NCBI GenBank assembly: GCA_947626895.1
Contig: CANQTY010000004.1
Location: 1-58,959 of the forward strand
Source: an uncultured Bacilli bacterium
GTDB lineage: Bacteria; Bacillota_I; Bacilli_A; RFN20; CAG-449
Reading direction: 5' to 3'
Length of the DNA: 58,959 nucleotides
Position numbers and translations under genes: made by a program. Each line of letters starts with the position of its first letter. Position 1 is the stretch's first letter. Shown here in pieces: positions 1 to 58,959 of this stretch. The notes below the pieces were generated by a model, which was not told where the DNA came from, ran no database searches, and worked only from the letters and a program-made list of their open reading frames with translations.

Positions 1-1017
1 TATTTAATGTCAGCAATTAATCCCTTGATGAATTTATTCTTAAATTTAGGATTAGTGGGTGTTTGTCTATTTGGTGCCTATCGAGTAAACGATAAAATCA
101 TTACCGATGCTTCCATTTTAGTAGCGTTTATTTCCTATTTTACAATTATTTTAAATGCGACATTATCCCTTACTAGAGTATTTGTAAACTTATCTAGAGC
201 TAATGCTTCTTTAAAAAGAATTGAAGATATCTTTTCTATTCAAACAGAACATAAAGATTTATTAAGCAATATTGAACCTAATCAAGAAATTATCTTTGAT
301 CATGTTTATTTCCATTATGGGGAAGCAAAAGATTCCCTTGTTGATTTAAACTTTAAATTGTCCCCTGCTTCATCTTTAGGAATTATAGGACCTACAGGAA
401 GTGGAAAAACGACTTTAATTTCCTTATTATTAGGATTTTATACTCCCTCAAAGGGAAATATTTATTATCAAAATCAAGATATTAAGACACTTGACCCAAA
501 AAAATATCGTAATCTATTTGGTATTTCCTTACAAAACGATGCTCTATTTTCTGAATCTATCAAAGATAATATCGTCTTTGGTAGACCCTTTGATGAAGAT
601 GCTTTTCGCATGGCTATTGAAACATCTCAAGCAAGTGAATTTATCAATTTGTTGCCCGAAAAAGAAAATACTATTTTAGCTCAAAAGGGAAGTAATTTAT
701 CAGGAGGGCAAAAGCAAAGAATTCTACTCGCTCGGGCATTATATAGTAATCCTTCAATTTTAATTTTAGATGATTCTACGAGTGCATTAGATTTTCAAAC
801 CGATGCCTTATTCCGTCATGCCTTAAAGAAAAACTACCCCCATATAGCTTTAATTATGATTGCCTCAAGAGCCATTGCTTTAAAAGATATGGATCATATC
901 ATTGTGATGAATGATGGAATCATTCAAGAAGAAGGTAGTCATGAAAAACTTTCTCATCAACAAGGGTTATATCAAGAAATTTTAACTCTCCAAGAAGGAG
1001 GTGTTATCGATGCCTAA
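1..1017 (+). CDS. ABC exporter fused permease/ATPase subunit, C-terminal part (5' end outside window); degenerate-site half of a heterodimer
   Basis: The frame is open to position 1. Walker A GPTGSGKTT, signature LSGGQKQR. Walker B is ILILDD (Asp in place of the catalytic Glu). The H-loop position reads IASRA (no His). Confidence 0.9.
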   Translation, partial: YLMSAINPLMNLFLNLGLVGVCLFGAYRVNDKIITDASILVAFISYFTIILNATLSLTRVFVNLSRANASLKRIEDIFSIQTEHKDLLSNIEPNQEIIFDHVYFHYGEAKDSLVDLNFKLSPASSLGIIGPTGSGKTTLISLLLGFYTPSKGNIYYQNQDIKTLDPKKYRNLFGISLQNDALFSESIKDNIVFGRPFDEDAFRMAIETSQASEFINLLPEKENTILAQKGSNLSGGQKQRILLARALYSNPSILILDDSTSALDFQTDALFRHALKKNYPHIALIMIASRAIALKDMDHIIVMNDGIIQEEGSHEKLSHQQGLYQEILTLQEGGVIDA

Positions 1018-2800
1018 TTATAATCCTCTTTCAAATTCTGGTAGAAATAAAGCGACCGCAAAACCCAAAAATGCTAAAAACGTATTAAAAAATTTAGCAA
1101 GATACATCATGCGTTATAAGGGAAAATTTATTCTAGCAGTCTTCCTTTCTTTATCTTCTTCTTTATTTTCTCTGATTGGCCCTTTATTATCTGGAAAATG
1201 TATTGACGCGATTAGTTTAGAAGAAGGTGTAAACTTCCATGATGTTTATTTATATGTTATTTTACTCATCTTCTTTTATGCAGTATCAGCAATATTATCC
1301 TATATATTATCTCTAGTTATGCAAAATATTGCGCAAAATATTGGCGATGCATTACGTAATGATATCTTTAAACATCTTAAAAAGCTTCCTGTTTCCTTTT
1401 ATGATTCCCATCAATCTGGAGATATCATTTCGATTATTTCTTATGATGTAAATACTGTAGCAACAAGCTTATCTACCGATTTAGTATCCATTGCTTCTGC
1501 CGCAGTAAACGTCATAGGATCATTTATCATGATGTTAATCATTATGCCAATTTTGACATTAGTCTTTGTGATAACAATTCCCATTTCTTTTGTGATTACA
1601 AAAAGAATGTCAAAAAAATCAAAAAAACTCTTCCATATGCGTAGCGTTGCTTATGGTAGTTATAGTGGATATAGTGAAGAACGTATTTCTGGAATTCGTT
1701 CTATTAAAGCTTATGGTCGAGAAGAAGAAATTTTAAATCAATTTGATGAATATAACGATTTAGCCACAAATAAGGCTTATGATGCAGAATATTATAGTTC
1801 TAAAACTGGACCTTTTGTAAACTTTATCAATAATATTTCTCTTGCCTTTATCGCTGTATTTGGCGCTCTTTTATACTTATATAAATGGATGAGCATTGGT
1901 CAAATTGGTTCCTTTGTACAATATTCAAGAAAGTTCTCAGGACCTATTAATGAAACTTTAAATCTATTCGCAGAAATTCAAAGCGCCCTTGCCGCGGGAG
2001 AACGTATTTTTGCTTTATTAGATGAAAAAGTCGAAAATTTCAACCAAGAACCATTGTACCATCTTGAATCTGTCGAAGGAGATGTTTCCTTTAATCACGT
2101 CCAATTTTCCTATAATAAAGAAAGAAAAATACTTAAAGATTTATCTTTCCATGCCAAAAAAGGGACGATGACTGCAATTGTGGGTCCTACTGGGGCAGGA
2201 AAAACCACCATCATCAACCTACTAATGAAATTTTATATTCCCCAAGATGGAACGGTTTTATTAGATAATGTAGATATTAATCATCTTCCCTCCGATGAAT
2301 TAAGAAGATATTATTCCATGGTCTTACAAGATAGCTTTCTATTTGAAGGTACAATCAAGGAAAATATCGCTTATGGTAATGAAGGAGCAAGCGATGAAGA
2401 AATTATAAATGCTGCAAAACTTGCTCATGCAGATTCTTTTATTCAAAAAATGAAAGATGGATATAACGAAGTAATTAGTGAAGAAGGAGGAAGTCTTTCA
2501 AAAGGTCAAAAACAACTCATTACCATTGCTAGAGCCTTCTTAAGTAAATCCCATATGCTCATTTTAGATGAGGCAACTTCATCTGTTGATACTAGAACAG
2601 AACGCAGAATTCAAGATGCCATGCAAAACTTAATGCAAGGAAAAACCTGTTTTGTCATTGCCCATCGTCTTTCTACTATTCGTAATGCAGATTTAATTTT
2701 AGTCGTCTTAAACGGGGATATTGTTGAACAAGGAAATCATGAATCGCTGATGAAGAAAAAAGGTGTTTATTACACCCTTCATCAATCGCAATATGAATAA
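1010..2800 (+). CDS. ABC exporter fused permease/ATPase subunit (consensus-site half of the heterodimer)
   Basis: ATG 1010 lies 9 nt after GAAGGAGG (993-1000) and overlaps the upstream stop. The N-terminal half is a TM domain. Walker A GPTGAGKTT, LSKGQKQ, Walker B LILDEATS, H-loop IAHRLST. Confidence 0.92.
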   Translation: MPNYNPLSNSGRNKATAKPKNAKNVLKNLARYIMRYKGKFILAVFLSLSSSLFSLIGPLLSGKCIDAISLEEGVNFHDVYLYVILLIFFYAVSAILSYILSLVMQNIAQNIGDALRNDIFKHLKKLPVSFYDSHQSGDIISIISYDVNTVATSLSTDLVSIASAAVNVIGSFIMMLIIMPILTLVFVITIPISFVITKRMSKKSKKLFHMRSVAYGSYSGYSEERISGIRSIKAYGREEEILNQFDEYNDLATNKAYDAEYYSSKTGPFVNFINNISLAFIAVFGALLYLYKWMSIGQIGSFVQYSRKFSGPINETLNLFAEIQSALAAGERIFALLDEKVENFNQEPLYHLESVEGDVSFNHVQFSYNKERKILKDLSFHAKKGTMTAIVGPTGAGKTTIINLLMKFYIPQDGTVLLDNVDINHLPSDELRRYYSMVLQDSFLFEGTIKENIAYGNEGASDEEIINAAKLAHADSFIQKMKDGYNEVISEEGGSLSKGQKQLITIARAFLSKSHMLILDEATSSVDTRTERRIQDAMQNLMQGKTCFVIAHRLSTIRNADLILVVLNGDIVEQGNHESLMKKKGVYYTLHQSQYE

Positions 2801-2801
2801 A

Positions 2802-4775
2802 TTATTCACCCTTTAATTCAAAGAGAATATCTCTTAATGTCGCGGCACGTTCAAAGTCCATATTTCTTGCAGCCTCACGCATTTCTTTTTCAACACGGCG
2901 AATTTCCATGTCTTTTTCTTTTCTTGTAAGTTTACCTTTCTTAACTAATGGTGCCTCTAAAGGATCATCCATCACTTTCAAAGGTGGGCGAATTTCTTTA
3001 ATAATTGTTCGTGGAACAATGTTATGTTCTTCATTATATTTTTCTTGAATAGCTCGTCTTCGATTTGTTTCTTTTATTGCTTCTTTCATAGAATCTGTAA
3101 CATGCGAAGCATACATAATGACATGCCCATGTTCGTTTCTTGCAGCACGACCAACAATTTGAATTAAAGAACGTGTAGATCTTAAAAATCCTTCCTTATC
3201 TGCATCTAAAATCGCAATTAAAGAGACTTCTGGAATATCTAAACCCTCACGAAGTAGATTAATACCCACTAAAACATCATATTTGCCCTTTCTTAATTGA
3301 TAAATAATCGCAGTTCTTTCTAAAGTCTTTGTTTCATTATGCAAATAGACAACTTTCTTTCCCCGTTCTTTTAAATAGGCAGTTAAGTTTTCAGCATCTC
3401 TTATTGTCATTGTTAAAATCATCACTCTTTCATTTTTTGCGACAACTTTATCTATTTCTCCAATTAAATCATAAATAGGATTTGAAACATTTCTAACCTC
3501 GATTTCAGGATCTAATAATCCTGTGGGTCGAATGATTTGTTCGACAATTTCTCCACCAGTTTTGTCTAGTTCATAATCCCCAGGAGTCGCGGATGTACAA
3601 ATTACTTGAGATATTTTATTTTCAAATTCTTCAAAGTTTAAAGGTCTATTATCAAGAGCAGAAGGTAAACGAAAACCGTATTCTACTAAAGTTTCTTTTC
3701 GAGAACGATCTCCATTAAACATTCCGCGCACTTGAGAAAAGCTAACATGAGATTCATCAACAATTAATAAATAATCTTTAGGTAAGTAATCAAAAAGGCA
3801 ATAAGGGGTTTCGCCTTTTTTTCTACCATCAATATGTCGAGCGTAATTTTCAATTCCTGGACACATACCAAATTCTAAAAGAGATTCAATGTCTCGATTG
3901 GTTCTTTGTGAAAGACGTTCTTCTTCTAGATATTTTCCCTGATTATGGAAAAATAATAGTCTTTCATGAAGTTCTTCTTTAATTGTTTCCACGGCTTTTT
4001 CGATACGATTCATCGTTGAAGCATGCTCATGTGCAGGAAAAATAGGATATTCTTTGTAATGATGGAGAACCTCTCCTGTAAGAGAATCACACTCTACAAT
4101 ATCCTCGATAACATCATCAAAATCTAGTAATACACGAATGACCTTTTCGCTTGTTGATGGGGGAGCTATTTCAATAACATCTCCATTTGCTCTAAAAGAT
4201 CCTGGAGCTAAGTCCATTTGGTTGCGGTTATATTGTGCATCCACTAATTTGGTAAATAGTTCTTTTCGATCTAATTCTTTTCCTACATAAAGAAAAAAAG
4301 CTAAAGAACGATATTCACTAGGATCTGTTAAACCATATATTGAAGCAACCGAAGCAACAATAATGGTGTCTCTTCTTTCTAAAATTGAATTAATCGCGGA
4401 GGCTCTCATGATTTCAATTTCTTCATTCATCACAGCATTTTTATCAATATACGTATCCGAGGCGGGTAAATAAGCCTCAGGTTGATAAAAATCAAAATTA
4501 GACACAAAATATTCAACACGATTATGTGGAAATAATTCTTTAAATTCACTATACAATTGCCCTGCAAGAGTTTTATTATGTACCAAAACTAACGTAGGTC
4601 GATTTACTTGCGCAATTACATTTGCAACAGTAAAGGTTTTCCCAGTTCCAGTCGCACCTAAAAGTACTTGAAACTTTTTGCCTTCACTTAATCCTTGAAC
4701 TAAAGATTCAATTGCCTGAGGTTGATCTCCAGTAGGCTTATAAGGAGAAACAAGTTCAAACTTATTCTCCATCAT
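2802..4775 (-). CDS. uvrB: Excinuclease ABC subunit B
   Basis: 657 aa, full-length UvrB-like. N-terminal YKPTGDQPQAI, Walker A GATGTGKTF, C-terminal UVR motif (MDFERAATLRD). Confidence 0.97.
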   Translation of the reverse strand: MMENKFELVSPYKPTGDQPQAIESLVQGLSEGKKFQVLLGATGTGKTFTVANVIAQVNRPTLVLVHNKTLAGQLYSEFKELFPHNRVEYFVSNFDFYQPEAYLPASDTYIDKNAVMNEEIEIMRASAINSILERRDTIIVASVASIYGLTDPSEYRSLAFFLYVGKELDRKELFTKLVDAQYNRNQMDLAPGSFRANGDVIEIAPPSTSEKVIRVLLDFDDVIEDIVECDSLTGEVLHHYKEYPIFPAHEHASTMNRIEKAVETIKEELHERLLFFHNQGKYLEEERLSQRTNRDIESLLEFGMCPGIENYARHIDGRKKGETPYCLFDYLPKDYLLIVDESHVSFSQVRGMFNGDRSRKETLVEYGFRLPSALDNRPLNFEEFENKISQVICTSATPGDYELDKTGGEIVEQIIRPTGLLDPEIEVRNVSNPIYDLIGEIDKVVAKNERVMILTMTIRDAENLTAYLKERGKKVVYLHNETKTLERTAIIYQLRKGKYDVLVGINLLREGLDIPEVSLIAILDADKEGFLRSTRSLIQIVGRAARNEHGHVIMYASHVTDSMKEAIKETNRRRAIQEKYNEEHNIVPRTIIKEIRPPLKVMDDPLEAPLVKKGKLTRKEKDMEIRRVEKEMREAARNMDFERAATLRDILFELKGE

Positions 4776-5736
4776 GAGACTCCTCTTTTTTTACATGAGA
4801 TAGCCATTCGTCGATTTTCGTTTTTGCAAATAGTTCACTATATCCAGTAAAACCCTCTCCTTGAATCTTATGAGCTTTTACAATCGAAATAAATGCATGG
4901 GGGTCGATTTGATTAAGTTTTTCTTGTAAATAAGTATATTCTCGATAATCAAAACAAACGATAATCATCTTATTTTCATGTCCAGAATATCCTCCTTGGA
5001 CATCTAAAAGAGTTGTTCCTCTTTCCATCTTTTCCAAAATAAAATTATTAATCTCTTCATATTGTGAAGAAATGATATAGGCAATATAAGAATGTTGTTC
5101 TCCAAGAAAGACTCGATCAATAACAAAGGCTGTAATAACCGCGCCAATGATACCAATTAAAGCTAAATCTAAGCGTTTTAATGCTACTAAACCAAAGATA
5201 ATAATCAATACATCAATGGCTAATGAGGCAACTGAAACTTTAATTTTTGCATATTTTTGGAGAATTAAAGAAGGAATATCTGTTCCTCCAGTAGAGCCTC
5301 CACCTAAAAAAGTGAGAGCCACGCCAAAACCTGTAAACACTCCTCCAAAAATCGCAGCTAACAAATCATTTGTATTTACAATACCACTTTCTAAAACAAC
5401 CGAAGATTGTAAATGGAAAAAAGGAACTTGTTCATAAACATAGCCAAAAACAAAAATTCCTAAAGGGTAAACAATTGCAGAACATAAGGTTTGCAAAGCA
5501 AATTTTTTTCCTAAAAAGATAAAACCAACGAAATATAATGCCCAAGTTAAGATGGTAACAACAAGTTCTTCATTCCACCCAAATAATGTCTTTAAAATAA
5601 CTGCAATTCCAGGCATTCCTCCAGAAACAATCTCATTAGGTATAAAGAAAACGGCAGCACCAAAAGAAAGCACAATACTACCAATTATTACTAAAAAAAC
5701 GTCTTTTAATTGTTTTAATACTTTCGGCTTATTCAT
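4762..5736 (-). CDS. YitT-family membrane protein with C-terminal DUF2179 domain
   Basis: Multi-TM N-terminal part ([19 protein letters not shown]) followed by a soluble C-terminal domain. Overlaps uvrB and prfB, indicating an operon. Confidence 0.8.
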
Positions 5737-6845
5737 GGTTTCTTTTTACCTCCCATTTTAAGCAAGATGCAATAATATCATCTAAGTCTCCATCCATAAC
5801 AGCTTGTACATTTCCTGTTTCAAAAGAGCTACGATGATCTTTAACCATCGTATAGGGGCAAAATACATAAGAACGGATTTGTGAACCCCATTCGATGTTT
5901 TTTTGTTCTCCTCTTAATTTATCGAGTTCTTTTTGTCTTTCTTGTTCACGTAAAAGAACAAGCCGAGATTTTAAAATATTCATTGCTATTTCTCGATTTA
6001 AGATTTGGCTTCTTTCATTTTGGCAAGCGACGACAATTCCTGTAGGTAAATGAGTAATTCTCACCGCAGATTCGGTTTTATTGACGTTTTGACCACCTGC
6101 CCCAGATGAGCGATACGTATCAATTTTTAAATCCTTTTCTTGAATTTCTATATCATTTACATTGGTAACCTCAGGGGTTACATCCACGGAAGCAAAAGAA
6201 GTATGCCTTCTTCCCGAAGCATCAAAAGGAGAAATTCTTACCAAACGGTGAACACCCTTTTCTTCTTTTAAATATCCATAGGCGTTTTTTCCTTTGATGA
6301 TGAAGGAAGCAGATTTAATTCCCGCTTCATCTCCTGTTTGATAATCTAAAGGTTGCACCTTAAAATGATGTTTTTCTGCATAACGAATATACATACGATA
6401 AAGCATATCCGCCCAATCCTGAGATTCAGTGCCACCTGCTCCAGGATGTAATTCAATGATGGCATTATTTGCATCATAAGTTCCAGATAATAAAATTTCA
6501 GTTTCAAAACGATTCATTTCTTTTTCTAAAGAAAGAATTTCGCTAGATATTGATTCTTGTAATTCTTCATCATTTTCTTCTTTTAAAAGAAGATATAGTT
6601 CTTCACTATTTTTAATTTTTTCACTAAAAAGAAAGTATTTATCGAGTTTTTCTTTAATTACATTAGAAACATTTACAACTTCAAGAGCTTTTTTATTATC
6701 ATCCCAAAAGCACTCTTGGTTCATAATATCTTCATATTTTTGTTTCTCTTTTGTTAATTGGTCGATGTCAAAGAGAATCACCTAATTCCTTTAACATCGC
6801 AGAAAGTGAGCTTAAATGATTTTTAATTTCAAATAATTCTAGCAT
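5729..6845 (-). CDS. prfB: Peptide chain release factor 2, requires programmed +1 frameshift
   Basis: Frame 0: ATG 6845, [25 protein letters not shown] then TGA. The classic CTT TGA C site is at 6767-6773, with an internal SD-like AGGTGAT upstream. The +1 frame continues into the 350-aa ORF carrying the SPF and GGQ motifs. Confidence 0.95.
6767..6773 (-). promoter_or_regulatory. prfB: RF2 autoregulatory +1 frameshift site (CUU UGA C)
   Basis: The minus strand reads GGT GAT TCT CTT TGA C. The heptamer is identical to the canonical prfB shift site. Confidence 0.9.
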
Positions 6846-6860
6846 GTTACCACTCTCCTT

Positions 6861-9347
6861 TTATTCTTGATTTGGTACTTCTTTTTTCTCGCTATTTTCT
6901 TGAGATTCTTCTACTTTTGTTTCCTCTTCTTTGGGAGTATCTTCATTATTTACTGGTTGATCATCTTGTTTTCTTACTTCAATTTGCACTCTTAATAACG
7001 TTGAGGTAACTTCTTGAGAAATCGTATCGACCATATCATCAAACATTTGATATCCTTCACGTACATATTCTTGTAAGGGATTTGTTTGAGCATAAGATCT
7101 TAAGTGAATATTATCTCTTAATTTTGCCATAGAATCGATATGACTTGTCCAGTTATGATCAAGAGCTCTTAAGGTTAATTGCTTTTCTACTTGATTTGCC
7201 ACATCTACTGGCCAAGTATTTCTCTTTTTTTCATAATATTGAATGAGAGCTTCTCCAATATCTTCACTCGCCTCATCAAGAGGAGCTTCATGATAGCCTT
7301 CTGTAGAAAAGCTTCCTTCTGGTAAATATTTACCTGCAAGATTTTGCTTTAATAATTCCCCATCTAGCCATTCATCTTTACCTTCAGTTTTAACGGATTT
7401 ATGCACTAAAATCGATGCAGTCTTCATGAAATAATCTCTTACAGCATCAAAAATGGATTCGGAATAAAGAATCTTATCTCTTTGTTCGTAGATATCCTCT
7501 CTTTGCTTTTTCATGACGTTATCATAATCAATTAAAGATTTTCTTGTATCAAAGTTTTGACCTTCAATCTTCTTTTGAGCGGATGTAATCGCGGAAGTAA
7601 CAAACTTGTTATTTAATCCTTCATCTCCTAAAGAGGCAAATGCTTTAATTAATAATTCACTACCAAATCTTAAGATGAGTTCATCATCACAACAGACGAA
7701 GAATTTTGAATATCCTGGATCTCCTTGACGACCCGAACGACCTCTTAACTGGTTATCAATACGTCTTGCTTCATGTCGTTCAGTTCCTATAACACATAAT
7801 CCCGCGGCGTGTTTGACTTCATCAGTATCTTTTACATCTAAAACTCCAGGTCCAAGTTTAATATCGGTACCACGACCAGCCATATTGGTTGCCACTGTGA
7901 TCGCTCCAAGTTCACCAGCATGTTCAATAATATGTGCTTCACGTTCATGGTTTTTCGCATTTAATACTTCATGCATTAAGCCTTCTTTTTGGAGTAATTC
8001 AGATAGCATTTCGGATTTTTCAACAGAAACGGTACCAATTAAAATAGGTTGTCCAAGAGCATGTCTTTTCTTAATTTCCTCAACAATGGCTTTGTATTTA
8101 GCTTTTTCATTACCATAAACCATATCGATATCATCAAAACGGATGACAGGTTTATTCGTTGGTACACATGTAACATCCATCTTATAGATTTCTCTAAATT
8201 CTTCCTCTTCAGTTTTTGCAGTACCTGTCATACCTGCGATTTTATTATATAGACCAAAGAAATTTTGATAGGTGATTGTTGCCATTGTAATGGTTTCTTG
8301 TTTAATTTTTACATTTTCTTTTGCTTGTAAAGCTTGTTGTAAACCATCGCTATATTCCCTTCCTTTTAAAATACGTCCTGTAAAGGCATCGATTAATAAG
8401 ACTTCATCGTCTTTAACCATGTATTCTACACCACGTTTCATAATGTAATTGGCCTTTAAAGCTTGTGTAATTCGATGTACTAAATCCACATTTGCAGGAT
8501 TTGACGCATCATAAATATTGGTAATTCCAAAAGCTTTTTCTGCTTTATCTACGCCTTTATCCGTTAGAGAACAAGTTTTTGTTTTAATATCAATTGTAAA
8601 ATCTTCTTCTTTTTTTAACGATTTACAGAAACGGTCTGCAAAAATATATGTAGAAGCATTTGCTCTTTCTCCACCAGAAATAATTAAAGGAGTTCTAGAT
8701 TCATCGATTAAAATAGAGTCTGCTTCATCAACAATCGCGTAATTTAATCCTCTTAAAACACGACGATCTACTGTCTGAGCCATATTATCACGAAGATAAT
8801 CAAAGCCTAATTCGGAGTTTGTTGTATATGTAATGTCAGCATTATAAGCTTCTTGTTTTCCTTTTACATCTTTTTCTCTTAAGTTAACACCGACTGTTAA
8901 GCCAAGAAAATTAAAGATTTTACCCATATTTTCAGCATCACGCGCGGCTAAGTATTCATTGACTGTAACAATATGAACACCTTTTCCTTCAAGAGCATTT
9001 AAATAAGCAGGCATTGTTTCAGTAAGAGTTTTACCTTCACCTGTTTTCATTTCAGCGACATCGCCATCATGAAGAACAATACCTCCCATGACTTGAACCT
9101 TAAAAGGAAATTCATCTCGGACGCGTCGAGATACCTCTCTTACAACCGCGAAAGCCTCTGGTAAAATATCGTCTAAGGTTTTACCTTGTGCTAATAAATC
9201 CTTAAAATAAGGCGTTTTCGCTTTTAATTCATCATCGCTAAGACTTTTCATTTCTTCTTCATAAGCTAAAACTAATTCAGTCTTTTTCACGATTTTTTTC
9301 ATTCTTCTTTGATCAACTCTTAATAATTTATCTACAAAACTACTCAT
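6861..9347 (-). CDS. secA: Preprotein translocase ATPase SecA
   Basis: The likely start is MSSFVDKLLR, at ATG 9347 after AAGGAG. The 21-codon upstream extension in the ORF track is unlikely. SecA motifs MKTGEGKT and DEADSILIDE are present. The C-terminal tail is acidic. Confidence 0.96.
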   Translation of the reverse strand: MSSFVDKLLRVDQRRMKKIVKKTELVLAYEEEMKSLSDDELKAKTPYFKDLLAQGKTLDDILPEAFAVVREVSRRVRDEFPFKVQVMGGIVLHDGDVAEMKTGEGKTLTETMPAYLNALEGKGVHIVTVNEYLAARDAENMGKIFNFLGLTVGVNLREKDVKGKQEAYNADITYTTNSELGFDYLRDNMAQTVDRRVLRGLNYAIVDEADSILIDESRTPLIISGGERANASTYIFADRFCKSLKKEEDFTIDIKTKTCSLTDKGVDKAEKAFGITNIYDASNPANVDLVHRITQALKANYIMKRGVEYMVKDDEVLLIDAFTGRILKGREYSDGLQQALQAKENVKIKQETITMATITYQNFFGLYNKIAGMTGTAKTEEEEFREIYKMDVTCVPTNKPVIRFDDIDMVYGNEKAKYKAIVEEIKKRHALGQPILIGTVSVEKSEMLSELLQKEGLMHEVLNAKNHEREAHIIEHAGELGAITVATNMAGRGTDIKLGPGVLDVKDTDEVKHAAGLCVIGTERHEARRIDNQLRGRSGRQGDPGYSKFFVCCDDELILRFGSELLIKAFASLGDEGLNNKFVTSAITSAQKKIEGQNFDTRKSLIDYDNVMKKQREDIYEQRDKILYSESIFDAVRDYFMKTASILVHKSVKTEGKDEWLDGELLKQNLAGKYLPEGSFSTEGYHEAPLDEASEDIGEALIQYYEKKRNTWPVDVANQVEKQLTLRALDHNWTSHIDSMAKLRDNIHLRSYAQTNPLQEYVREGYQMFDDMVDTISQEVTSTLLRVQIEVRKQDDQPVNNEDTPKEEETKVEESQENSEKKEVPNQE

Positions 9348-9493
9348 ATTAGTAAGTCTCCTTTCCAAACTATTTCTTTTCGATATCGAAAACATTATAC
9401 AATAAAACAAGCTATAAAAGAAATTAAATCCGTGTATTTTCTCTTTTAAAAAAGAGAAACCTTTAAAGGGTTCATTAAATTTCTCTTTTTCCT

Positions 9494-9523
9494 ACAAAAA
9501 AACAAGTAGAATTTACCTGCTTT
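9494..9523 (-). terminator. Rho-independent terminator after the 134-aa ORF
   Basis: The minus strand reads AAGCAG-GTAAATT-CTACTT followed by TTTTTTT. Confidence 0.5.
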
Positions 9524-9543
9524 TTTAAATAACATGAAATTTT

Positions 9544-9948
9544 TTAAAGAACTTGGCGTTCTTTTTCATCTAACATGATAATAACTTCAACTTTGTCCCA
9601 GTTTTCTTCAAGAGAATAGCCAAAATATTTTTTATTCTTTAGCATTTCTTCCGCGGAAGAATAATAAGTAGAATCCAAGAAATAACGGGTTTTTCTTAAA
9701 ACATTACCTTCGCCATCAATTTTACCAAGCAATGTCTTTCTTCCATCAACTTTTACATAGATCATCACATTGATGTCACGAGAAAGAATTTCTGTAATTT
9801 CATCAAGAGAATATGGTTTAGAATAATATTTTCCTTTTGAAATTAAAACATTCATCACTTCTTCCATTTTTTGAATACTTCTTTTTTCGATACCGTTTTC
9901 TACACTTTGAATTGTTTCATTCTTTTTCTTTTTCTTAAATAACCCCAT
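9544..9948 (-). CDS. Hypothetical protein (134 aa), in the position where hpf sits in Bacillus
   Basis: An intact ORF with its own terminator. I recognise no motif. Confidence 0.5.
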   Translation of the reverse strand: MGLFKKKKKNETIQSVENGIEKRSIQKMEEVMNVLISKGKYYSKPYSLDEITEILSRDINVMIYVKVDGRKTLLGKIDGEGNVLRKTRYFLDSTYYSSAEEMLKNKKYFGYSLEENWDKVEVIIMLDEKERQVL

Positions 9949-10037
9949 ATGTTTATCACCTCAATAAAAGTATAGCAAACTTTTAATAAATAGGACAAAA
10001 AAACTTGATTTAGTTTATAATTTCTTTAGGAAATCTT

Positions 10038-10496
10038 ATGGAAGAAAGTGTTAGAAAGTTAAAAATTGGTTATGTTAAAATTCTTTTCGAAGATAATCTT
10101 CTTTTTCGTATTGAATTAAAGGCAGAAAAGCAAGAAGAATTACATACCTCATTTTCAGATTTTGTCTTTCAAGAACTTGAAGAATATTTAGATGGCAAAC
10201 GCAAGGAATTTGATATTCCTTATATGCTTATATGATCATCATTTTCTAAGAAAATATATGAAACGCTATTAAAAATTCCTTATGGAAAGACTTCTTCCTA
10301 TAAAGATTTATCTATTCTTTCTTCCATGAATAAAGCCTACCAAGCGATTGGAGGTGCTCTTCACCATAATCCCATACCTATCATTATTCCTTGCCATCGC
10401 ATAATAAAATCTAACGCCTCTCTTGGGGGCTATAAATACGGATTAGCAATGAAACAATTTTTATTAGATTTAGAAAAACATTATTCGTCTATATAA
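10038..10496 (+). pseudogene. ogt: Methylated-DNA--protein-cysteine methyltransferase (Ogt/MGMT) interrupted by an in-frame TGA
   Basis: The same frame continues past TGA 10233-10235 into SSFSKKIYETLLKIPYGKTSSY...IPCHRII (the PCHR active site). It ends at TAA 10494-10496. Confidence 0.8.
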
Positions 10497-12244
10497 GACC
10501 ACATTTTATAGTAATAACCCTTATTTTTTAATAACGTTTTATGATTTCCTTCTTCAATAATCTTACCATCTTCAATAACGATAATCTTATCTGCGTCCTT
10601 AATCGTGGATAAACGATGGGCTACAACGAGCATCGTACCAATCGATTTCATCTTTTCTAAGGATTCTTGAATTAACACTTCTGTTTCACTATCAATATTT
10701 GCTGTTGCTTCATCTAATATTAATATCGATGGTTTTCTAACTACTGTTCTAGCAAAAGATAATAATTGACGTTGTCCAGCAGAAAAATTAATACCGTTTT
10801 CACGAACTTCTTCTTTTAAACCTAAAGGAAGTCGATTAATAAAGTGATCTGCATTTACATATTTACAGGCTTCAAGAATTTGTTCATCGCTAATATCTTC
10901 ATCTCTTAAACGAATATTGCTTTCAATGGTTCCAGAAAATAAGAATACATCTTGTAACATTTGACCAATATTTTTACGCAAAGATTTTAATTTAATCTTC
11001 TTAATATCGACCCCATCTATTAAAATTTGGCCTTTTTGCACATCATAATTTCGTACAATTAAAGATAGAATTGTTGTCTTCCCTGCGCCTGTTTGACCAA
11101 CAAAAGCGACGGTTTCTCCTGGATTTACTTTAAAGCTTACATCTTTTAAAATCCAATTTTCTTCATTATATGCAAAATAGACATGCTTAAATTCTATTTC
11201 ACCTTTGAAAGAAGTTATATCCATAGCATCTTCTTCATCTTCAATCGTAGGTTTAATATCCATTAAAGCAAATAATCTTTCCGAAGCGGAAAAGGCTCTT
11301 TGAAAACCATTTAATAAATCCGATAGATTTTGGATTGGACCAAAGAAATGATCAATATACATATAGAATAATAAGAACGTTTCCGCGGCGATAATTCCTT
11401 CTTCAACATAAGGAATGCCAACAGCAAAACAAGTTGCCACGGCTAAGATGTATAATAGGCTTATTCCTGGACGATAAAAGGCAAATGCTAAAGTAATTTT
11501 ATATGCTGCTTTTCTTAATTTCGTATTATGTTCTTCAAATTCTTCTTTTTTACGTTCTTCTTGATTAAATACTTGAGTTACTTTCATTCCTGAAAGATTT
11601 TCTGATAAAAATGTATTCATTAAAGAGATTTCTTTTCTTTCTTCTCTAAAGATTTTTTTAGCAACATAACGGAAGATAAAAGAAATCACCGCGACTAAAA
11701 AGACAAAAATAAGCATAAATAAAGTCATTTGCCACGAAACGACAAACATCACGACAAATGTACCTAATACAAGCAAGATATTTCTTAAGAAATTCACAAT
11801 TAAATTAGAAAACAAATCCGAAACGGCGACGGTATCATTGGTCACTCTAGTAACTAACTTACCAACTGGAATTTCATTAAATTGCGATAAAGATAACGAC
11901 TCAATATGCGTGAAAACATCCTCTCTTAGCTGGACGACAATTTGTTGACCTGTTTTTTGTAATAAAATTGATAAGAAATAGGAAAATACAATATTGATGA
12001 CGGTTAGTAAAAAATAAGTTCCCACCAAAATTAAAATGAACATAATTTCAATATTTCCATCTTTAGGATCTAGTTTTCCTGTCACTGTAGAAATGATTAA
12101 AGGCAAGACAATATCAAGGGCTACATTGAGCATTAAAATACATACAGCAAGGATGAATTTGAATAGATGGGGGCGAATATAAGCAAAAGAGCGACGAAAA
12201 ACTTCGCTATCTTTCATCATGCGTTTATCTACTGCTTCAGTCAT
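10481..12244 (-). CDS. ABC exporter fused permease/ATPase subunit (consensus site)
   Basis: Walker A GQTGAGKTT, FSAGQRQ, Walker B ILILDEATA, H-loop VAHRLST. Confidence 0.92.
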   Translation of the reverse strand: MTEAVDKRMMKDSEVFRRSFAYIRPHLFKFILAVCILMLNVALDIVLPLIISTVTGKLDPKDGNIEIMFILILVGTYFLLTVINIVFSYFLSILLQKTGQQIVVQLREDVFTHIESLSLSQFNEIPVGKLVTRVTNDTVAVSDLFSNLIVNFLRNILLVLGTFVVMFVVSWQMTLFMLIFVFLVAVISFIFRYVAKKIFREERKEISLMNTFLSENLSGMKVTQVFNQEERKKEEFEEHNTKLRKAAYKITLAFAFYRPGISLLYILAVATCFAVGIPYVEEGIIAAETFLLFYMYIDHFFGPIQNLSDLLNGFQRAFSASERLFALMDIKPTIEDEEDAMDITSFKGEIEFKHVYFAYNEENWILKDVSFKVNPGETVAFVGQTGAGKTTILSLIVRNYDVQKGQILIDGVDIKKIKLKSLRKNIGQMLQDVFLFSGTIESNIRLRDEDISDEQILEACKYVNADHFINRLPLGLKEEVRENGINFSAGQRQLLSFARTVVRKPSILILDEATANIDSETEVLIQESLEKMKSIGTMLVVAHRLSTIKDADKIIVIEDGKIIEEGNHKTLLKNKGYYYKMWSYIDE

Positions 12245-14012
12245 GATGCTTTCTCCCTTCCATCGAATCTTCGATTTTTTGTGTCGATACCATTTTTTGA
12301 TATAACGGCGATGTTTTCAATAGATTTTCATGGCTATCAAAGCCTTCAACTTCACCATCATTTAAAACTAAAATACGATCAAGATTTTCTACTGTTGATA
12401 CTCTTGAAGCGATAATAATCGTCGTTTTTCCGTCTCTTTCTTTTTTGATATTCTCAAGAATTTCTTTTTCCGTTTCCATATCGACCGCGGAAACAGAATC
12501 ATCAAAAATTAGGATTGGGGAATCTTTAATGACCGCGCGAGCAATAGCAATTCTTTGCTTTTGGCCTCCAGATAAAGAAACTCCTCTTTCTCCAGTAATC
12601 GTATCATAACCTTCAGAAAAACCAAGAATATTATCCTTAACCGCGGCAAAACTCGCGGCATGATCAATCTTTTCAAACTCTACACTTTCATTATAAAAAG
12701 CGATATTATTTCGCACTTTATCCGAGAATAAAAAGCTATCTTGAGGGACATATCCCATAATTTTATGAACATCTTTTACCCTTAAAGACATGATATCTTT
12801 TCCATCAATATAAACCTGTTCAGCATCAATGTCATAAAGTCTTAAAAGAACATCGGTTAAAGTGGTTTTTCCACTTCCAATTCTTCCAACAATCCCAATT
12901 TTTTCTCCAGCTTTAATATGGATAGAGATATCTTTTAAAGCAGGTTTTTGATCCTCTCGATAATAAAAAGTAAAGTTTTTAAATTCAATATCCCCAAGAA
13001 CTGGAGTAGTTAACTCTTCATTCCCTCCATGAATATCATTAGGTAAATCTAATAAAGTAGAAATACGTTTTAATGAAGTTCTTGCTTTACTATGCATCAC
13101 AATAAATGAACCTAAAGCCATCATTGGCCAAATTAAAGTTGTAAAGTATCCTACAAATTTAGCAATACCTCCGACGGAAAGAATTTGGTCCATTTGCCCT
13201 ACGCTTTGTAGATAAACAATATATCCCCCGACACCGAGAATTAAAACGATAACTGTTGAACATAAAAAACTTGTTATCGCATCGACTGCCGCGGAAAACT
13301 TAGTTAAGGATACATCCGCTTTTCGACATTCCATTCCAAGTCTAACTGCTTCTGTATGTTCATAAGCTTCTTGAATACAAGCTTTAATTACACGTATACC
13401 CGAAAAATTTTCTTGTGCAAACGTGGATAAATCATCTAACTTTTTTTGTCGATTTTCATAACGTTTAGACATCCCTTTTTCAATAAAACCACTTAAAAAG
13501 GCGATAAGTACTAAGGGAAGCATAGAAAATAGAGTTAATCTCCAATCTAGAACAAACATTTTATATAAAGTTAAAGAACCTAAAAAAGCAAAGTCTACTA
13601 AAGTAATCGTGCCAAAACCGAATAAATCCTGAATGGTTTCAACATCATAAGTCATTAACGACATGAGTTCACCAACTTTATTATTCGAAAATTGATTTCT
13701 TGATAAGGTGGTAGTTTTATAAAAGATTTTTCTTCTTAAATCAGCTTGAATTTTTGTTGCCATACCAAAAAGAGCAACTCTCCAGATGAAACGACCAATC
13801 ATCATGATAAACGCTACAACAACAAGGGTAATCACCATTTTATTTAAATAAGTTGAAGCAGGAACGTTGTTTGTTAAATTATCCAAAGCATCTCCTAGAT
13901 ATTCTGGAACGATTAATTGAACATAATCGACTATAACTAAAGCGATGAGTCCAATAAGTATATGGAGTCCATACTTTATATAAAAACCATTAACATGTTT
14001 TCCAAATAACAT
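12237..14012 (-). CDS. ABC exporter fused permease/ATPase subunit (degenerate site)
   Basis: Walker A GRIGSGKTT, LSGGQKQR, Walker B ILIFDDS (Asp in place of Glu). The H-loop position reads IASRVST. Overlaps its partner gene by 8 nt. Confidence 0.92.
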   Translation of the reverse strand: MLFGKHVNGFYIKYGLHILIGLIALVIVDYVQLIVPEYLGDALDNLTNNVPASTYLNKMVITLVVVAFIMMIGRFIWRVALFGMATKIQADLRRKIFYKTTTLSRNQFSNNKVGELMSLMTYDVETIQDLFGFGTITLVDFAFLGSLTLYKMFVLDWRLTLFSMLPLVLIAFLSGFIEKGMSKRYENRQKKLDDLSTFAQENFSGIRVIKACIQEAYEHTEAVRLGMECRKADVSLTKFSAAVDAITSFLCSTVIVLILGVGGYIVYLQSVGQMDQILSVGGIAKFVGYFTTLIWPMMALGSFIVMHSKARTSLKRISTLLDLPNDIHGGNEELTTPVLGDIEFKNFTFYYREDQKPALKDISIHIKAGEKIGIVGRIGSGKTTLTDVLLRLYDIDAEQVYIDGKDIMSLRVKDVHKIMGYVPQDSFLFSDKVRNNIAFYNESVEFEKIDHAASFAAVKDNILGFSEGYDTITGERGVSLSGGQKQRIAIARAVIKDSPILIFDDSVSAVDMETEKEILENIKKERDGKTTIIIASRVSTVENLDRILVLNDGEVEGFDSHENLLKTSPLYQKMVSTQKIEDSMEGRKHHD

Positions 14013-14036
14013 ATGACACCTCCGTACGTTAACTAA

Positions 14037-14058
14037 TTTTACCTAAATATAGGTAAAA
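14037..14058. promoter_or_regulatory. 22-bp near-perfect palindrome upstream of the ABC exporter operon (candidate operator)
   Basis: TTTTACCTAAATATAGGTAAAA has 10 of 11 symmetric positions. It lies 25-46 nt upstream of start codon 14012. Confidence 0.35.
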
Positions 14059-14196
14059 ATGCAACATAATTAAAAGAGTATAAAGCTTATTATTTTAGCG
14101 CTACGATGTTCTATTTTTAAAGCATTAGATATATGGGTAAAGGGCGCTAGCGATGAGTTGTTGTATTTCGAATTTACTAACGCCCATTACTTCAAA

Positions 14197-14400
14197 TTAT
14201 TCGCCTAGTTTGACAACGTTTTTGGCTTGTAAACCTCTTTCGGTTTCAGTCAAATCGAATTCAACCGGTTGACCTTCATCTAGAGAGCGATAACCTTCTT
14301 CCATTATCTGGGAGTAATGGACGAAGATGTCTTCGCCTTGTCCGCGGTTGATGAATCCATAGCCCTTCTCGGCATTGAACCATTTCACTTTTCCTGTCAT
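14197..14400 (-). CDS. Cold-shock protein (CspA family)
   Basis: [17 protein letters not shown]...DIFVHYS carries the RNP1/RNP2 motifs. ATG 14400 follows GGAAGGTGG. The ORF-track N-terminal extension is unlikely. Confidence 0.93.
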
Positions 14401-14478
14401 ACGTACCACCTTCCTGCAGTTAATAACTACATAAAAATTATAAAAAACTTTTCCAAGCATCTATAGACATTTCGTAAG

Positions 14479-15093
14479 TCAAATTCCCCCATTTTTAGGC
14501 ATTGTATAAGCCAATGTGACAATTTCTATCTTTTTTGGATGAAGTTCGTCTAAAAGCTCTACGCAGCGCGATAATGTGCTACCCGTCGTCACAATATCAT
14601 CAAGAAGTAGAACCTTTTTATTTTCAAGCGGAGGATCAAGACAACGAATAATGTCTTTCACTGCTTCTTTCCTTTCTTTTTTGTTTAACGAAGATTGCTT
14701 AAAGTCTTTTTGCTTGATTAAACATCTACAAAAGGGTTTATTAAAGAAAGAAAAGATTTCTTCCACATGTAAAAAGCCTCTTTCTTTGTTACTCTCTTCT
14801 GTTGATGGCGCACATACAAGTACATAATCACGATACTTTATTTTTAAAAAGAACGCATCGTAAGCAAAAAAGACGGGCGCAAGTGCGATATCCTTACATC
14901 CCTTTAATTGATATATTAAAGAGACGATTTGATCTTCGTAAGGAAAATATGCGTGAACGCATCCCTTTTCTATAGGGATATCTTTAGGGTTCCTATTGAG
15001 CTTTAAAAAACAGCTTTGACAGATTGGAGCGTTAAAGAATAAGGAATGAATTCCTTGTTTTTTAATCTCATTAAAGCAGATTAAGCATCTCAT
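14479..15093 (-). CDS. comFC: ComF family protein / phosphoribosyltransferase-like competence protein ComFC
   Basis: N-terminal Cys pairs (CLIC...CQSC) and the PRT motif VLLLDDIVTTGST. Overlaps comFA by 4 nt. Confidence 0.85.
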   Translation of the reverse strand: MRCLICFNEIKKQGIHSLFFNAPICQSCFLKLNRNPKDIPIEKGCVHAYFPYEDQIVSLIYQLKGCKDIALAPVFFAYDAFFLKIKYRDYVLVCAPSTEESNKERGFLHVEEIFSFFNKPFCRCLIKQKDFKQSSLNKKERKEAVKDIIRCLDPPLENKKVLLLDDIVTTGSTLSRCVELLDELHPKKIEIVTLAYTMPKNGGI

Positions 15094-16223
15094 AAATTAG
15101 CCTCCTTGATCTTTTCAATGGATAAATTCATCGCTTTTGATATCGAATCAGCGATGTAGATGACTTCGCCTTCTGGAGCATCCTTTTTTCTTCCTACTCT
15201 TCCTGAAATTTGGATTAAAGTTGCATCATCAAACAAAACATGATTTGCATCATAAATAATTACTTGAAGATTCTTTACCGTGACTCCACGTTCAAGAATT
15301 GATGTAGTTATCAAATAGCGGTATTTACCCTTTTTAAAATCTGAGATAATCTGTTCTCGCTCTTTTCTTTGCGAATGAACAACCTCTCCATTTGGAAAGA
15401 AATGATGAACGAATCGATATAAATCTTTTGCTTCTTGAATCGTAGGGCAAAAGATAAAACAAGGTTTACCTTCGTTTTGAAAACCTTTTAATATCTTCAA
15501 AAGAATCAATTTTTTAAATAGCAAAGAAATTTTCATCGTAGGTATTGGTAAAGGATAACCATGATACCTTTTAGTAAGTTCTAAATACACCCCATTCTGC
15601 TTAATAACCTCATCAATCATCTCCTTTCTTGGTGTCGCAGACATGAGAATGTAATTTCCTTTTACTGAGGCATGAAAGAAATTTTTTAACATTTCATTTC
15701 CTTGGTAAGGGAACGCATCAATTTCATCAAAAATTAATAAATCAAAATAATTCTTATAACGATACAATTGATGCGTTGTAAGTAAAATAATATCGCCATT
15801 TAAATCATCATGATGCCCTCCATAGATGGAGATGACTTTTGCGGAAGGAAAGGATGTAGCAAAGCGAGGGAGTAAATCGATGACAACATCTTTCCGTGGT
15901 ACCACAAAACCAACCTGCAAATGATTGAATAAGCAATTTTCTACCGCGGGATAAATAAGTTCTGTTTTTCCCGCGCCAGTCACTGCATATAGAAAAACAT
16001 TTTGATGGTTTAAAATGGCATCTTTGATTTGCAAAGAAATCCTTTTTTGATCACTAGAAAGTTCGTAACTGAGTTTTAAAGGACTTGCTTTGATTTCTAG
16101 ATTTTCTTCTGCTTCTTTACCCATGAAAGAAATACAGCGTCGGCAATAAAGCTCATGCTTTTTGTTATAAGCAAAATAAAGTGGATCTTCATTGCCACAA
16201 ATGGGACATTTCATTTTTTTCAC
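15090..16223 (-). CDS. comFA: ComFA-like DEAD/DEAH-box helicase (late competence)
   Basis: N-terminal zinc ribbon CPICG...CRRC, Walker A VTGAGKTE, a DEID box, and helicase C motifs (TTSILERGVT, SGRVGR). Confidence 0.85.
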   Translation of the reverse strand: MKKMKCPICGNEDPLYFAYNKKHELYCRRCISFMGKEAEENLEIKASPLKLSYELSSDQKRISLQIKDAILNHQNVFLYAVTGAGKTELIYPAVENCLFNHLQVGFVVPRKDVVIDLLPRFATSFPSAKVISIYGGHHDDLNGDIILLTTHQLYRYKNYFDLLIFDEIDAFPYQGNEMLKNFFHASVKGNYILMSATPRKEMIDEVIKQNGVYLELTKRYHGYPLPIPTMKISLLFKKLILLKILKGFQNEGKPCFIFCPTIQEAKDLYRFVHHFFPNGEVVHSQRKEREQIISDFKKGKYRYLITTSILERGVTVKNLQVIIYDANHVLFDDATLIQISGRVGRKKDAPEGEVIYIADSISKAMNLSIEKIKEANL

Positions 16224-16296
16224 CTCCTACTATATAAAATCCACAAAAAAATAAAAAAATGGTAAAAAAAATTTATAAATTTTTTCTTCGTTTTAT

Positions 16297-16322
16297 AAAA
16301 CGCCTATTTCTAGGCGCTTTTC
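16297..16322. terminator. Bidirectional hairpin terminator
   Basis: AAAA-CGCCTA-TTTC-TAGGCG-CTTTT. Confidence 0.5.
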
Positions 16323-16360
16323 ATAAAAAATTTTTTTGATTATTTTATTTCATTAAAGTT

Positions 16361-16388
16361 AAAAAAATCGCTAGAGATTTTCTAACGA
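16361..16388 (-). terminator. Rho-independent terminator after the LytM-domain gene
   Basis: The minus strand reads TCGTTAGA-AAATC-TCTAGCGA followed by TTTTTTT. Confidence 0.6.
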
Positions 16389-16392
16389 CCTT

Positions 16393-17073
16393 TTATAAGT
16401 TCTTAACTGAAGTAGAATAACATTTTTCAGGATTTTGATTTTCTCCATCTTTTAAGATTTCAAAGTGTAATGATGATTTTAACTCTTCTGTATATTTAGA
16501 AGTTCCAGAAGTAGCAATCTTATCTCCTTGCTTTACTTCATCATTCTTATTAACAGACATGTTTCCTAAAGAGGCATAGAGCATTTGAATTCCTGAACGG
16601 TGTTCTATAACTAACACATTTCCATAAGTAGGATCAACAAACTTATCTACGACTGTCCCAGATAAGGATGCAACAACTGGAAATTCTTTTCCATCACTAT
16701 ACGCATAATCATTTCCTTTACTACGAATATAAGTGGATGTCTTTCCTTCAACCTTGACAATCGCTTTTAAACGGATTTCTTGAGCATCTTGTGCATCATA
16801 GAAATAACGCATTACTTCTGGATTTCCTTCGTATGGGCGAATGATTTCCTCTTCCATAACATCAACGATTGGTGTATCTGGAATACTATGTGGAGTTGAA
16901 GACGATGGAGTTTCTACATGCGACACATAAGAGGATGATCCACTTGTAATCGAACTAGGAGATTCCTCGCCTGTTGATAAAAGAAATGCACTTGTAAAGA
17001 TAACGACCGCTCCTAAACATAACGCTGCTCCTGCTTTTGCTTCTGTAGACATATTTTTGAATGGATTTTTCAT
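16393..17073 (-). CDS. Membrane-anchored M23/LytM-domain protein, metal ligands apparently degenerate
   Basis: An N-terminal TM segment, an S/P-rich linker and a C-terminal LytM fold (GNVLVIEHRSGIQMLYASL...GDKIATSG...SLHFEILKDGENQNP). It has YASL where YxHL is usual. It has SLH where HxH is usual. Confidence 0.75.
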   Translation of the reverse strand: MKNPFKNMSTEAKAGAALCLGAVVIFTSAFLLSTGEESPSSITSGSSSYVSHVETPSSSTPHSIPDTPIVDVMEEEIIRPYEGNPEVMRYFYDAQDAQEIRLKAIVKVEGKTSTYIRSKGNDYAYSDGKEFPVVASLSGTVVDKFVDPTYGNVLVIEHRSGIQMLYASLGNMSVNKNDEVKQGDKIATSGTSKYTEELKSSLHFEILKDGENQNPEKCYSTSVKNL

Positions 17074-17139
17074 ATTCTTTTCACCTCACTAATCATCTTT
17101 CCCAAAAGTAAAAGTTTTATTCACTTTTTTTCAATTCAT

Positions 17140-17171
17140 CAAAAAAAGCTAAGAGTTTTACCCCTTAGCTC
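17140..17171 (-). terminator. Rho-independent terminator closing the four-gene operon
   Basis: The minus strand reads AGCTAAG-GGGTAAAACT-CTTAGCT followed by TTTTTT, 23 nt after stop 17194. Confidence 0.6.
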
Positions 17172-17193
17172 TTATTCTTATATATTTGAAAAA

Positions 17194-17658
17194 TTAGCGA
17201 TGTTTTCGTTTTTTATTTGGCATAGCAGATTCTTGTTCATGATGATAACGAAGATAACAATCCTGTAAAAGTGCATTATATTTGTTTTTTGCTTCTCTTA
17301 ATTCTCTAGCGCTACGCACCACTAAATTAGATTTCTCATCATAATCATCATCGTCCATATCGTCATCGTCAAAATAAAAATTAAAAGTGAAGTTATCTTC
17401 TTCCATGAAGAAAATATCAAGATTTTGAAAAATATCCGCGCAAATATCAATAGCCTTTTCACTTTTATATTCATCTAACCATGTGTAAAGTATTCCATCT
17501 TTATAAGCAATAACATTTTTCTCTTCAAGTACTTGAAATAGCTTTCTTATCCTTTGATACGGCAAAGAAAACTTATCCTGTATATTAGGAATTGTTACTT
17601 CATTAGTCTTCGTTAAATAACGTATTATTTCGATATACTTATCTTTAGTGATTTCCAT
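17194..17658 (-). CDS. Small wHTH (FtsK-gamma-like) protein with poly-Asp acidic tract and basic tail
   Basis: The N-terminal 60 aa have an FtsK-gamma/wHTH-like pattern (YIEIIRYL..VTIPNIQDKFSLPYQRIRKLFQVLEEKNVIAY). This is followed by FYFDDDDMDDDDYDE and a basic C-terminus (PNKKRKHR). The start is embedded in the upstream gene's last codons (14-nt overlap). Confidence 0.6.
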   Translation of the reverse strand: MEITKDKYIEIIRYLTKTNEVTIPNIQDKFSLPYQRIRKLFQVLEEKNVIAYKDGILYTWLDEYKSEKAIDICADIFQNLDIFFMEEDNFTFNFYFDDDDMDDDDYDEKSNLVVRSARELREAKNKYNALLQDCYLRYHHEQESAMPNKKRKHR

Positions 17659-19345
17659 ATCTACTTATTACTTCCTTTTTAAATTTTTCACACTTATTAA
17701 TAACTTCTTTAACTTCAGACGAAATGATATAATCATTAAAATCAGCCGTTTTAATGTTTGACCATTCTTTCCATTGATAATATGGCACTAACATAGAGAA
17801 TAATACATAGCCTGTATTTGCTTCAGTGATAACGCATTCACCTCTTTTTAGAGATCTTAATTGACTAATTGGAAAAGTATATACTGTTTCCATTGTATAT
17901 TGTTGTATTCTATCTGTATCCCCATTCAAAAAGTTCACTGGAGAAAAGCGCACAACTGAGCCACATTCATTTCTAAATTGTTCCACTGTTGGCATATTAT
18001 TAGAGCCTAAAAACACATGCATATTTAAGTTATCCTGAATGATTTTTGAAACAAGTCCACCATAAACATTATCAAGTTGAGCATAACTTTGAAGAATTAA
18101 GATAAAGAAAATATTTCTACCTCCACAGGCTGAAATGGTTGTATCAAAATCTGGAATTCTTGGAACATTTCCAAATTCATCTAAGACAAAATAGAAAGGA
18201 ACTTCTAATTTTCCATCTTTTCGATTTGTCGCATATGTAATCAAATATTCATATGCTTTTTGAATATAAGTTGAAATAACTTGATATTGATCCTTTACTT
18301 CGTCTTGATAGACGATAAATACCGCAACAGGATGTTCAGGATCTACTAATTCGCTTAAATCCAAAGTGTTAAAACTCGTTAAATGACGGATAGATGTATT
18401 CTTATATGGAGCTAACTTAACACCTAATATACTAATAATACATTGCGCTGTGTTCTTGGCATTGCCCAAGATTGTTCTTTGTGCATACTGACGTGCATAA
18501 GAAGTATATGGTCGCGATCTAAAATAGGCATTTTCTGATTGATCATAATATCCACTTGTCGCCTCTACTAAAGTAATTAATGTATTAAAATTAAATGTTT
18601 CTTCCGTAACTCTTGGTCTATTAGACGTAGGGTGAGTATCTTCAAGCATTCCCCAAAGGAAGGCTTTAAAAAGTTCTCCAGCAGCTTGTTCCCAATAGGG
18701 ATCTTTAAACGATTCTACGGTGATGACTTGACTAGCTAATTTGTCAATCAAAACACCAACTTCATCAAGAATATCCATCTTGTTTAATTCTAATTCTAAA
18801 TCTAAATCTTTTTGATCTTCATAGATTTGTCCACGATAACAATTTCTTTTTCCATGTGGAGTATCTACTACAGAAACTTCATCTTCTAAATTATCAATAG
18901 ATTGATATTTATGAAAAATATCTGAAAAGAAATTCCAATATTCAGAATGTCGATAATCTCGGTAATTTAACAAGCGAATACGATATTCATGTTCCTCTAA
19001 AAAGGGTGAAATTATACGATATAATTCACCTTTTGGGTCAGTAATGAATAAAGATCTTTTTTGTTTATATAAAGCAAAGACATGAAGCATAGGAATAACA
19101 TAACTTGTGGTTTTTCCTACACGTGTTGCAGCAATAACCGCGACATGTGTTTCTCTATCAGAGAAGGTAAAACATAAATCATCTCCAACATATTGACACA
19201 TTTTTAAGACCCCATGTAGATCTTTTCCGTCTTTAATTTCTGAATACTTATAAGTGTTTTCAAAATGATAATCAACATCTTTATATTTAATTACTTTTGT
19301 ATTTTCATAATTTTCAAAAATAGTATCATCAATTTGTATTTTCAT
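17645..19345 (-). CDS. Soluble VirD4/TraG/TraD-family (type IV coupling protein-like) P-loop ATPase, no TM anchor
   Basis: Walker A AATRVGKTTSYVIP, DPKGELY, Walker B FYFVLDEFGNVPRIP, and LILQSYAQLDNVYG (TraG-D_C signature). There is no hydrophobic N-terminus. The preferred start is ATG 19345 after GAGGTGGAG. The ORF-track start at 19381 is less likely. Confidence 0.8.
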   Translation of the reverse strand: MKIQIDDTIFENYENTKVIKYKDVDYHFENTYKYSEIKDGKDLHGVLKMCQYVGDDLCFTFSDRETHVAVIAATRVGKTTSYVIPMLHVFALYKQKRSLFITDPKGELYRIISPFLEEHEYRIRLLNYRDYRHSEYWNFFSDIFHKYQSIDNLEDEVSVVDTPHGKRNCYRGQIYEDQKDLDLELELNKMDILDEVGVLIDKLASQVITVESFKDPYWEQAAGELFKAFLWGMLEDTHPTSNRPRVTEETFNFNTLITLVEATSGYYDQSENAYFRSRPYTSYARQYAQRTILGNAKNTAQCIISILGVKLAPYKNTSIRHLTSFNTLDLSELVDPEHPVAVFIVYQDEVKDQYQVISTYIQKAYEYLITYATNRKDGKLEVPFYFVLDEFGNVPRIPDFDTTISACGGRNIFFILILQSYAQLDNVYGGLVSKIIQDNLNMHVFLGSNNMPTVEQFRNECGSVVRFSPVNFLNGDTDRIQQYTMETVYTFPISQLRSLKRGECVITEANTGYVLFSMLVPYYQWKEWSNIKTADFNDYIISSEVKEVINKCEKFKKEVISRYGNH

Positions 19346-19358
19346 TTTAGTCTCCACC

Positions 19359-20990
19359 TCACTCTTTCCAAACATGACCAATAGTTTGTTCTACATTTCG
19401 CGCCTCTTGAAGCAATTCTTTAAAATTATCCTTATTTACAATAAGGGTATCATTTTCCATTCCCGCTCTTCTAAAAGCTGCTGCTAAAATTTTTGTGCAA
19501 TCTGTTAAAGTAACTTTTTCTAAAGCTTCATAACAGCTAGAATCGATTTGAACCATTTCCTTGCTATAAAGACTATTTCTTTGTTCCGCCCAATATTGAA
19601 CCAATGAAGCATGATCTTTATCTTTAATATCGGGTAAGCGGATAGTTCTTGCATTTGGCATTAAAAACTTAGCGTTTTTAGCATCCGCGAAGCAAATAAT
19701 TAATGTAGAACCAATATCTAACGAAATAGAAAAATCGGAAAGTGTAAATGATTTTCTTTTGTTTGTAAGCATTAAATCGTCTGCGCGATCAAAAATTTCA
19801 GAATCAATATCACCGACGAAGTTCAAGAAAAAGAGATTATTTTTCTTGTCTTTTATTTTACGAAGAAAAATATTTGTTCGACACGCATCAACATCAAAAC
19901 CTTTTAATTCCGAGATATCAATACTTTGAACATTCGTTTTTTCATTACTAAATGCTCTTGCTAAAGCTTTTTGATAAATTGGGAATAAATAGGGATTTCC
20001 TACAATTAAAAGAGGAACGTATTTATCTTTATTACAATTTTTTACGGTTAATAATTCAGATTTTAAGCTTTTAATAACGTTTTCATCATAAAGTAAGATG
20101 GAATTTAATTCATCATATTTAATTGTAAAATTAGGAGCAGGTAAATTCATTGGGAATTCACTAATTGCTTGAATTTCTGCGACGGATAAATCATTAATGA
20201 TTCTTTCTTTTTCTTGATAAGATAAAGTATTAGAATAGGCAATTCGATCAAATGCCTTGCTATATCTAAATCCAGATACTTTATTTCTTGCAATCGCTTT
20301 AGAAATGACTTTAACACCTTCATCATAGGCATTTTCTTCTAAAACACCATAGGTTTCCGCTAATAGATCATATAACTCAACATCGATTCCATTTCTAGTG
20401 ATTGTTTTTAATTTTAAGAGCATATCACTTGCGTCTTTATCTAGTACATCACAAAAAGTTACATAACTAAAAGCACTTAATTTATCTGCAAATTTTGCAG
20501 CACGTAATAATTTTTTCTTTCCCTCTTTCATATCTTTTTTAACATGAAAGCCTTCGCATTGCATCTTTCCATAGACACGTAAAGCTAAAATCCAGCCTTC
20601 ATTTGCCTTTTTCGCAACATTTTCCAAGGATTGGTATAAAGCCTTAATATTTTTTGGAATTAAGTTAGATTTATACGCAGTTTCCATGACTTCTTTTTTA
20701 ATGAAGAAAAGGGTTTTTTCATCTTCACTCCATGGACATTCCATATTTGAAGCTTCATAATAATCAAGTAAACGAGAATAAATATAAATCTCCTCTCTTG
20801 TGTAAGAAGGTTCAAATTGATTTTTAAACATTAAAGGTTCTAACTCAGCTTTTTCGTTTTCTAATAATTCAAAACGAGTAGCTTCTATATCAAAAATTTC
20901 TTTTGCAATATCTCCATGACATGCAGATCCCAATAAAATTTGCCAAGTATAATATTCCTTAGCAAAATTTTCCATAATTTTATTAATCAT
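19359..20990 (-). CDS. 543-aa protein: Sel1/TPR-like N-terminal half plus degenerate (pseudo-)AAA+ C-terminal half
   Basis: A Sel1-like segment (ALRVYGKMQCEGFHVKKDMKEGKKKLLRAA). The C-terminal half resembles SpoVK/CbbX-type AAA+. The Walker A position reads PLLIVGNPYLFPIYQK (no GK[ST]). The Walker B position reads LFFLNFVGDID. The start lies 6 nt after the clpP-like stop. Confidence 0.5.
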   Translation of the reverse strand: MINKIMENFAKEYYTWQILLGSACHGDIAKEIFDIEATRFELLENEKAELEPLMFKNQFEPSYTREEIYIYSRLLDYYEASNMECPWSEDEKTLFFIKKEVMETAYKSNLIPKNIKALYQSLENVAKKANEGWILALRVYGKMQCEGFHVKKDMKEGKKKLLRAAKFADKLSAFSYVTFCDVLDKDASDMLLKLKTITRNGIDVELYDLLAETYGVLEENAYDEGVKVISKAIARNKVSGFRYSKAFDRIAYSNTLSYQEKERIINDLSVAEIQAISEFPMNLPAPNFTIKYDELNSILLYDENVIKSLKSELLTVKNCNKDKYVPLLIVGNPYLFPIYQKALARAFSNEKTNVQSIDISELKGFDVDACRTNIFLRKIKDKKNNLFFLNFVGDIDSEIFDRADDLMLTNKRKSFTLSDFSISLDIGSTLIICFADAKNAKFLMPNARTIRLPDIKDKDHASLVQYWAEQRNSLYSKEMVQIDSSCYEALEKVTLTDCTKILAAAFRRAGMENDTLIVNKDNFKELLQEARNVEQTIGHVWKE

Positions 20991-20996
20991 AAAGTT

Positions 20997-21551
20997 CTAA
21001 TCTCCTTTCGCCTTATTTTTAGAAGGTATTACATAATCAATTAACCCATATTCTAAGGCTTCTTGCGCCGTTAAAATATAGTCTCGATCTGTATCTTTAC
21101 AAATAGTTTCGTAAGTTTGGCCTGTATTCTCGGCTAAGATGCGATTTAATTTTTCACGAACTTTTTTGATGTGCTCTGCAGCAATAATAATATCGCTTGC
21201 TTGACCTTCTGCTCCGCCTAAAGGTTGGTGAATTAGAATTTCACTATTTTCAGTCGCTTTTCGATATCCCTTGGAACCCGCGGAAAGTAAGAAAGCAGCC
21301 ATACTTGCCGCACATCCAAGTGCTACAGTAACGATACGAGCTTTGACATAATTCATTGTGTCATAAATCGCAAATCCAGCGGTAACGCTACCGCCAGGTG
21401 AGTTAATTTGAATTGTTATCTCGTCATGACCCTGACTATCAAGATAAAGTAATTGAGCAATAACCGTATTTGCAAGGTTATCATCAATTGGTCCAAAGAT
21501 ATTAATAATGCCTAATTCTTCGGAAAAACTAACAGAATTATCTTTAATCAT
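20997..21551 (-). CDS. ClpP-family serine protease paralog lacking the N-terminal axial-loop/alpha-A segment
   Basis: The ClpP core is strong: [18 protein letters not shown], catalytic Ser in [11 protein letters not shown], His in LIHQPLGG, Asp in DTDRD. It is about 14 aa shorter than canonical ClpP and has no VIEQT..RGER.YDIYSRLL segment. An in-frame TAA 9 nt upstream of the ATG excludes an N-terminal extension. Confidence 0.85.
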
Positions 21552-21701
21552 TTCTTCTTATCCCCCCTTTTGTTCCAAAATGGAAAAAATGACAATTACG
21601 TAATACACGTGACGAAAAAGATTTTCGTGCTATAAGTTAATCATTGCAAAATATCGACCTTAAAACAACTTATTTTCAATTTTTGCGCTTTAAAATAAAT
21701 A

Positions 21702-21729
21702 TTACAATGTAATCAAATTATGTTATGAT
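21702..21729 (+). promoter_or_regulatory. Candidate sigma-A promoter, plus strand (TTACAA-N16-TGtTATGAT), antisense to the clpP-like leader
   Basis: -35 TTACAA at 21702-21707. Extended -10 TGT-TATGAT at 21721-21729. Confidence 0.35.
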
Positions 21730-21987
21730 CCATAGCAAATGAACACTAATGATAGATTAAAATAAAATAGGAGTCTATCTTATCTTGTGCCAATTAACCA
21801 TGTACGCGTTCACGGATTGTAGCACAAGAAGTAAATGTTGGTTTTTAGCAAAGATCATAAATTTTGTTTAACCTCCTTTCTGTGCTACACGCAAACACAA
21901 TGATAGGTTAGAAACCCACATAAGCGCAAAAAGCCCCCAATATAGCTTTTTTTGAATCCCTTTTTTTCTAACCTGACGTGTATTTTC

Positions 21988-22016
21988 ATTCTAAAACCTA
22001 AAAATAAAATTGTCAA
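21988..22016 (-). promoter_or_regulatory. Strong sigma-A-type promoter for the clpP-like operon (TTGACA-N17-TAGAAT)
   Basis: On the minus strand, TTGACA (22016-22011), a 17-nt spacer, then TAGAAT (21993-21988). This predicts a TSS near 21981 and a leader of about 430 nt. Confidence 0.55.
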
Positions 22017-22052
22017 CTGTTTTTTTGTTTCGTTTGGCAGAAAACGACAAAA

Positions 22053-22077
22053 ACGCCTAAATCTAGGCAGTTTTTTC
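22053..22077 (+). terminator. Hairpin plus T-run (second of two tandem hairpins)
   Basis: GCCTA-AATC-TAGGC-AG-TTTTTT, preceded by hairpin TTGTTTCGTTT-GGCAG-AAAACGACAA (22026-22051). Confidence 0.4.
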
Positions 22078-22209
22078 TTTAAAATTTCTTAAAATTTTCT
22101 TATTTTAATCTCAAAAAACTCTTATTTTTTTATTTACAGACGGAATTTTTTGAATATTGCCTTTTCTTAGGCAATTTTGTATACTTAGAATATCAAGAGG
22201 TACTTTTAT

Positions 22210-22638
22210 ATGCATATTCTTACTGTTCAAGAATTTATTACTGGCTATGAAGAGCTAATTAAAAATATTGCTTTAATAGTTACCGCAACACTTGAGCTAA
22301 TCGGAATTATTGTCATTGTTTTTGGTACAATTCGTTCAGTCGTTTTCTTTTTCTGTGATATTTGGAAAAAGCAACATCACAATATTCGAATCGGTTTAGG
22401 AAATTCTTTAGCCCTTGCTCTTGAATTCAAAATGGGAGCGGAGATTATTAAAACCGTTGTAGTTCGAGAGATGCAAGAATTAGCAATTCTTGGTGTCATT
22501 ATCGTTCTCCGCGCGGTTCTTGCAGTTCTCATCCATTGGGAAATTAAAACCGAAAGAAAAGAAGAACATGATTTACTTCTCGAACAAGACACACCAAAAG
22601 AAGAAACAAGTAAGGAAGAGATTAAAGAAGGAGAGTAA
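22210..22638 (+). CDS. DUF1622-family small membrane protein
   Basis: 142 aa with 3-4 TM segments. LGNSLALALEFKMGAEIIKT is typical of DUF1622. The C-terminal tail is acidic. Confidence 0.7.
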   Translation: MHILTVQEFITGYEELIKNIALIVTATLELIGIIVIVFGTIRSVVFFFCDIWKKQHHNIRIGLGNSLALALEFKMGAEIIKTVVVREMQELAILGVIIVLRAVLAVLIHWEIKTERKEEHDLLLEQDTPKEETSKEEIKEGE

Positions 22639-22652
22639 TAATCCTTCTTTTT

Positions 22653-23105
22653 TTAATAACCTAAATGTTTTAAAAAAGCTAAAACTCCTTCTTTTATATC
22701 TTGATATGCTTTTTCAAAGTTTCCTGTATACCAAGGATCTGAAATATCACGAGGTTGATCTGTAAAAGATAAAAGGGGATAAAATTTATTTTCTTTTGCA
22801 GTTGGAAATAAATAGTGAATGATTCTTTCATTTGATTGGTCCATATAGAGAATGTAATCAAAAAATAAAAGATCTTTTTCTTCAATTCTTCTAGCTCTTC
22901 TATTTTTAATAGGAATGTTATGGTCTAATAAGATACGTTTAGCTCGATAATCTATAGGATTACCAATTGCTTCATTTGTTAATGCCGCGGATTTAATATA
23001 AAATTTTTTTTCAAGTCCTCTTTTTCTTATCATATCTTTCATGATAAATTCACCCATTGGAGAACGGCAAATATTGCCATGACATACAAATAAAATTTTA
23101 ATCAT
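22653..23105 (-). CDS. Low-molecular-weight protein-tyrosine phosphatase
   Basis: N-terminal P-loop FVCHGNICRSP (CX5R-S) and a C-terminal DP motif (ISDPWY). Confidence 0.9.
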   Translation of the reverse strand: MIKILFVCHGNICRSPMGEFIMKDMIRKRGLEKKFYIKSAALTNEAIGNPIDYRAKRILLDHNIPIKNRRARRIEEKDLLFFDYILYMDQSNERIIHYLFPTAKENKFYPLLSFTDQPRDISDPWYTGNFEKAYQDIKEGVLAFLKHLGY

Positions 23106-23362
23106 CGCTATTCTTTCCTTTCATTCATTTTCTTTAAGTAAAATTCTTATAAAAAAAGTTAGGATTCTTATAAGCACATTTTTAAGTACTTTTTCTAACT
23201 TTTTCTAAATTCTATTGGTATAGTCTAATTTAATCCTATACAAGTATTTTGATTATTAGAACTACTTGCTCTAGAGATTTTTCTTTAGAAACAAATCATT
23301 GAATATTATGAAATTGTTTTTACAAAATATTCTGTATATTTAAATGAATTAATCTTTAAATT

Positions 23363-24064
23363 CTAGCTTTTCTTACCATACTCTAAGACGAGTTTTTCAA
23401 ATTGATCAAGCTGAGGTAATTCTTTTTGATCCATATTTGATTGACGAACCACATGCTTTAATACATCTTCACTTCTTAAAGCTGTAGTTAATGTATCATA
23501 TTGATGCGCTTCATTTTCTAAACGTAAGATATCTTTTTCTAAAACTCGAATATCATCAAAATATCGAACTCTCATCATGGAATCTGATTCTTTTAATGCA
23601 GAACGGGTGATTTGATCTTGTTTTCTTTTTAATCTTTCAATTGCTCCGTATGCAAATTCTCTTAAACGAGTGATATTCCATAAATCTTCATCGAATTTTC
23701 GATAATTTTCAACACTTAAAGGAGATTTACCCACCTGACGATCTTCAATAATCGTTTGGGCACGATGTAACGCTAATTGCATTCCATAAAAAGTGCCTTT
23801 TTTTAGCATTTCTTGAGCATCCATCAAAGTATTTTTTAAAAGCGAAGTTAATAATAACTCTAATTTAATATCTTCAACTTGCATGGCTTGAAAACGAACA
23901 GATTTATAATCTAAATCTAAATCGATTTTAGAAAATTCTTCCGATAAAATTTTATCTTTTTTCTGTTTGATTTCTCTTTTTAATTCTTTATGCAAATCAT
24001 AAAGTTCATTATTTGCTTTTTTTAAATCAGATAATGTACATTCTGCTTTCTTTTTAGAAAACAT
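23363..24064 (-). CDS. Hypothetical coiled-coil protein (233 aa)
   Basis: An intact, K/E/L-rich ORF 11 nt downstream of the GntR gene. No motif recognised. Confidence 0.5.
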   Translation of the reverse strand: MFSKKKAECTLSDLKKANNELYDLHKELKREIKQKKDKILSEEFSKIDLDLDYKSVRFQAMQVEDIKLELLLTSLLKNTLMDAQEMLKKGTFYGMQLALHRAQTIIEDRQVGKSPLSVENYRKFDEDLWNITRLREFAYGAIERLKRKQDQITRSALKESDSMMRVRYFDDIRVLEKDILRLENEAHQYDTLTTALRSEDVLKHVVRQSNMDQKELPQLDQFEKLVLEYGKKS

Positions 24065-24075
24065 GGAAACTCCTT

Positions 24076-24708
24076 TTATTCTTCAATTCCGTATGTTAAG
24101 AAAGCTTCAACTCTTTCAAAAGAATATTCATCTTTTCCAACAAAAATAAGCTTATCTCCAGCATCTAATGGGAAATCTGGTCCTGGACTTGTTTGGAGTA
24201 AACCATCTACTGCACGACGAACAGCGACAATTGTAGCTTCGGTATAGTTCCAGAAGTTAACCTCACCAATCGTTTTTCCTACGATCCAGCTATGAGAATC
24301 GATTGTAACTTCTTGGAATTGGATGGCCTCTCTAACTTGGAAACGGAAATTTTCAGCCATGACTTCAACAGAACTACAAATCTTTTCGTTTAATTCACGG
24401 GCTTCTTTAATTAATGCCTTAACATTTTCTAAATCTTCAGTTAATGTTGGGGCGCCATTCCATGTATTTGCATATTCTTTTGCTTTTGCTTGAGAATCAA
24501 CAAATACTCCAACACCGTGTTTTACATAAAGAATTTTTTCTTCAGATAAAAGTTGGACTGCCTTACGGATAGTTTCAGGTGAAACTCCATAAAGTGAAGC
24601 TAATAAGCTTCTTCCTTTTAAAATACTTCCTTCAGGAAATTCGCCACTGATAATTTTTTCTGTAATATCGTGTGCAATCTTTTCATATTTAGCAAGCGTA
24701 TCTTCCAT
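24076..24708 (-). CDS. GntR-family transcriptional regulator with C-terminal TrkA-C (RCK_C) domain
   Basis: N-terminal wHTH (LKGRSLLASLYGVSPETIRKAVQLLSEEKILYVKHGVGVFV). C-terminal RCK_C-like segment (IVGKTIGEVNFWNYTEATIVAVRR...GDKLIFVG). Confidence 0.8.
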   Translation of the reverse strand: MEDTLAKYEKIAHDITEKIISGEFPEGSILKGRSLLASLYGVSPETIRKAVQLLSEEKILYVKHGVGVFVDSQAKAKEYANTWNGAPTLTEDLENVKALIKEARELNEKICSSVEVMAENFRFQVREAIQFQEVTIDSHSWIVGKTIGEVNFWNYTEATIVAVRRAVDGLLQTSPGPDFPLDAGDKLIFVGKDEYSFERVEAFLTYGIEE

Positions 24709-24830
24709 TTTATATTTCTCCTTTAAATTGACTTCTCTAATATCTTACCATAAATTCGGAAAATTTGAATACTTTTATACTTTATTTTCTTAGAAAAAGA
24801 ACTCTAGTTTTAGCTAGAGCCCTCATTTTC

Positions 24831-25205
24831 TTATTTTTTCCAAAATCCGTGGAGATTACAATATTCGTAAGCAGAAACAACTTCTTCATTTTCCTCAAGT
24901 GTGAAGGTTGCTTTTGGTTCCATATTTGGTGCTAAATGAACGATGCTTACTTTTTGGTTTGTTTCTAAAACAATCCATTCAATAAAATGCTCAGGAAGCA
25001 TAGGATGAGGAATAGAACCAACCTTTACCACGACTTTATTTCCTTCTTTTTCAATGCATGGAACATGTTTTTCTAAGGCACCATCTGTGACATTGGCCTT
25101 TAATTCTTCCATGACTTCACCACAACAAATCGTGGGTACTGCTCTTTCATTTAACATCGTGATAATTTTTCCACAATGTTTACAACGATAAACTTTAAAT
25201 TCCAT
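24831..25205 (-). CDS. dfx: Desulfoferrodoxin (superoxide reductase, 2Fe-SOR)
   Basis: Start MEFKVYRC follows AAGGAG. The desulforedoxin-like N-terminus has CKHCG...CCG. SOR centre II residues are present (EKHVP, HPMLPEHFIEW, CNLHGFW). Confidence 0.88.
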   Translation of the reverse strand: MEFKVYRCKHCGKIITMLNERAVPTICCGEVMEELKANVTDGALEKHVPCIEKEGNKVVVKVGSIPHPMLPEHFIEWIVLETNQKVSIVHLAPNMEPKATFTLEENEEVVSAYEYCNLHGFWKK

Positions 25206-25239
25206 ATTGATTTTTCTCCTTTTCTTTATTGTATCATTT

Positions 25240-26403
25240 TTATTCATAACATGCTTCTAAAATTTGAAGCACTTCTTCACGAGCTAAGTCGTGATAGCCT
25301 CCACCTAAATCTGTGGAGTTTGCAATAAGAGGTAACATTTCCTTTGTCGCTCCGAGTTCTTTAAGTGTAGTACACATTCCTACTTCTTTAATAAAGTTTG
25401 CTAATGCATCAATTCCTAACTTTGCTAGAGTTTGTTCGTCTTTATTTTCACTTGGAATACGGAAAACTTCTTTAGCAAATTTTGCAAACTTATAAGGTGC
25501 GTATTGCATGATAAAACGATAATATGGGGTCGAAATTGCTGCTAAGCCCATCCCATGAGCGCAGTCTGTATAAGCACCTAATTGATGTTCAATACTATGA
25601 ACTTGCCAATCTTGAGTTTTTCCTACTTTTGTTAATCCATTAAGGGCTAAAGTAGAAATCCATTCAATATTACTTCTAACTTCATAATCTAAAGGATTTT
25701 CTACAGCTTTATATGTATTTTTAATTAAACTATGCATCAAAGCTTCCATTAAATCATCGGAAACATTATCATCATCATTTGAAAAATATTGTTCCATTAA
25801 ATGGGAAAAGATATCAAAAATACCACTTAACATCTGATACTTTGAAACAGTAAAAGTATACGTTGGATTCAAAATAGAAAATTTTGGATAGACATTTTGA
25901 TCAAACACACGTCCTTTCTTTAATTTTTCTTCTTCATTAGTGATAACACTTCCGCCATTCATTTCTGAACCTGTACCAACCATAGTTAATATTGAACCGA
26001 CAGGCACAGTCGTATGTTTTACTTCTTCATTATCAATCCAATATTTTTTCCAAGGATTTTCTTGATAAGCTGCAACAGAAATTCCTTTTGCACAATCAAT
26101 GACGCTTCCGCCTCCAACGGCTAAAATAAAATCAATATGATGTTGTTCCACTAAAGAAGCACCTTCCATCATCTTTTTATAAGTAGGATTAGGCATAACT
26201 CCAGAAAGTTCAACAACGCTTTTCTTAGCCTTTTTTAATATTTCCATCACTTGATCATAAAGACCAATCTTTTTAATTGAACCACCACCATAGACAAATA
26301 AAACATTTTTTCCATAATGAGCTAATTCATCTTCAAGATGAGATAATGAATCCTTACCAAAGTAAATTTTAGTAGGATTATAAAAATTAAAATCATAACG
26401 CAT
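25240..26403 (-). CDS. Iron-containing alcohol dehydrogenase (butanol dehydrogenase/YqhD-like)
   Basis: 387 aa. GGGS(V/I)ID motif (AVGGGSVIDCAK) and metal-binding His cluster (HSIEHQLG...HG). Confidence 0.9.
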   Translation of the reverse strand: MRYDFNFYNPTKIYFGKDSLSHLEDELAHYGKNVLFVYGGGSIKKIGLYDQVMEILKKAKKSVVELSGVMPNPTYKKMMEGASLVEQHHIDFILAVGGGSVIDCAKGISVAAYQENPWKKYWIDNEEVKHTTVPVGSILTMVGTGSEMNGGSVITNEEEKLKKGRVFDQNVYPKFSILNPTYTFTVSKYQMLSGIFDIFSHLMEQYFSNDDDNVSDDLMEALMHSLIKNTYKAVENPLDYEVRSNIEWISTLALNGLTKVGKTQDWQVHSIEHQLGAYTDCAHGMGLAAISTPYYRFIMQYAPYKFAKFAKEVFRIPSENKDEQTLAKLGIDALANFIKEVGMCTTLKELGATKEMLPLIANSTDLGGGYHDLAREEVLQILEACYE

Positions 26404-26474
26404 AATTTTTTCCCTCCGTTTTTATTTTAACAATTTATATTTTCTTAGTCATGAATTTTTGATTGCTTTTTAAA

Positions 26475-26506
26475 TAAAACGATCTAGTTTTTCTAGACCG
26501 TTTTAT
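26475..26506. terminator. Bidirectional hairpin terminator after mscL
   Basis: AAAACGATCTAG-TTTTT-CTAGACCGTTTT. Confidence 0.6.
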
Positions 26507-26528
26507 AAGATTCAAGTTAAAAGACAGT

Positions 26529-27038
26529 TTATTCTTTCTTGGCTTTTGCGCCAGAGTTCTTTTCTTCTTTTAATAAATCACGAATTTCGATAAGCAAATC
26601 TTCTGTAGTAACAGGTTTTGGTGCATTTGCTTTTGCTTCTTCTTCAGCTTTTTTCTTTTCAGCTTCCGAGGCTAATTTGCGTTGTTCAAATTTTTCATGA
26701 GCCTTATTAATTAAGCTGACAATTAAGAAAAGGATAAAGCCAATGAGAACGAAATTGATAACTGCCATGACTAAATTTCCCCAGTTCATGGTAATTGCCT
26801 CAGGATTCGCAATTATGTTTCCATCGGCATCAGCAATTGTTGCAGGTACACCATTTAAAACAATAACAAGTCCTGTTAAATCGCCATTTCCTACTGCGAG
26901 GGAAATCAAAGGCATAAAGATATCATTTACAACAGAATTTACAATTGTCGTAAAAGCACCGCCGATGATAACGCCAACAGCTAAATCAACAACGTTTCCG
27001 CGAAGAAGAAACTTTTTGAATTCACTAAAAAATTTCAT
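26529..27038 (-). CDS. mscL: Large-conductance mechanosensitive channel
   Basis: FKKFLLRGNVVDLAVGVIIGGAF is the MscL signature. The C-terminal tail is extended and K/E/A-rich. Confidence 0.93.
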   Translation of the reverse strand: MKFFSEFKKFLLRGNVVDLAVGVIIGGAFTTIVNSVVNDIFMPLISLAVGNGDLTGLVIVLNGVPATIADADGNIIANPEAITMNWGNLVMAVINFVLIGFILFLIVSLINKAHEKFEQRKLASEAEKKKAEEEAKANAPKPVTTEDLLIEIRDLLKEEKNSGAKAKKE

Positions 27039-27105
27039 ATGTTTTAACTCCTTCTTTTTTTATTATAAAAAATTTATGATATAATTTACAAGAAGGAAAA
27101 ATTAA

Positions 27106-28242
27106 ATGAAAAAAAGATATTGGATTTCTCTTATCATAATTTTAGTTGTTTCTTGTTTATTATGGATTATTTCTTCTTTTCCAGAAGCAAGTGAATGGTG
27201 GACAAAAAATATCTCTAGTATTTATATAACCATCATTGGATCGATTACTAATTTTATTCCTTTTTCTTTATTTGAAGTAACCGTGATAGGTTTAGTCTTA
27301 TTTGGTATCCTTTTAATAATCCGTTTTATATATTCTCTATTTTCTAAAAACATTAAAAACATTCTTGTAAGGTTTTATAAAATTTTTCTTTTTGGAATGA
27401 GTATTGTTCTTTCTTATGGTGCAATCGCAGGAATTGCATATAATCGAAAACCTGTTGATGTGATTCAATATGAAGAAAATATCACTCCAGAATTAGTAAG
27501 TGAAACAATCAAATATTATTTAAAAGACTATAATGGGGTCGCTTCTTCCTTATCTAGAGATGAAAAGGGGGTAGTGATTTGTCCTTATACTTTTGATGAA
27601 TTATCCTCAAAAGTCTCTGAAGAGATGAAAAAATTAGATTCTTCCTATTATTATTCCCATACAGGGAGAGCAAAAGCCACTTTCTTTTCCCCAATATTAA
27701 GTGAATTACATATTACAGGAATTAACTTTGCTTTTACAGGCGAGGCTAATGTCAATACCTCTATGCCTTGGATCGATTTACCCTTTACGATGGCTCATGA
27801 ACTTGCCCATTTAAAAGGGGTAATGCGCGAAGATGATGCAAATTTAGTTGCATTATCTATCTTGACTAATTCAAGTAATCCGTTTTTAAGATATTCAGCT
27901 TATTTTCGTGGATTTTTCCGTCTTTTAGAAATTAAACAACTCACCGATTATAATGAATATGAGAGTACATTAAGAGCTTTAAGTAATTATGTATATATTG
28001 ATAATAATTACTATGCTCAATACTTTATTGATCATGATTTATTATCTAAAGTCGCAGATTTCTTTAATAATATTTATTTACAATTCCATGGTCAAGAAGA
28101 GGGCACGGGTTCTTATGATGATACTAGTGATTATGTAGACACAGGAGAAAAAGATGATGGTGGTCATCATATCTTTGTCTATACAAATTACTCTCCTTAT
28201 CAAAAATTTTTAATAGCAAACTACGTCAATAAAACTAAATAA
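27106..28242 (+). CDS. DUF3810-family membrane protein, putative zinc metallopeptidase
   Basis: Three N-terminal TM segments and an HExxH motif (MAHELAHLKG). Size and layout fit DUF3810. Confidence 0.7.
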   Translation: MKKRYWISLIIILVVSCLLWIISSFPEASEWWTKNISSIYITIIGSITNFIPFSLFEVTVIGLVLFGILLIIRFIYSLFSKNIKNILVRFYKIFLFGMSIVLSYGAIAGIAYNRKPVDVIQYEENITPELVSETIKYYLKDYNGVASSLSRDEKGVVICPYTFDELSSKVSEEMKKLDSSYYYSHTGRAKATFFSPILSELHITGINFAFTGEANVNTSMPWIDLPFTMAHELAHLKGVMREDDANLVALSILTNSSNPFLRYSAYFRGFFRLLEIKQLTDYNEYESTLRALSNYVYIDNNYYAQYFIDHDLLSKVADFFNNIYLQFHGQEEGTGSYDDTSDYVDTGEKDDGGHHIFVYTNYSPYQKFLIANYVNKTK

Positions 28243-29254
28243 CAAAGATTCCTAACGCACAACAAACCATAATAATGGCAAATAAAGAAAATACAGAAAC
28301 AATTGATGTCCAAACGACAAATTGCCCCGCGAGTTCTCCGTCTTGTTTCATTTCAAATGCCATAGGAACACTACTAACTGCGACAGGTGTACAATATAAA
28401 GCGATTAAAGTAGGAAATTCTAATTCTCTAAATCCTAAGAAATAGCCAATTGTTAAGCAAACAGCTGGGACAATAAGGGTACGTAAGGTCGTACCTAAAA
28501 TAATTTGAGGTGCTAAACGTTTAACACTAGAAAATTTAAATTTACCTCCAAGAGCAAGAAGCGCTAAAGGAGAAGCAATATTTTTAATATTTTCTATTGC
28601 TTTATATAAGAAATTTGAAGATATCGCAGCTTTAGATAAATCAATACCATTATCCACACACAGCATACGAATACCTAAAACGACTAATCCTACGACCACG
28701 CCAATAATTAAAGGATTAGTTACTACCTTTTTTAACATTTTAGGAATAGATATTTTTTCTTCTTTATTTTCTTTAAAAATGGATAATGAAATAACCGCAA
28801 ATACATTAAATAAAGGAATTGATATCGCTGCAACAATTGAAGCTAAACCTACACAAGTGTCTTTTATTGCTTCGGGAGCTAAAAATTCACAAAGAGGAAT
28901 TCCAATAATAGCATAATTAGAACGGAATACGCTTTGTAAAACAACACCTTTTTGCTTTGGATCTTTTACAAATAGGATAACAATTAATAAACCAATAAAA
29001 AATAAGGCAATAATAGATAATGCTGCATAAAGAATTAAAGTCCAATTCATCGTAGAAAAGGCTTCTTTATCAATAAACGCAACGTTGTAGAATAATAAAA
29101 TTGGAATAAATATTTTAAAACAAATCTGATTGACTTTATCTAAAAATTCATCACTAAAAATATTTCTAGACCTTAAAAAATAACCAAATAAAACGATGAG
29201 AACGATAGGAAGTACTGCATTGCAAGAGAAAATAAATAAATTCCAAATATTCAT
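28235..29254 (-). CDS. AEC-family (auxin efflux carrier / malate permease-like) transporter
   Basis: 339 aa with about 10 TM segments and the typical AEC two-half architecture. Converges on and overlaps the DUF3810 gene by 8 nt. Confidence 0.75.
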   Translation of the reverse strand: MNIWNLFIFSCNAVLPIVLIVLFGYFLRSRNIFSDEFLDKVNQICFKIFIPILLFYNVAFIDKEAFSTMNWTLILYAALSIIALFFIGLLIVILFVKDPKQKGVVLQSVFRSNYAIIGIPLCEFLAPEAIKDTCVGLASIVAAISIPLFNVFAVISLSIFKENKEEKISIPKMLKKVVTNPLIIGVVVGLVVLGIRMLCVDNGIDLSKAAISSNFLYKAIENIKNIASPLALLALGGKFKFSSVKRLAPQIILGTTLRTLIVPAVCLTIGYFLGFRELEFPTLIALYCTPVAVSSVPMAFEMKQDGELAGQFVVWTSIVSVFSLFAIIMVCCALGIFVI

Positions 29255-29312
29255 GATAAAAACCTCTTTTTCATTCTATCACTCATTATAAGATAAAGAA
29301 AGATTAAGAGAT

Positions 29313-30077
29313 TTAACCAAGTAATAAATCTAATGACATCATGAGCAAAAATCCAAATAGAAAGAATAAGTCTCTCAAGATTTTTTTCATACCGTTTTCA
29401 TTATTTACTAACTCATCAATGATAACATAAAGCATTGCGCCTGCTCCAAAAGAAAGAATAAAGGGCATAAAGTTAGATAAAGTTGATGATAATAAAATTC
29501 CAATTAAAGCCGCGATAGGTTCTACACTTCCTGATAAGATACCAAATAAACATGCCTTTTTTGATGATTTAGTTTCTTCAAGCAAAGGAAAACTAGAGGC
29601 TGCACCTTCTGGAAAATTTTGTATACCTATTCCAAATGCCAATAATAAAGGAGCGATAAAAGAAGTCATTTCTTGATTATTTAAAGCGATACCAAAAGCT
29701 AAACCGACTGATAATCCTTCTGGAATATTATGAATGGTCATTGCAAAAAAGAGTTTTCTCCCTTTTTGATATTCTTTTTTACTCGTTTTTTCTGTAATAA
29801 TATCAAAAATTAAAACAAAGATTGCGCCTATAATAACTCCACTTAATATAGGAATTAAAGGGATTCCATTTTGTTCTTCATTGATATCTATCGCAGGTAA
29901 AAGTAAGGAAAATAGCGATGCTGCAAGCATCACACCACCCGCAAAAGAAAGAAATAGATAAGTATATTTTTCCTCCTTCTTTTTATGGTGGAATAGCACA
30001 GTCATTGCCCCTAAAGAAGTCATTAAAAAGATAAAAAAGATACCACCAGTTATATATAAATAAGGCATATATTTCAC
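29313..30077 (-). CDS. ZIP-family divalent metal (zinc) transporter, ZupT/GufA-like
   Basis: HNIPEGLSVG and GIQNFPEG motifs, about 8 TM segments. Confidence 0.88.
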   Translation of the reverse strand: MKYMPYLYITGGIFFIFLMTSLGAMTVLFHHKKKEEKYTYLFLSFAGGVMLAASLFSLLLPAIDINEEQNGIPLIPILSGVIIGAIFVLIFDIITEKTSKKEYQKGRKLFFAMTIHNIPEGLSVGLAFGIALNNQEMTSFIAPLLLAFGIGIQNFPEGAASSFPLLEETKSSKKACLFGILSGSVEPIAALIGILLSSTLSNFMPFILSFGAGAMLYVIIDELVNNENGMKKILRDLFFLFGFLLMMSLDLLLG

Positions 30078-30123
30078 CCTTATTATATTTATGAACTTTA
30101 GTGATATCTACTTAGGCTATAAC

Positions 30124-32175
30124 CTAGCAATTTTTTATAACGTTTTGTACTTTTTGCTTTTCTTCTACTTCAATGAGTGCTTTCTTAACACTTTTTTTAA
30201 TAATTCTTGCCCCATAACGGAGAATATCTTCCTCGCTGATTTTTAAATAGGGTTCAAGATCTTTATAATCTATGTTGTTTTCAGAAGCCAATGAAGATAG
30301 ATATTTTTTAGCAATTAATGTTCTTGCATCTTCTTTAAGATAATTAAAAAGGATAATATCATCAAAGCGCGATAAAAATTCAAAACGGAAACGGTTTTGT
30401 AATTTGTTTAGTAGTTCTCCTTCTTTACTCTCACTTCTTGATAATTTTTGATGAAATAATTGAGCGTCATCAAAGCCATAATTACTCGTCATGATAATCA
30501 TTGCATTATGTACATCCACACGTCTTCCCTTTCCATCTTGAAAGCTTCCTTTATCCATCATTTCTAAAAGAAAATCTAAAACTTCATTTCCTGCTTTTTC
30601 TACCTCATCAAGCAAAATAAGAGAATGGGGGTGACTTTTTAGGCGACGCACAAATAAGCTCCCCTCTTCACCATATGTTCCTTTACTTGGAGAAATTAAT
30701 CTACTTAAGGCATAAGGATCTTGATAAGAAGATAAATTGATATGAATGATATTTTCCTTACCAAATAAATATTCTCCAATAATCTCAGCAGCAAAAGATT
30801 TACCTACTCCTGTAGGCCCTAGGAAAAAGGCACTATACAAAGGACGATCTTCATTTTTAAAGCAATATTTTAAAGAAGTTAAAAGATATTCAATACGTTT
30901 TAATGCCTCTTCTTGACCAAAGAGCTCTTCCTGGAGACGCCTAATAATTTCATTTTGAGTATCTTTCTTTTCAACTTCAATTTTATAATATAGCGATAAC
31001 GTATGATAAATATCTTCCTTTGTTAAGGGATGATGCGTGGCAACTAAAGTATTATCTAAGATATCAATGGCTTTATCTGGGAAAGCCAGTTCAGGTAAGT
31101 ATTTCGCGGATAAATCAACGATTTCATCTAAAATTTCATCATCGATTTTCGTATCATAAAAAGCTTCATAAATATCCTTGATATTTCGCAAAATTTTTTT
31201 TGTTTCTTGAGGTGATGATTCCTCTACACGAATCAACTGAAATCTTCTTTTTAAAGGCTTATCTTTTTCAAAAATCTGTTCATATTCTTCTTCTGTCGTT
31301 GCACCAATTAATTGAATTTCTCCGCGTGCAAGATAAGGTTTTAAAATATTCGAGGCATCGATTGCTCCTTCTGCTCCACCTGCTTTAACAATATTATGAA
31401 TTTCATCAATAAACAAAATAGCATGTTGATCTTCTTTTACTTTTTTAAGGATTTTTTTAATTTTTTCTTCAAACTCACCGCGATATTTAGTGCCCCCAAC
31501 AGTCGAGGCAATATCTAGTTCATAAAGATGTTTTCCTTTTAAAGAAGGAATTTGATCATTTTCTAATAAATAAGCTAATTCTTCGCATATCGCAGTCTTT
31601 CCAACTCCTGGTTCACCAACCAAAATGGCATTAGGCTTATTTCGCCTAGATAAGGCATTTATTAGCTGATTTAGTTCACTTTTTCTTCCTATCAAAGGAT
31701 CCTTATGATTTCTTCCTAATGGATGTAAGTCTAAGATAGTATCTAACTCTGTATATCGCCTTTCTTTTTCTGCGCTCTTTTTTAAAGATATTAAATCCAC
31801 ATGAAAACGATTTAATAATTCATAAGCCGAACAATTTTCATCTTCAATGATGGCTTTTGCTAATAAAAAGGGTGTAACTATCTCTTCTTTTTCTAAAGTT
31901 TTCTTTTGAAGATTATTTAAAAGAAGCTTTAATTCTACACTATATTCCATATATAAAGGATCTTGGTCTTTCTTTATATATAAAGACTTAATTCTTTTAT
32001 AGACAAAATCATAATGAATTTTTTGTCTTTCTAATTCTTTTGTAAAAGGTAAATCTTTTTCTTTTAAAAGCGCTAATAAAAGATGTTCACTACTAATTAA
32101 AGAATGATTCAAATGAAATGCAATCGACTCCGCGAGGGAAATAACCTTTTGGGCATCTTTTGAAAATGGTTCCAT
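30124..32175 (-). CDS. Two-ring Clp/Hsp100 AAA+ ATPase with Clp_N domain but no M-domain (ClpA-like architecture)
   Basis: Clp_N repeat (ISSEHLLLALLKE). D1 Walker A GEPGVGKTA and Walker B ILFIDEIH. D2 Walker A GPTGVGKSF and Walker B LILLDEVEKA. Only about 35 aa separate D1 and D2. A possible ClpP-docking tripeptide is YGF in MTSNYGFDD. Confidence 0.85.
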   Translation of the reverse strand: MEPFSKDAQKVISLAESIAFHLNHSLISSEHLLLALLKEKDLPFTKELERQKIHYDFVYKRIKSLYIKKDQDPLYMEYSVELKLLLNNLQKKTLEKEEIVTPFLLAKAIIEDENCSAYELLNRFHVDLISLKKSAEKERRYTELDTILDLHPLGRNHKDPLIGRKSELNQLINALSRRNKPNAILVGEPGVGKTAICEELAYLLENDQIPSLKGKHLYELDIASTVGGTKYRGEFEEKIKKILKKVKEDQHAILFIDEIHNIVKAGGAEGAIDASNILKPYLARGEIQLIGATTEEEYEQIFEKDKPLKRRFQLIRVEESSPQETKKILRNIKDIYEAFYDTKIDDEILDEIVDLSAKYLPELAFPDKAIDILDNTLVATHHPLTKEDIYHTLSLYYKIEVEKKDTQNEIIRRLQEELFGQEEALKRIEYLLTSLKYCFKNEDRPLYSAFFLGPTGVGKSFAAEIIGEYLFGKENIIHINLSSYQDPYALSRLISPSKGTYGEEGSLFVRRLKSHPHSLILLDEVEKAGNEVLDFLLEMMDKGSFQDGKGRRVDVHNAMIIMTSNYGFDDAQLFHQKLSRSESKEGELLNKLQNRFRFEFLSRFDDIILFNYLKEDARTLIAKKYLSSLASENNIDYKDLEPYLKISEEDILRYGARIIKKSVKKALIEVEEKQKVQNVIKNC

Positions 32176-32232
32176 GAAACTATTCCTTTCTACATAATTT
32201 ATGTATATGCACTTTTAATTATTTCCAAAAGA

Positions 32233-32256
32233 AGCGAATCTAAAAGAAGATTCGCT
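32233..32256 (-). terminator. Hairpin terminator between the serpin and Clp ATPase genes
   Basis: The minus strand reads AGCGAATC-TTCTTTTA-GATTCGCT followed by TCTTTT. Confidence 0.5.
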
Positions 32257-32264
32257 CCCTAAAA

Positions 32265-32281
32265 TTCGACAAAATTCGACA
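32265..32281 (-). promoter_or_regulatory. Tandem perfect Spo0A boxes (TGTCGAA-TTT-TGTCGAA)
   Basis: The minus strand reads TGTCGAATTTTGTCGAA. That is two consensus 0A boxes 10 bp centre-to-centre, about 90-105 nt upstream of the Clp ATPase start. Confidence 0.5.
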
Positions 32282-32284
32282 AGA

Positions 32285-33757
32285 TTAATATGGACGATCT
32301 ACATGTCCGACAAATAAGGGTAAATGATTTTGATCATAGATGATATAGATATATGGATGATCTAATTTAACCTCTAATGTTTTGCCATCAAATGGCGCGG
32401 CATTTCCTGCTCCTGCAAAAGATAAGGACTTTACAATTGTTCCTTCCTCATTAAAAGTTACTTGATTTTTTTGCATGATTTTTTCAATTGCAAAATCGCC
32501 CTTTAGTGAAAATACACGATCAAGATTTTTAAATGTTGGTTTAAAGATATCTCCTAAACCTAACTTTGATAAAATTTCCTTAAAATCAACAGATTCTAAC
32601 ATATTGAGTTTAGGAAGAGTTAAATCAATAAAGATGTCCTTTTCTACATGTTCTAAACTTACTTCTCGAGTCAATCTTTTTTCTTCATCTTCATGGAATA
32701 TATCTTGATTTTGAATTGCTTCATCAATTTTATAATCATCCTTAGCCACTAAATATTGAACTGAATATCCATTTCTATATGCATCATAAACACTATAATA
32801 TTTATCATATTCATATGCCTTTCCAAGATATCTATGATTCATATAAGTCACTCGATCATTTTGTGTTTCATTGATATAGAAGGTATCATCATAAGAATCG
32901 CTTTCATAATATCTATTTTTCCATTTTTGTGAGAAATATAAAGCACTAAATAAATATAAAATCGGATCATCCTCAATAGATAAATCATCTTTATTAATAA
33001 AGTCATCATCTTGCATTTTGGAATTTACCCATTCTATCATCTTGTTGATATCTTTCTCTTTATTAAAATCTAATTGAAAAGCTTCAACATAATGAGAAGT
33101 TAAATCATTAATATACTCCTGTTTATAAGGGAAGCCATTTGTTAAAAATGCACCGTGATACATTTGAGTTGTACCTGTTTCGCTATTTACAAAGAAGTTA
33201 TTTAAATACATGTTTATATAATTTTCTTTACGAAGAGAACTATTAAGTCCTAAAACGGTATCAAAAATTTGAATCATCTCCTCATTTTCATATCCTAAAG
33301 ATAAGATGTGAAGTAAGCTATATAACATCATTGGTGAGTAGCAATAATTTTCTTGCTTTCGACCATTTTCATCTACTTTTAAGGCAAAATCATTCATAGC
33401 CATTTCAAAATCTTCACTAATTAATAATTCAGAAGGATGATCAGGCGATGGATATTGAATTTGATTTAATGAACGGAAAGAATCTTCTTCCATACTTTTA
33501 ACAACACTCATTTGATATTCTTTGTTATATAACCTCGTTTGGGGTTTTTCTTGAATAAACATAGTTGCAATAAAAATAATCGGTCCTAAAAGAATGAGAA
33601 CAAGACAAAATGTAGCGATTTTTAAGGATTTTTTTGCTATTGCTCTTGGAGTAGAAACTTTATAGGAATTCACCTCTAAAGAGGATTCATCAATTTTAGA
33701 ATCTACTTTAAAAGAGGTTTTAAAATCTTTTTTAAAATTTTTCTTCACTTTAGACAT
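32285..33757 (-). CDS. Membrane-anchored serpin-family protein
   Basis: Start MSKVKKNF (ATG 33757) follows AAGGAGAG and overlaps the sigma gene stop by 8 nt. There is a TM segment (IATFCLVLILLGPIIFIATMFI). C-terminal serpin signatures are the hinge FNEEGTIV, then LDHPYIYIIYD and PLFVGHVDRP. Confidence 0.8.
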   Translation of the reverse strand: MSKVKKNFKKDFKTSFKVDSKIDESSLEVNSYKVSTPRAIAKKSLKIATFCLVLILLGPIIFIATMFIQEKPQTRLYNKEYQMSVVKSMEEDSFRSLNQIQYPSPDHPSELLISEDFEMAMNDFALKVDENGRKQENYCYSPMMLYSLLHILSLGYENEEMIQIFDTVLGLNSSLRKENYINMYLNNFFVNSETGTTQMYHGAFLTNGFPYKQEYINDLTSHYVEAFQLDFNKEKDINKMIEWVNSKMQDDDFINKDDLSIEDDPILYLFSALYFSQKWKNRYYESDSYDDTFYINETQNDRVTYMNHRYLGKAYEYDKYYSVYDAYRNGYSVQYLVAKDDYKIDEAIQNQDIFHEDEEKRLTREVSLEHVEKDIFIDLTLPKLNMLESVDFKEILSKLGLGDIFKPTFKNLDRVFSLKGDFAIEKIMQKNQVTFNEEGTIVKSLSFAGAGNAAPFDGKTLEVKLDHPYIYIIYDQNHLPLFVGHVDRPY

Positions 33758-34274
33758 CTTTGCTCTCCTTTCCATAATATTTCTTCGCTTTTTGAATAGC
33801 GCGATAATATTTTGACGAGATAGCATCAACGCTTAAATTCTTTTCACTAGCGATTTCTTTAAAAGTAAATCCATAAAGTAAATGAAGAACCATGTATTCA
33901 ATTTCTTCTTCATCTAAAAACTTTTTAAAGATCTCAATATGTTCATCATATTCGATATTTGATGAAGGAATGTCGTCCTCTAAAGGGACTTCTTTAGCTT
34001 TTCTTCTTTTTAAATCAGTAATAAGATTTTTTGTGATCGTAACTAAATAATATTTAACCCCATGTCCACTTTTTACTTCATTTTTGTTTTCAAAGAATTT
34101 AAGAAAAGTTTGAGAAACAATGTCTTCTGCATCTTCTTTATGTGCCAACTCTTTTATAGATAGATAATAAATTAAAGGTGAATATTTTTCATAAAGACAC
34201 GAAAAAGCTTTCCTCATCTTTTTTAAAGATGTTGATCTTAAGTCATTCAAAAGTTTCTCATCACTTTTCCTCAT
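33750..34274 (-). CDS. Sigma-70 family (ECF-like) RNA polymerase sigma factor
   Basis: 174 aa. Region 2 (YEKYSPLIYYLSIKELAHKEDAEDIVSQTFLKFF) and the region 4 HTH (FTFKEIASEKNLSVDAISSKYYRAIQK). Confidence 0.85.
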   Translation of the reverse strand: MRKSDEKLLNDLRSTSLKKMRKAFSCLYEKYSPLIYYLSIKELAHKEDAEDIVSQTFLKFFENKNEVKSGHGVKYYLVTITKNLITDLKRRKAKEVPLEDDIPSSNIEYDEHIEIFKKFLDEEEIEYMVLHLLYGFTFKEIASEKNLSVDAISSKYYRAIQKAKKYYGKESKDV

Positions 34275-34304
34275 GCTTTTCTCCCGTCATATAATAAGAC
34301 AAAT

Positions 34305-34802
34305 TTAGGCATGGTTTTCGTCGAATCTTTTGATAAAATAATTTTTAATCCCGTTTGGAATTAAGTATTCTTCTTGATGCAATAAAATATCTTTATAATT
34401 TAACCAAACAAAAGAGATTGTTTCTCCCTCTTGGAGTTTTACTTGATCTTTAGAAATAGAAGTGAGACATAAATAATTAAAATAATAAGTTTGTACTTTT
34501 TCATTGCCCACTTGATTTAAAAGAATTAAGTTATCTTCTATTCCAGTTTCTTCTTTTAATTCTCTTTTTGCACAAGTTAAGGGATCCTCACCTTGAAAAG
34601 CAGAACCACCCGCGGTAAGTTCAAAAATCCCTCCATGGTGCTTATTAAAATCTCTTTGCATCAAAAGAAAACTTCCATCGACATGTTCAACAATAATATT
34701 GCATACCAAATGAAACATTCCTTGAGGAATCGCTTCACCGCGTATTAATGTGACTCCTCCTATCTTTTTAAAATCTTTTGTATAAGCATCCCAATATTCC
34801 AT
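34305..34802 (-). CDS. NUDIX hydrolase
   Basis: Nudix box GGSAFQGEDPLTCAKRELKEETGI. Confidence 0.88.
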   Translation of the reverse strand: MEYWDAYTKDFKKIGGVTLIRGEAIPQGMFHLVCNIIVEHVDGSFLLMQRDFNKHHGGIFELTAGGSAFQGEDPLTCAKRELKEETGIEDNLILLNQVGNEKVQTYYFNYLCLTSISKDQVKLQEGETISFVWLNYKDILLHQEEYLIPNGIKNYFIKRFDENHA

Positions 34803-34810
34803 AGTTCTCC

Positions 34811-34836
34811 TTTTAAAAAGCCCTAAAAAGGGCTTA
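34811..34836 (-). terminator. Hairpin terminator after lysS
   Basis: The minus strand reads AAGCCC-TTTTTA-GGGCTT followed by TTTA. Confidence 0.5.
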
Positions 34837-34841
34837 ATAAT

Positions 34842-36326
<1,485 letters not shown>

Positions 36327-36408
36327 TTACCTCTTTCTTGTTGATAACGAATTTATTTTATCATGTTTTGCCTATTTATCCAAATGGAAAGACTTCTTAA
36401 ACATAAAT

Positions 36409-36445
36409 AAAAAGCCGATAGATTGCTTATTTATTTCCTATCGAC
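36409..36445 (-). terminator. Hairpin terminator after the 106-aa ORF
   Basis: The minus strand reads GTCGATAG-(16 nt)-CTATCGGC followed by TTTTT. Confidence 0.45.
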
Positions 36446-36469
36446 TATAAAATTTCATTTGTTTTTTTA

Positions 36470-36790
36470 TTAATATCTATTTAATTCTGCATACATGATT
36501 TCTTCCGTACTACTAAAATATCTTTCTATATCTTGAAGTAAATCATGAAAATTTGATTTCCGTCCCATTTCGGTTATAAAGGAATCATAATGTAATTTCT
36601 TTCTTTTTACACAGATATCTTGGAGTTCTTGGCATAATCTAGGTGACCATTCTTTAATAAACGCCTCACTTACATTATACGTAATATCAAATATACGATT
36701 ATCGTTCCATTTACATAGTTGTTGAAGTTGTTCCTTGCGGATTCTTAATGTTTCAATCTTTTCCTCTAATTCATAACGTGTATATCTCAT
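36470..36790 (-). CDS. Hypothetical protein (106 aa)
   Basis: An intact ORF 16 nt downstream of the Sel1 gene. No motif recognised. Confidence 0.45.
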   Translation of the reverse strand: MRYTRYELEEKIETLRIRKEQLQQLCKWNDNRIFDITYNVSEAFIKEWSPRLCQELQDICVKRKKLHYDSFITEMGRKSNFHDLLQDIERYFSSTEEIMYAELNRY

Positions 36791-36806
36791 TTTTCTTTGC
36801 CCCTTA

Positions 36807-37247
36807 TTAATATCCTAAGCGATATAAGGCTTTTCTCCCATTTTCAGAACCATGCGAAGCTGCTTCTCTATACCATTTAATAGCATAAGACATGCCGCCT
36901 TCTTCATATCCTTTTTCATAGAAATAACCAACCTTATACATAGCTTCTTCATCCGCGTACATTCCCATAGTGGCTGCATAATAATATTTATACGCTGCAT
37001 TCAAATATCTTCTATCTCCTTCAACTCTTCCGCGTTTTTCATAAATTGATGCTGCACTTAAAAATGCAGAAGATAAATCATATGAATCTGGATAATGATT
37101 ATCAATTGCCCTATTAACATAAGAAATAACTAAATAATTAGCATCATTATCATTTCCATCTAGCCTACAATTATATGCTAGTTCACAAATTTCACTCCAT
37201 GTTCCATGTTTTGCTACACGATCTATTTTGTTTCCAAATAATCCCAT
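36807..37247 (-). CDS. Sel1-repeat (TPR-like) protein, 146 aa
   Basis: Sel1-type repeats (AAYKYYYAATMGMYADEEAMYKVGYFYEKGYEEGGMSYAIKWYREAASHGSENGRKALYRLGY). Confidence 0.7.
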   Translation of the reverse strand: MGLFGNKIDRVAKHGTWSEICELAYNCRLDGNDNDANYLVISYVNRAIDNHYPDSYDLSSAFLSAASIYEKRGRVEGDRRYLNAAYKYYYAATMGMYADEEAMYKVGYFYEKGYEEGGMSYAIKWYREAASHGSENGRKALYRLGY

Positions 37248-37445
37248 GATGAGCCTCCCTTTTCTTTCAATATATTCAATATATTAAAATATCTTTATAA
37301 AAGAATCATAACATTTTTACCTCTTTTGTCAATAAGCACAAAATTAGCAATTATCATCTTTCTTTTTATGATGGGGTATTCTCAAAAACATAAATTAGGT
37401 TTAAAATTAAAGAAGAAAGAATTTTTCTTTAGGAGGGAGTTTACA

Positions 37446-40400
37446 ATGAAAAGAAGCAAACTTAATTTTGGAACTATTTTAAATGGTATTACTCTTTATA
37501 GTAGCTCTACACAAAACGAATATGGCCATGGTCATATTATTGATTTATATCATTCTCCTTATAAAAATGGTTTTAACATTCAATTAGTATATAACACGAA
37601 TAATAGTGATGGTGCACTTGGGAATGGTTATAAATGGATTTGGGATTGTCAAATTGGTCCTGATGGCGATAACATGATTTATACAGATGTTAATGGTGAA
37701 GAACACATATTTATAAAAACAACACGTAACGGTCAAACAATTTATAAAAATACACGACTTGGGGGAATTATTCGTTTAGTAAAAACAAACGAATATGTTC
37801 TTACTTTTGGTGAAGAAGAATATAAATTTACATTAGTATATAATATGCTTCGACTACAGCAAATTAACAAGGGCTCAAGAATACAATATGCAACAAGAGA
37901 TTCGTTTGGTGTGCTTCGTTCAATCACTAATTTAGAAACAATTTCAGAAAATATTACCATTTCATATAATGGTTCAAAAATTTATTATATTGAGATTGGA
38001 AAAGGCAAAGAATCAGACGAAGAAACCCTTGAAGAATGGGATATTCAAGCCGCCAAAATCGTATTTGGCTATGAGAGCAACGGAGATTTAAGCTCTATTG
38101 AAGTTTTAGCAAATTATTATGACAATTCTTCAAGAATCAAAAAGTATAAAATCAACGGAAATAAAGAATTTATTGATGAAATTAGAAACGAAACAGTTAC
38201 TCTTGAACTTGATATGTATAATAGAGTTATTGGTATTAAGAAACGGGATGATCAAACTAAACTAACGATTGGTAGCAAAAAAAGCACCTTAGTGACCATA
38301 GGAAAAGGGAATGTAACAAAATACGGGCAAAAGATTTACTACTATGATGATAAAAATAACATTAATTATGTTGAATTAGAATCTGGAAATGTTGAAATTA
38401 AAAACTATGATGAAGAAGGAAAAGTTCTAGAAACTGGAACAATCAATAAATTAGGTGACACTTTAAATGGAGAAAAATTATCAGGAAGTTATTATTATGA
38501 TTCTGAGCCTTACGAAGGACAATCTGTAAGTAGTTATATTATAGGGAATTCTGGGGTTCTTGTATCTTCTGGATCATCAATGATTCACAAAAATTATGAT
38601 AAAAATATTGAAATCGGTGAGGTTTTTACTGCTTTTATAGCTGTTAAACCACGAAATAAAATAAGCGGTAATTTGGGTTATTTTTTAGTCAATTTCAAAA
38701 ATGGTCAATATAGCGAACAACGAAGGATAGATTTATATTCGGTCGGTGAAGAATATTGTTTAGGGGTTGTTACATTAATTTCTAAAAACATAAATATTGG
38801 TATTGAAACAACTTTTTCATACTCTAGTACAGCAGATTTGGAGGTATGTATTGACGTTTATCAAAATGGTACAAGCAAGGGGTATGAATATAACCAAGAC
38901 GGAAAACTTGTCAGAGTTCGAGATAAAGAAGATGCAAATCAAAGTTATGACGAAGATTTAAAACTTAAATTTAGTCAAGGAAAACTTGCCAGTTATAATG
39001 CGGATAATAACATCATTGAAATGATTGATGATTATGGAAAGAAATATACAAACGAATACGGAAAAGAAGAAGAATTAATCTCATCTCGTGTTACAACTGC
39101 AGATGAAACGTATTGGTTTGAAAGAGAATATAACTCCAATGAATTTTTGTTGCGACAAGTAGATTATGGCGATTCCTCAAACGTCGGAGAAATAATTTGT
39201 ACCTCTGAATACCAATACGGATATCAACCTTATCAATTAACAAGAGAAAAGGTGCACAATATAATTAAGGAATATTCCTATAATTCAAATTATCAAGATA
39301 ATCCGAAAAGCATAAGTTCCGAAACACACAAAGGTAGTGATGGAAATAATGAAACAACGCTTGAATCTATTTCTTATACTTATAATTCGAAGCAAGAACT
39401 TACAAATGTTGGAGAAATTACTTATGAATATAACAAAAATGGACAAATTACAAAGGCTTTATATAACGATAATGAACTTGTTCAATATGTTTTTGATGAT
39501 ATCTATCAAAAAGATATCATCAAAATTGTTTCTTTAGGTGAAACTATTGAATATTCCTATGATGATAAACGAAACATTAAACAAACAAAAATTAATGGAA
39601 AAATTTTTGATTACAATTATGATGAATATAATAGATTAATTAACGTCACAAGTGATTTAAGAAACACAACGTATAATTATGAAGGGAAACTACTTTCTAA
39701 TTTAAATGAAGATGATAAGCAGTTTAAATATCAATACAATTCTAACGAGCAACTTGTTGGAAGAAATATCATAGGAAAAAACAATACATATCTAGAAACA
39801 GCTTCAAGAAACACTGGAAAAACGTCATCACAATTATTTGCGGAATTATCAAATAAAAATGAAAATATATATACAACTTTTTATGTACCAAACATTGTCG
39901 GTGATACCGATTATAGTGATTTCTTAATTAGCTATCAGGGACAAAAATATTTAAAGCCTGATGTAATTACAAAGGTAACTAAAAATGAATATGGCGCTAT
40001 AACTCCTGGAAATTTAAATATTAAAGAGACACGTGGATTATTTTATTATGACTTTTCATCGGCCTATGAAGCGCAGTATTCAATCAGCAATATTATTACT
40101 ACTCAAAACGATTTGAAAAAAATATCCTTTGGAATGATGTTTAAGGTCAATACAAGTTCAAAAGTGCGCTTATTAATGCTTATAGAATATGAAGATATTT
40201 CACGAAATATTGCCGTGGATATAGAAAACGGAATTGTTACTATTACGCACGATTTAACAATTACAACAATTGAAGAAAAAATTACACCAAATGAATGGCA
40301 TACTCTATTCTTCACAAATGACTCAAAGCAAAGAGTATATATTGATAGCATAAATATATGGCAAAGTTCTGGAAACACCTATCGATATAAATCATTTGCC

Positions 40401-42725
40401 ATTGGTGAATATCATAAAAATATCTTTATAACAGGGTTGGTATTTAGTCTAAATCAAGCCTTTTTACCTCGAGAATTAGAAGAAATTCATCGTGAAATGA
40501 AAGAGATTATTGATCGCTACAATGGAAATGGAAATGATAAATGTAAAGAAACAATTAGTACTATAATTGAACCTATGAATGATGCAGACACGCTTACATT
40601 AATGGATACTAATGTTTCAAAAAATGGTGTTAAATGTAAAATTACTTCATACGATATATTTGCAACATTTACACAAGATGAAGATCTAAAACGAAAGGTA
40701 GTAAATGGTAATAAGGAAATTGAATATACAGAGTTATTAAGTAATCAACAAGGTGCTATTCAATTTTATGCAAAAGTTAAAAATGTCAATATTAGTAATA
40801 CAATTTTAACCTTAGAAGATACTAATTCTTCTAATAAAGTCGAATTAGTTATAGAAAATAAAGTACTAAAGTGTAAGGGTTTTGGCGAAGAGCGCGAATT
40901 AGTAGATTTAACTGATAAAGTAAATGATCAATGGATAGGTTATGGATTATCCTTCGGGGATGCAAGAGGAAGTTTGCAAGTTGGTATTTACTATCAAGAA
41001 GAAAAAGTCGGTACATTTTCCTTCTTTAATCAAATGTTTAAAGGAAACCTAAAACTTATCTTTAACAAATATGGAAGAAGCCATATAGGATTCCATGATA
41101 TTGGCATTTATACGGAATATTTAAATGATTATAAAAAACGAAATTATATAATACAAGAGGATTATGATGCCTTTGGAAAACTTATTTCTAGAACTTTTGA
41201 TGGTTCTCTTACAACCAATTATTACTATAATAAAGGATTTTTATCTCACATCGACAATAAATTTCAATATGCATACGATGAGAATAAAAATCTTATAAAA
41301 ATTACAAACAATTCGAATAACGAAATGGTTTCTTATACTTACGATCAATTCAATCGATTAAGTAAAGAAGTAAATACAATCTTCTCAAGTGGTGAAACTA
41401 TTACTATTCAATATGAATATGATCCAAGAGGTAATCGAACGAAGAAAATTCGCAATAATGTAGAAACAATTTATACATATGATAGTAATTATAAAGATCG
41501 TCTAAATAATGTTGGCAATGAAACAATTCAATACGATGAAAATAATCCTTATTTTCCTATAAAAATAGGAAATAACACCTATAAGTGGAATGGAAATAGC
41601 TTAGAAAGTATTACAACAATTAATGAAACAATTGAAAATCAATACGATGAAAATCAAAGAAGACTGACTAAAAAAATCTCTTCTGAAAATAAAGTTATTA
41701 AATTTTATTATGACTTAGATGGACATTTATCTATTGAAGATAATGGCCAAGGAGAAATTCAATATTTATATGATTCAAAAGGAGAACTGCTAGGTTTTAA
41801 TTATCAAGATTCTCTTTATTTCTATGAAATTGATGGTCAAGGAGTCATTAAAGAAATTTATCAAATTAGCAGTAACACCAAAAATGTCGTAGCTAAATAT
41901 TACTATGATGGTTTTGGTTGTATCTTAAGAAAAGAAGGAGACGAAAATATCCTAAAAATTAATCATATCTTATATAAAGGATATTACTACGATGAAGAAA
42001 CCGAACTATATTATTGTGAATCTAGATACTATAGTCCTTCATTAGGTAAATTTATATCTCCAAATAAGATAGGTTTTTTAGATTCTCATAATTTTAATGG
42101 ATTAAATCTTTACACATATTGTGCAAATAATCCTATATTTTATAAGCAAAGCAATACTTCTTCTAACTTGGCATCATCCATTTTAGATGTAATGAATATC
42201 ATAAATCCAATAGATAATGATTTTCTAAAATCCAACTCGATTATAGCAAATGGAGCGTTTAGAAATGGTTTGTTCTTTGGAAACGGAACTATCATTGGTT
42301 TATATTCTACTAGTAGTGAAGGAATTAAAAAAGATTTAATTGATAAATCATGGCAAGTCAGCAATTTTAATCAGTTTTCTGCATTACGTGCAACTGGTCA
42401 AATAGGAATTGGAACTGATAATTTCAATGTTTCATTGCTTGGTTTTGGAGCTTACAATTCTACATCTTTATTCACAGGAATTGCTTTTGATAAAGAAAAA
42501 AATAAGTATATTGTTGGATTTGAAGCAACTACATCACTATTTTCTTTCGGTGGTGCATTACAATTTGAATTAATGGGAGCACAAATTGAATTAGGAGTTT
42601 CAGTAGATGCTCTTTCCTTTGGCCTTCAATTTTACATAGGTTATGATAATGGAAAAATATATATCAAAGATGGATTATCAGCATTATTTGGCATTGAAAC
42701 ATATATTGTAATTGATTTATCTTAG
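37446..42725 (+). CDS. RHS/YD-repeat polymorphic-toxin-like protein (1759 aa) with internal LamG-like inserts and novel C-terminal domain
   Basis: ATG 37446 lies 8 nt after AGGAGGG. There are many YD repeats (YTYDQFNRL, YEYDPRGNRT, YLYDSKGELLGF, YYYDGFGC). The RHS core closes with RYYSPSLGKFISPNKIG...NLYTYCANNPI. A roughly 190-aa Gly-rich tail follows. Confidence 0.88.
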   Translation: MKRSKLNFGTILNGITLYSSSTQNEYGHGHIIDLYHSPYKNGFNIQLVYNTNNSDGALGNGYKWIWDCQIGPDGDNMIYTDVNGEEHIFIKTTRNGQTIYKNTRLGGIIRLVKTNEYVLTFGEEEYKFTLVYNMLRLQQINKGSRIQYATRDSFGVLRSITNLETISENITISYNGSKIYYIEIGKGKESDEETLEEWDIQAAKIVFGYESNGDLSSIEVLANYYDNSSRIKKYKINGNKEFIDEIRNETVTLELDMYNRVIGIKKRDDQTKLTIGSKKSTLVTIGKGNVTKYGQKIYYYDDKNNINYVELESGNVEIKNYDEEGKVLETGTINKLGDTLNGEKLSGSYYYDSEPYEGQSVSSYIIGNSGVLVSSGSSMIHKNYDKNIEIGEVFTAFIAVKPRNKISGNLGYFLVNFKNGQYSEQRRIDLYSVGEEYCLGVVTLISKNINIGIETTFSYSSTADLEVCIDVYQNGTSKGYEYNQDGKLVRVRDKEDANQSYDEDLKLKFSQGKLASYNADNNIIEMIDDYGKKYTNEYGKEEELISSRVTTADETYWFEREYNSNEFLLRQVDYGDSSNVGEIICTSEYQYGYQPYQLTREKVHNIIKEYSYNSNYQDNPKSISSETHKGSDGNNETTLESISYTYNSKQELTNVGEITYEYNKNGQITKALYNDNELVQYVFDDIYQKDIIKIVSLGETIEYSYDDKRNIKQTKINGKIFDYNYDEYNRLINVTSDLRNTTYNYEGKLLSNLNEDDKQFKYQYNSNEQLVGRNIIGKNNTYLETASRNTGKTSSQLFAELSNKNENIYTTFYVPNIVGDTDYSDFLISYQGQKYLKPDVITKVTKNEYGAITPGNLNIKETRGLFYYDFSSAYEAQYSISNIITTQNDLKKISFGMMFKVNTSSKVRLLMLIEYEDISRNIAVDIENGIVTITHDLTITTIEEKITPNEWHTLFFTNDSKQRVYIDSINIWQSSGNTYRYKSFAIGEYHKNIFITGLVFSLNQAFLPRELEEIHREMKEIIDRYNGNGNDKCKETISTIIEPMNDADTLTLMDTNVSKNGVKCKITSYDIFATFTQDEDLKRKVVNGNKEIEYTELLSNQQGAIQFYAKVKNVNISNTILTLEDTNSSNKVELVIENKVLKCKGFGEERELVDLTDKVNDQWIGYGLSFGDARGSLQVGIYYQEEKVGTFSFFNQMFKGNLKLIFNKYGRSHIGFHDIGIYTEYLNDYKKRNYIIQEDYDAFGKLISRTFDGSLTTNYYYNKGFLSHIDNKFQYAYDENKNLIKITNNSNNEMVSYTYDQFNRLSKEVNTIFSSGETITIQYEYDPRGNRTKKIRNNVETIYTYDSNYKDRLNNVGNETIQYDENNPYFPIKIGNNTYKWNGNSLESITTINETIENQYDENQRRLTKKISSENKVIKFYYDLDGHLSIEDNGQGEIQYLYDSKGELLGFNYQDSLYFYEIDGQGVIKEIYQISSNTKNVVAKYYYDGFGCILRKEGDENILKINHILYKGYYYDEETELYYCESRYYSPSLGKFISPNKIGFLDSHNFNGLNLYTYCANNPIFYKQSNTSSNLASSILDVMNIINPIDNDFLKSNSIIANGAFRNGLFFGNGTIIGLYSTSSEGIKKDLIDKSWQVSNFNQFSALRATGQIGIGTDNFNVSLLGFGAYNSTSLFTGIAFDKEKNKYIVGFEATTSLFSFGGALQFELMGAQIELGVSVDALSFGLQFYIGYDNGKIYIKDGLSALFGIETYIVIDLS

Positions 42726-42733
42726 GAGAAAAT

Positions 42734-43282
42734 ATGAAATTAATGCATCCAAATACAAACATTGTTTGTACTCATTATTTTTGGGGGAATCCCTTTAAAA
42801 TTAAATTTAGAAAGCATTATTGCTATAAATGTGGAAGGCGATTAATCATTGTTGATCATCGTCAAGATGAAAATCAACCATATAATGCTACACCAGAGTA
42901 TGACTTTATAACTCCTGTCACTGAATTAACTCATTTTAATAAATTCGATCATGATGTCTTTTATTGCCCAGGATGTGATGAATATACAGAATTTATTACT
43001 CAAACAAGTATGGAAGACATCGAAATCATCGCCAAAAAAGTTATCAAATACTTTAAAAAAAGAGGAAGAACCATCAACATACAAAGATGTTTTGAGACTA
43101 AGGAAGGTAAAATAGTAAAGGTCTGTGATTTAAAAGATGCAAAAAATATGTGTTTGCTTATAGAGGAAGACGAAAGAGATTCCATGCTTTTTCCGATTCC
43201 TATTATTCAATTAAAAGAGCTAGCAAAGCCATATGAATTCCAACTAAATAAAAAAGATTTAATTCAATTTATCGAAACTTGA
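42734..43282 (+). CDS. Putative cognate immunity protein, zinc-ribbon containing (182 aa)
   Basis: It starts 8 nt after the RHS stop, behind TAGGAGAA. It has two CxxC pairs (CYKCGRR, CPGCDEY). The immunity call rests on position only. Confidence 0.45.
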   Translation: MKLMHPNTNIVCTHYFWGNPFKIKFRKHYCYKCGRRLIIVDHRQDENQPYNATPEYDFITPVTELTHFNKFDHDVFYCPGCDEYTEFITQTSMEDIEIIAKKVIKYFKKRGRTINIQRCFETKEGKIVKVCDLKDAKNMCLLIEEDERDSMLFPIPIIQLKELAKPYEFQLNKKDLIQFIET

Positions 43283-43381
43283 TATACAAAGATAAGAAAA
43301 GCAATAGCATACCTTAAAAATAGCCTTTGAATTATTAAGTCCTAGTAATAATCATCGACATAATTCTTGAAAATTACGAAA

Positions 43382-43409
43382 GGTGTTCTAAATTCGAACA
43401 TCTTTTTTT
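43382..43409 (+). terminator. Rho-independent terminator of the RHS-immunity unit
   Basis: GGTGTTC-TAAATTC-GAACATC followed by TTTTTTT. Confidence 0.65.
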
Positions 43410-43546
43410 GTTACTAACCTAAACAATTTCTTTTATTCATGGCAATAATAGATGTTTTATGTATCACTTTTAAGTCTTAAACTCCTTTGATGAGATAAAA
43501 ATTAATATAATGTACTAACTTTATTTTGATTTTTATAAAGAATTAC

Positions 43547-44512
43547 TCATTCATGAATAATACTTAATGCATGATAAAAATCTTCTTCTTTTTCCATCTT
43601 TGTTAAAGCAATACGAGTTTCTTTTGAATAAGCAAAACCTTTAAAATATAAAGGAGCTACAGAACGTAATTCATGCAATGCTTTATATTCTCCTTTTAAG
43701 TCTTTTAAAGCTAAATAATGTTCTATACATAATTCTTTTTGTCTTTCTAAAGTTGGATTTGGTAATAAAATATTTTCTTTTAAATAAGTATCTATTCGCT
43801 GAATGATACTAGGATCACCAAGTGATGCTCTTCCTATCATCACAAAATCTGCATGAGTTTCATTTAATACTTCTTTAGCCTTTAAAGGAGAATCAATATC
43901 ACCATTTACCGCTAAGGGGAGATGGATCACCTCTTTAATTTTTTTAGCATATTCATGATTTGCATTTCCTTTATAAAAATCTTGGCGAGTTCTTCCATGA
44001 ATTGCTATTAAAGAAACTCCTGCTCTTTCTAATCTTTTAGCAATTTCTATGCAATTAATCGTATCTTTAGACCAACCTAAACGTATCTTAGCAAAAACAG
44101 GTATAGGAGATATTTGTACTAAAGAAGTCATCATGTCTTCAAGTTCATCTTCTCTTCCCTTTATTAACCAGCTAGAACCTGCTTTACCTTTGACTACTTT
44201 ATTTACAGGACAACCTAAATTTACATCTAAAAAATCACATTTTGCATTAGATAATAAGATTTTTGCACCTTCTAGAAGCGTTTCTTTTTTGCCTCCAAAA
44301 ATCTGTAACGCGACAGGATGATCACTAGGATCAACCTCTAGCATAGAAAGCGTTTCTTGATTATGATAAATTAAAGCACAATCTGAAATCATTTCTGATA
44401 CACAAAAAGCGGCACCTAAACGCAAAAGCATTTTTCGATATGCCGTATTTGTATAACCCGCTAATGGGGCAGCAATCACTTGCCCTGAAAGTTCTACATT
44501 TCCTATTTTCAT
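43547..44512 (-). CDS. dusB: tRNA-dihydrouridine synthase
   Basis: 321 aa, Dus family. Motifs APLAGYTN, DVNLGCP (catalytic Cys) and HGRTR. Confidence 0.92.
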   Translation of the reverse strand: MKIGNVELSGQVIAAPLAGYTNTAYRKMLLRLGAAFCVSEMISDCALIYHNQETLSMLEVDPSDHPVALQIFGGKKETLLEGAKILLSNAKCDFLDVNLGCPVNKVVKGKAGSSWLIKGREDELEDMMTSLVQISPIPVFAKIRLGWSKDTINCIEIAKRLERAGVSLIAIHGRTRQDFYKGNANHEYAKKIKEVIHLPLAVNGDIDSPLKAKEVLNETHADFVMIGRASLGDPSIIQRIDTYLKENILLPNPTLERQKELCIEHYLALKDLKGEYKALHELRSVAPLYFKGFAYSKETRIALTKMEKEEDFYHALSIIHE

Positions 44513-44532
44513 TTGGATAAAAAAGAAAGAGG

Positions 44533-46644
44533 TTATTCCCCTTTCTTATCGTCTTTCTTTTGTTCGACTTCTTTTGCACCTTCGAATGGTAAAGAATCAA
44601 TATCAAGATCTTCTATATTCTTTTTTTGTTCGACCTTTACTTCTTCTTTAGCAGCAACATCTTTTTTAAGATCTTCATCAGTAGGAAGTCTTCTTTCTTT
44701 AAGCAAGAAAGCAATTTGTTCTGCATTTAAGGTTTCATTTTCCATCAATGCATTAGCGATTAATGTAACATCATCTTTATTGTCTTTGATGAGTTGCACT
44801 GCAGTTTCATGAGCTTTTTCAACAATAGCTCTAATTTCTTTATCGATTTCAAAGGCTACTTGTGCAGAGAAATTCTTTTGATTTGAAGTATAATCTCTTC
44901 CTAAGAATACGGAATCACTATTGCTTTCATATTGGATAGGGCCTAAAGGAGACATACCATATTGAGTGACCATTGCTCGGGCAATTCTTGTTGCTACTTC
45001 AATATCGTTCGAGGCTCCTGTAGAAACATCATCAAAGAATACTTCTTCGGAAGATCTACCACCTAAATATCCAACGATACGAGCAAATAATTCATCTTTT
45101 GTAACTAAGAATCGATCTTCTTCTGGAGTCATTAAGACATGACCACCTGTCCTTCCTCTTGGAACGATAGTAACCTTTTGTACCACATCACTATGAGGGT
45201 AGCGAAGACCAATCATCGCATGACCTGCTTCATGGAACGCAACAGTACGTTTTTCATGGTCTGTCAAACTTCTTGTCGTTTTTGCAGGACCTGCAATACG
45301 ACGATCGATAGCTTCATCAATTTCTTTTGTAGAAATGATATTTTTCTTATCACGTACTGCAAGAATTGCAGCTTCATTTAAGACGTTTGCAAGATCTGCC
45401 CCTGAGAAGCCAACGGTTCTTTTAGCAATACTTGCAAAGTCTACAGAAGAATCAATCTTTTTATTTCTAGCATGAACCTTCAAGATTGCTTCACGACCAT
45501 TTTTATCTGGTAAGTCAACAGTAATTTGTCGATCGAAACGTCCTGCTCTTAAAAGCGCAGGATCAAGAACATCTTCTCTATTGGTCGCAGCGATGACGAT
45601 AATTCCTGAATTATCTTCAAAACCATCCATTTCCACTAATAACTGGTTCAATGTTTGTTCACGTTCATCGTTTCCACCACCAAGACCTGCTCCTCTTTGT
45701 CGACCAACGGCATCGATTTCATCAATAAAGATTAAACATGGCGCAGTTTTCTTAGCGACTTTAAACATATCACGAACTCTACCTGCACCAACACCGACGA
45801 ACATTTCAACAAAGTCCGATCCAGAGATGCTATAGAAAGGAACTTGAGCCTCTCCTGCAACCGCCTTGGCAAGTAATGTTTTACCTGTTCCAGGAGGTCC
45901 AACAAGGAGAACACCTTTTGGAATTTTAGCTCCAAATTTAGAATATTTTTCAGGTTGTTTCAAATAATCAACGATTTCCACCATTTCGGCTTTTTCTTCT
46001 TCACAACCCGCAACATCATCAAAGTGCACTTGTGAAGCATCTTCTCTTCTTGCTCTAGATTTATTAAATTCCATCGCCGAATTATTGGATTTATTAATTG
46101 AGGATCCAAGACGAGAAATTAAAATTCCTCCGATGATTAAGATAGCTACAATATAGATAATGGTTGGTAAGAAATCCATAAATCCATTGGAAGCATAAGG
46201 ATCCGTTCTAGAAAGATTACTAGAATTATAATAAGCTTGTTGGGTATCAATATTAATTCTACCCGTAATAATGGCATCAAGAACTTGCCAGTTTTCTTCT
46301 GTATTAGAAATCTCAGAATAGAATCCATAATGGACTGCTTGTTGATTGGCATTTACTGTAGCAAAAGTACCAGATAAAGTAATACGATCACGATAAGTTG
46401 CAATATTTAAGGTTAAAATATCTTCTGTCCATAAGAAAGAGCCTTGAGCGCGTTCTCCAACAGATTTTTCTTCAGGTTCTCCAGCAGTGTTATATTCATA
46501 ACGTGACGAAACCATATCTTGTTCAGATATCGTCACTTGATCCATTCCACTTTGACGACCCCAGAAGAAAATGATAACGCCAATAATAGCGATAATAAGC
46601 AAATACGGGGTAATATAGGCAAGCCAGTTGTTTTTCTTTTTCAT
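44533..46644 (-). CDS. ftsH: ATP-dependent zinc metalloprotease FtsH
   Basis: Two TM segments flank a long extracytoplasmic domain. Walker A GPPGTGKT, the SRH, and the zinc site HEAGHA. Confidence 0.97.
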
Positions 46645-46772
46645 TTGCCACCTCCATGAATTCTTTTGACAATTTAAGTGTATTCTTGAAAATTTAAATC
46701 ATACACTTTCTTAGTTTTTGCTCTTTTATGATTATTTACAAAAAAGCTTTTAAAGGTAAGGTTATAGAAATA

Positions 46773-46800
46773 AATATATCACACATTTTAGCACTGTCAA
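46773..46800 (-). promoter_or_regulatory. ftsH: Sigma-A promoter of ftsH (TTGACA-N16-TGaTATATT)
   Basis: On the minus strand, TTGACA (46800-46795), then extended -10 TG-A-TATATT (46781-46773). The -35 element lies inside the CIRCE spacer. Confidence 0.55.
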
Positions 46801-46814
46801 TATATGAGTGCTAA
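46788..46814 (-). promoter_or_regulatory. CIRCE element (HrcA operator)
   Basis: The minus strand reads TTAGCACTC-ATATATTGA-CAGTGCTAA. This matches 17 of 18 arm positions of the consensus TTAGCACTC-N9-GAGTGCTAA, with an exact 9-nt spacer. Confidence 0.8.
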
Positions 46815-46910
46815 TTTTCTTATTTTCTTAGTATCTAAAGATACTTAAGAATCAAAAATATTGTATAAAGATGTGGGATAAAAAGCAACAATAATCCCTA
46901 GATTTAAAAA

Positions 46911-48164
46911 TTATTTCATTTGAAAAATGATTTTGCTTTTTTCCTTGTTATAAAGAATATTTTTTCGCGGAACAAAAAGGATTTTACCTCTTTGATCTTT
47001 AATCATCGGCCAAATTTTTCTTAAATATAAAGGAATCTTTTCATCAACAAAGAAACGATTCATCTTTTTTTCTATTTTTCCAATTTTAATAGTTTTTTCT
47101 AGATAGGCATTTGTAATCAATAAAGGATAAGAATCCTCTTTTATATAAAATAAAGAAGGATTATCACATAGATCAAAATAAAAATATTTTGTGTCTAGGT
47201 TTTCTCTAGGATTAACTTTATAATTATAAATTTCGTTTTCTTCTTTTACTAAATAAAATTTTCCATACGTTTTAATAGTTTTATAAGAATCCATTAATTT
47301 CATTTCGCTATTTGATTCATTAGAATTCAAAAACTCTATAACGTTAGAAATGAGTCTTGGATTTAAAATACCCTGGCTTTTTAAAAGTTCATAAATACAT
47401 CTTTTTTTAACCCCATCCTTCAAGTTTTGAAATTTTAATATGGAATATGGGGGGTCTTTTAAAAAGGAGTCCGACAATAAAAATAATTCATTATTTTCTT
47501 TGTTTGCTTCTTTAATTTCGTTTTCTAAAGAAAGAATTTCTTCCTTTGTCATTTTTTCAATTACATGATGCCGAATTTTATTACGATCATATGTATCTTC
47601 TAGATTTGATGAATCAATAGAAAAGGGGATTTGATGAACTATACAATATTGTTTTAATTCCTCTTTTCTATAGTTTAATAAGGGTCGATAAACTACCATA
47701 TCTTGATAGGTGCTTTCTTCTTTTAAGCCATAATAATGATAAATTCCTTTTCTTTTCTTTTGAAAAAGATACGTTTCTAACAAATCATCTTTTTGATGCG
47801 CAATAAACAAACCATCTGCATGAATTTGACGATAAACATCTAAAAAGAATTCATAACGTACTTTTCTTGCCCATGATTGAAAATTTTCTTTGTTAACTTT
47901 TCTTGGAGCGCTTAAAGAATAAAAAGGAATATTTTTATTTTTTGCATACGTTTTGACCATTTCTTCTTCTGCATCACTTTCTTTTCTTTTGTGGTAATTT
48001 ACAAAACAAACTGAAAAGTGAAATTGATTAACATAAAGTATATGAAAAAGAGCCATGGAATCTGGTCCACCCGAACAGGCAAGAATATAAGTTTTTGTTT
48101 TGTCTAAATTCTCTAGTTTCATCCCCTTTACTTTAGCGTATTTTTCCTTTTCATTCAATTTCAA
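46911..48164 (-). CDS. tilS: tRNA(Ile)-lysidine synthetase
   Basis: PP-loop SGGPDSMAL. It lies in the conserved spoIIE-tilS-ftsH context. The start is uncertain (M1 or M15). Confidence 0.9.
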   Translation of the reverse strand: MKLNEKEKYAKVKGMKLENLDKTKTYILACSGGPDSMALFHILYVNQFHFSVCFVNYHKRKESDAEEEMVKTYAKNKNIPFYSLSAPRKVNKENFQSWARKVRYEFFLDVYRQIHADGLFIAHQKDDLLETYLFQKKRKGIYHYYGLKEESTYQDMVVYRPLLNYRKEELKQYCIVHQIPFSIDSSNLEDTYDRNKIRHHVIEKMTKEEILSLENEIKEANKENNELFLLSDSFLKDPPYSILKFQNLKDGVKKRCIYELLKSQGILNPRLISNVIEFLNSNESNSEMKLMDSYKTIKTYGKFYLVKEENEIYNYKVNPRENLDTKYFYFDLCDNPSLFYIKEDSYPLLITNAYLEKTIKIGKIEKKMNRFFVDEKIPLYLRKIWPMIKDQRGKILFVPRKNILYNKEKSKIIFQMK

Positions 48165-50317
48165 TTATATTCTTCATCGTTTTTAAGAGAGTTTATTTTT
48201 ATGACGATTAATGTTTGATCATCTACGACTTTAACATTATTTAAAAGTTTTAAAACTAAGGAATCTTTCAGGGTTTTAGCATCTTCTTTTCCTTTTTCTT
48301 TTAAAGTATCCTCAAGAATTTCACTAATATCACTACCAAATCCATCGCTTAAAAAGATTAAAATGTCTTGTTCTTGAAGATGATCTTCATAAGCAAAAAC
48401 ATCAATTTCTTGTAAGATTCCTAGAGGTGGAAAATTTCTTTTTGATTCTTTTAATATTCCGTCTCGATAAATAAATGTAGGAAAAGAACCTGCCTTAAAT
48501 AAAGTGAATTTTAAAGTAACCAAATCCAAAAGAAAGTAATCTAAGGTGGCGTAAGCTTCCGAGGTAGATTTATGATATAACAAGCGATTTACTGTATCGA
48601 TTTGATGAACAAAGTTTTCATCCATCTTGCGATATGCCTTTAAAGAATCGATTAAATAAGTACTTAAATCTCTCGCGGTTTTATTATGTCCCATGCCATC
48701 ACTTAATAGAAGAAAGAATTTCCCTTCACTTTCTTCATAACTATAATGATCTCCAGATTCTTGAAATACTGAAGACTCAAATATTGCTAAATCGACTTCA
48801 TATTGTCTTTCCCATGTGTAATTTGCTAAATAACATCCAGAAGAAAAAGAATATGCGCTTTTTTTCATCCATAATGAACGATGCAATCTCTTTTCTATAA
48901 GAGGAATTGCATCTAGCAAAATATGCTCATCTGCGCGTAAAAAACGCACATCAAGCGATGTATCATAAATTCTTACATCTAACACCTCATATCCTTCATT
49001 AATTAAGGTCTCTTTAATTTCATCTTGATTCATAATTTCAGGAGGGCTTTCTAAAAGTTTTAAGGGAGTATAAATATTTTTTAATTCCTTTTTATATAAA
49101 TCCTGCTGAAAAAGCGTTTCTTTAATCTTTTTATCTTCTTTTTCATAAATACCATTCATCAATAAGGCACGTTTAAAAAAACGATAAGGATATAAACAAT
49201 GTCCTAAAACAATTTTTCTTTCTTCTGAATTTAGTTTGTCTTCAACGCCTTTTCGCCGAATATTTTCTAAATGACAACTTTCTTTTTTCTCGCAATGGTA
49301 ACATAAGTCTGCCTCAAATTGAGAAACAACATTCTCTAAAGGAGTAAGCGAATCCTCAAGCGTAGGATCAAGAACTACATCTAAATATGAAGTAATATTT
49401 TGTATAACTTTCCTTGTTCTTTTATCGTCTTGATATTGAACATCATCAAAGAGTACACAAATTTTTTCTTCGCTCTTTTTGGGTATCATAAAGGCGATGA
49501 TAATCGCTACTATACCTTGATAGAAACTACTTTCTAAATAAAAAGCATCGTATAAAAAGGCTTCACAAAATAAAAAGCTAACAAAATAAGCATATAAGCG
49601 ATATTTTGGCGCAAAAAAGTAAGCACATAACAAAGGAAATAAAAGAGAAAAGATTATTACTTCTGAAACATTAAAAACAAAATATAATAAAAAGGCACTT
49701 AATATTGAAGAGCATAAAACCTCAATCATTTTTGCTGTTTTCATTAAAAAGAGTTCCACAAAACGCATAATCATAAAGAAGAAAGAAGTAAGTCCATTAA
49801 ATAAAAAGGGAAATAAAGTAAAAGTTAATAGTCGCTCTTTAGCGCCCCATTCATTTGTAGTATGTTGAATTTTATCTAAAGCCTTATGAAAGCTATAAAA
49901 CGCCAAAAAAGAAAGAATTAAAAGAAAAGATAAATTTAAAAAATTTGTTAGAGTTGGTTCTCTAGCATAATAAATCGTAAAAAGTAATAAACTTGTAATA
50001 ATATAAGGAAAATATAAACGTATTCTATGTTCACTTAAAAATAAATTACTTGCAACTTTTGTCACTAAAAAAATAGCTTCAATAATCATCATTTCATATC
50101 CATAAGGAATAGAAATAAGAAAAGAAACCACGAGTAAAGAAATATTACTTGCAATATAACTTTCTAATCCATATAAAACTGAAAAGGAAAGTAAGGGTAC
50201 AATAAATGGTTCAAAACTATATGCATCATTTTTTAAGGCAATACATGCACCTAAAAGCAAAAATACTACTACATTTATGCTCTTTTTTAAAGAAAACATT
50301 TTTTTATGAGTATTCAT
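48161..50317 (-). CDS. spoIIE: Stage II sporulation protein E (PP2C phosphatase with polytopic membrane domain)
   Basis: About 10 TM segments at the N-terminus and a C-terminal PP2C domain (LLSDGMGHN, FLSDGF, DDQTLIVIK). The preferred start is MNTHKK (ATG 50317), 5 nt after GGAGGA. Confidence 0.9.
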   Translation of the reverse strand: MNTHKKMFSLKKSINVVVFLLLGACIALKNDAYSFEPFIVPLLSFSVLYGLESYIASNISLLVVSFLISIPYGYEMMIIEAIFLVTKVASNLFLSEHRIRLYFPYIITSLLLFTIYYAREPTLTNFLNLSFLLILSFLAFYSFHKALDKIQHTTNEWGAKERLLTFTLFPFLFNGLTSFFFMIMRFVELFLMKTAKMIEVLCSSILSAFLLYFVFNVSEVIIFSLLFPLLCAYFFAPKYRLYAYFVSFLFCEAFLYDAFYLESSFYQGIVAIIIAFMIPKKSEEKICVLFDDVQYQDDKRTRKVIQNITSYLDVVLDPTLEDSLTPLENVVSQFEADLCYHCEKKESCHLENIRRKGVEDKLNSEERKIVLGHCLYPYRFFKRALLMNGIYEKEDKKIKETLFQQDLYKKELKNIYTPLKLLESPPEIMNQDEIKETLINEGYEVLDVRIYDTSLDVRFLRADEHILLDAIPLIEKRLHRSLWMKKSAYSFSSGCYLANYTWERQYEVDLAIFESSVFQESGDHYSYEESEGKFFLLLSDGMGHNKTARDLSTYLIDSLKAYRKMDENFVHQIDTVNRLLYHKSTSEAYATLDYFLLDLVTLKFTLFKAGSFPTFIYRDGILKESKRNFPPLGILQEIDVFAYEDHLQEQDILIFLSDGFGSDISEILEDTLKEKGKEDAKTLKDSLVLKLLNNVKVVDDQTLIVIKINSLKNDEEYN

Positions 50318-50336
50318 GGGCATCCTCCATGTGCCC

Positions 50337-50369
50337 ATTATATAAAGACTATTTTAAAAATTTTGTCAA
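50337..50369 (-). promoter_or_regulatory. spoIIE: spoIIE promoter with over-long spacer (TTGACA-N21-TATAAT), Spo0A-type
   Basis: On the minus strand, TTGACA (50369-50364), 21 nt, then TATAAT (50342-50337). The -35 region also reads as a 6/7 0A box (TGTCAAA on the plus strand). Confidence 0.5.
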
Positions 50370-50388
50370 AGTAAAGGGGAAATCCCAA

Positions 50389-50673
50389 TTATTTCATTTC
50401 GTAAATGACAATAATTTCTCCATTAACGTCAATCGCATATCCTCTTCCATCAGAATAGACTACATAATAGCCTTCTTTTGCATATTGTTCTATATCTCCA
50501 ATATACTCAAGTTCTTGTTCCATTCTTTCTTTTTCAGCAATAAGCTCTTGATTATAAATAATTTTACTTGCGATATTGATTCCGACAAAAACTAAAAAGA
50601 TGATGGACGCACAAAAAATTCCTAAACAAAGGAAACTAATGAGTCTTGTTTGGTTTTTTTTGCCTTTTTCCAT
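50389..50673 (-). CDS. divIC: Septum formation initiator family protein (DivIC/FtsB-like)
   Basis: 94 aa with an N-terminal TM segment and a coiled coil (ELIAEKERMEQELEY). Its position after yabQ matches Bacillus synteny. Confidence 0.7.
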   Translation of the reverse strand: MEKGKKNQTRLISFLCLGIFCASIIFLVFVGINIASKIIYNQELIAEKERMEQELEYIGDIEQYAKEGYYVVYSDGRGYAIDVNGEIIVIYEMK

Positions 50674-51073
50674 GTTCTTTTTTCCTAGTTTTTCTCTTTT
50701 CTTTCTTCTTTTTTAGTATAAGGAAAAACGAAGAAATCTTCAATTGAATTGGATGAAAGATTTTTAAATGAAGATATGTGCTCTTCTTTTCTAAATAATT
50801 CAAAAAATATCGTTCATAAAAATGATGAAAAACATAACCTCCAAGAAATAACAAAAGAAAATAAAATATATTATTAATTCCATTTACGATTAAAAGTAAG
50901 AAACGATGATAAATAAATGTCATGCTTAAAAAGAAGGGTAGTTCGATTAGTAAAAACAATATATGGGGTCTAAAATTTTTAAATAGACGATTTAAAAATG
51001 TCCATATCCAAAAGAAAGTAAAACCAAAAAGAAAGGACATAGAACATGCCCCGATTTGAGATAATAATGACAT
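50636..51073 (-). CDS. yabQ: Spore cortex biosynthesis protein YabQ-like membrane protein
   Basis: A small polytopic membrane protein directly after yabP, with a basic tail. Confidence 0.7.
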   Translation of the reverse strand: MSLLSQIGACSMSFLFGFTFFWIWTFLNRLFKNFRPHILFLLIELPFFLSMTFIYHRFLLLIVNGINNIFYFLLLFLGGYVFHHFYERYFLNYLEKKSTYLHLKIFHPIQLKISSFFLILKKKKEKRKTRKKEHGKRQKKPNKTH

Positions 51074-51351
51074 TATTTAAATAACTTTTTAAAGAATCCT
51101 TCTTTTTTCTTTGTTTCCTCTTTTAAATATTGTAACGCATCAATTGTACCATCAATTGCAAGATGACCCTTTTCCATATCCATACCTCCAAGAGTGAGTT
51201 CATGGCCTAAAATATGTAAATATCCTTGGGTGGTTTCAATTAAAAATTCTTGTTTATCAAAACTATCTAGTTTTTTAACCCCTTCAATAACAATTCCTTT
51301 TCTTTCTTTAATAAATATTGAGTGAATAAGACTTGGTTTAATTTCTTCCAT
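51073..51351 (-). CDS. yabP: Sporulation protein YabP
   Basis: 92 aa with a YabP-like beta-rich sequence (IVIEGVKKLDSFDKQEFLIETTQGYLHILGHEL). Confidence 0.8.
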   Translation of the reverse strand: MEEIKPSLIHSIFIKERKGIVIEGVKKLDSFDKQEFLIETTQGYLHILGHELTLGGMDMEKGHLAIDGTIDALQYLKEETKKKEGFFKKLFK

Positions 51352-51398
51352 AGATAGACCTCCTATGGAAAAATATGATTTTTAAAATTATTTCATGC

Positions 51399-51656
51399 CT
51401 AAAAATCAGTTTCTTCTTTTAAAATGCGATAACTTTCTTTTGCGTCTTCTTTTTTCGTGGTAAATGTAGTTTCTAAAACTTCAATGGTGAGTTTTCTTTC
51501 ACCAAGAGTAAGGGTTAAAATATCGCCAATTTTTACATTCGAAGATGGTTTTCCTTCTTTTCCATTAATTAAAACAAAGCCTAAGTCCGATATTCCTTTA
51601 GCAATGGTTCTTCTTTTAATAATTCGTGACATCTTTAAATATTTATCTAACCTCAT
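51399..51656 (-). CDS. yabO: S4-domain RNA-binding protein (YabO/HslR-like)
   Basis: MRLDKYLKMSRIIKRRTIAK..VLING is an S4 domain. The gene lies downstream of mfd, as in Bacillus. Confidence 0.85.
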   Translation of the reverse strand: MRLDKYLKMSRIIKRRTIAKGISDLGFVLINGKEGKPSSNVKIGDILTLTLGERKLTIEVLETTFTTKKEDAKESYRILKEETDF

Positions 51657-54600
51657 CTTCTTCCTCCCTAATAACCTCTATAGTTTTTAATATCAAAAGT
51701 AATTCATCCATCCATTCTTTATCTTTAATTAACCGTAAAACAATTTGTCCGTTTTCAAATCTTGCTCCGAGATGATCTTTTAATTCATATAAATTATTTG
51801 ATAATCGATTCGCAATTCCTTTAACTTTACAGGCTTTTTTAGAAAGAATTATATGAATAAATTGATCTTCAAAAATCTTATCAATAAAAGGTGAATATCC
51901 TAAAATATCAATCTCTCTTTTCTTTAAAATCCCTAACATTTCTTTAGGAAGTTTTCCATATATATCCCTTAACTTTCTTCTTAAAAGTTCTAAATCTTTA
52001 ATGGTATTAACACCGACAATTTCTTGATAGATTTGAATTTTATCTTTATCTTCTGCATAAGAACTTGGAATATATCCCTTAGAGGATAAGGGAAGGGAAG
52101 GTACACTTTCTTTTTGTTCACTAATTCCTTTCTTTTCTTCCATGACCTCTTTTAGAATTCTAAAATACATATCCATACCTACTGTATCGATAAATCCTGA
52201 TTGCTCAGAACCGAGAATATCTCCCGCGCCGCGAATATTTAAATCTCTTTGAGCAATTTTATATCCTGAACCTAATTCTGTAAAATCTTTGATTGCTTTT
52301 AAGCGTTTTTCCGCGGTTTCATTAATTTCTTTTCCAGGACTAACAAGTAAATAAGCATAGGCAACGCGTGTAGATCTACCGACTCTACCTTTAATTTGAT
52401 AGAGTTGAGAAAGACCGAATAAATCGGCATTTTCAATAATGATTGTATTCGCGTTAGGAATATCTAATCCTGTTTCAATAATGGAAGTACAAACTAAAAT
52501 ATTGAGTTCATTTTGATAATACGCCATCATCACATCATCAATTTCTTCTTTGCTCATTTTCCCGTGCACTACACCCACTTTTGCTTTAGGTAAAAAGCGT
52601 TGAATTCTTTGTGCAGTTTGATAAATACTCGCAACTCGATTATGTAAATAAAAGACTTGCCCTTCGCGAGAGAGTTCTCGTTCCATTACTTGTATTACTA
52701 AGGAATCTGAATATGGCATAACATAGGTTTGTATAGGCATTCGATTCATCGGGGGTACATCAATTGTCGATAAACTTCTTATACCAATAAGTGACATTTG
52801 TAAAGTTCGGGGTATAGGAGTCGCGGTTAATGTTAAAACATCAATATTTTTTGATATTTCTTTAATTCTTTCTTTGTGTTCTACACCAAATCGCTGTTCC
52901 TCATCAACGATTAATAGACCTAAATTTGGAACACGAATTTCATTAGATAAAAGTCGATGTGTACCAATAATTAATTGAATTTCTCCTTTTTCAACTTGTA
53001 GCATTTGTTCTTTTTGTTGTTGTAAAGGAATTAGTCTAGAAAAGATAGCTATTTTAACTCCAAAAGGAGAAAAACGATAATATGCAACTTCATAATGTTG
53101 GCGAGCAAGAAGAGTAGTAGGGCATAAAATCATCACTTGTTTTCCTGATAAAATAGCCTTAAATGCCGCGCGAAAAGCAACTTCTGTCTTTCCAAATCCA
53201 ACATCGCCACATAATAAGCGATCCATTGGTAGAGAAGATTCCATATCTTTTTTAATTTCCTCGACAGAACGAATTTGATCACTAGTTAAAGGATAAGGAA
53301 AAGCATTTTCAAAATTAACTTGGAATTCATCATCTTTTTCAAAAGCAAAACCTGAAGTTTGTTCTCTTTCTGCATATAGTGCAATTAACCGATCTGCAAT
53401 ATTATTGATTTTTTCTTTTAATCTTTTCTTTGTTTTCTTCCATGAAGAACTTCCCAAACGAGATAATTTTGGTACTGAGCCTTCTTTAGAAACATATTTA
53501 CGAATTAAATTAAATTGCTCTAAAGGAATATATAAAATATCCGTTTCGGCATATTGAATTTTTAAATAATCACGAGGTCCATTCCCTACATCTAGTGTTT
53601 CTATTTTTTCAAATTGACCAATTCCATTTTCTTCATGGACAACATAATCTCCTGGATTTAAATCTTCATAAGTATTTAATATTTCGGCTTTTTTATAACG
53701 AGATAAATATTTAGAGTTTAATAATTTTCTCCCTAATAATTCTCTTTCTGTTAAAACGACGATATTTCCTTTTTGTAATTCAAATCCTTCTTTAAAATCA
53801 ATTGGATATAACATGACTTTTTGAAAAGAAGCCTCTCCATCTTGAGAATATTCATACGGAATATTTTCTTGAATTAAAAATTCTTCATATAAGCGAAGAG
53901 AACCTTCTTTCATAGCAATTAAGACTTGCTTACCTTCTTCTTGATATTTTTTAATAATCTCAAAAGAATGATGAATGTTTTGTGCAATAAAAGGAATAGA
54001 GCGAATCGATAAAGAATAATCATCTTCACTTAAAGCATATGGAACAGTTTTAATTCCGTAAAAGTGCGATAAATAAGATTCATCTTCAAAATAAGAAACC
54101 TTTTTTATACATAATCCATTATGAAATAATTCTTCAAAATAATGATCTAATTCACTTTTACACCATTCAAAAGCATCATGGAGCTTTTCTTGAAGATGAA
54201 ATATCGTTAACTCGGGGTTAAAATAATCTAAAATGGTCTCTTTTTCTTCAGGTAAATAACTATAATAAGGATATGTTGTTTCATCAAGTCCTTTATCTAA
54301 AATCTTCTCAAAATCTCTTTCTAACTTACTTTTTAATTCATATGCCAAATCATGAGATAAATCCTTAGATTCTCGATTATATTCTTTAAAAACATTTTCT
54401 TTTAATAATGGTAAGTTTTCTTTATTAAAAAGTAGCTCACATGCTGGAAATATTGTCAATTCTTCTTTATTTGATTCTTGTGATATCTGAGAGGTAATAT
54501 CTAATACCCTTATAGAGTCTAATTCATCATCAAAAAACTCAATTCGATAAGGTTCATCATAGTTAATTGGATAAATATCAAGAATGTCTCCACGTAATGC

Positions 54601-55128
54601 AAATTGAAGAGATTGATCAATTTTTGAAACTTTAGAAAATCCTAAATCGATTAAGCGACGAACAATATCTTGAATATCATAAGATTCTCCTTTTTTTAGA
54701 TGAATCATTTGATTTAAATAAAGTTCTTTTTTAGGCAATCTTCTTAACGCTGAAGTAATATGACAGATTAAAATCTTATTTTCCTTTAATAACGCTTTTT
54801 CCATGACATAAAGTCGCTGAGCAAGCATTTCTTTTGAGGAAGATATATTATCAATTCTTACAATTTCATCAAAAGGATAAAATAAAAGTGCATCTTCTCC
54901 AAGAAAAGCTAAAAGTTGTTCATATAATGTTTGAGCTTGATATAAATTTGGAGCAACTAAAGCAATTTTTCTGGGTTTTTCTTTAAAAGAAGATGCTAAA
55001 GCAAAGGCAAGAGATAAAGAATCCTCAACAACAAAATTCCCTTTTCTTGGATTTAATAAAGCAGTAGTCGCGGTTTCTTGAGCGATATATTCTAAAATCT
55101 TCATCTTATGAAAAATTTCTTTTAGCAA
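51643..55128 (-). CDS. mfd: Transcription-repair coupling factor
   Basis: 1161 aa. It has a UvrB-homology N-terminus, a CarD/RID domain, and helicase motifs GDVGFGKTEV and DEEQRFG. Confidence 0.97.
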   Translation of the reverse strand: MLKEIFHKMKILEYIAQETATTALLNPRKGNFVVEDSLSLAFALASSFKEKPRKIALVAPNLYQAQTLYEQLLAFLGEDALLFYPFDEIVRIDNISSSKEMLAQRLYVMEKALLKENKILICHITSALRRLPKKELYLNQMIHLKKGESYDIQDIVRRLIDLGFSKVSKIDQSLQFALRGDILDIYPINYDEPYRIEFFDDELDSIRVLDITSQISQESNKEELTIFPACELLFNKENLPLLKENVFKEYNRESKDLSHDLAYELKSKLERDFEKILDKGLDETTYPYYSYLPEEKETILDYFNPELTIFHLQEKLHDAFEWCKSELDHYFEELFHNGLCIKKVSYFEDESYLSHFYGIKTVPYALSEDDYSLSIRSIPFIAQNIHHSFEIIKKYQEEGKQVLIAMKEGSLRLYEEFLIQENIPYEYSQDGEASFQKVMLYPIDFKEGFELQKGNIVVLTERELLGRKLLNSKYLSRYKKAEILNTYEDLNPGDYVVHEENGIGQFEKIETLDVGNGPRDYLKIQYAETDILYIPLEQFNLIRKYVSKEGSVPKLSRLGSSSWKKTKKRLKEKINNIADRLIALYAEREQTSGFAFEKDDEFQVNFENAFPYPLTSDQIRSVEEIKKDMESSLPMDRLLCGDVGFGKTEVAFRAAFKAILSGKQVMILCPTTLLARQHYEVAYYRFSPFGVKIAIFSRLIPLQQQKEQMLQVEKGEIQLIIGTHRLLSNEIRVPNLGLLIVDEEQRFGVEHKERIKEISKNIDVLTLTATPIPRTLQMSLIGIRSLSTIDVPPMNRMPIQTYVMPYSDSLVIQVMERELSREGQVFYLHNRVASIYQTAQRIQRFLPKAKVGVVHGKMSKEEIDDVMMAYYQNELNILVCTSIIETGLDIPNANTIIIENADLFGLSQLYQIKGRVGRSTRVAYAYLLVSPGKEINETAEKRLKAIKDFTELGSGYKIAQRDLNIRGAGDILGSEQSGFIDTVGMDMYFRILKEVMEEKKGISEQKESVPSLPLSSKGYIPSSYAEDKDKIQIYQEIVGVNTIKDLELLRRKLRDIYGKLPKEMLGILKKREIDILGYSPFIDKIFEDQFIHIILSKKACKVKGIANRLSNNLYELKDHLGARFENGQIVLRLIKDKEWMDELLLILKTIEVIREEEDEVR

Positions 55129-55660
55129 CCATGAAGTTAAACTTTACAAAACATTCACATGCATCCGCGGCTTTTTGTAAAGCGACATCAATTAATTCTC
55201 TTTCTTCTTTGGTCGGTTTACCTAAGACGTAATTAATTCGATCAATTAAGGGATTTTGACCTGTTCCTACGCGAATACGTTGAATTTCTTCATCACCAAA
55301 AATATCTATGATATTTTGCATACCTTTTTGTCCTCCAGAAGAGCCTTTTTCACGGATTCTTATCTTTCCAGGAGGTAAATCAATATCATCATAAACAATT
55401 ACTAAATCTTCCATATCAATATGAAAATAAGAGACTAAATCAAAAACAGAAGATCCAGATAAATTCATATATGTCTGGGGCTTTAATAAAATAACATCTT
55501 CATCAAAAACTCTCCCTTTGCCATATAATCCTTTAAAGTCTTTTTTTGAGATAGCAATATTCCATCTTTTTTCAAGTATATCTAAAACATCAAAACCCAT
55601 ATTATGACGGGTTCCTTCGTATTCTTTTCCAGGATTTCCAAGTCCGACGATACATTTCAT
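55106..55660 (-). CDS. pth: Peptidyl-tRNA hydrolase
   Basis: MKCIVGLGNPGKEYEGTRHNMGF. The start at ATG 55660 is preferred over the ORF-track start at 55678. Confidence 0.93.
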   Translation of the reverse strand: MKCIVGLGNPGKEYEGTRHNMGFDVLDILEKRWNIAISKKDFKGLYGKGRVFDEDVILLKPQTYMNLSGSSVFDLVSYFHIDMEDLVIVYDDIDLPPGKIRIREKGSSGGQKGMQNIIDIFGDEEIQRIRVGTGQNPLIDRINYVLGKPTKEERELIDVALQKAADACECFVKFNFMVAKRNFS

Positions 55661-55724
55661 ATTGATCACCGAACTCATTTTATCACAACTTTAATAGAAA
55701 CACGAAAGAAAAGGGAAGAAATCT

Positions 55725-56042
55725 TTAATCGATTTTCTTCCTATAATTCATACATGTTGCCTTTTCTCTGCTCACATCGATGCGAATATGACGCGCTCTA
55801 CAGACCTGATCCTCATTATTTTTACATGAACAAGACTTGCAATTTAAAAAATGTTCATCCTCTCGTAAAGAAAAACGCCTATCTTCTGCGTATTCAAATA
55901 AATATGGATTGCCATTCTTTTGAAGTGCTCTTCTTGTAAAAGAAACACAAGTTGCATCTTCACTTACATCAGGACTTTCATGACGACAATGAGTACAATC
56001 ATTATAGGCACAATAATAAGCATGACACCTTAAATTAGCCAT
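55725..56042 (-). CDS. DUF1540-domain cysteine-rich protein
   Basis: Two repeats of the C..C...C pattern (CHAYYCAYNDCTHC ... CKSCSCKNNEDQVC). Confidence 0.7.
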   Translation of the reverse strand: MANLRCHAYYCAYNDCTHCRHESPDVSEDATCVSFTRRALQKNGNPYLFEYAEDRRFSLREDEHFLNCKSCSCKNNEDQVCRARHIRIDVSREKATCMNYRKKID

Positions 56043-56124
56043 TTTCTTTCCTCCCTTGTTAGTTTGTCCTAAAACAATTTCGTTATGCTTTTTTTATCTT
56101 TTTCATAAACTTAAATGTGATTTG

Positions 56125-57699
56125 ATGAATAAATTTCTTAATCAATTTAAAAATGGTTTTATTTTAGGAATAGCAATTATCATTCCTGGTTTTTCAGGAA
56201 GCACAATTGCTTATATTTTAGGCTTTTATGAAGAATTATTGGAATCCATTGGCCATTTTTTTAAACATATAAAAAAATCCTTAAATTTATTAATCCCCTT
56301 ATTTTTAGGAATATTCGTTTCATGTATAAGCTTATTTATTCCCTTAATTTATTTGATGAATCATTACCCTTTTTCAGTATTATGTTTTTTTACTGGTTTA
56401 TTTATTGGTAGTTTACCTTCCTTCATTAAGCCTATCAATTTTCATCAAAAGCATTCTTTTATTTATGTTCTTTTGGGATTTTTATTTTCTTTCATCTTTT
56501 CAAACCTTAAAAACGTTATCAAAATATCTCTTTTTTTTGATACGTTTTCTTGGTTTATGCTCATTATATGGATTTTTGTGGGATTAATAATTGCGATAGG
56601 ATTATTAACTCCTGGATTATCATTAACTTTTTTACTTATGTCATTAAATTTTTATTATCCCTTATTAAATTTATGCTCATCTCTTTTAAAAGGAGATATT
56701 TCTTTTATAGTTATTGTTTCTTTAAGTGTCATTTTTATTTCATTTGTAATCTTTTTAATGAGTTATAGTCGGCTTTTAAATCTTCTTTTAAAACGACATA
56801 AAAATACACCCCATCTATTCATTTTGGGAATTATTTTTGCCACAATTATACAAACTTTTTTAAGTGAAGATTTTGCAATTAATAAGAGTTATCCTATAAC
56901 ATTTTTACAAATATGTTATACTTTCTTCTGGGGACTATCTTTATTCTTTTTTGGATTTTATTTGATAGTTACTCTAGAAAAAAGAAAAGAAAGAGGAAAG
57001 AAAATGAGGCTTGATCGATATTGTGCCACATCTGGAATAGGGACAAGAAGAAGTGTTAAAAAATATATTCGTCATGGCCATGTTAAAGTAAATGATGAAG
57101 TGATTAATGATCCTTCTTTTAATGTCGATGAAAATAACGATTTAGTCTACTTTGATGATGAATTATTACATTATCAGCAATATCATTATGTCCTTTTATA
57201 TAAACCAAAAGGCTATGTATCCTCGACAATTGAGGAGCGAGGACATCCTCCTGTCACAGACTTAGTTGCAGATTTAGGCTATAGAGACCTATCTTTAGTG
57301 GGTAGACTTGATATGGATACAACAGGTTTACTCCTATTAACTAATGATGGAAAACTAGCTCATCGCTTATTAGCCCCAAAATATCATGTTGATAAGACTT
57401 ATTTAGTGGAAACAGATTATCCAATTCCTCATGATTTACCCCAAAAATTTTTGAAGGGAGTACAAGTTTTAGATTATGTAACGGAGCCTGCAAAACTTGA
57501 ACTTTTAGGGGATACTAAAGCCTTAATTACAATTCATGAAGGAAAATATCATCAAATTAAACGTATGTTTTTAACCGCTGGATGTAAGGTGATTTCTTTA
57601 CATCGTTTATCTTTTGCTTTTTTAACTTTAGATGGTTTAAAAGAAGGAGAATATCGTCTTTTAAATGAAGATGAAATTGAAAGGTTAAGATCTTTATAG
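56125..57699 (+). CDS. In-frame fusion: DUF368 polytopic membrane domain + S4/RsuA-family pseudouridine synthase
   Basis: The DUF368 signature IIPGFSGSTIAYILGFYEEL and about 8 TM segments run to position 57003. Reading continues with no stop into MRLDRYCATSG (S4 domain) and GRLDMDTTGLLLLTNDG (RsuA catalytic Asp). The internal ATG 57004 is preceded by AGAGGAAAG. Confidence 0.75.
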   Translation: MNKFLNQFKNGFILGIAIIIPGFSGSTIAYILGFYEELLESIGHFFKHIKKSLNLLIPLFLGIFVSCISLFIPLIYLMNHYPFSVLCFFTGLFIGSLPSFIKPINFHQKHSFIYVLLGFLFSFIFSNLKNVIKISLFFDTFSWFMLIIWIFVGLIIAIGLLTPGLSLTFLLMSLNFYYPLLNLCSSLLKGDISFIVIVSLSVIFISFVIFLMSYSRLLNLLLKRHKNTPHLFILGIIFATIIQTFLSEDFAINKSYPITFLQICYTFFWGLSLFFFGFYLIVTLEKRKERGKKMRLDRYCATSGIGTRRSVKKYIRHGHVKVNDEVINDPSFNVDENNDLVYFDDELLHYQQYHYVLLYKPKGYVSSTIEERGHPPVTDLVADLGYRDLSLVGRLDMDTTGLLLLTNDGKLAHRLLAPKYHVDKTYLVETDYPIPHDLPQKFLKGVQVLDYVTEPAKLELLGDTKALITIHEGKYHQIKRMFLTAGCKVISLHRLSFAFLTLDGLKEGEYRLLNEDEIERLRSL

Positions 57700-57880
57700 C
57701 CCGTTTATTTATGTAATAAATAACCTTTGTAAGAGGTTTCACAACATTTACTGTTAATTATTAATCTAAGTGCAACAAATGTTAATGAAAAAAATTTTTT
57801 GCTGTTGCGAAACGAGTTAAAACCTCGTTTAATAAGGGTGTTCTTTTTCGAGAGGTAATTTACGAAAGGAGTAAAAAGTT

Positions 57881-58959
57881 ATGAAAAAAGTAACTAAAGG
57901 AAACACCAACGAAAAAGTATACGAACAATTGAGTTTAGTACAAAGAGCACAATTGCAAGCAAGTCTAAAAACACACAAATCATTAAGTTCAATAGCAAAA
58001 GAGATGGGTGTATCAAGACAAACTTTATATAGAGAGTTAATAAGAAATTCTTATCCTGTGAATCGAGATACCTGTGATACGAAATCCTCATGTTTAAACA
58101 TCCAAGAATGTAGTAGGGGAAGGACAAAACTCAAGTTATTTTGTCCCTATAATTGTGAAAAGTACAATCCTGGGAGACAAGCATGTTTAAGGAAATATCC
58201 ATTTGTGTGCAATAATTGTCCAAAGAAAGGAAGATGTACATATTTACATTACTATTACGACGCGATGAAAGCATCAAGTGAATATCATCAACGTATAGAA
58301 AATGCGAATAGTAAACCACGCGCGGACGAAAAGATGCTTAAAGCGATCAACAAGGTAGTATCACCCTTGATAAGGAAGGGACAATCTGTGGAAGCGATAC
58401 TAATGAATCATCCAGAGATTAAATTATCATCATCTACAATAAGGTATTGGATCAAGAAAGGGGCGTTAGATTGTCATTTATCTGATTTAAGGATGACAGG
58501 CAGAAGGCTACCGAAAAATCGCACATACGTGAAGCAAGAAGATGCAGAGGAGCATCGAAGATACGACTTTAAAGACGATCATAAATATCAAGATTATCTT
58601 TTGTATCATCAATATCATCAAAAAGCATTAATTGTAGAGCTTGATACGGTCATTGGATGCATTGATGGAGTGAAATCAGTACTAACGATTCATATTGTGC
58701 AATATCGTTTGCAATTTGGGATTTTATTAGAATCACATACGAAGAAAGAAGTATACGAGAAGCTAAGAGAATTTATTGATAAACTCAAAGCATACGATGA
58801 GATGTATGGCACAGTAATGTGTCAAAGTTTCTGCGAAATATTACTCACGGATAACGGGGTAGAATTTGACTCATTAATGGAGTTAGAGGACTACGAAGAA
58901 AACTGTCATGTATTCTATTGTAGGCCATATGCTTCATATCAAAAGGGAGCCTGTGAAAG
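57881..58959 (+). mobile_element. IS30-family transposase gene, 3' end beyond window (not in ORF track)
   Basis: ATG 57881 lies 9 nt after AAAGGAG, and the frame is open for 359 codons to the window edge. It has an N-terminal HTH (SLSSIAKEMGVSRQTLYREL) and a Cys-rich insert. DDE-region motifs are ELDTVIG, LTDNGVEF and CRPYASYQKGACE. Confidence 0.8.

Follow-up and report, generated by a model that had tools for sequence, protein, structure and literature searches.

To our knowledge, all partners described for ClpP are AAA+ unfoldases, and all characterised coupling proteins of the VirD4/TrwB type (T4CPs) act at a secretion channel. In FtsK, the γ winged helix recognises DNA motifs (KOPS) and governs the motor, and γ-type winged helix-turn-helix (wHTH) proteins also guide FtsK-like conjugative pumps. 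ClpXP-regulated proteolysis of anti-σ factors is established, and CalpL-CalpT-CalpS is a CARF/SAVED protease-σ signalling module of type III CRISPR. The operon described here lies in a 59-kb stretch of DNA (the whole stretch analysed, hereafter the window) and places a ClpP-family protease beside an ATPase-dead AAA+ protein, a soluble T4CP-fold ATPase and an FtsK-γ-like wHTH protein (g1 to g4, Table 1). It exemplifies, in its minimal form, a cassette that is conserved in gut and rumen Clostridia and has not been described before. As the original prediction had supposed, no described system of this composition came to light: the cassette was not described in the literature searched, and none of the four proteins matched a model of PADLOC-DB 2.0.0, where only marginal values were obtained (mad8 0.014, PsyrT 0.0011).

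Layout and expression signals of the operon

The four genes are located on the minus strand and are tightly coupled, and the coordinates, gaps and overlap predicted from the letters alone were all borne out. g1 and g2 are spaced by 6 nt, and AAAGGAGA overlies the 3′ end of g1; the TGA stop codon of g2 is followed after 13 nt by an ATG at 19345, with GAGGTGGAG ahead of it; and g3 and g4 overlap by 14 nt. The longest ORF of g3 reaches a TTG at 19381, and the start at 19345 is the most likely one because of this 13-nt spacing and the GAGGTGGAG before the ATG. The promoter and the terminator said to bracket the operon were both found, the promoter-like site being located 437 nt upstream of the ATG of g1, a distance on which the prediction was silent. 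The terminator hairpin (17144-17173) with its U-run has a dG of -16 kcal/mol and a z of -3.9.

Table 1. Features of the operon and of its expression signals in the window
Feature	Position	Strand	Basis or property
g1, ClpP-family serine protease, 184 aa	20997..21551	-	ORF, Pfam/NCBIfam, alignment
g2, protein, 543 aa	19359..20990	-	ORF, AlphaFold/Foldseek, family alignment
g3, soluble T4CP-fold (VirD4/TrwB/Cagβ-like) P-loop ATPase, 566 aa	17645..19345 (most likely start)	-	Pfam, NCBIfam, Foldseek
g4, 154 aa: N-terminal FtsK-γ-like winged helix, DDDDMDDDDYDE tract, basic C-terminal tail	17194..17658	-	
Sigma-70-type promoter-like site, TTGACA-N17-TAGAAT	21988..22016	-	11/12 match, best of the region
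Long structured 5′ leader	21552..21987	-	MFE -102.6 kcal/mol, z -3.25
27-codon sORF inside the 5′ leader	21775-21858		AAAGGAGG Shine-Dalgarno
Intrinsic terminator 3′ of g4	17141..17173	-	12-bp stem, 6-nt loop, U-run

No Rfam family was found in the window or in the 5′ leader, and the tRNA search found no tRNA genes. In related loci the position of the leader is taken by HTH-like (F11) and DUF1292-like (F9) genes, of which no remnants were found in the window. The genes that flank the operon are housekeeping genes, as had been noted. Exact-protein look-ups with the flanking M23 and PTP genes revealed no empty site in related strains; the contigs with exactly these flanking proteins all carry the cassette too, so that a recent insertion is neither favoured nor disfavoured. 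A 683-aa Hsp100 gene, located 9 kb from the operon, has no ClpP-binding loop and is therefore uninformative on the partners of ClpP.

The four proteins

The product of g1 matches Pfam CLP_protease (PF00574, the MEROPS S14 family) with 229.7 bits (2.9e-68; cut-off 20.2), positions 17-180 of the 182 in the profile being aligned, and its match to NCBIfam PRK00277 starts at position 34 of 203. The catalytic triad is Ser83/His108/Asp157, and g1 shares the conserved motifs AASM, IHQP and DTDRD with each of the 21 aligned cassette ClpPs of other loci. That is to say, the ClpP core, the triad and the absence of the N-terminal loop were read correctly from the sequence. The word "truncated" in the original prediction was not apt: the axial/gating loop is missing in 22/22 aligned cassette ClpPs, g1 included, and its loss is a trait of the family and no accident. 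In addition, cassette ClpPs have Gln or Leu where the canonical LYINSPGG motif has its Tyr, which suggests an altered docking pocket.

These data also bear on two humbler views of g1. According to one of them, g1 is the housekeeping ClpP of the organism, incidental beside g2-g4, or its short N-terminus is an artefact of assembly or annotation; it is the sole ClpP homologue within the 59-kb window and is 57% identical to B. subtilis ClpP. However, the identical 184-aa gene occurs in four independent assemblies, no longer ORF is possible at the locus, and the 21 cassette ClpPs of other loci share the missing loop and the same position; a mis-assembled clpP 5′ end was rejected on these grounds. 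g1 is also translationally coupled to g2 and stays below the NCBIfam clpP cut-offs (PRK00277, 234.6 bits against 249; TIGR00493, 213.9 against 308.6), and we regard this view as very improbable. According to the other, the operon is the remnant of phage morphogenesis, with a ClpP-like prohead protease and a packaging-type ATPase, since PHROG head-maturation protease families match g1 (4e-45) and FtsK-HerA ATPases are related to packaging motors. It is the least credible view of all: g1 reaches 234 bits with cellular ClpP models but only 98 with NCBIfam Clp_rel_HeadMat (cut-off 120), and there is no capsid, portal or terminase gene in the cassette. A prohead protease was rejected for these reasons. 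Moreover, g2 and g3 have at most distant T4CP-like matches in IMG/VR and the phage collection, and for g3 the IMG/VR search gave no relative.

g2 consists of a helical N-domain (residues ~1-320), a Lon/Clp-like AAA+ module (~325-535) and a disordered C-terminal tail. Its AlphaFold model (pLDDT 91, pTM 0.85) contains the AAA+ α/β plus lid fold, and Foldseek matched it to LonA, LONP1 and ClpC (E 6e-8 to 1e-4) and to viral Lon-like proteins. The protein has neither a Walker A nor a Walker B motif: GxxxxGK[ST] occurs in 0/141 full-length relatives, the β1-α1 loop comprises 2-3 residues, and the Walker B position holds a conserved Gly. Therefore, the AAA+-like fold with destroyed Walker motifs, as proposed from the letters, was upheld; the Sel1-like region proposed with it was matched by Pfam Sel1 (PF08238) in 2/46 relatives (best E 2.7e-4) and not in g2 of the window. 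Pfam AAA matched none of 46 family members, and g2 itself has no match in Pfam, NCBIfam, PADLOC, PHROG or PDB sequences. Word-indexed searches, whether by the single sequence or by a 46-sequence profile, returned the window protein and P0002 alone, and an exhaustive profile search was needed, by which the family comprises 330 clusters. A scan of genome contigs with the g2 pair gave no matches, and as g2 alignments are too divergent for pattern scans, g3 served as the locus probe instead. The identity of related cassettes to the window proteins is 19-25% for g2, 37-50% for g3 and 55-72% for ClpP; judged by these sequences, g2 evolves far faster than its partner genes.

g3 matches Pfam T4SS-DNA_transf (6e-36), TraG-D_C and TrwB_AAD_bind. 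Its Walker A GKT (K78) and Walker B DE (389-390) are invariant, and its family comprises 697 clusters. By Foldseek, its model (pLDDT 82) is most similar to Cagβ (4e-14) and TrwB (1e-11); the next-best matches are the HerA chains of two defence complexes, SIR2-HerA and DUF4297-HerA. No TM segment was found, the maximum of the 19-residue hydropathy windows being below 1.6, and in 26 homologues of other loci this maximum is likewise at or below ~1.6 (one 1.61). The reading of g3 as a protein with coupling-protein hallmarks and no membrane anchor thus stood.

For g4, Pfam FtsK_gamma (PF09397) gives 17.9 bits, below the gathering score of 30.6, and the genes in position 4 of L008-L011 and L027 reach 36-68 bits, above the threshold. 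A profile of the N-terminal wHTH aligned with γ by hhalign at 96.9% (E 2e-10), so that kinship to FtsK γ is probable, with Pfam sub-threshold for g4 of the window; the poly-Asp tract is present as well. At L027, the g4 homologue has a tubulin/FtsZ GTPase as its fusion partner. The C-termini of the F5 wHTH proteins share a conserved ...LFDD tail, and bona fide FtsK_SpoIIIE ATPases are found near the cassette in L045 and L046.

Conservation of the cassette and variation of the g2 tail

The operon had been called an orphan; it belongs instead to a sizeable family (the 330 g2 and 697 g3 clusters mentioned above). In 58 of 58 loci with enough sequence, which come from many Clostridia MAGs, g2 and g3 are adjacent; 39/58 have a ClpP gene upstream of the pair, and 40/58 have a γ-type wHTH gene on its downstream side. 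The expected co-occurrence thus holds in part: the same gene order is found elsewhere, and the invariant core is g2-g3, not four genes. Since the arrangement is conserved in 58 loci, chance is ruled out. The ClpP gene is absent from about a third of the loci, and in L044 and L045 a trypsin-like protease gene is located nearby. The neighbourhoods of the cassette differ every time (str operon, gyrA, tRNA synthetases, a prophage edge); the cassette of L040 is 6 kb from a prophage, and L046 carries an HTH_3-M78 regulator. No relaxase, VirB4 or other T4SS gene was found in the window, where their absence had been pointed out, or in any of the related loci.

Sister cassettes, which also occur with a trypsin-like protease, have neighbours of the conflict type. 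In 7 loci a CARF4-PD-DExK nuclease (E 4e-33) is encoded nearby, and other recurrent neighbours are TIR, a DUF4062-STAND protein, Metallophos and an AAA-M41 protease; a σ70-like and zinc-finger (anti-σ-like) pair lies directly 3′ of the cassette in 12 loci. The defence-type neighbours are mainly found in the sister subtype, and none of these extra genes is present in the window. CRISPR arrays or cas genes were not found within 10 kb of any locus. A PADLOC 'CARF_m8...Beta-galactosidase' match among the neighbours was discarded, as the F8 TM protein did not give it and it probably came from the glycosidase part of the model.

A φ-Gly-aromatic motif is present within the last 30 residues of 136/141 g2 relatives, compared with 3.6% of background windows, and its Gly (Gly538 in g2 of the window) is one of 5 invariant columns in the family. 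By analogy, this tail recalls the IGF loop of Clp ATPases. Its form varies with the presence of ClpP: a tail of the type [ILVM]GF was found in 5/7 loci without cassette ClpP and in 1/26 with it (p 5e-4), and metagenome loci replicate this (7/12 against 0/13, p 0.0016), both p values being uncorrected for phylogeny; L059-L062 are close relatives. The window is an exception to the covariation, as its tail reads IGH, a degenerate form of the φ-G-aromatic of the relatives. Because the tail is also kept in loci whose sole nearby protease is trypsin-like, its partner may be g3, for instance, or some other protein instead of ClpP. The tail motif and its variation with the presence of ClpP, as read from the aligned sequences, are newly recognised in this analysis.

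Possible role and comparison with described systems

From the observed folds, motifs, gene linkage, tail motif and tail-ClpP covariation, we infer every physical interaction, substrate and biological role proposed below. The cassette is probably a DNA-triggered proteolysis or defence module, and we lean, tentatively, towards DNA-triggered proteolysis whose purpose is most likely conflict with mobile elements. The winged helix of g4 would bind DNA and recruit or regulate g3, the two forming a "split FtsK", and its poly-Asp tract could be an autoinhibitory mimic of DNA or peptide. g3, presumed to be a hexamer of the FtsK-HerA superfamily, would spend ATP to translocate DNA, or DNA-bound or unfolded protein. 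g2 would be the scaffold, whose helical-repeat N-domain could hold a partner or substrate and whose φ-Gly-aromatic tail might dock in the pockets of the ClpP barrel, like the IGF/LGF loops of ClpX/A/C. The gating-loop-free ClpP would be the proteolytic effector, and the output would be the destruction of the invader's proteins, or of a host inhibitor or anti-σ, whose loss would set off a response. Of the two candidate roles first offered, both of which stay conditional, the ring-translocase-coupled ClpP machine is indirectly supported by the IGF-like tail, which covaries with the presence of ClpP, and the defence role is supported by the CARF-nuclease, TIR and STAND neighbours in sister loci. 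Against a conflict role, the phage and plasmid collections contain no relatives by which g2 and g3 could be linked to a known conflict, the flanks in the window are plain housekeeping, and the empty site as a sign of mobility was not found in related strains. It is possible, if rather doubtful, that the cassette represents a new class of compartmental protease, in which a ClpP barrel would be fed by a RecA-fold FtsK-HerA-superfamily (T4CP-type) hexamer, bridged by a ring of ATPase-dead Lon/Clp-like AAA+ subunits via their C-terminal IGF-like tail and DNA-gated by a trans-acting FtsK-γ winged-helix protein, with an immune or regulatory output.

The same parts could serve regulatory or housekeeping proteolysis instead of defence, with degradation of a DNA-bound regulator or anti-sigma (g4/F5 or the zinc-finger protein of sister loci) as a transcription or developmental switch in Clostridia. 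The core-genome context in the window and L041, the σ70-like and zinc-finger pairs, the known proteolysis of anti-σ factors by ClpXP and the ...LFDD tail of F5, which could serve as a degron or adaptor-binding peptide, are in keeping with it. However, the patchy distribution at a different genomic site in each species, the swappable protease (ClpP, trypsin-like or none), the CARF-nuclease, TIR and STAND partners and the very high rate at which g2 evolves are features expected of conflict systems and not of core regulation, and a regulatory role is accordingly rated as unlikely. It is less probable still that a conjugative or mobilisable element has left the cassette behind as a domesticated or decaying piece, or that the cassette is the DNA-partition or transfer module of such an element; g3 would then still pump DNA, or act as coupling protein, on behalf of an element whose genes lie elsewhere. 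The nearest named relatives of g3 are indeed the CD1115-family T4CPs of Firmicute conjugative plasmids, γ-type wHTH proteins are known from such pumps, the GTPase fusion of L027 recalls TubZ partition systems, and the L046 regulator and the prophage near L040 would fit. But the identity to the plasmid T4CPs is only ~25-27%, g3 scores 226 bits against the NCBIfam conju_CD1115 equivalog (cut-off 250), and the entire g3 family lacks the two N-terminal TM helices of the plasmid CD1115 protein, whose gene lies beside pLS20-type conjugation genes. A relaxase, VirB4, integrase-rich or T4SS context was found in 0/58 loci, and g3 is strictly linked to g2, for which tblastn gave no match among 72,556 plasmids and 50,697 phages. 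The conjugative remnant was rejected on the lack of T4SS context and TM helices and on the g2 linkage.

If the preferred reading, DNA-triggered proteolysis, is true, the repertoire of ATP-dependent proteases would be extended, the T4CP fold would gain a role outside conjugation, and a protease-based, possibly DNA-sensing conflict module, common in Clostridia of the human and animal gut, would be added to those known. The covariation of tail and ClpP puts the central interaction within direct experimental reach.

Like ClpXP, ClpAP and ClpCP, the cassette encodes a triad-intact ClpP-family barrel protease beside an AAA+-fold partner, with a flexible hydrophobic-Gly-aromatic element similar to the IGF/LGF ClpP-docking loop. 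However, g2 cannot be the motor, as it has no Walker A or B; its motif is on a C-terminal tail and not on an internal loop; the cassette ClpP lacks the N-terminal gating loop that touches the unfoldase; and the only predicted active ATPase is a RecA-fold T4CP and not AAA+. LonA, the top structural match of g2, shares the helical N-region and the AAA+ α/β and lid domains, but both a protease domain and nucleotide-binding motifs are missing from g2, and sequence similarity is undetectable. With T4CPs (TrwB, VirD4/Cagβ, the CD1115 family) g3 shares the fold, Walker A/B, the all-α domain and the TraG-D_C region; unlike them, it is anchorless, distant in sequence (~25% identity, below the cut-off), remote from T4SS, relaxase and VirB4 genes and always paired with g2. 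The combination of an FtsK-HerA-superfamily ring ATPase and a γ-type winged helix is also that of FtsK/SpoIIIE (αβ motor + γ) and Streptomyces TraB-type pumps, whereas the cassette encodes γ as a small protein of its own, which has a poly-acidic tract and predicted DNA binding, and the motor is of the T4CP type, not FtsK αβ, with no membrane domain. In SIR2-HerA and DUF4297-HerA, a hexameric ATPase of this superfamily is likewise genetically coupled to an oligomeric effector enzyme; the effector here would be ClpP via a dead-AAA+ adaptor, the ATPase is a T4CP, and PADLOC gives no match. Finally, although the cassettes have no SAVED-Lon and no nearby CRISPR-cas, the sister cassettes unite proteases, a σ-like and zinc-finger anti-σ-like pair and a CARF effector, as CalpL-CalpT-CalpS does.

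Operon layout and recurrence of the gene group

ORF calling in the window recovers the four minus-strand genes of the original prediction, i.e., g1 (ClpP-like), g2 (AAA+-like), g3 (T4CP-type ATPase) and g4 (FtsK-γ-like wHTH). The gap between g1 and g2 is 6 nt, with AAAGGAGA lying over the end of g1, and g3 shares 14 nt with g4. The stop codon of g2 and an ATG at 19345 are 13 nt apart; GAGGTGGAG lies ahead of this ATG, which is therefore the most probable start of g3, whose longest possible ORF begins at a TTG at 19381. The promoter-like site lies 437 nt ahead of g1, hence a long leader, which has no match in Rfam and which, with its sORF, may be a regulatory substitute for the HTH-like gene upstream of related cassettes (the recurring g1-g4-type gene groups). 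The flanks are housekeeping genes as predicted (ComFA/ComFC, M23 peptidase, DUF1622 and LMW-PTP), and elsewhere the window holds core-chromosome genes (UvrB, LysS, FtsH, TilS, Mfd and others). The 25-nt repeat pair encloses a 5.75-kb segment with the cassette and the M23 peptidase gene, and may be the scar of an insertion or simply two bidirectional terminators of similar sequence.

Coordinates of features in the window and in related loci of other contigs (L numbers)
Feature	Locus	Position	Strand	Remarks
g1	window	20997-21551	-	184 aa
g2	window	19359-20990	-	
g3	window	17645-19345	-	566 aa, most probable extent
g4	window	17194-17658	-	
Promoter-like site TTGACA-N17-TAGAAT	window	22016-21988	-	top-scoring such site in region
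Leader, 436 nt	window	21552-21987	-	fold more stable than shuffles, z -3.25
sORF, 27 codons (MIFAKNQHLLLVLQSVNAYMVNWHKIR)	window	21775-21858	-	strong Shine-Dalgarno AAAGGAGG ahead
Hairpin (12 bp) and U-run after g4	window	17144-17173	-	dG -16 kcal/mol, z -3.9
25-nt terminator-like palindromic repeat AAAACGCCTAnnTCTAGGCnnTTTT	window	16297-16321; 22050-22074		copies 84% identical
683-aa double-ring Hsp100/Clp ATPase	window	30124-32175	-	
1799-aa Rhs/YD-repeat protein	window	37326-42725	+	RHS-associated core domain
182-aa ORF after Rhs gene	window	42734-43282	+	
725-aa protein	window	48161-50338	-	weak SpoIIE relation, 100 bits vs cut-off 490
Extra genes of sister subtype, conserved order	L001	12483-19938		also L013-L030
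Trypsin-like serine protease gene	L044	5181-6191		near ClpP-less cassette
Trypsin-like serine protease gene	L045	12432-13193		near ClpP-less cassette
Position-4 protein with tubulin/FtsZ fusion	L027	11734-13323		
Three tandem g4-type paralogues, FtsK-type ATPase, Metallophos protein	L046	11708-15433		

The operon had also been called an orphan, and this label is refuted by its recurrence. A g3 scan with one genome per species gave 26 loci, and further loci came from exact-protein look-up (six contexts) and from metagenomes (forty). Where the sequence is long enough to tell, g2 sits next to g3 in 33/33 loci and, in the metagenome set, in 25/25; a ClpP gene stands directly upstream of them in 26/33 and 13/25, and a γ-type wHTH gene downstream in 24/33 and 16/25. 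Even a distant g2 homologue (22-24% identity) in GCA_054288465.1 has the order ClpP-g2-g3-wHTH of the window, in an unrelated neighbourhood. Cassette neighbourhoods are different each time; for example, the L041 cassette lies directly upstream of rpsL-rpsG-fusA-tuf. The loci of the g3 scan are nearly all labelled gut or rumen Clostridia MAGs (Subdoligranulum, Oscillospiraceae, Acutalibacteraceae, Christensenellaceae, Faecousia). L009 (JAMPAB010000017.1), labelled as a Corallococcus MAG, has the gene order of the uncultured-Clostridia contig L008, and the cassette proteins of both score near-equally against the family profiles; the label is likely a mis-binning. As for the window itself, the SpoIIE-like 725-aa protein hints at a spore-forming Firmicute host or a descendant of one.

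The four proteins

The protein g1 matches Pfam CLP_protease at 2.9e-68, with only profile positions 17-180 covered, and scores under the NCBIfam clpP cut-offs; it is 57% identical to residues 29-190 of B. subtilis ClpP. In an alignment of g1 with 21 cassette-linked ClpPs of other loci, the catalytic triad is kept throughout (AASM, IHQP, DTDRD; Ser83/His108/Asp157 in g1), the N-terminal axial loop is missing from every member, g1 included, and the Tyr of the canonical LYINSPGG is replaced by Gln or Leu. Four independent assemblies agree on this gene and its length of 184 aa, so the short N-terminus is no artefact.

Searches of Pfam, NCBIfam, PADLOC, PHROGs and PDB sequences gave no match to g2. 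Clustered at 50% identity, the relatives from an exhaustive profile search form 330 clusters, almost all of 525-555 aa, and 46 of their members served as the AlphaFold input alignment. The model (pLDDT 91, pTM 0.85) consists of an all-helical N-domain (about residues 1-320) followed by an α/β + lid C-domain, and by Foldseek it resembles the AAA+ modules of LonA, LONP1 and ClpC (E 6e-8) as well as viral Lon-like proteins. GxxxxGK[ST] occurs in 0/141 full-length relatives, and none of the 46 members has a Pfam AAA match. Thus the predicted pseudo-AAA+ nature is borne out, and the Sel1 label is weak, with Pfam Sel1 in only 2/46 members. Identity to the window protein is 19-25% for g2, 37-50% for g3 and 55-72% for ClpP; g2 thus changes much faster than its partners, which would fit a specificity subunit.

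The third protein, g3, has Pfam matches to T4SS-DNA_transf, TraG-D_C and TrwB_AAD_bind, and reaches 226 bits against NCBIfam conju_CD1115, under the cut-off of 250. Its model (pLDDT 82) best matches Cagβ (4e-14) and TrwB, and after them the HerA chains of the SIR2-HerA and DUF4297-HerA defence complexes. The CD1115-type T4CPs of Firmicute plasmids share about 25-27% identity with g3 and, unlike it, are longer, have two N-terminal TM helices and are set among conjugation genes; no convincing TM-like segment is found in g3 or in 26 homologues of other loci. At 90% identity the family splits into at least 697 clusters, which, when named at all, are called 'type IV secretory system conjugative DNA transfer family protein'.

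Against FtsK_gamma, g4 scores only 17.9 bits, and the position-4 genes of L008-L011 and L027 score 36-68 bits, over the gathering score. The N-terminal winged-helix profile matches γ domains with 96.9% probability (E 2e-10), and poly-Asp/Glu tracts are recurrent in g4-type proteins. In L027, two γ-type winged helices and a poly-acidic tract are joined to a fused tubulin/FtsZ GTPase domain (Pfam Tubulin 1.3e-29), which recalls TubZ/TubR partition systems. The ATPase of L046 is a 495-aa FtsK_SpoIIIE+FtsK_gamma protein, with an HTH_3-Peptidase_M78 regulator upstream.

The g2 tail and the presence of ClpP

Only five columns are invariant over 46 diverse g2 proteins, and one of them, Gly538, lies in the disordered C-terminal tail. 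A hydrophobic-Gly-aromatic motif (YGF, FGF, FGY, IGF, LGF) is present in the last 30 residues of 136/141 full-length relatives, the background in other 30-residue windows being 3.6%. ClpX, ClpA and ClpC dock on ClpP via an IGF/LGF tripeptide, which the tail motif resembles. An aliphatic-first tail ([ILVM]GF, the canonical form) occurs in 5/7 of the loci whose cassette has no ClpP and in 1/26 of those whose cassette has one (Fisher p 5e-4, phylogeny ignored); in the independent metagenome set the counts are 7/12 and 0/13, respectively (p 0.0016, phylogeny likewise ignored). The simplest reading of these sequences is that cassettes without their own ClpP would use the host ClpP via the canonical motif, and that those with a divergent loop-less ClpP would use a co-adapted aromatic one. 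The window is an exception, with an IGH tail together with ClpP, and the g2 tail could contact g3 instead of ClpP. After its D2 sensor-1, the Hsp100 protein of the window shows no ClpP-binding [ILV]G[FL] loop; it is therefore ClpB/ClpL-like, not a ClpP partner.

Neighbouring genes, possible role and known systems

Gene clustering divides the cassettes into two subtypes. The window-like one has the order [HTH-like F11, DUF1292-like F9]-ClpP-g2-g3-g4. The other begins with ClpP-g2-g3 and a 180-aa wHTH with an ...LFDD end. Next come a σ70-like protein, an 88-aa zinc-finger (anti-σ-like) protein and YbjN-like proteins, and then the CARF4-PD-DExK nuclease at full length (PADLOC 4e-33). A TM protein that bears a RyR-like motif is optional, as is a 1150-aa AAA_2+AAA+Peptidase_M41 protease, and Metallophos is frequent. 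L043 bridges the two, its RyR protein and AAA-M41 protease adjoining a window-type cassette, together with a DUF4062-STAND protein. The trypsin-like genes near ClpP-less cassettes suggest that the protease effector is swappable (ClpP or trypsin-like); L044 also carries a TIR-methyltransferase. A RuvB-like AAA+ gene is seen in L044 and L011. The Rhs gene and the 182-aa ORF of the window, a possible toxin-immunity pair, lie within a stretch of inverted GC skew, and an Rhs protein stands upstream of the L045 cassette as well.

In the mechanism proposed here, g4 and g3 would form a split FtsK-like unit (γ DNA reader and ring ATPase), g2 would be an ATPase-dead scaffold whose helical N-domain holds a partner or substrate and whose tail docks on ClpP, and g1 would be an open-gate protease effector. 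A role in conflict would be suggested by the exchangeable protease and by the CARF, TIR and STAND neighbours. In 40 loci (L001-L039 and the window), CRISPR arrays are absent to a distance of 10 kb, and none of the four proteins has a PADLOC match as a defence component. The main rival is a regulatory role, in which the substrate might be an anti-σ factor, such as the sister subtype might offer, or else the wHTH protein. The remnant of a conjugative element, which the T4CP fold of g3 would recall, is unlikely: relaxase, VirB4 and other T4SS genes, noted as absent from the window in the original prediction, are absent from all cassette loci, and g2 does not occur in the plasmid collection. It is also unlikely that g1 is a housekeeping ClpP, since the cassette-linked ClpPs of other loci have lost the loop as well, or that the cassette is a remnant of phage morphogenesis, since g2 is likewise absent from the phage collection.

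No description of the cassette was found in the full-text literature searched, and we rate it as a putative new kind of system. Its parts come from known superfamilies, each differing from its own family: g1 is missing the gate of ClpP, g2 the nucleotide motifs of AAA+ proteins, and g3 the membrane anchor and T4SS context of T4CPs, and their combination is undescribed.
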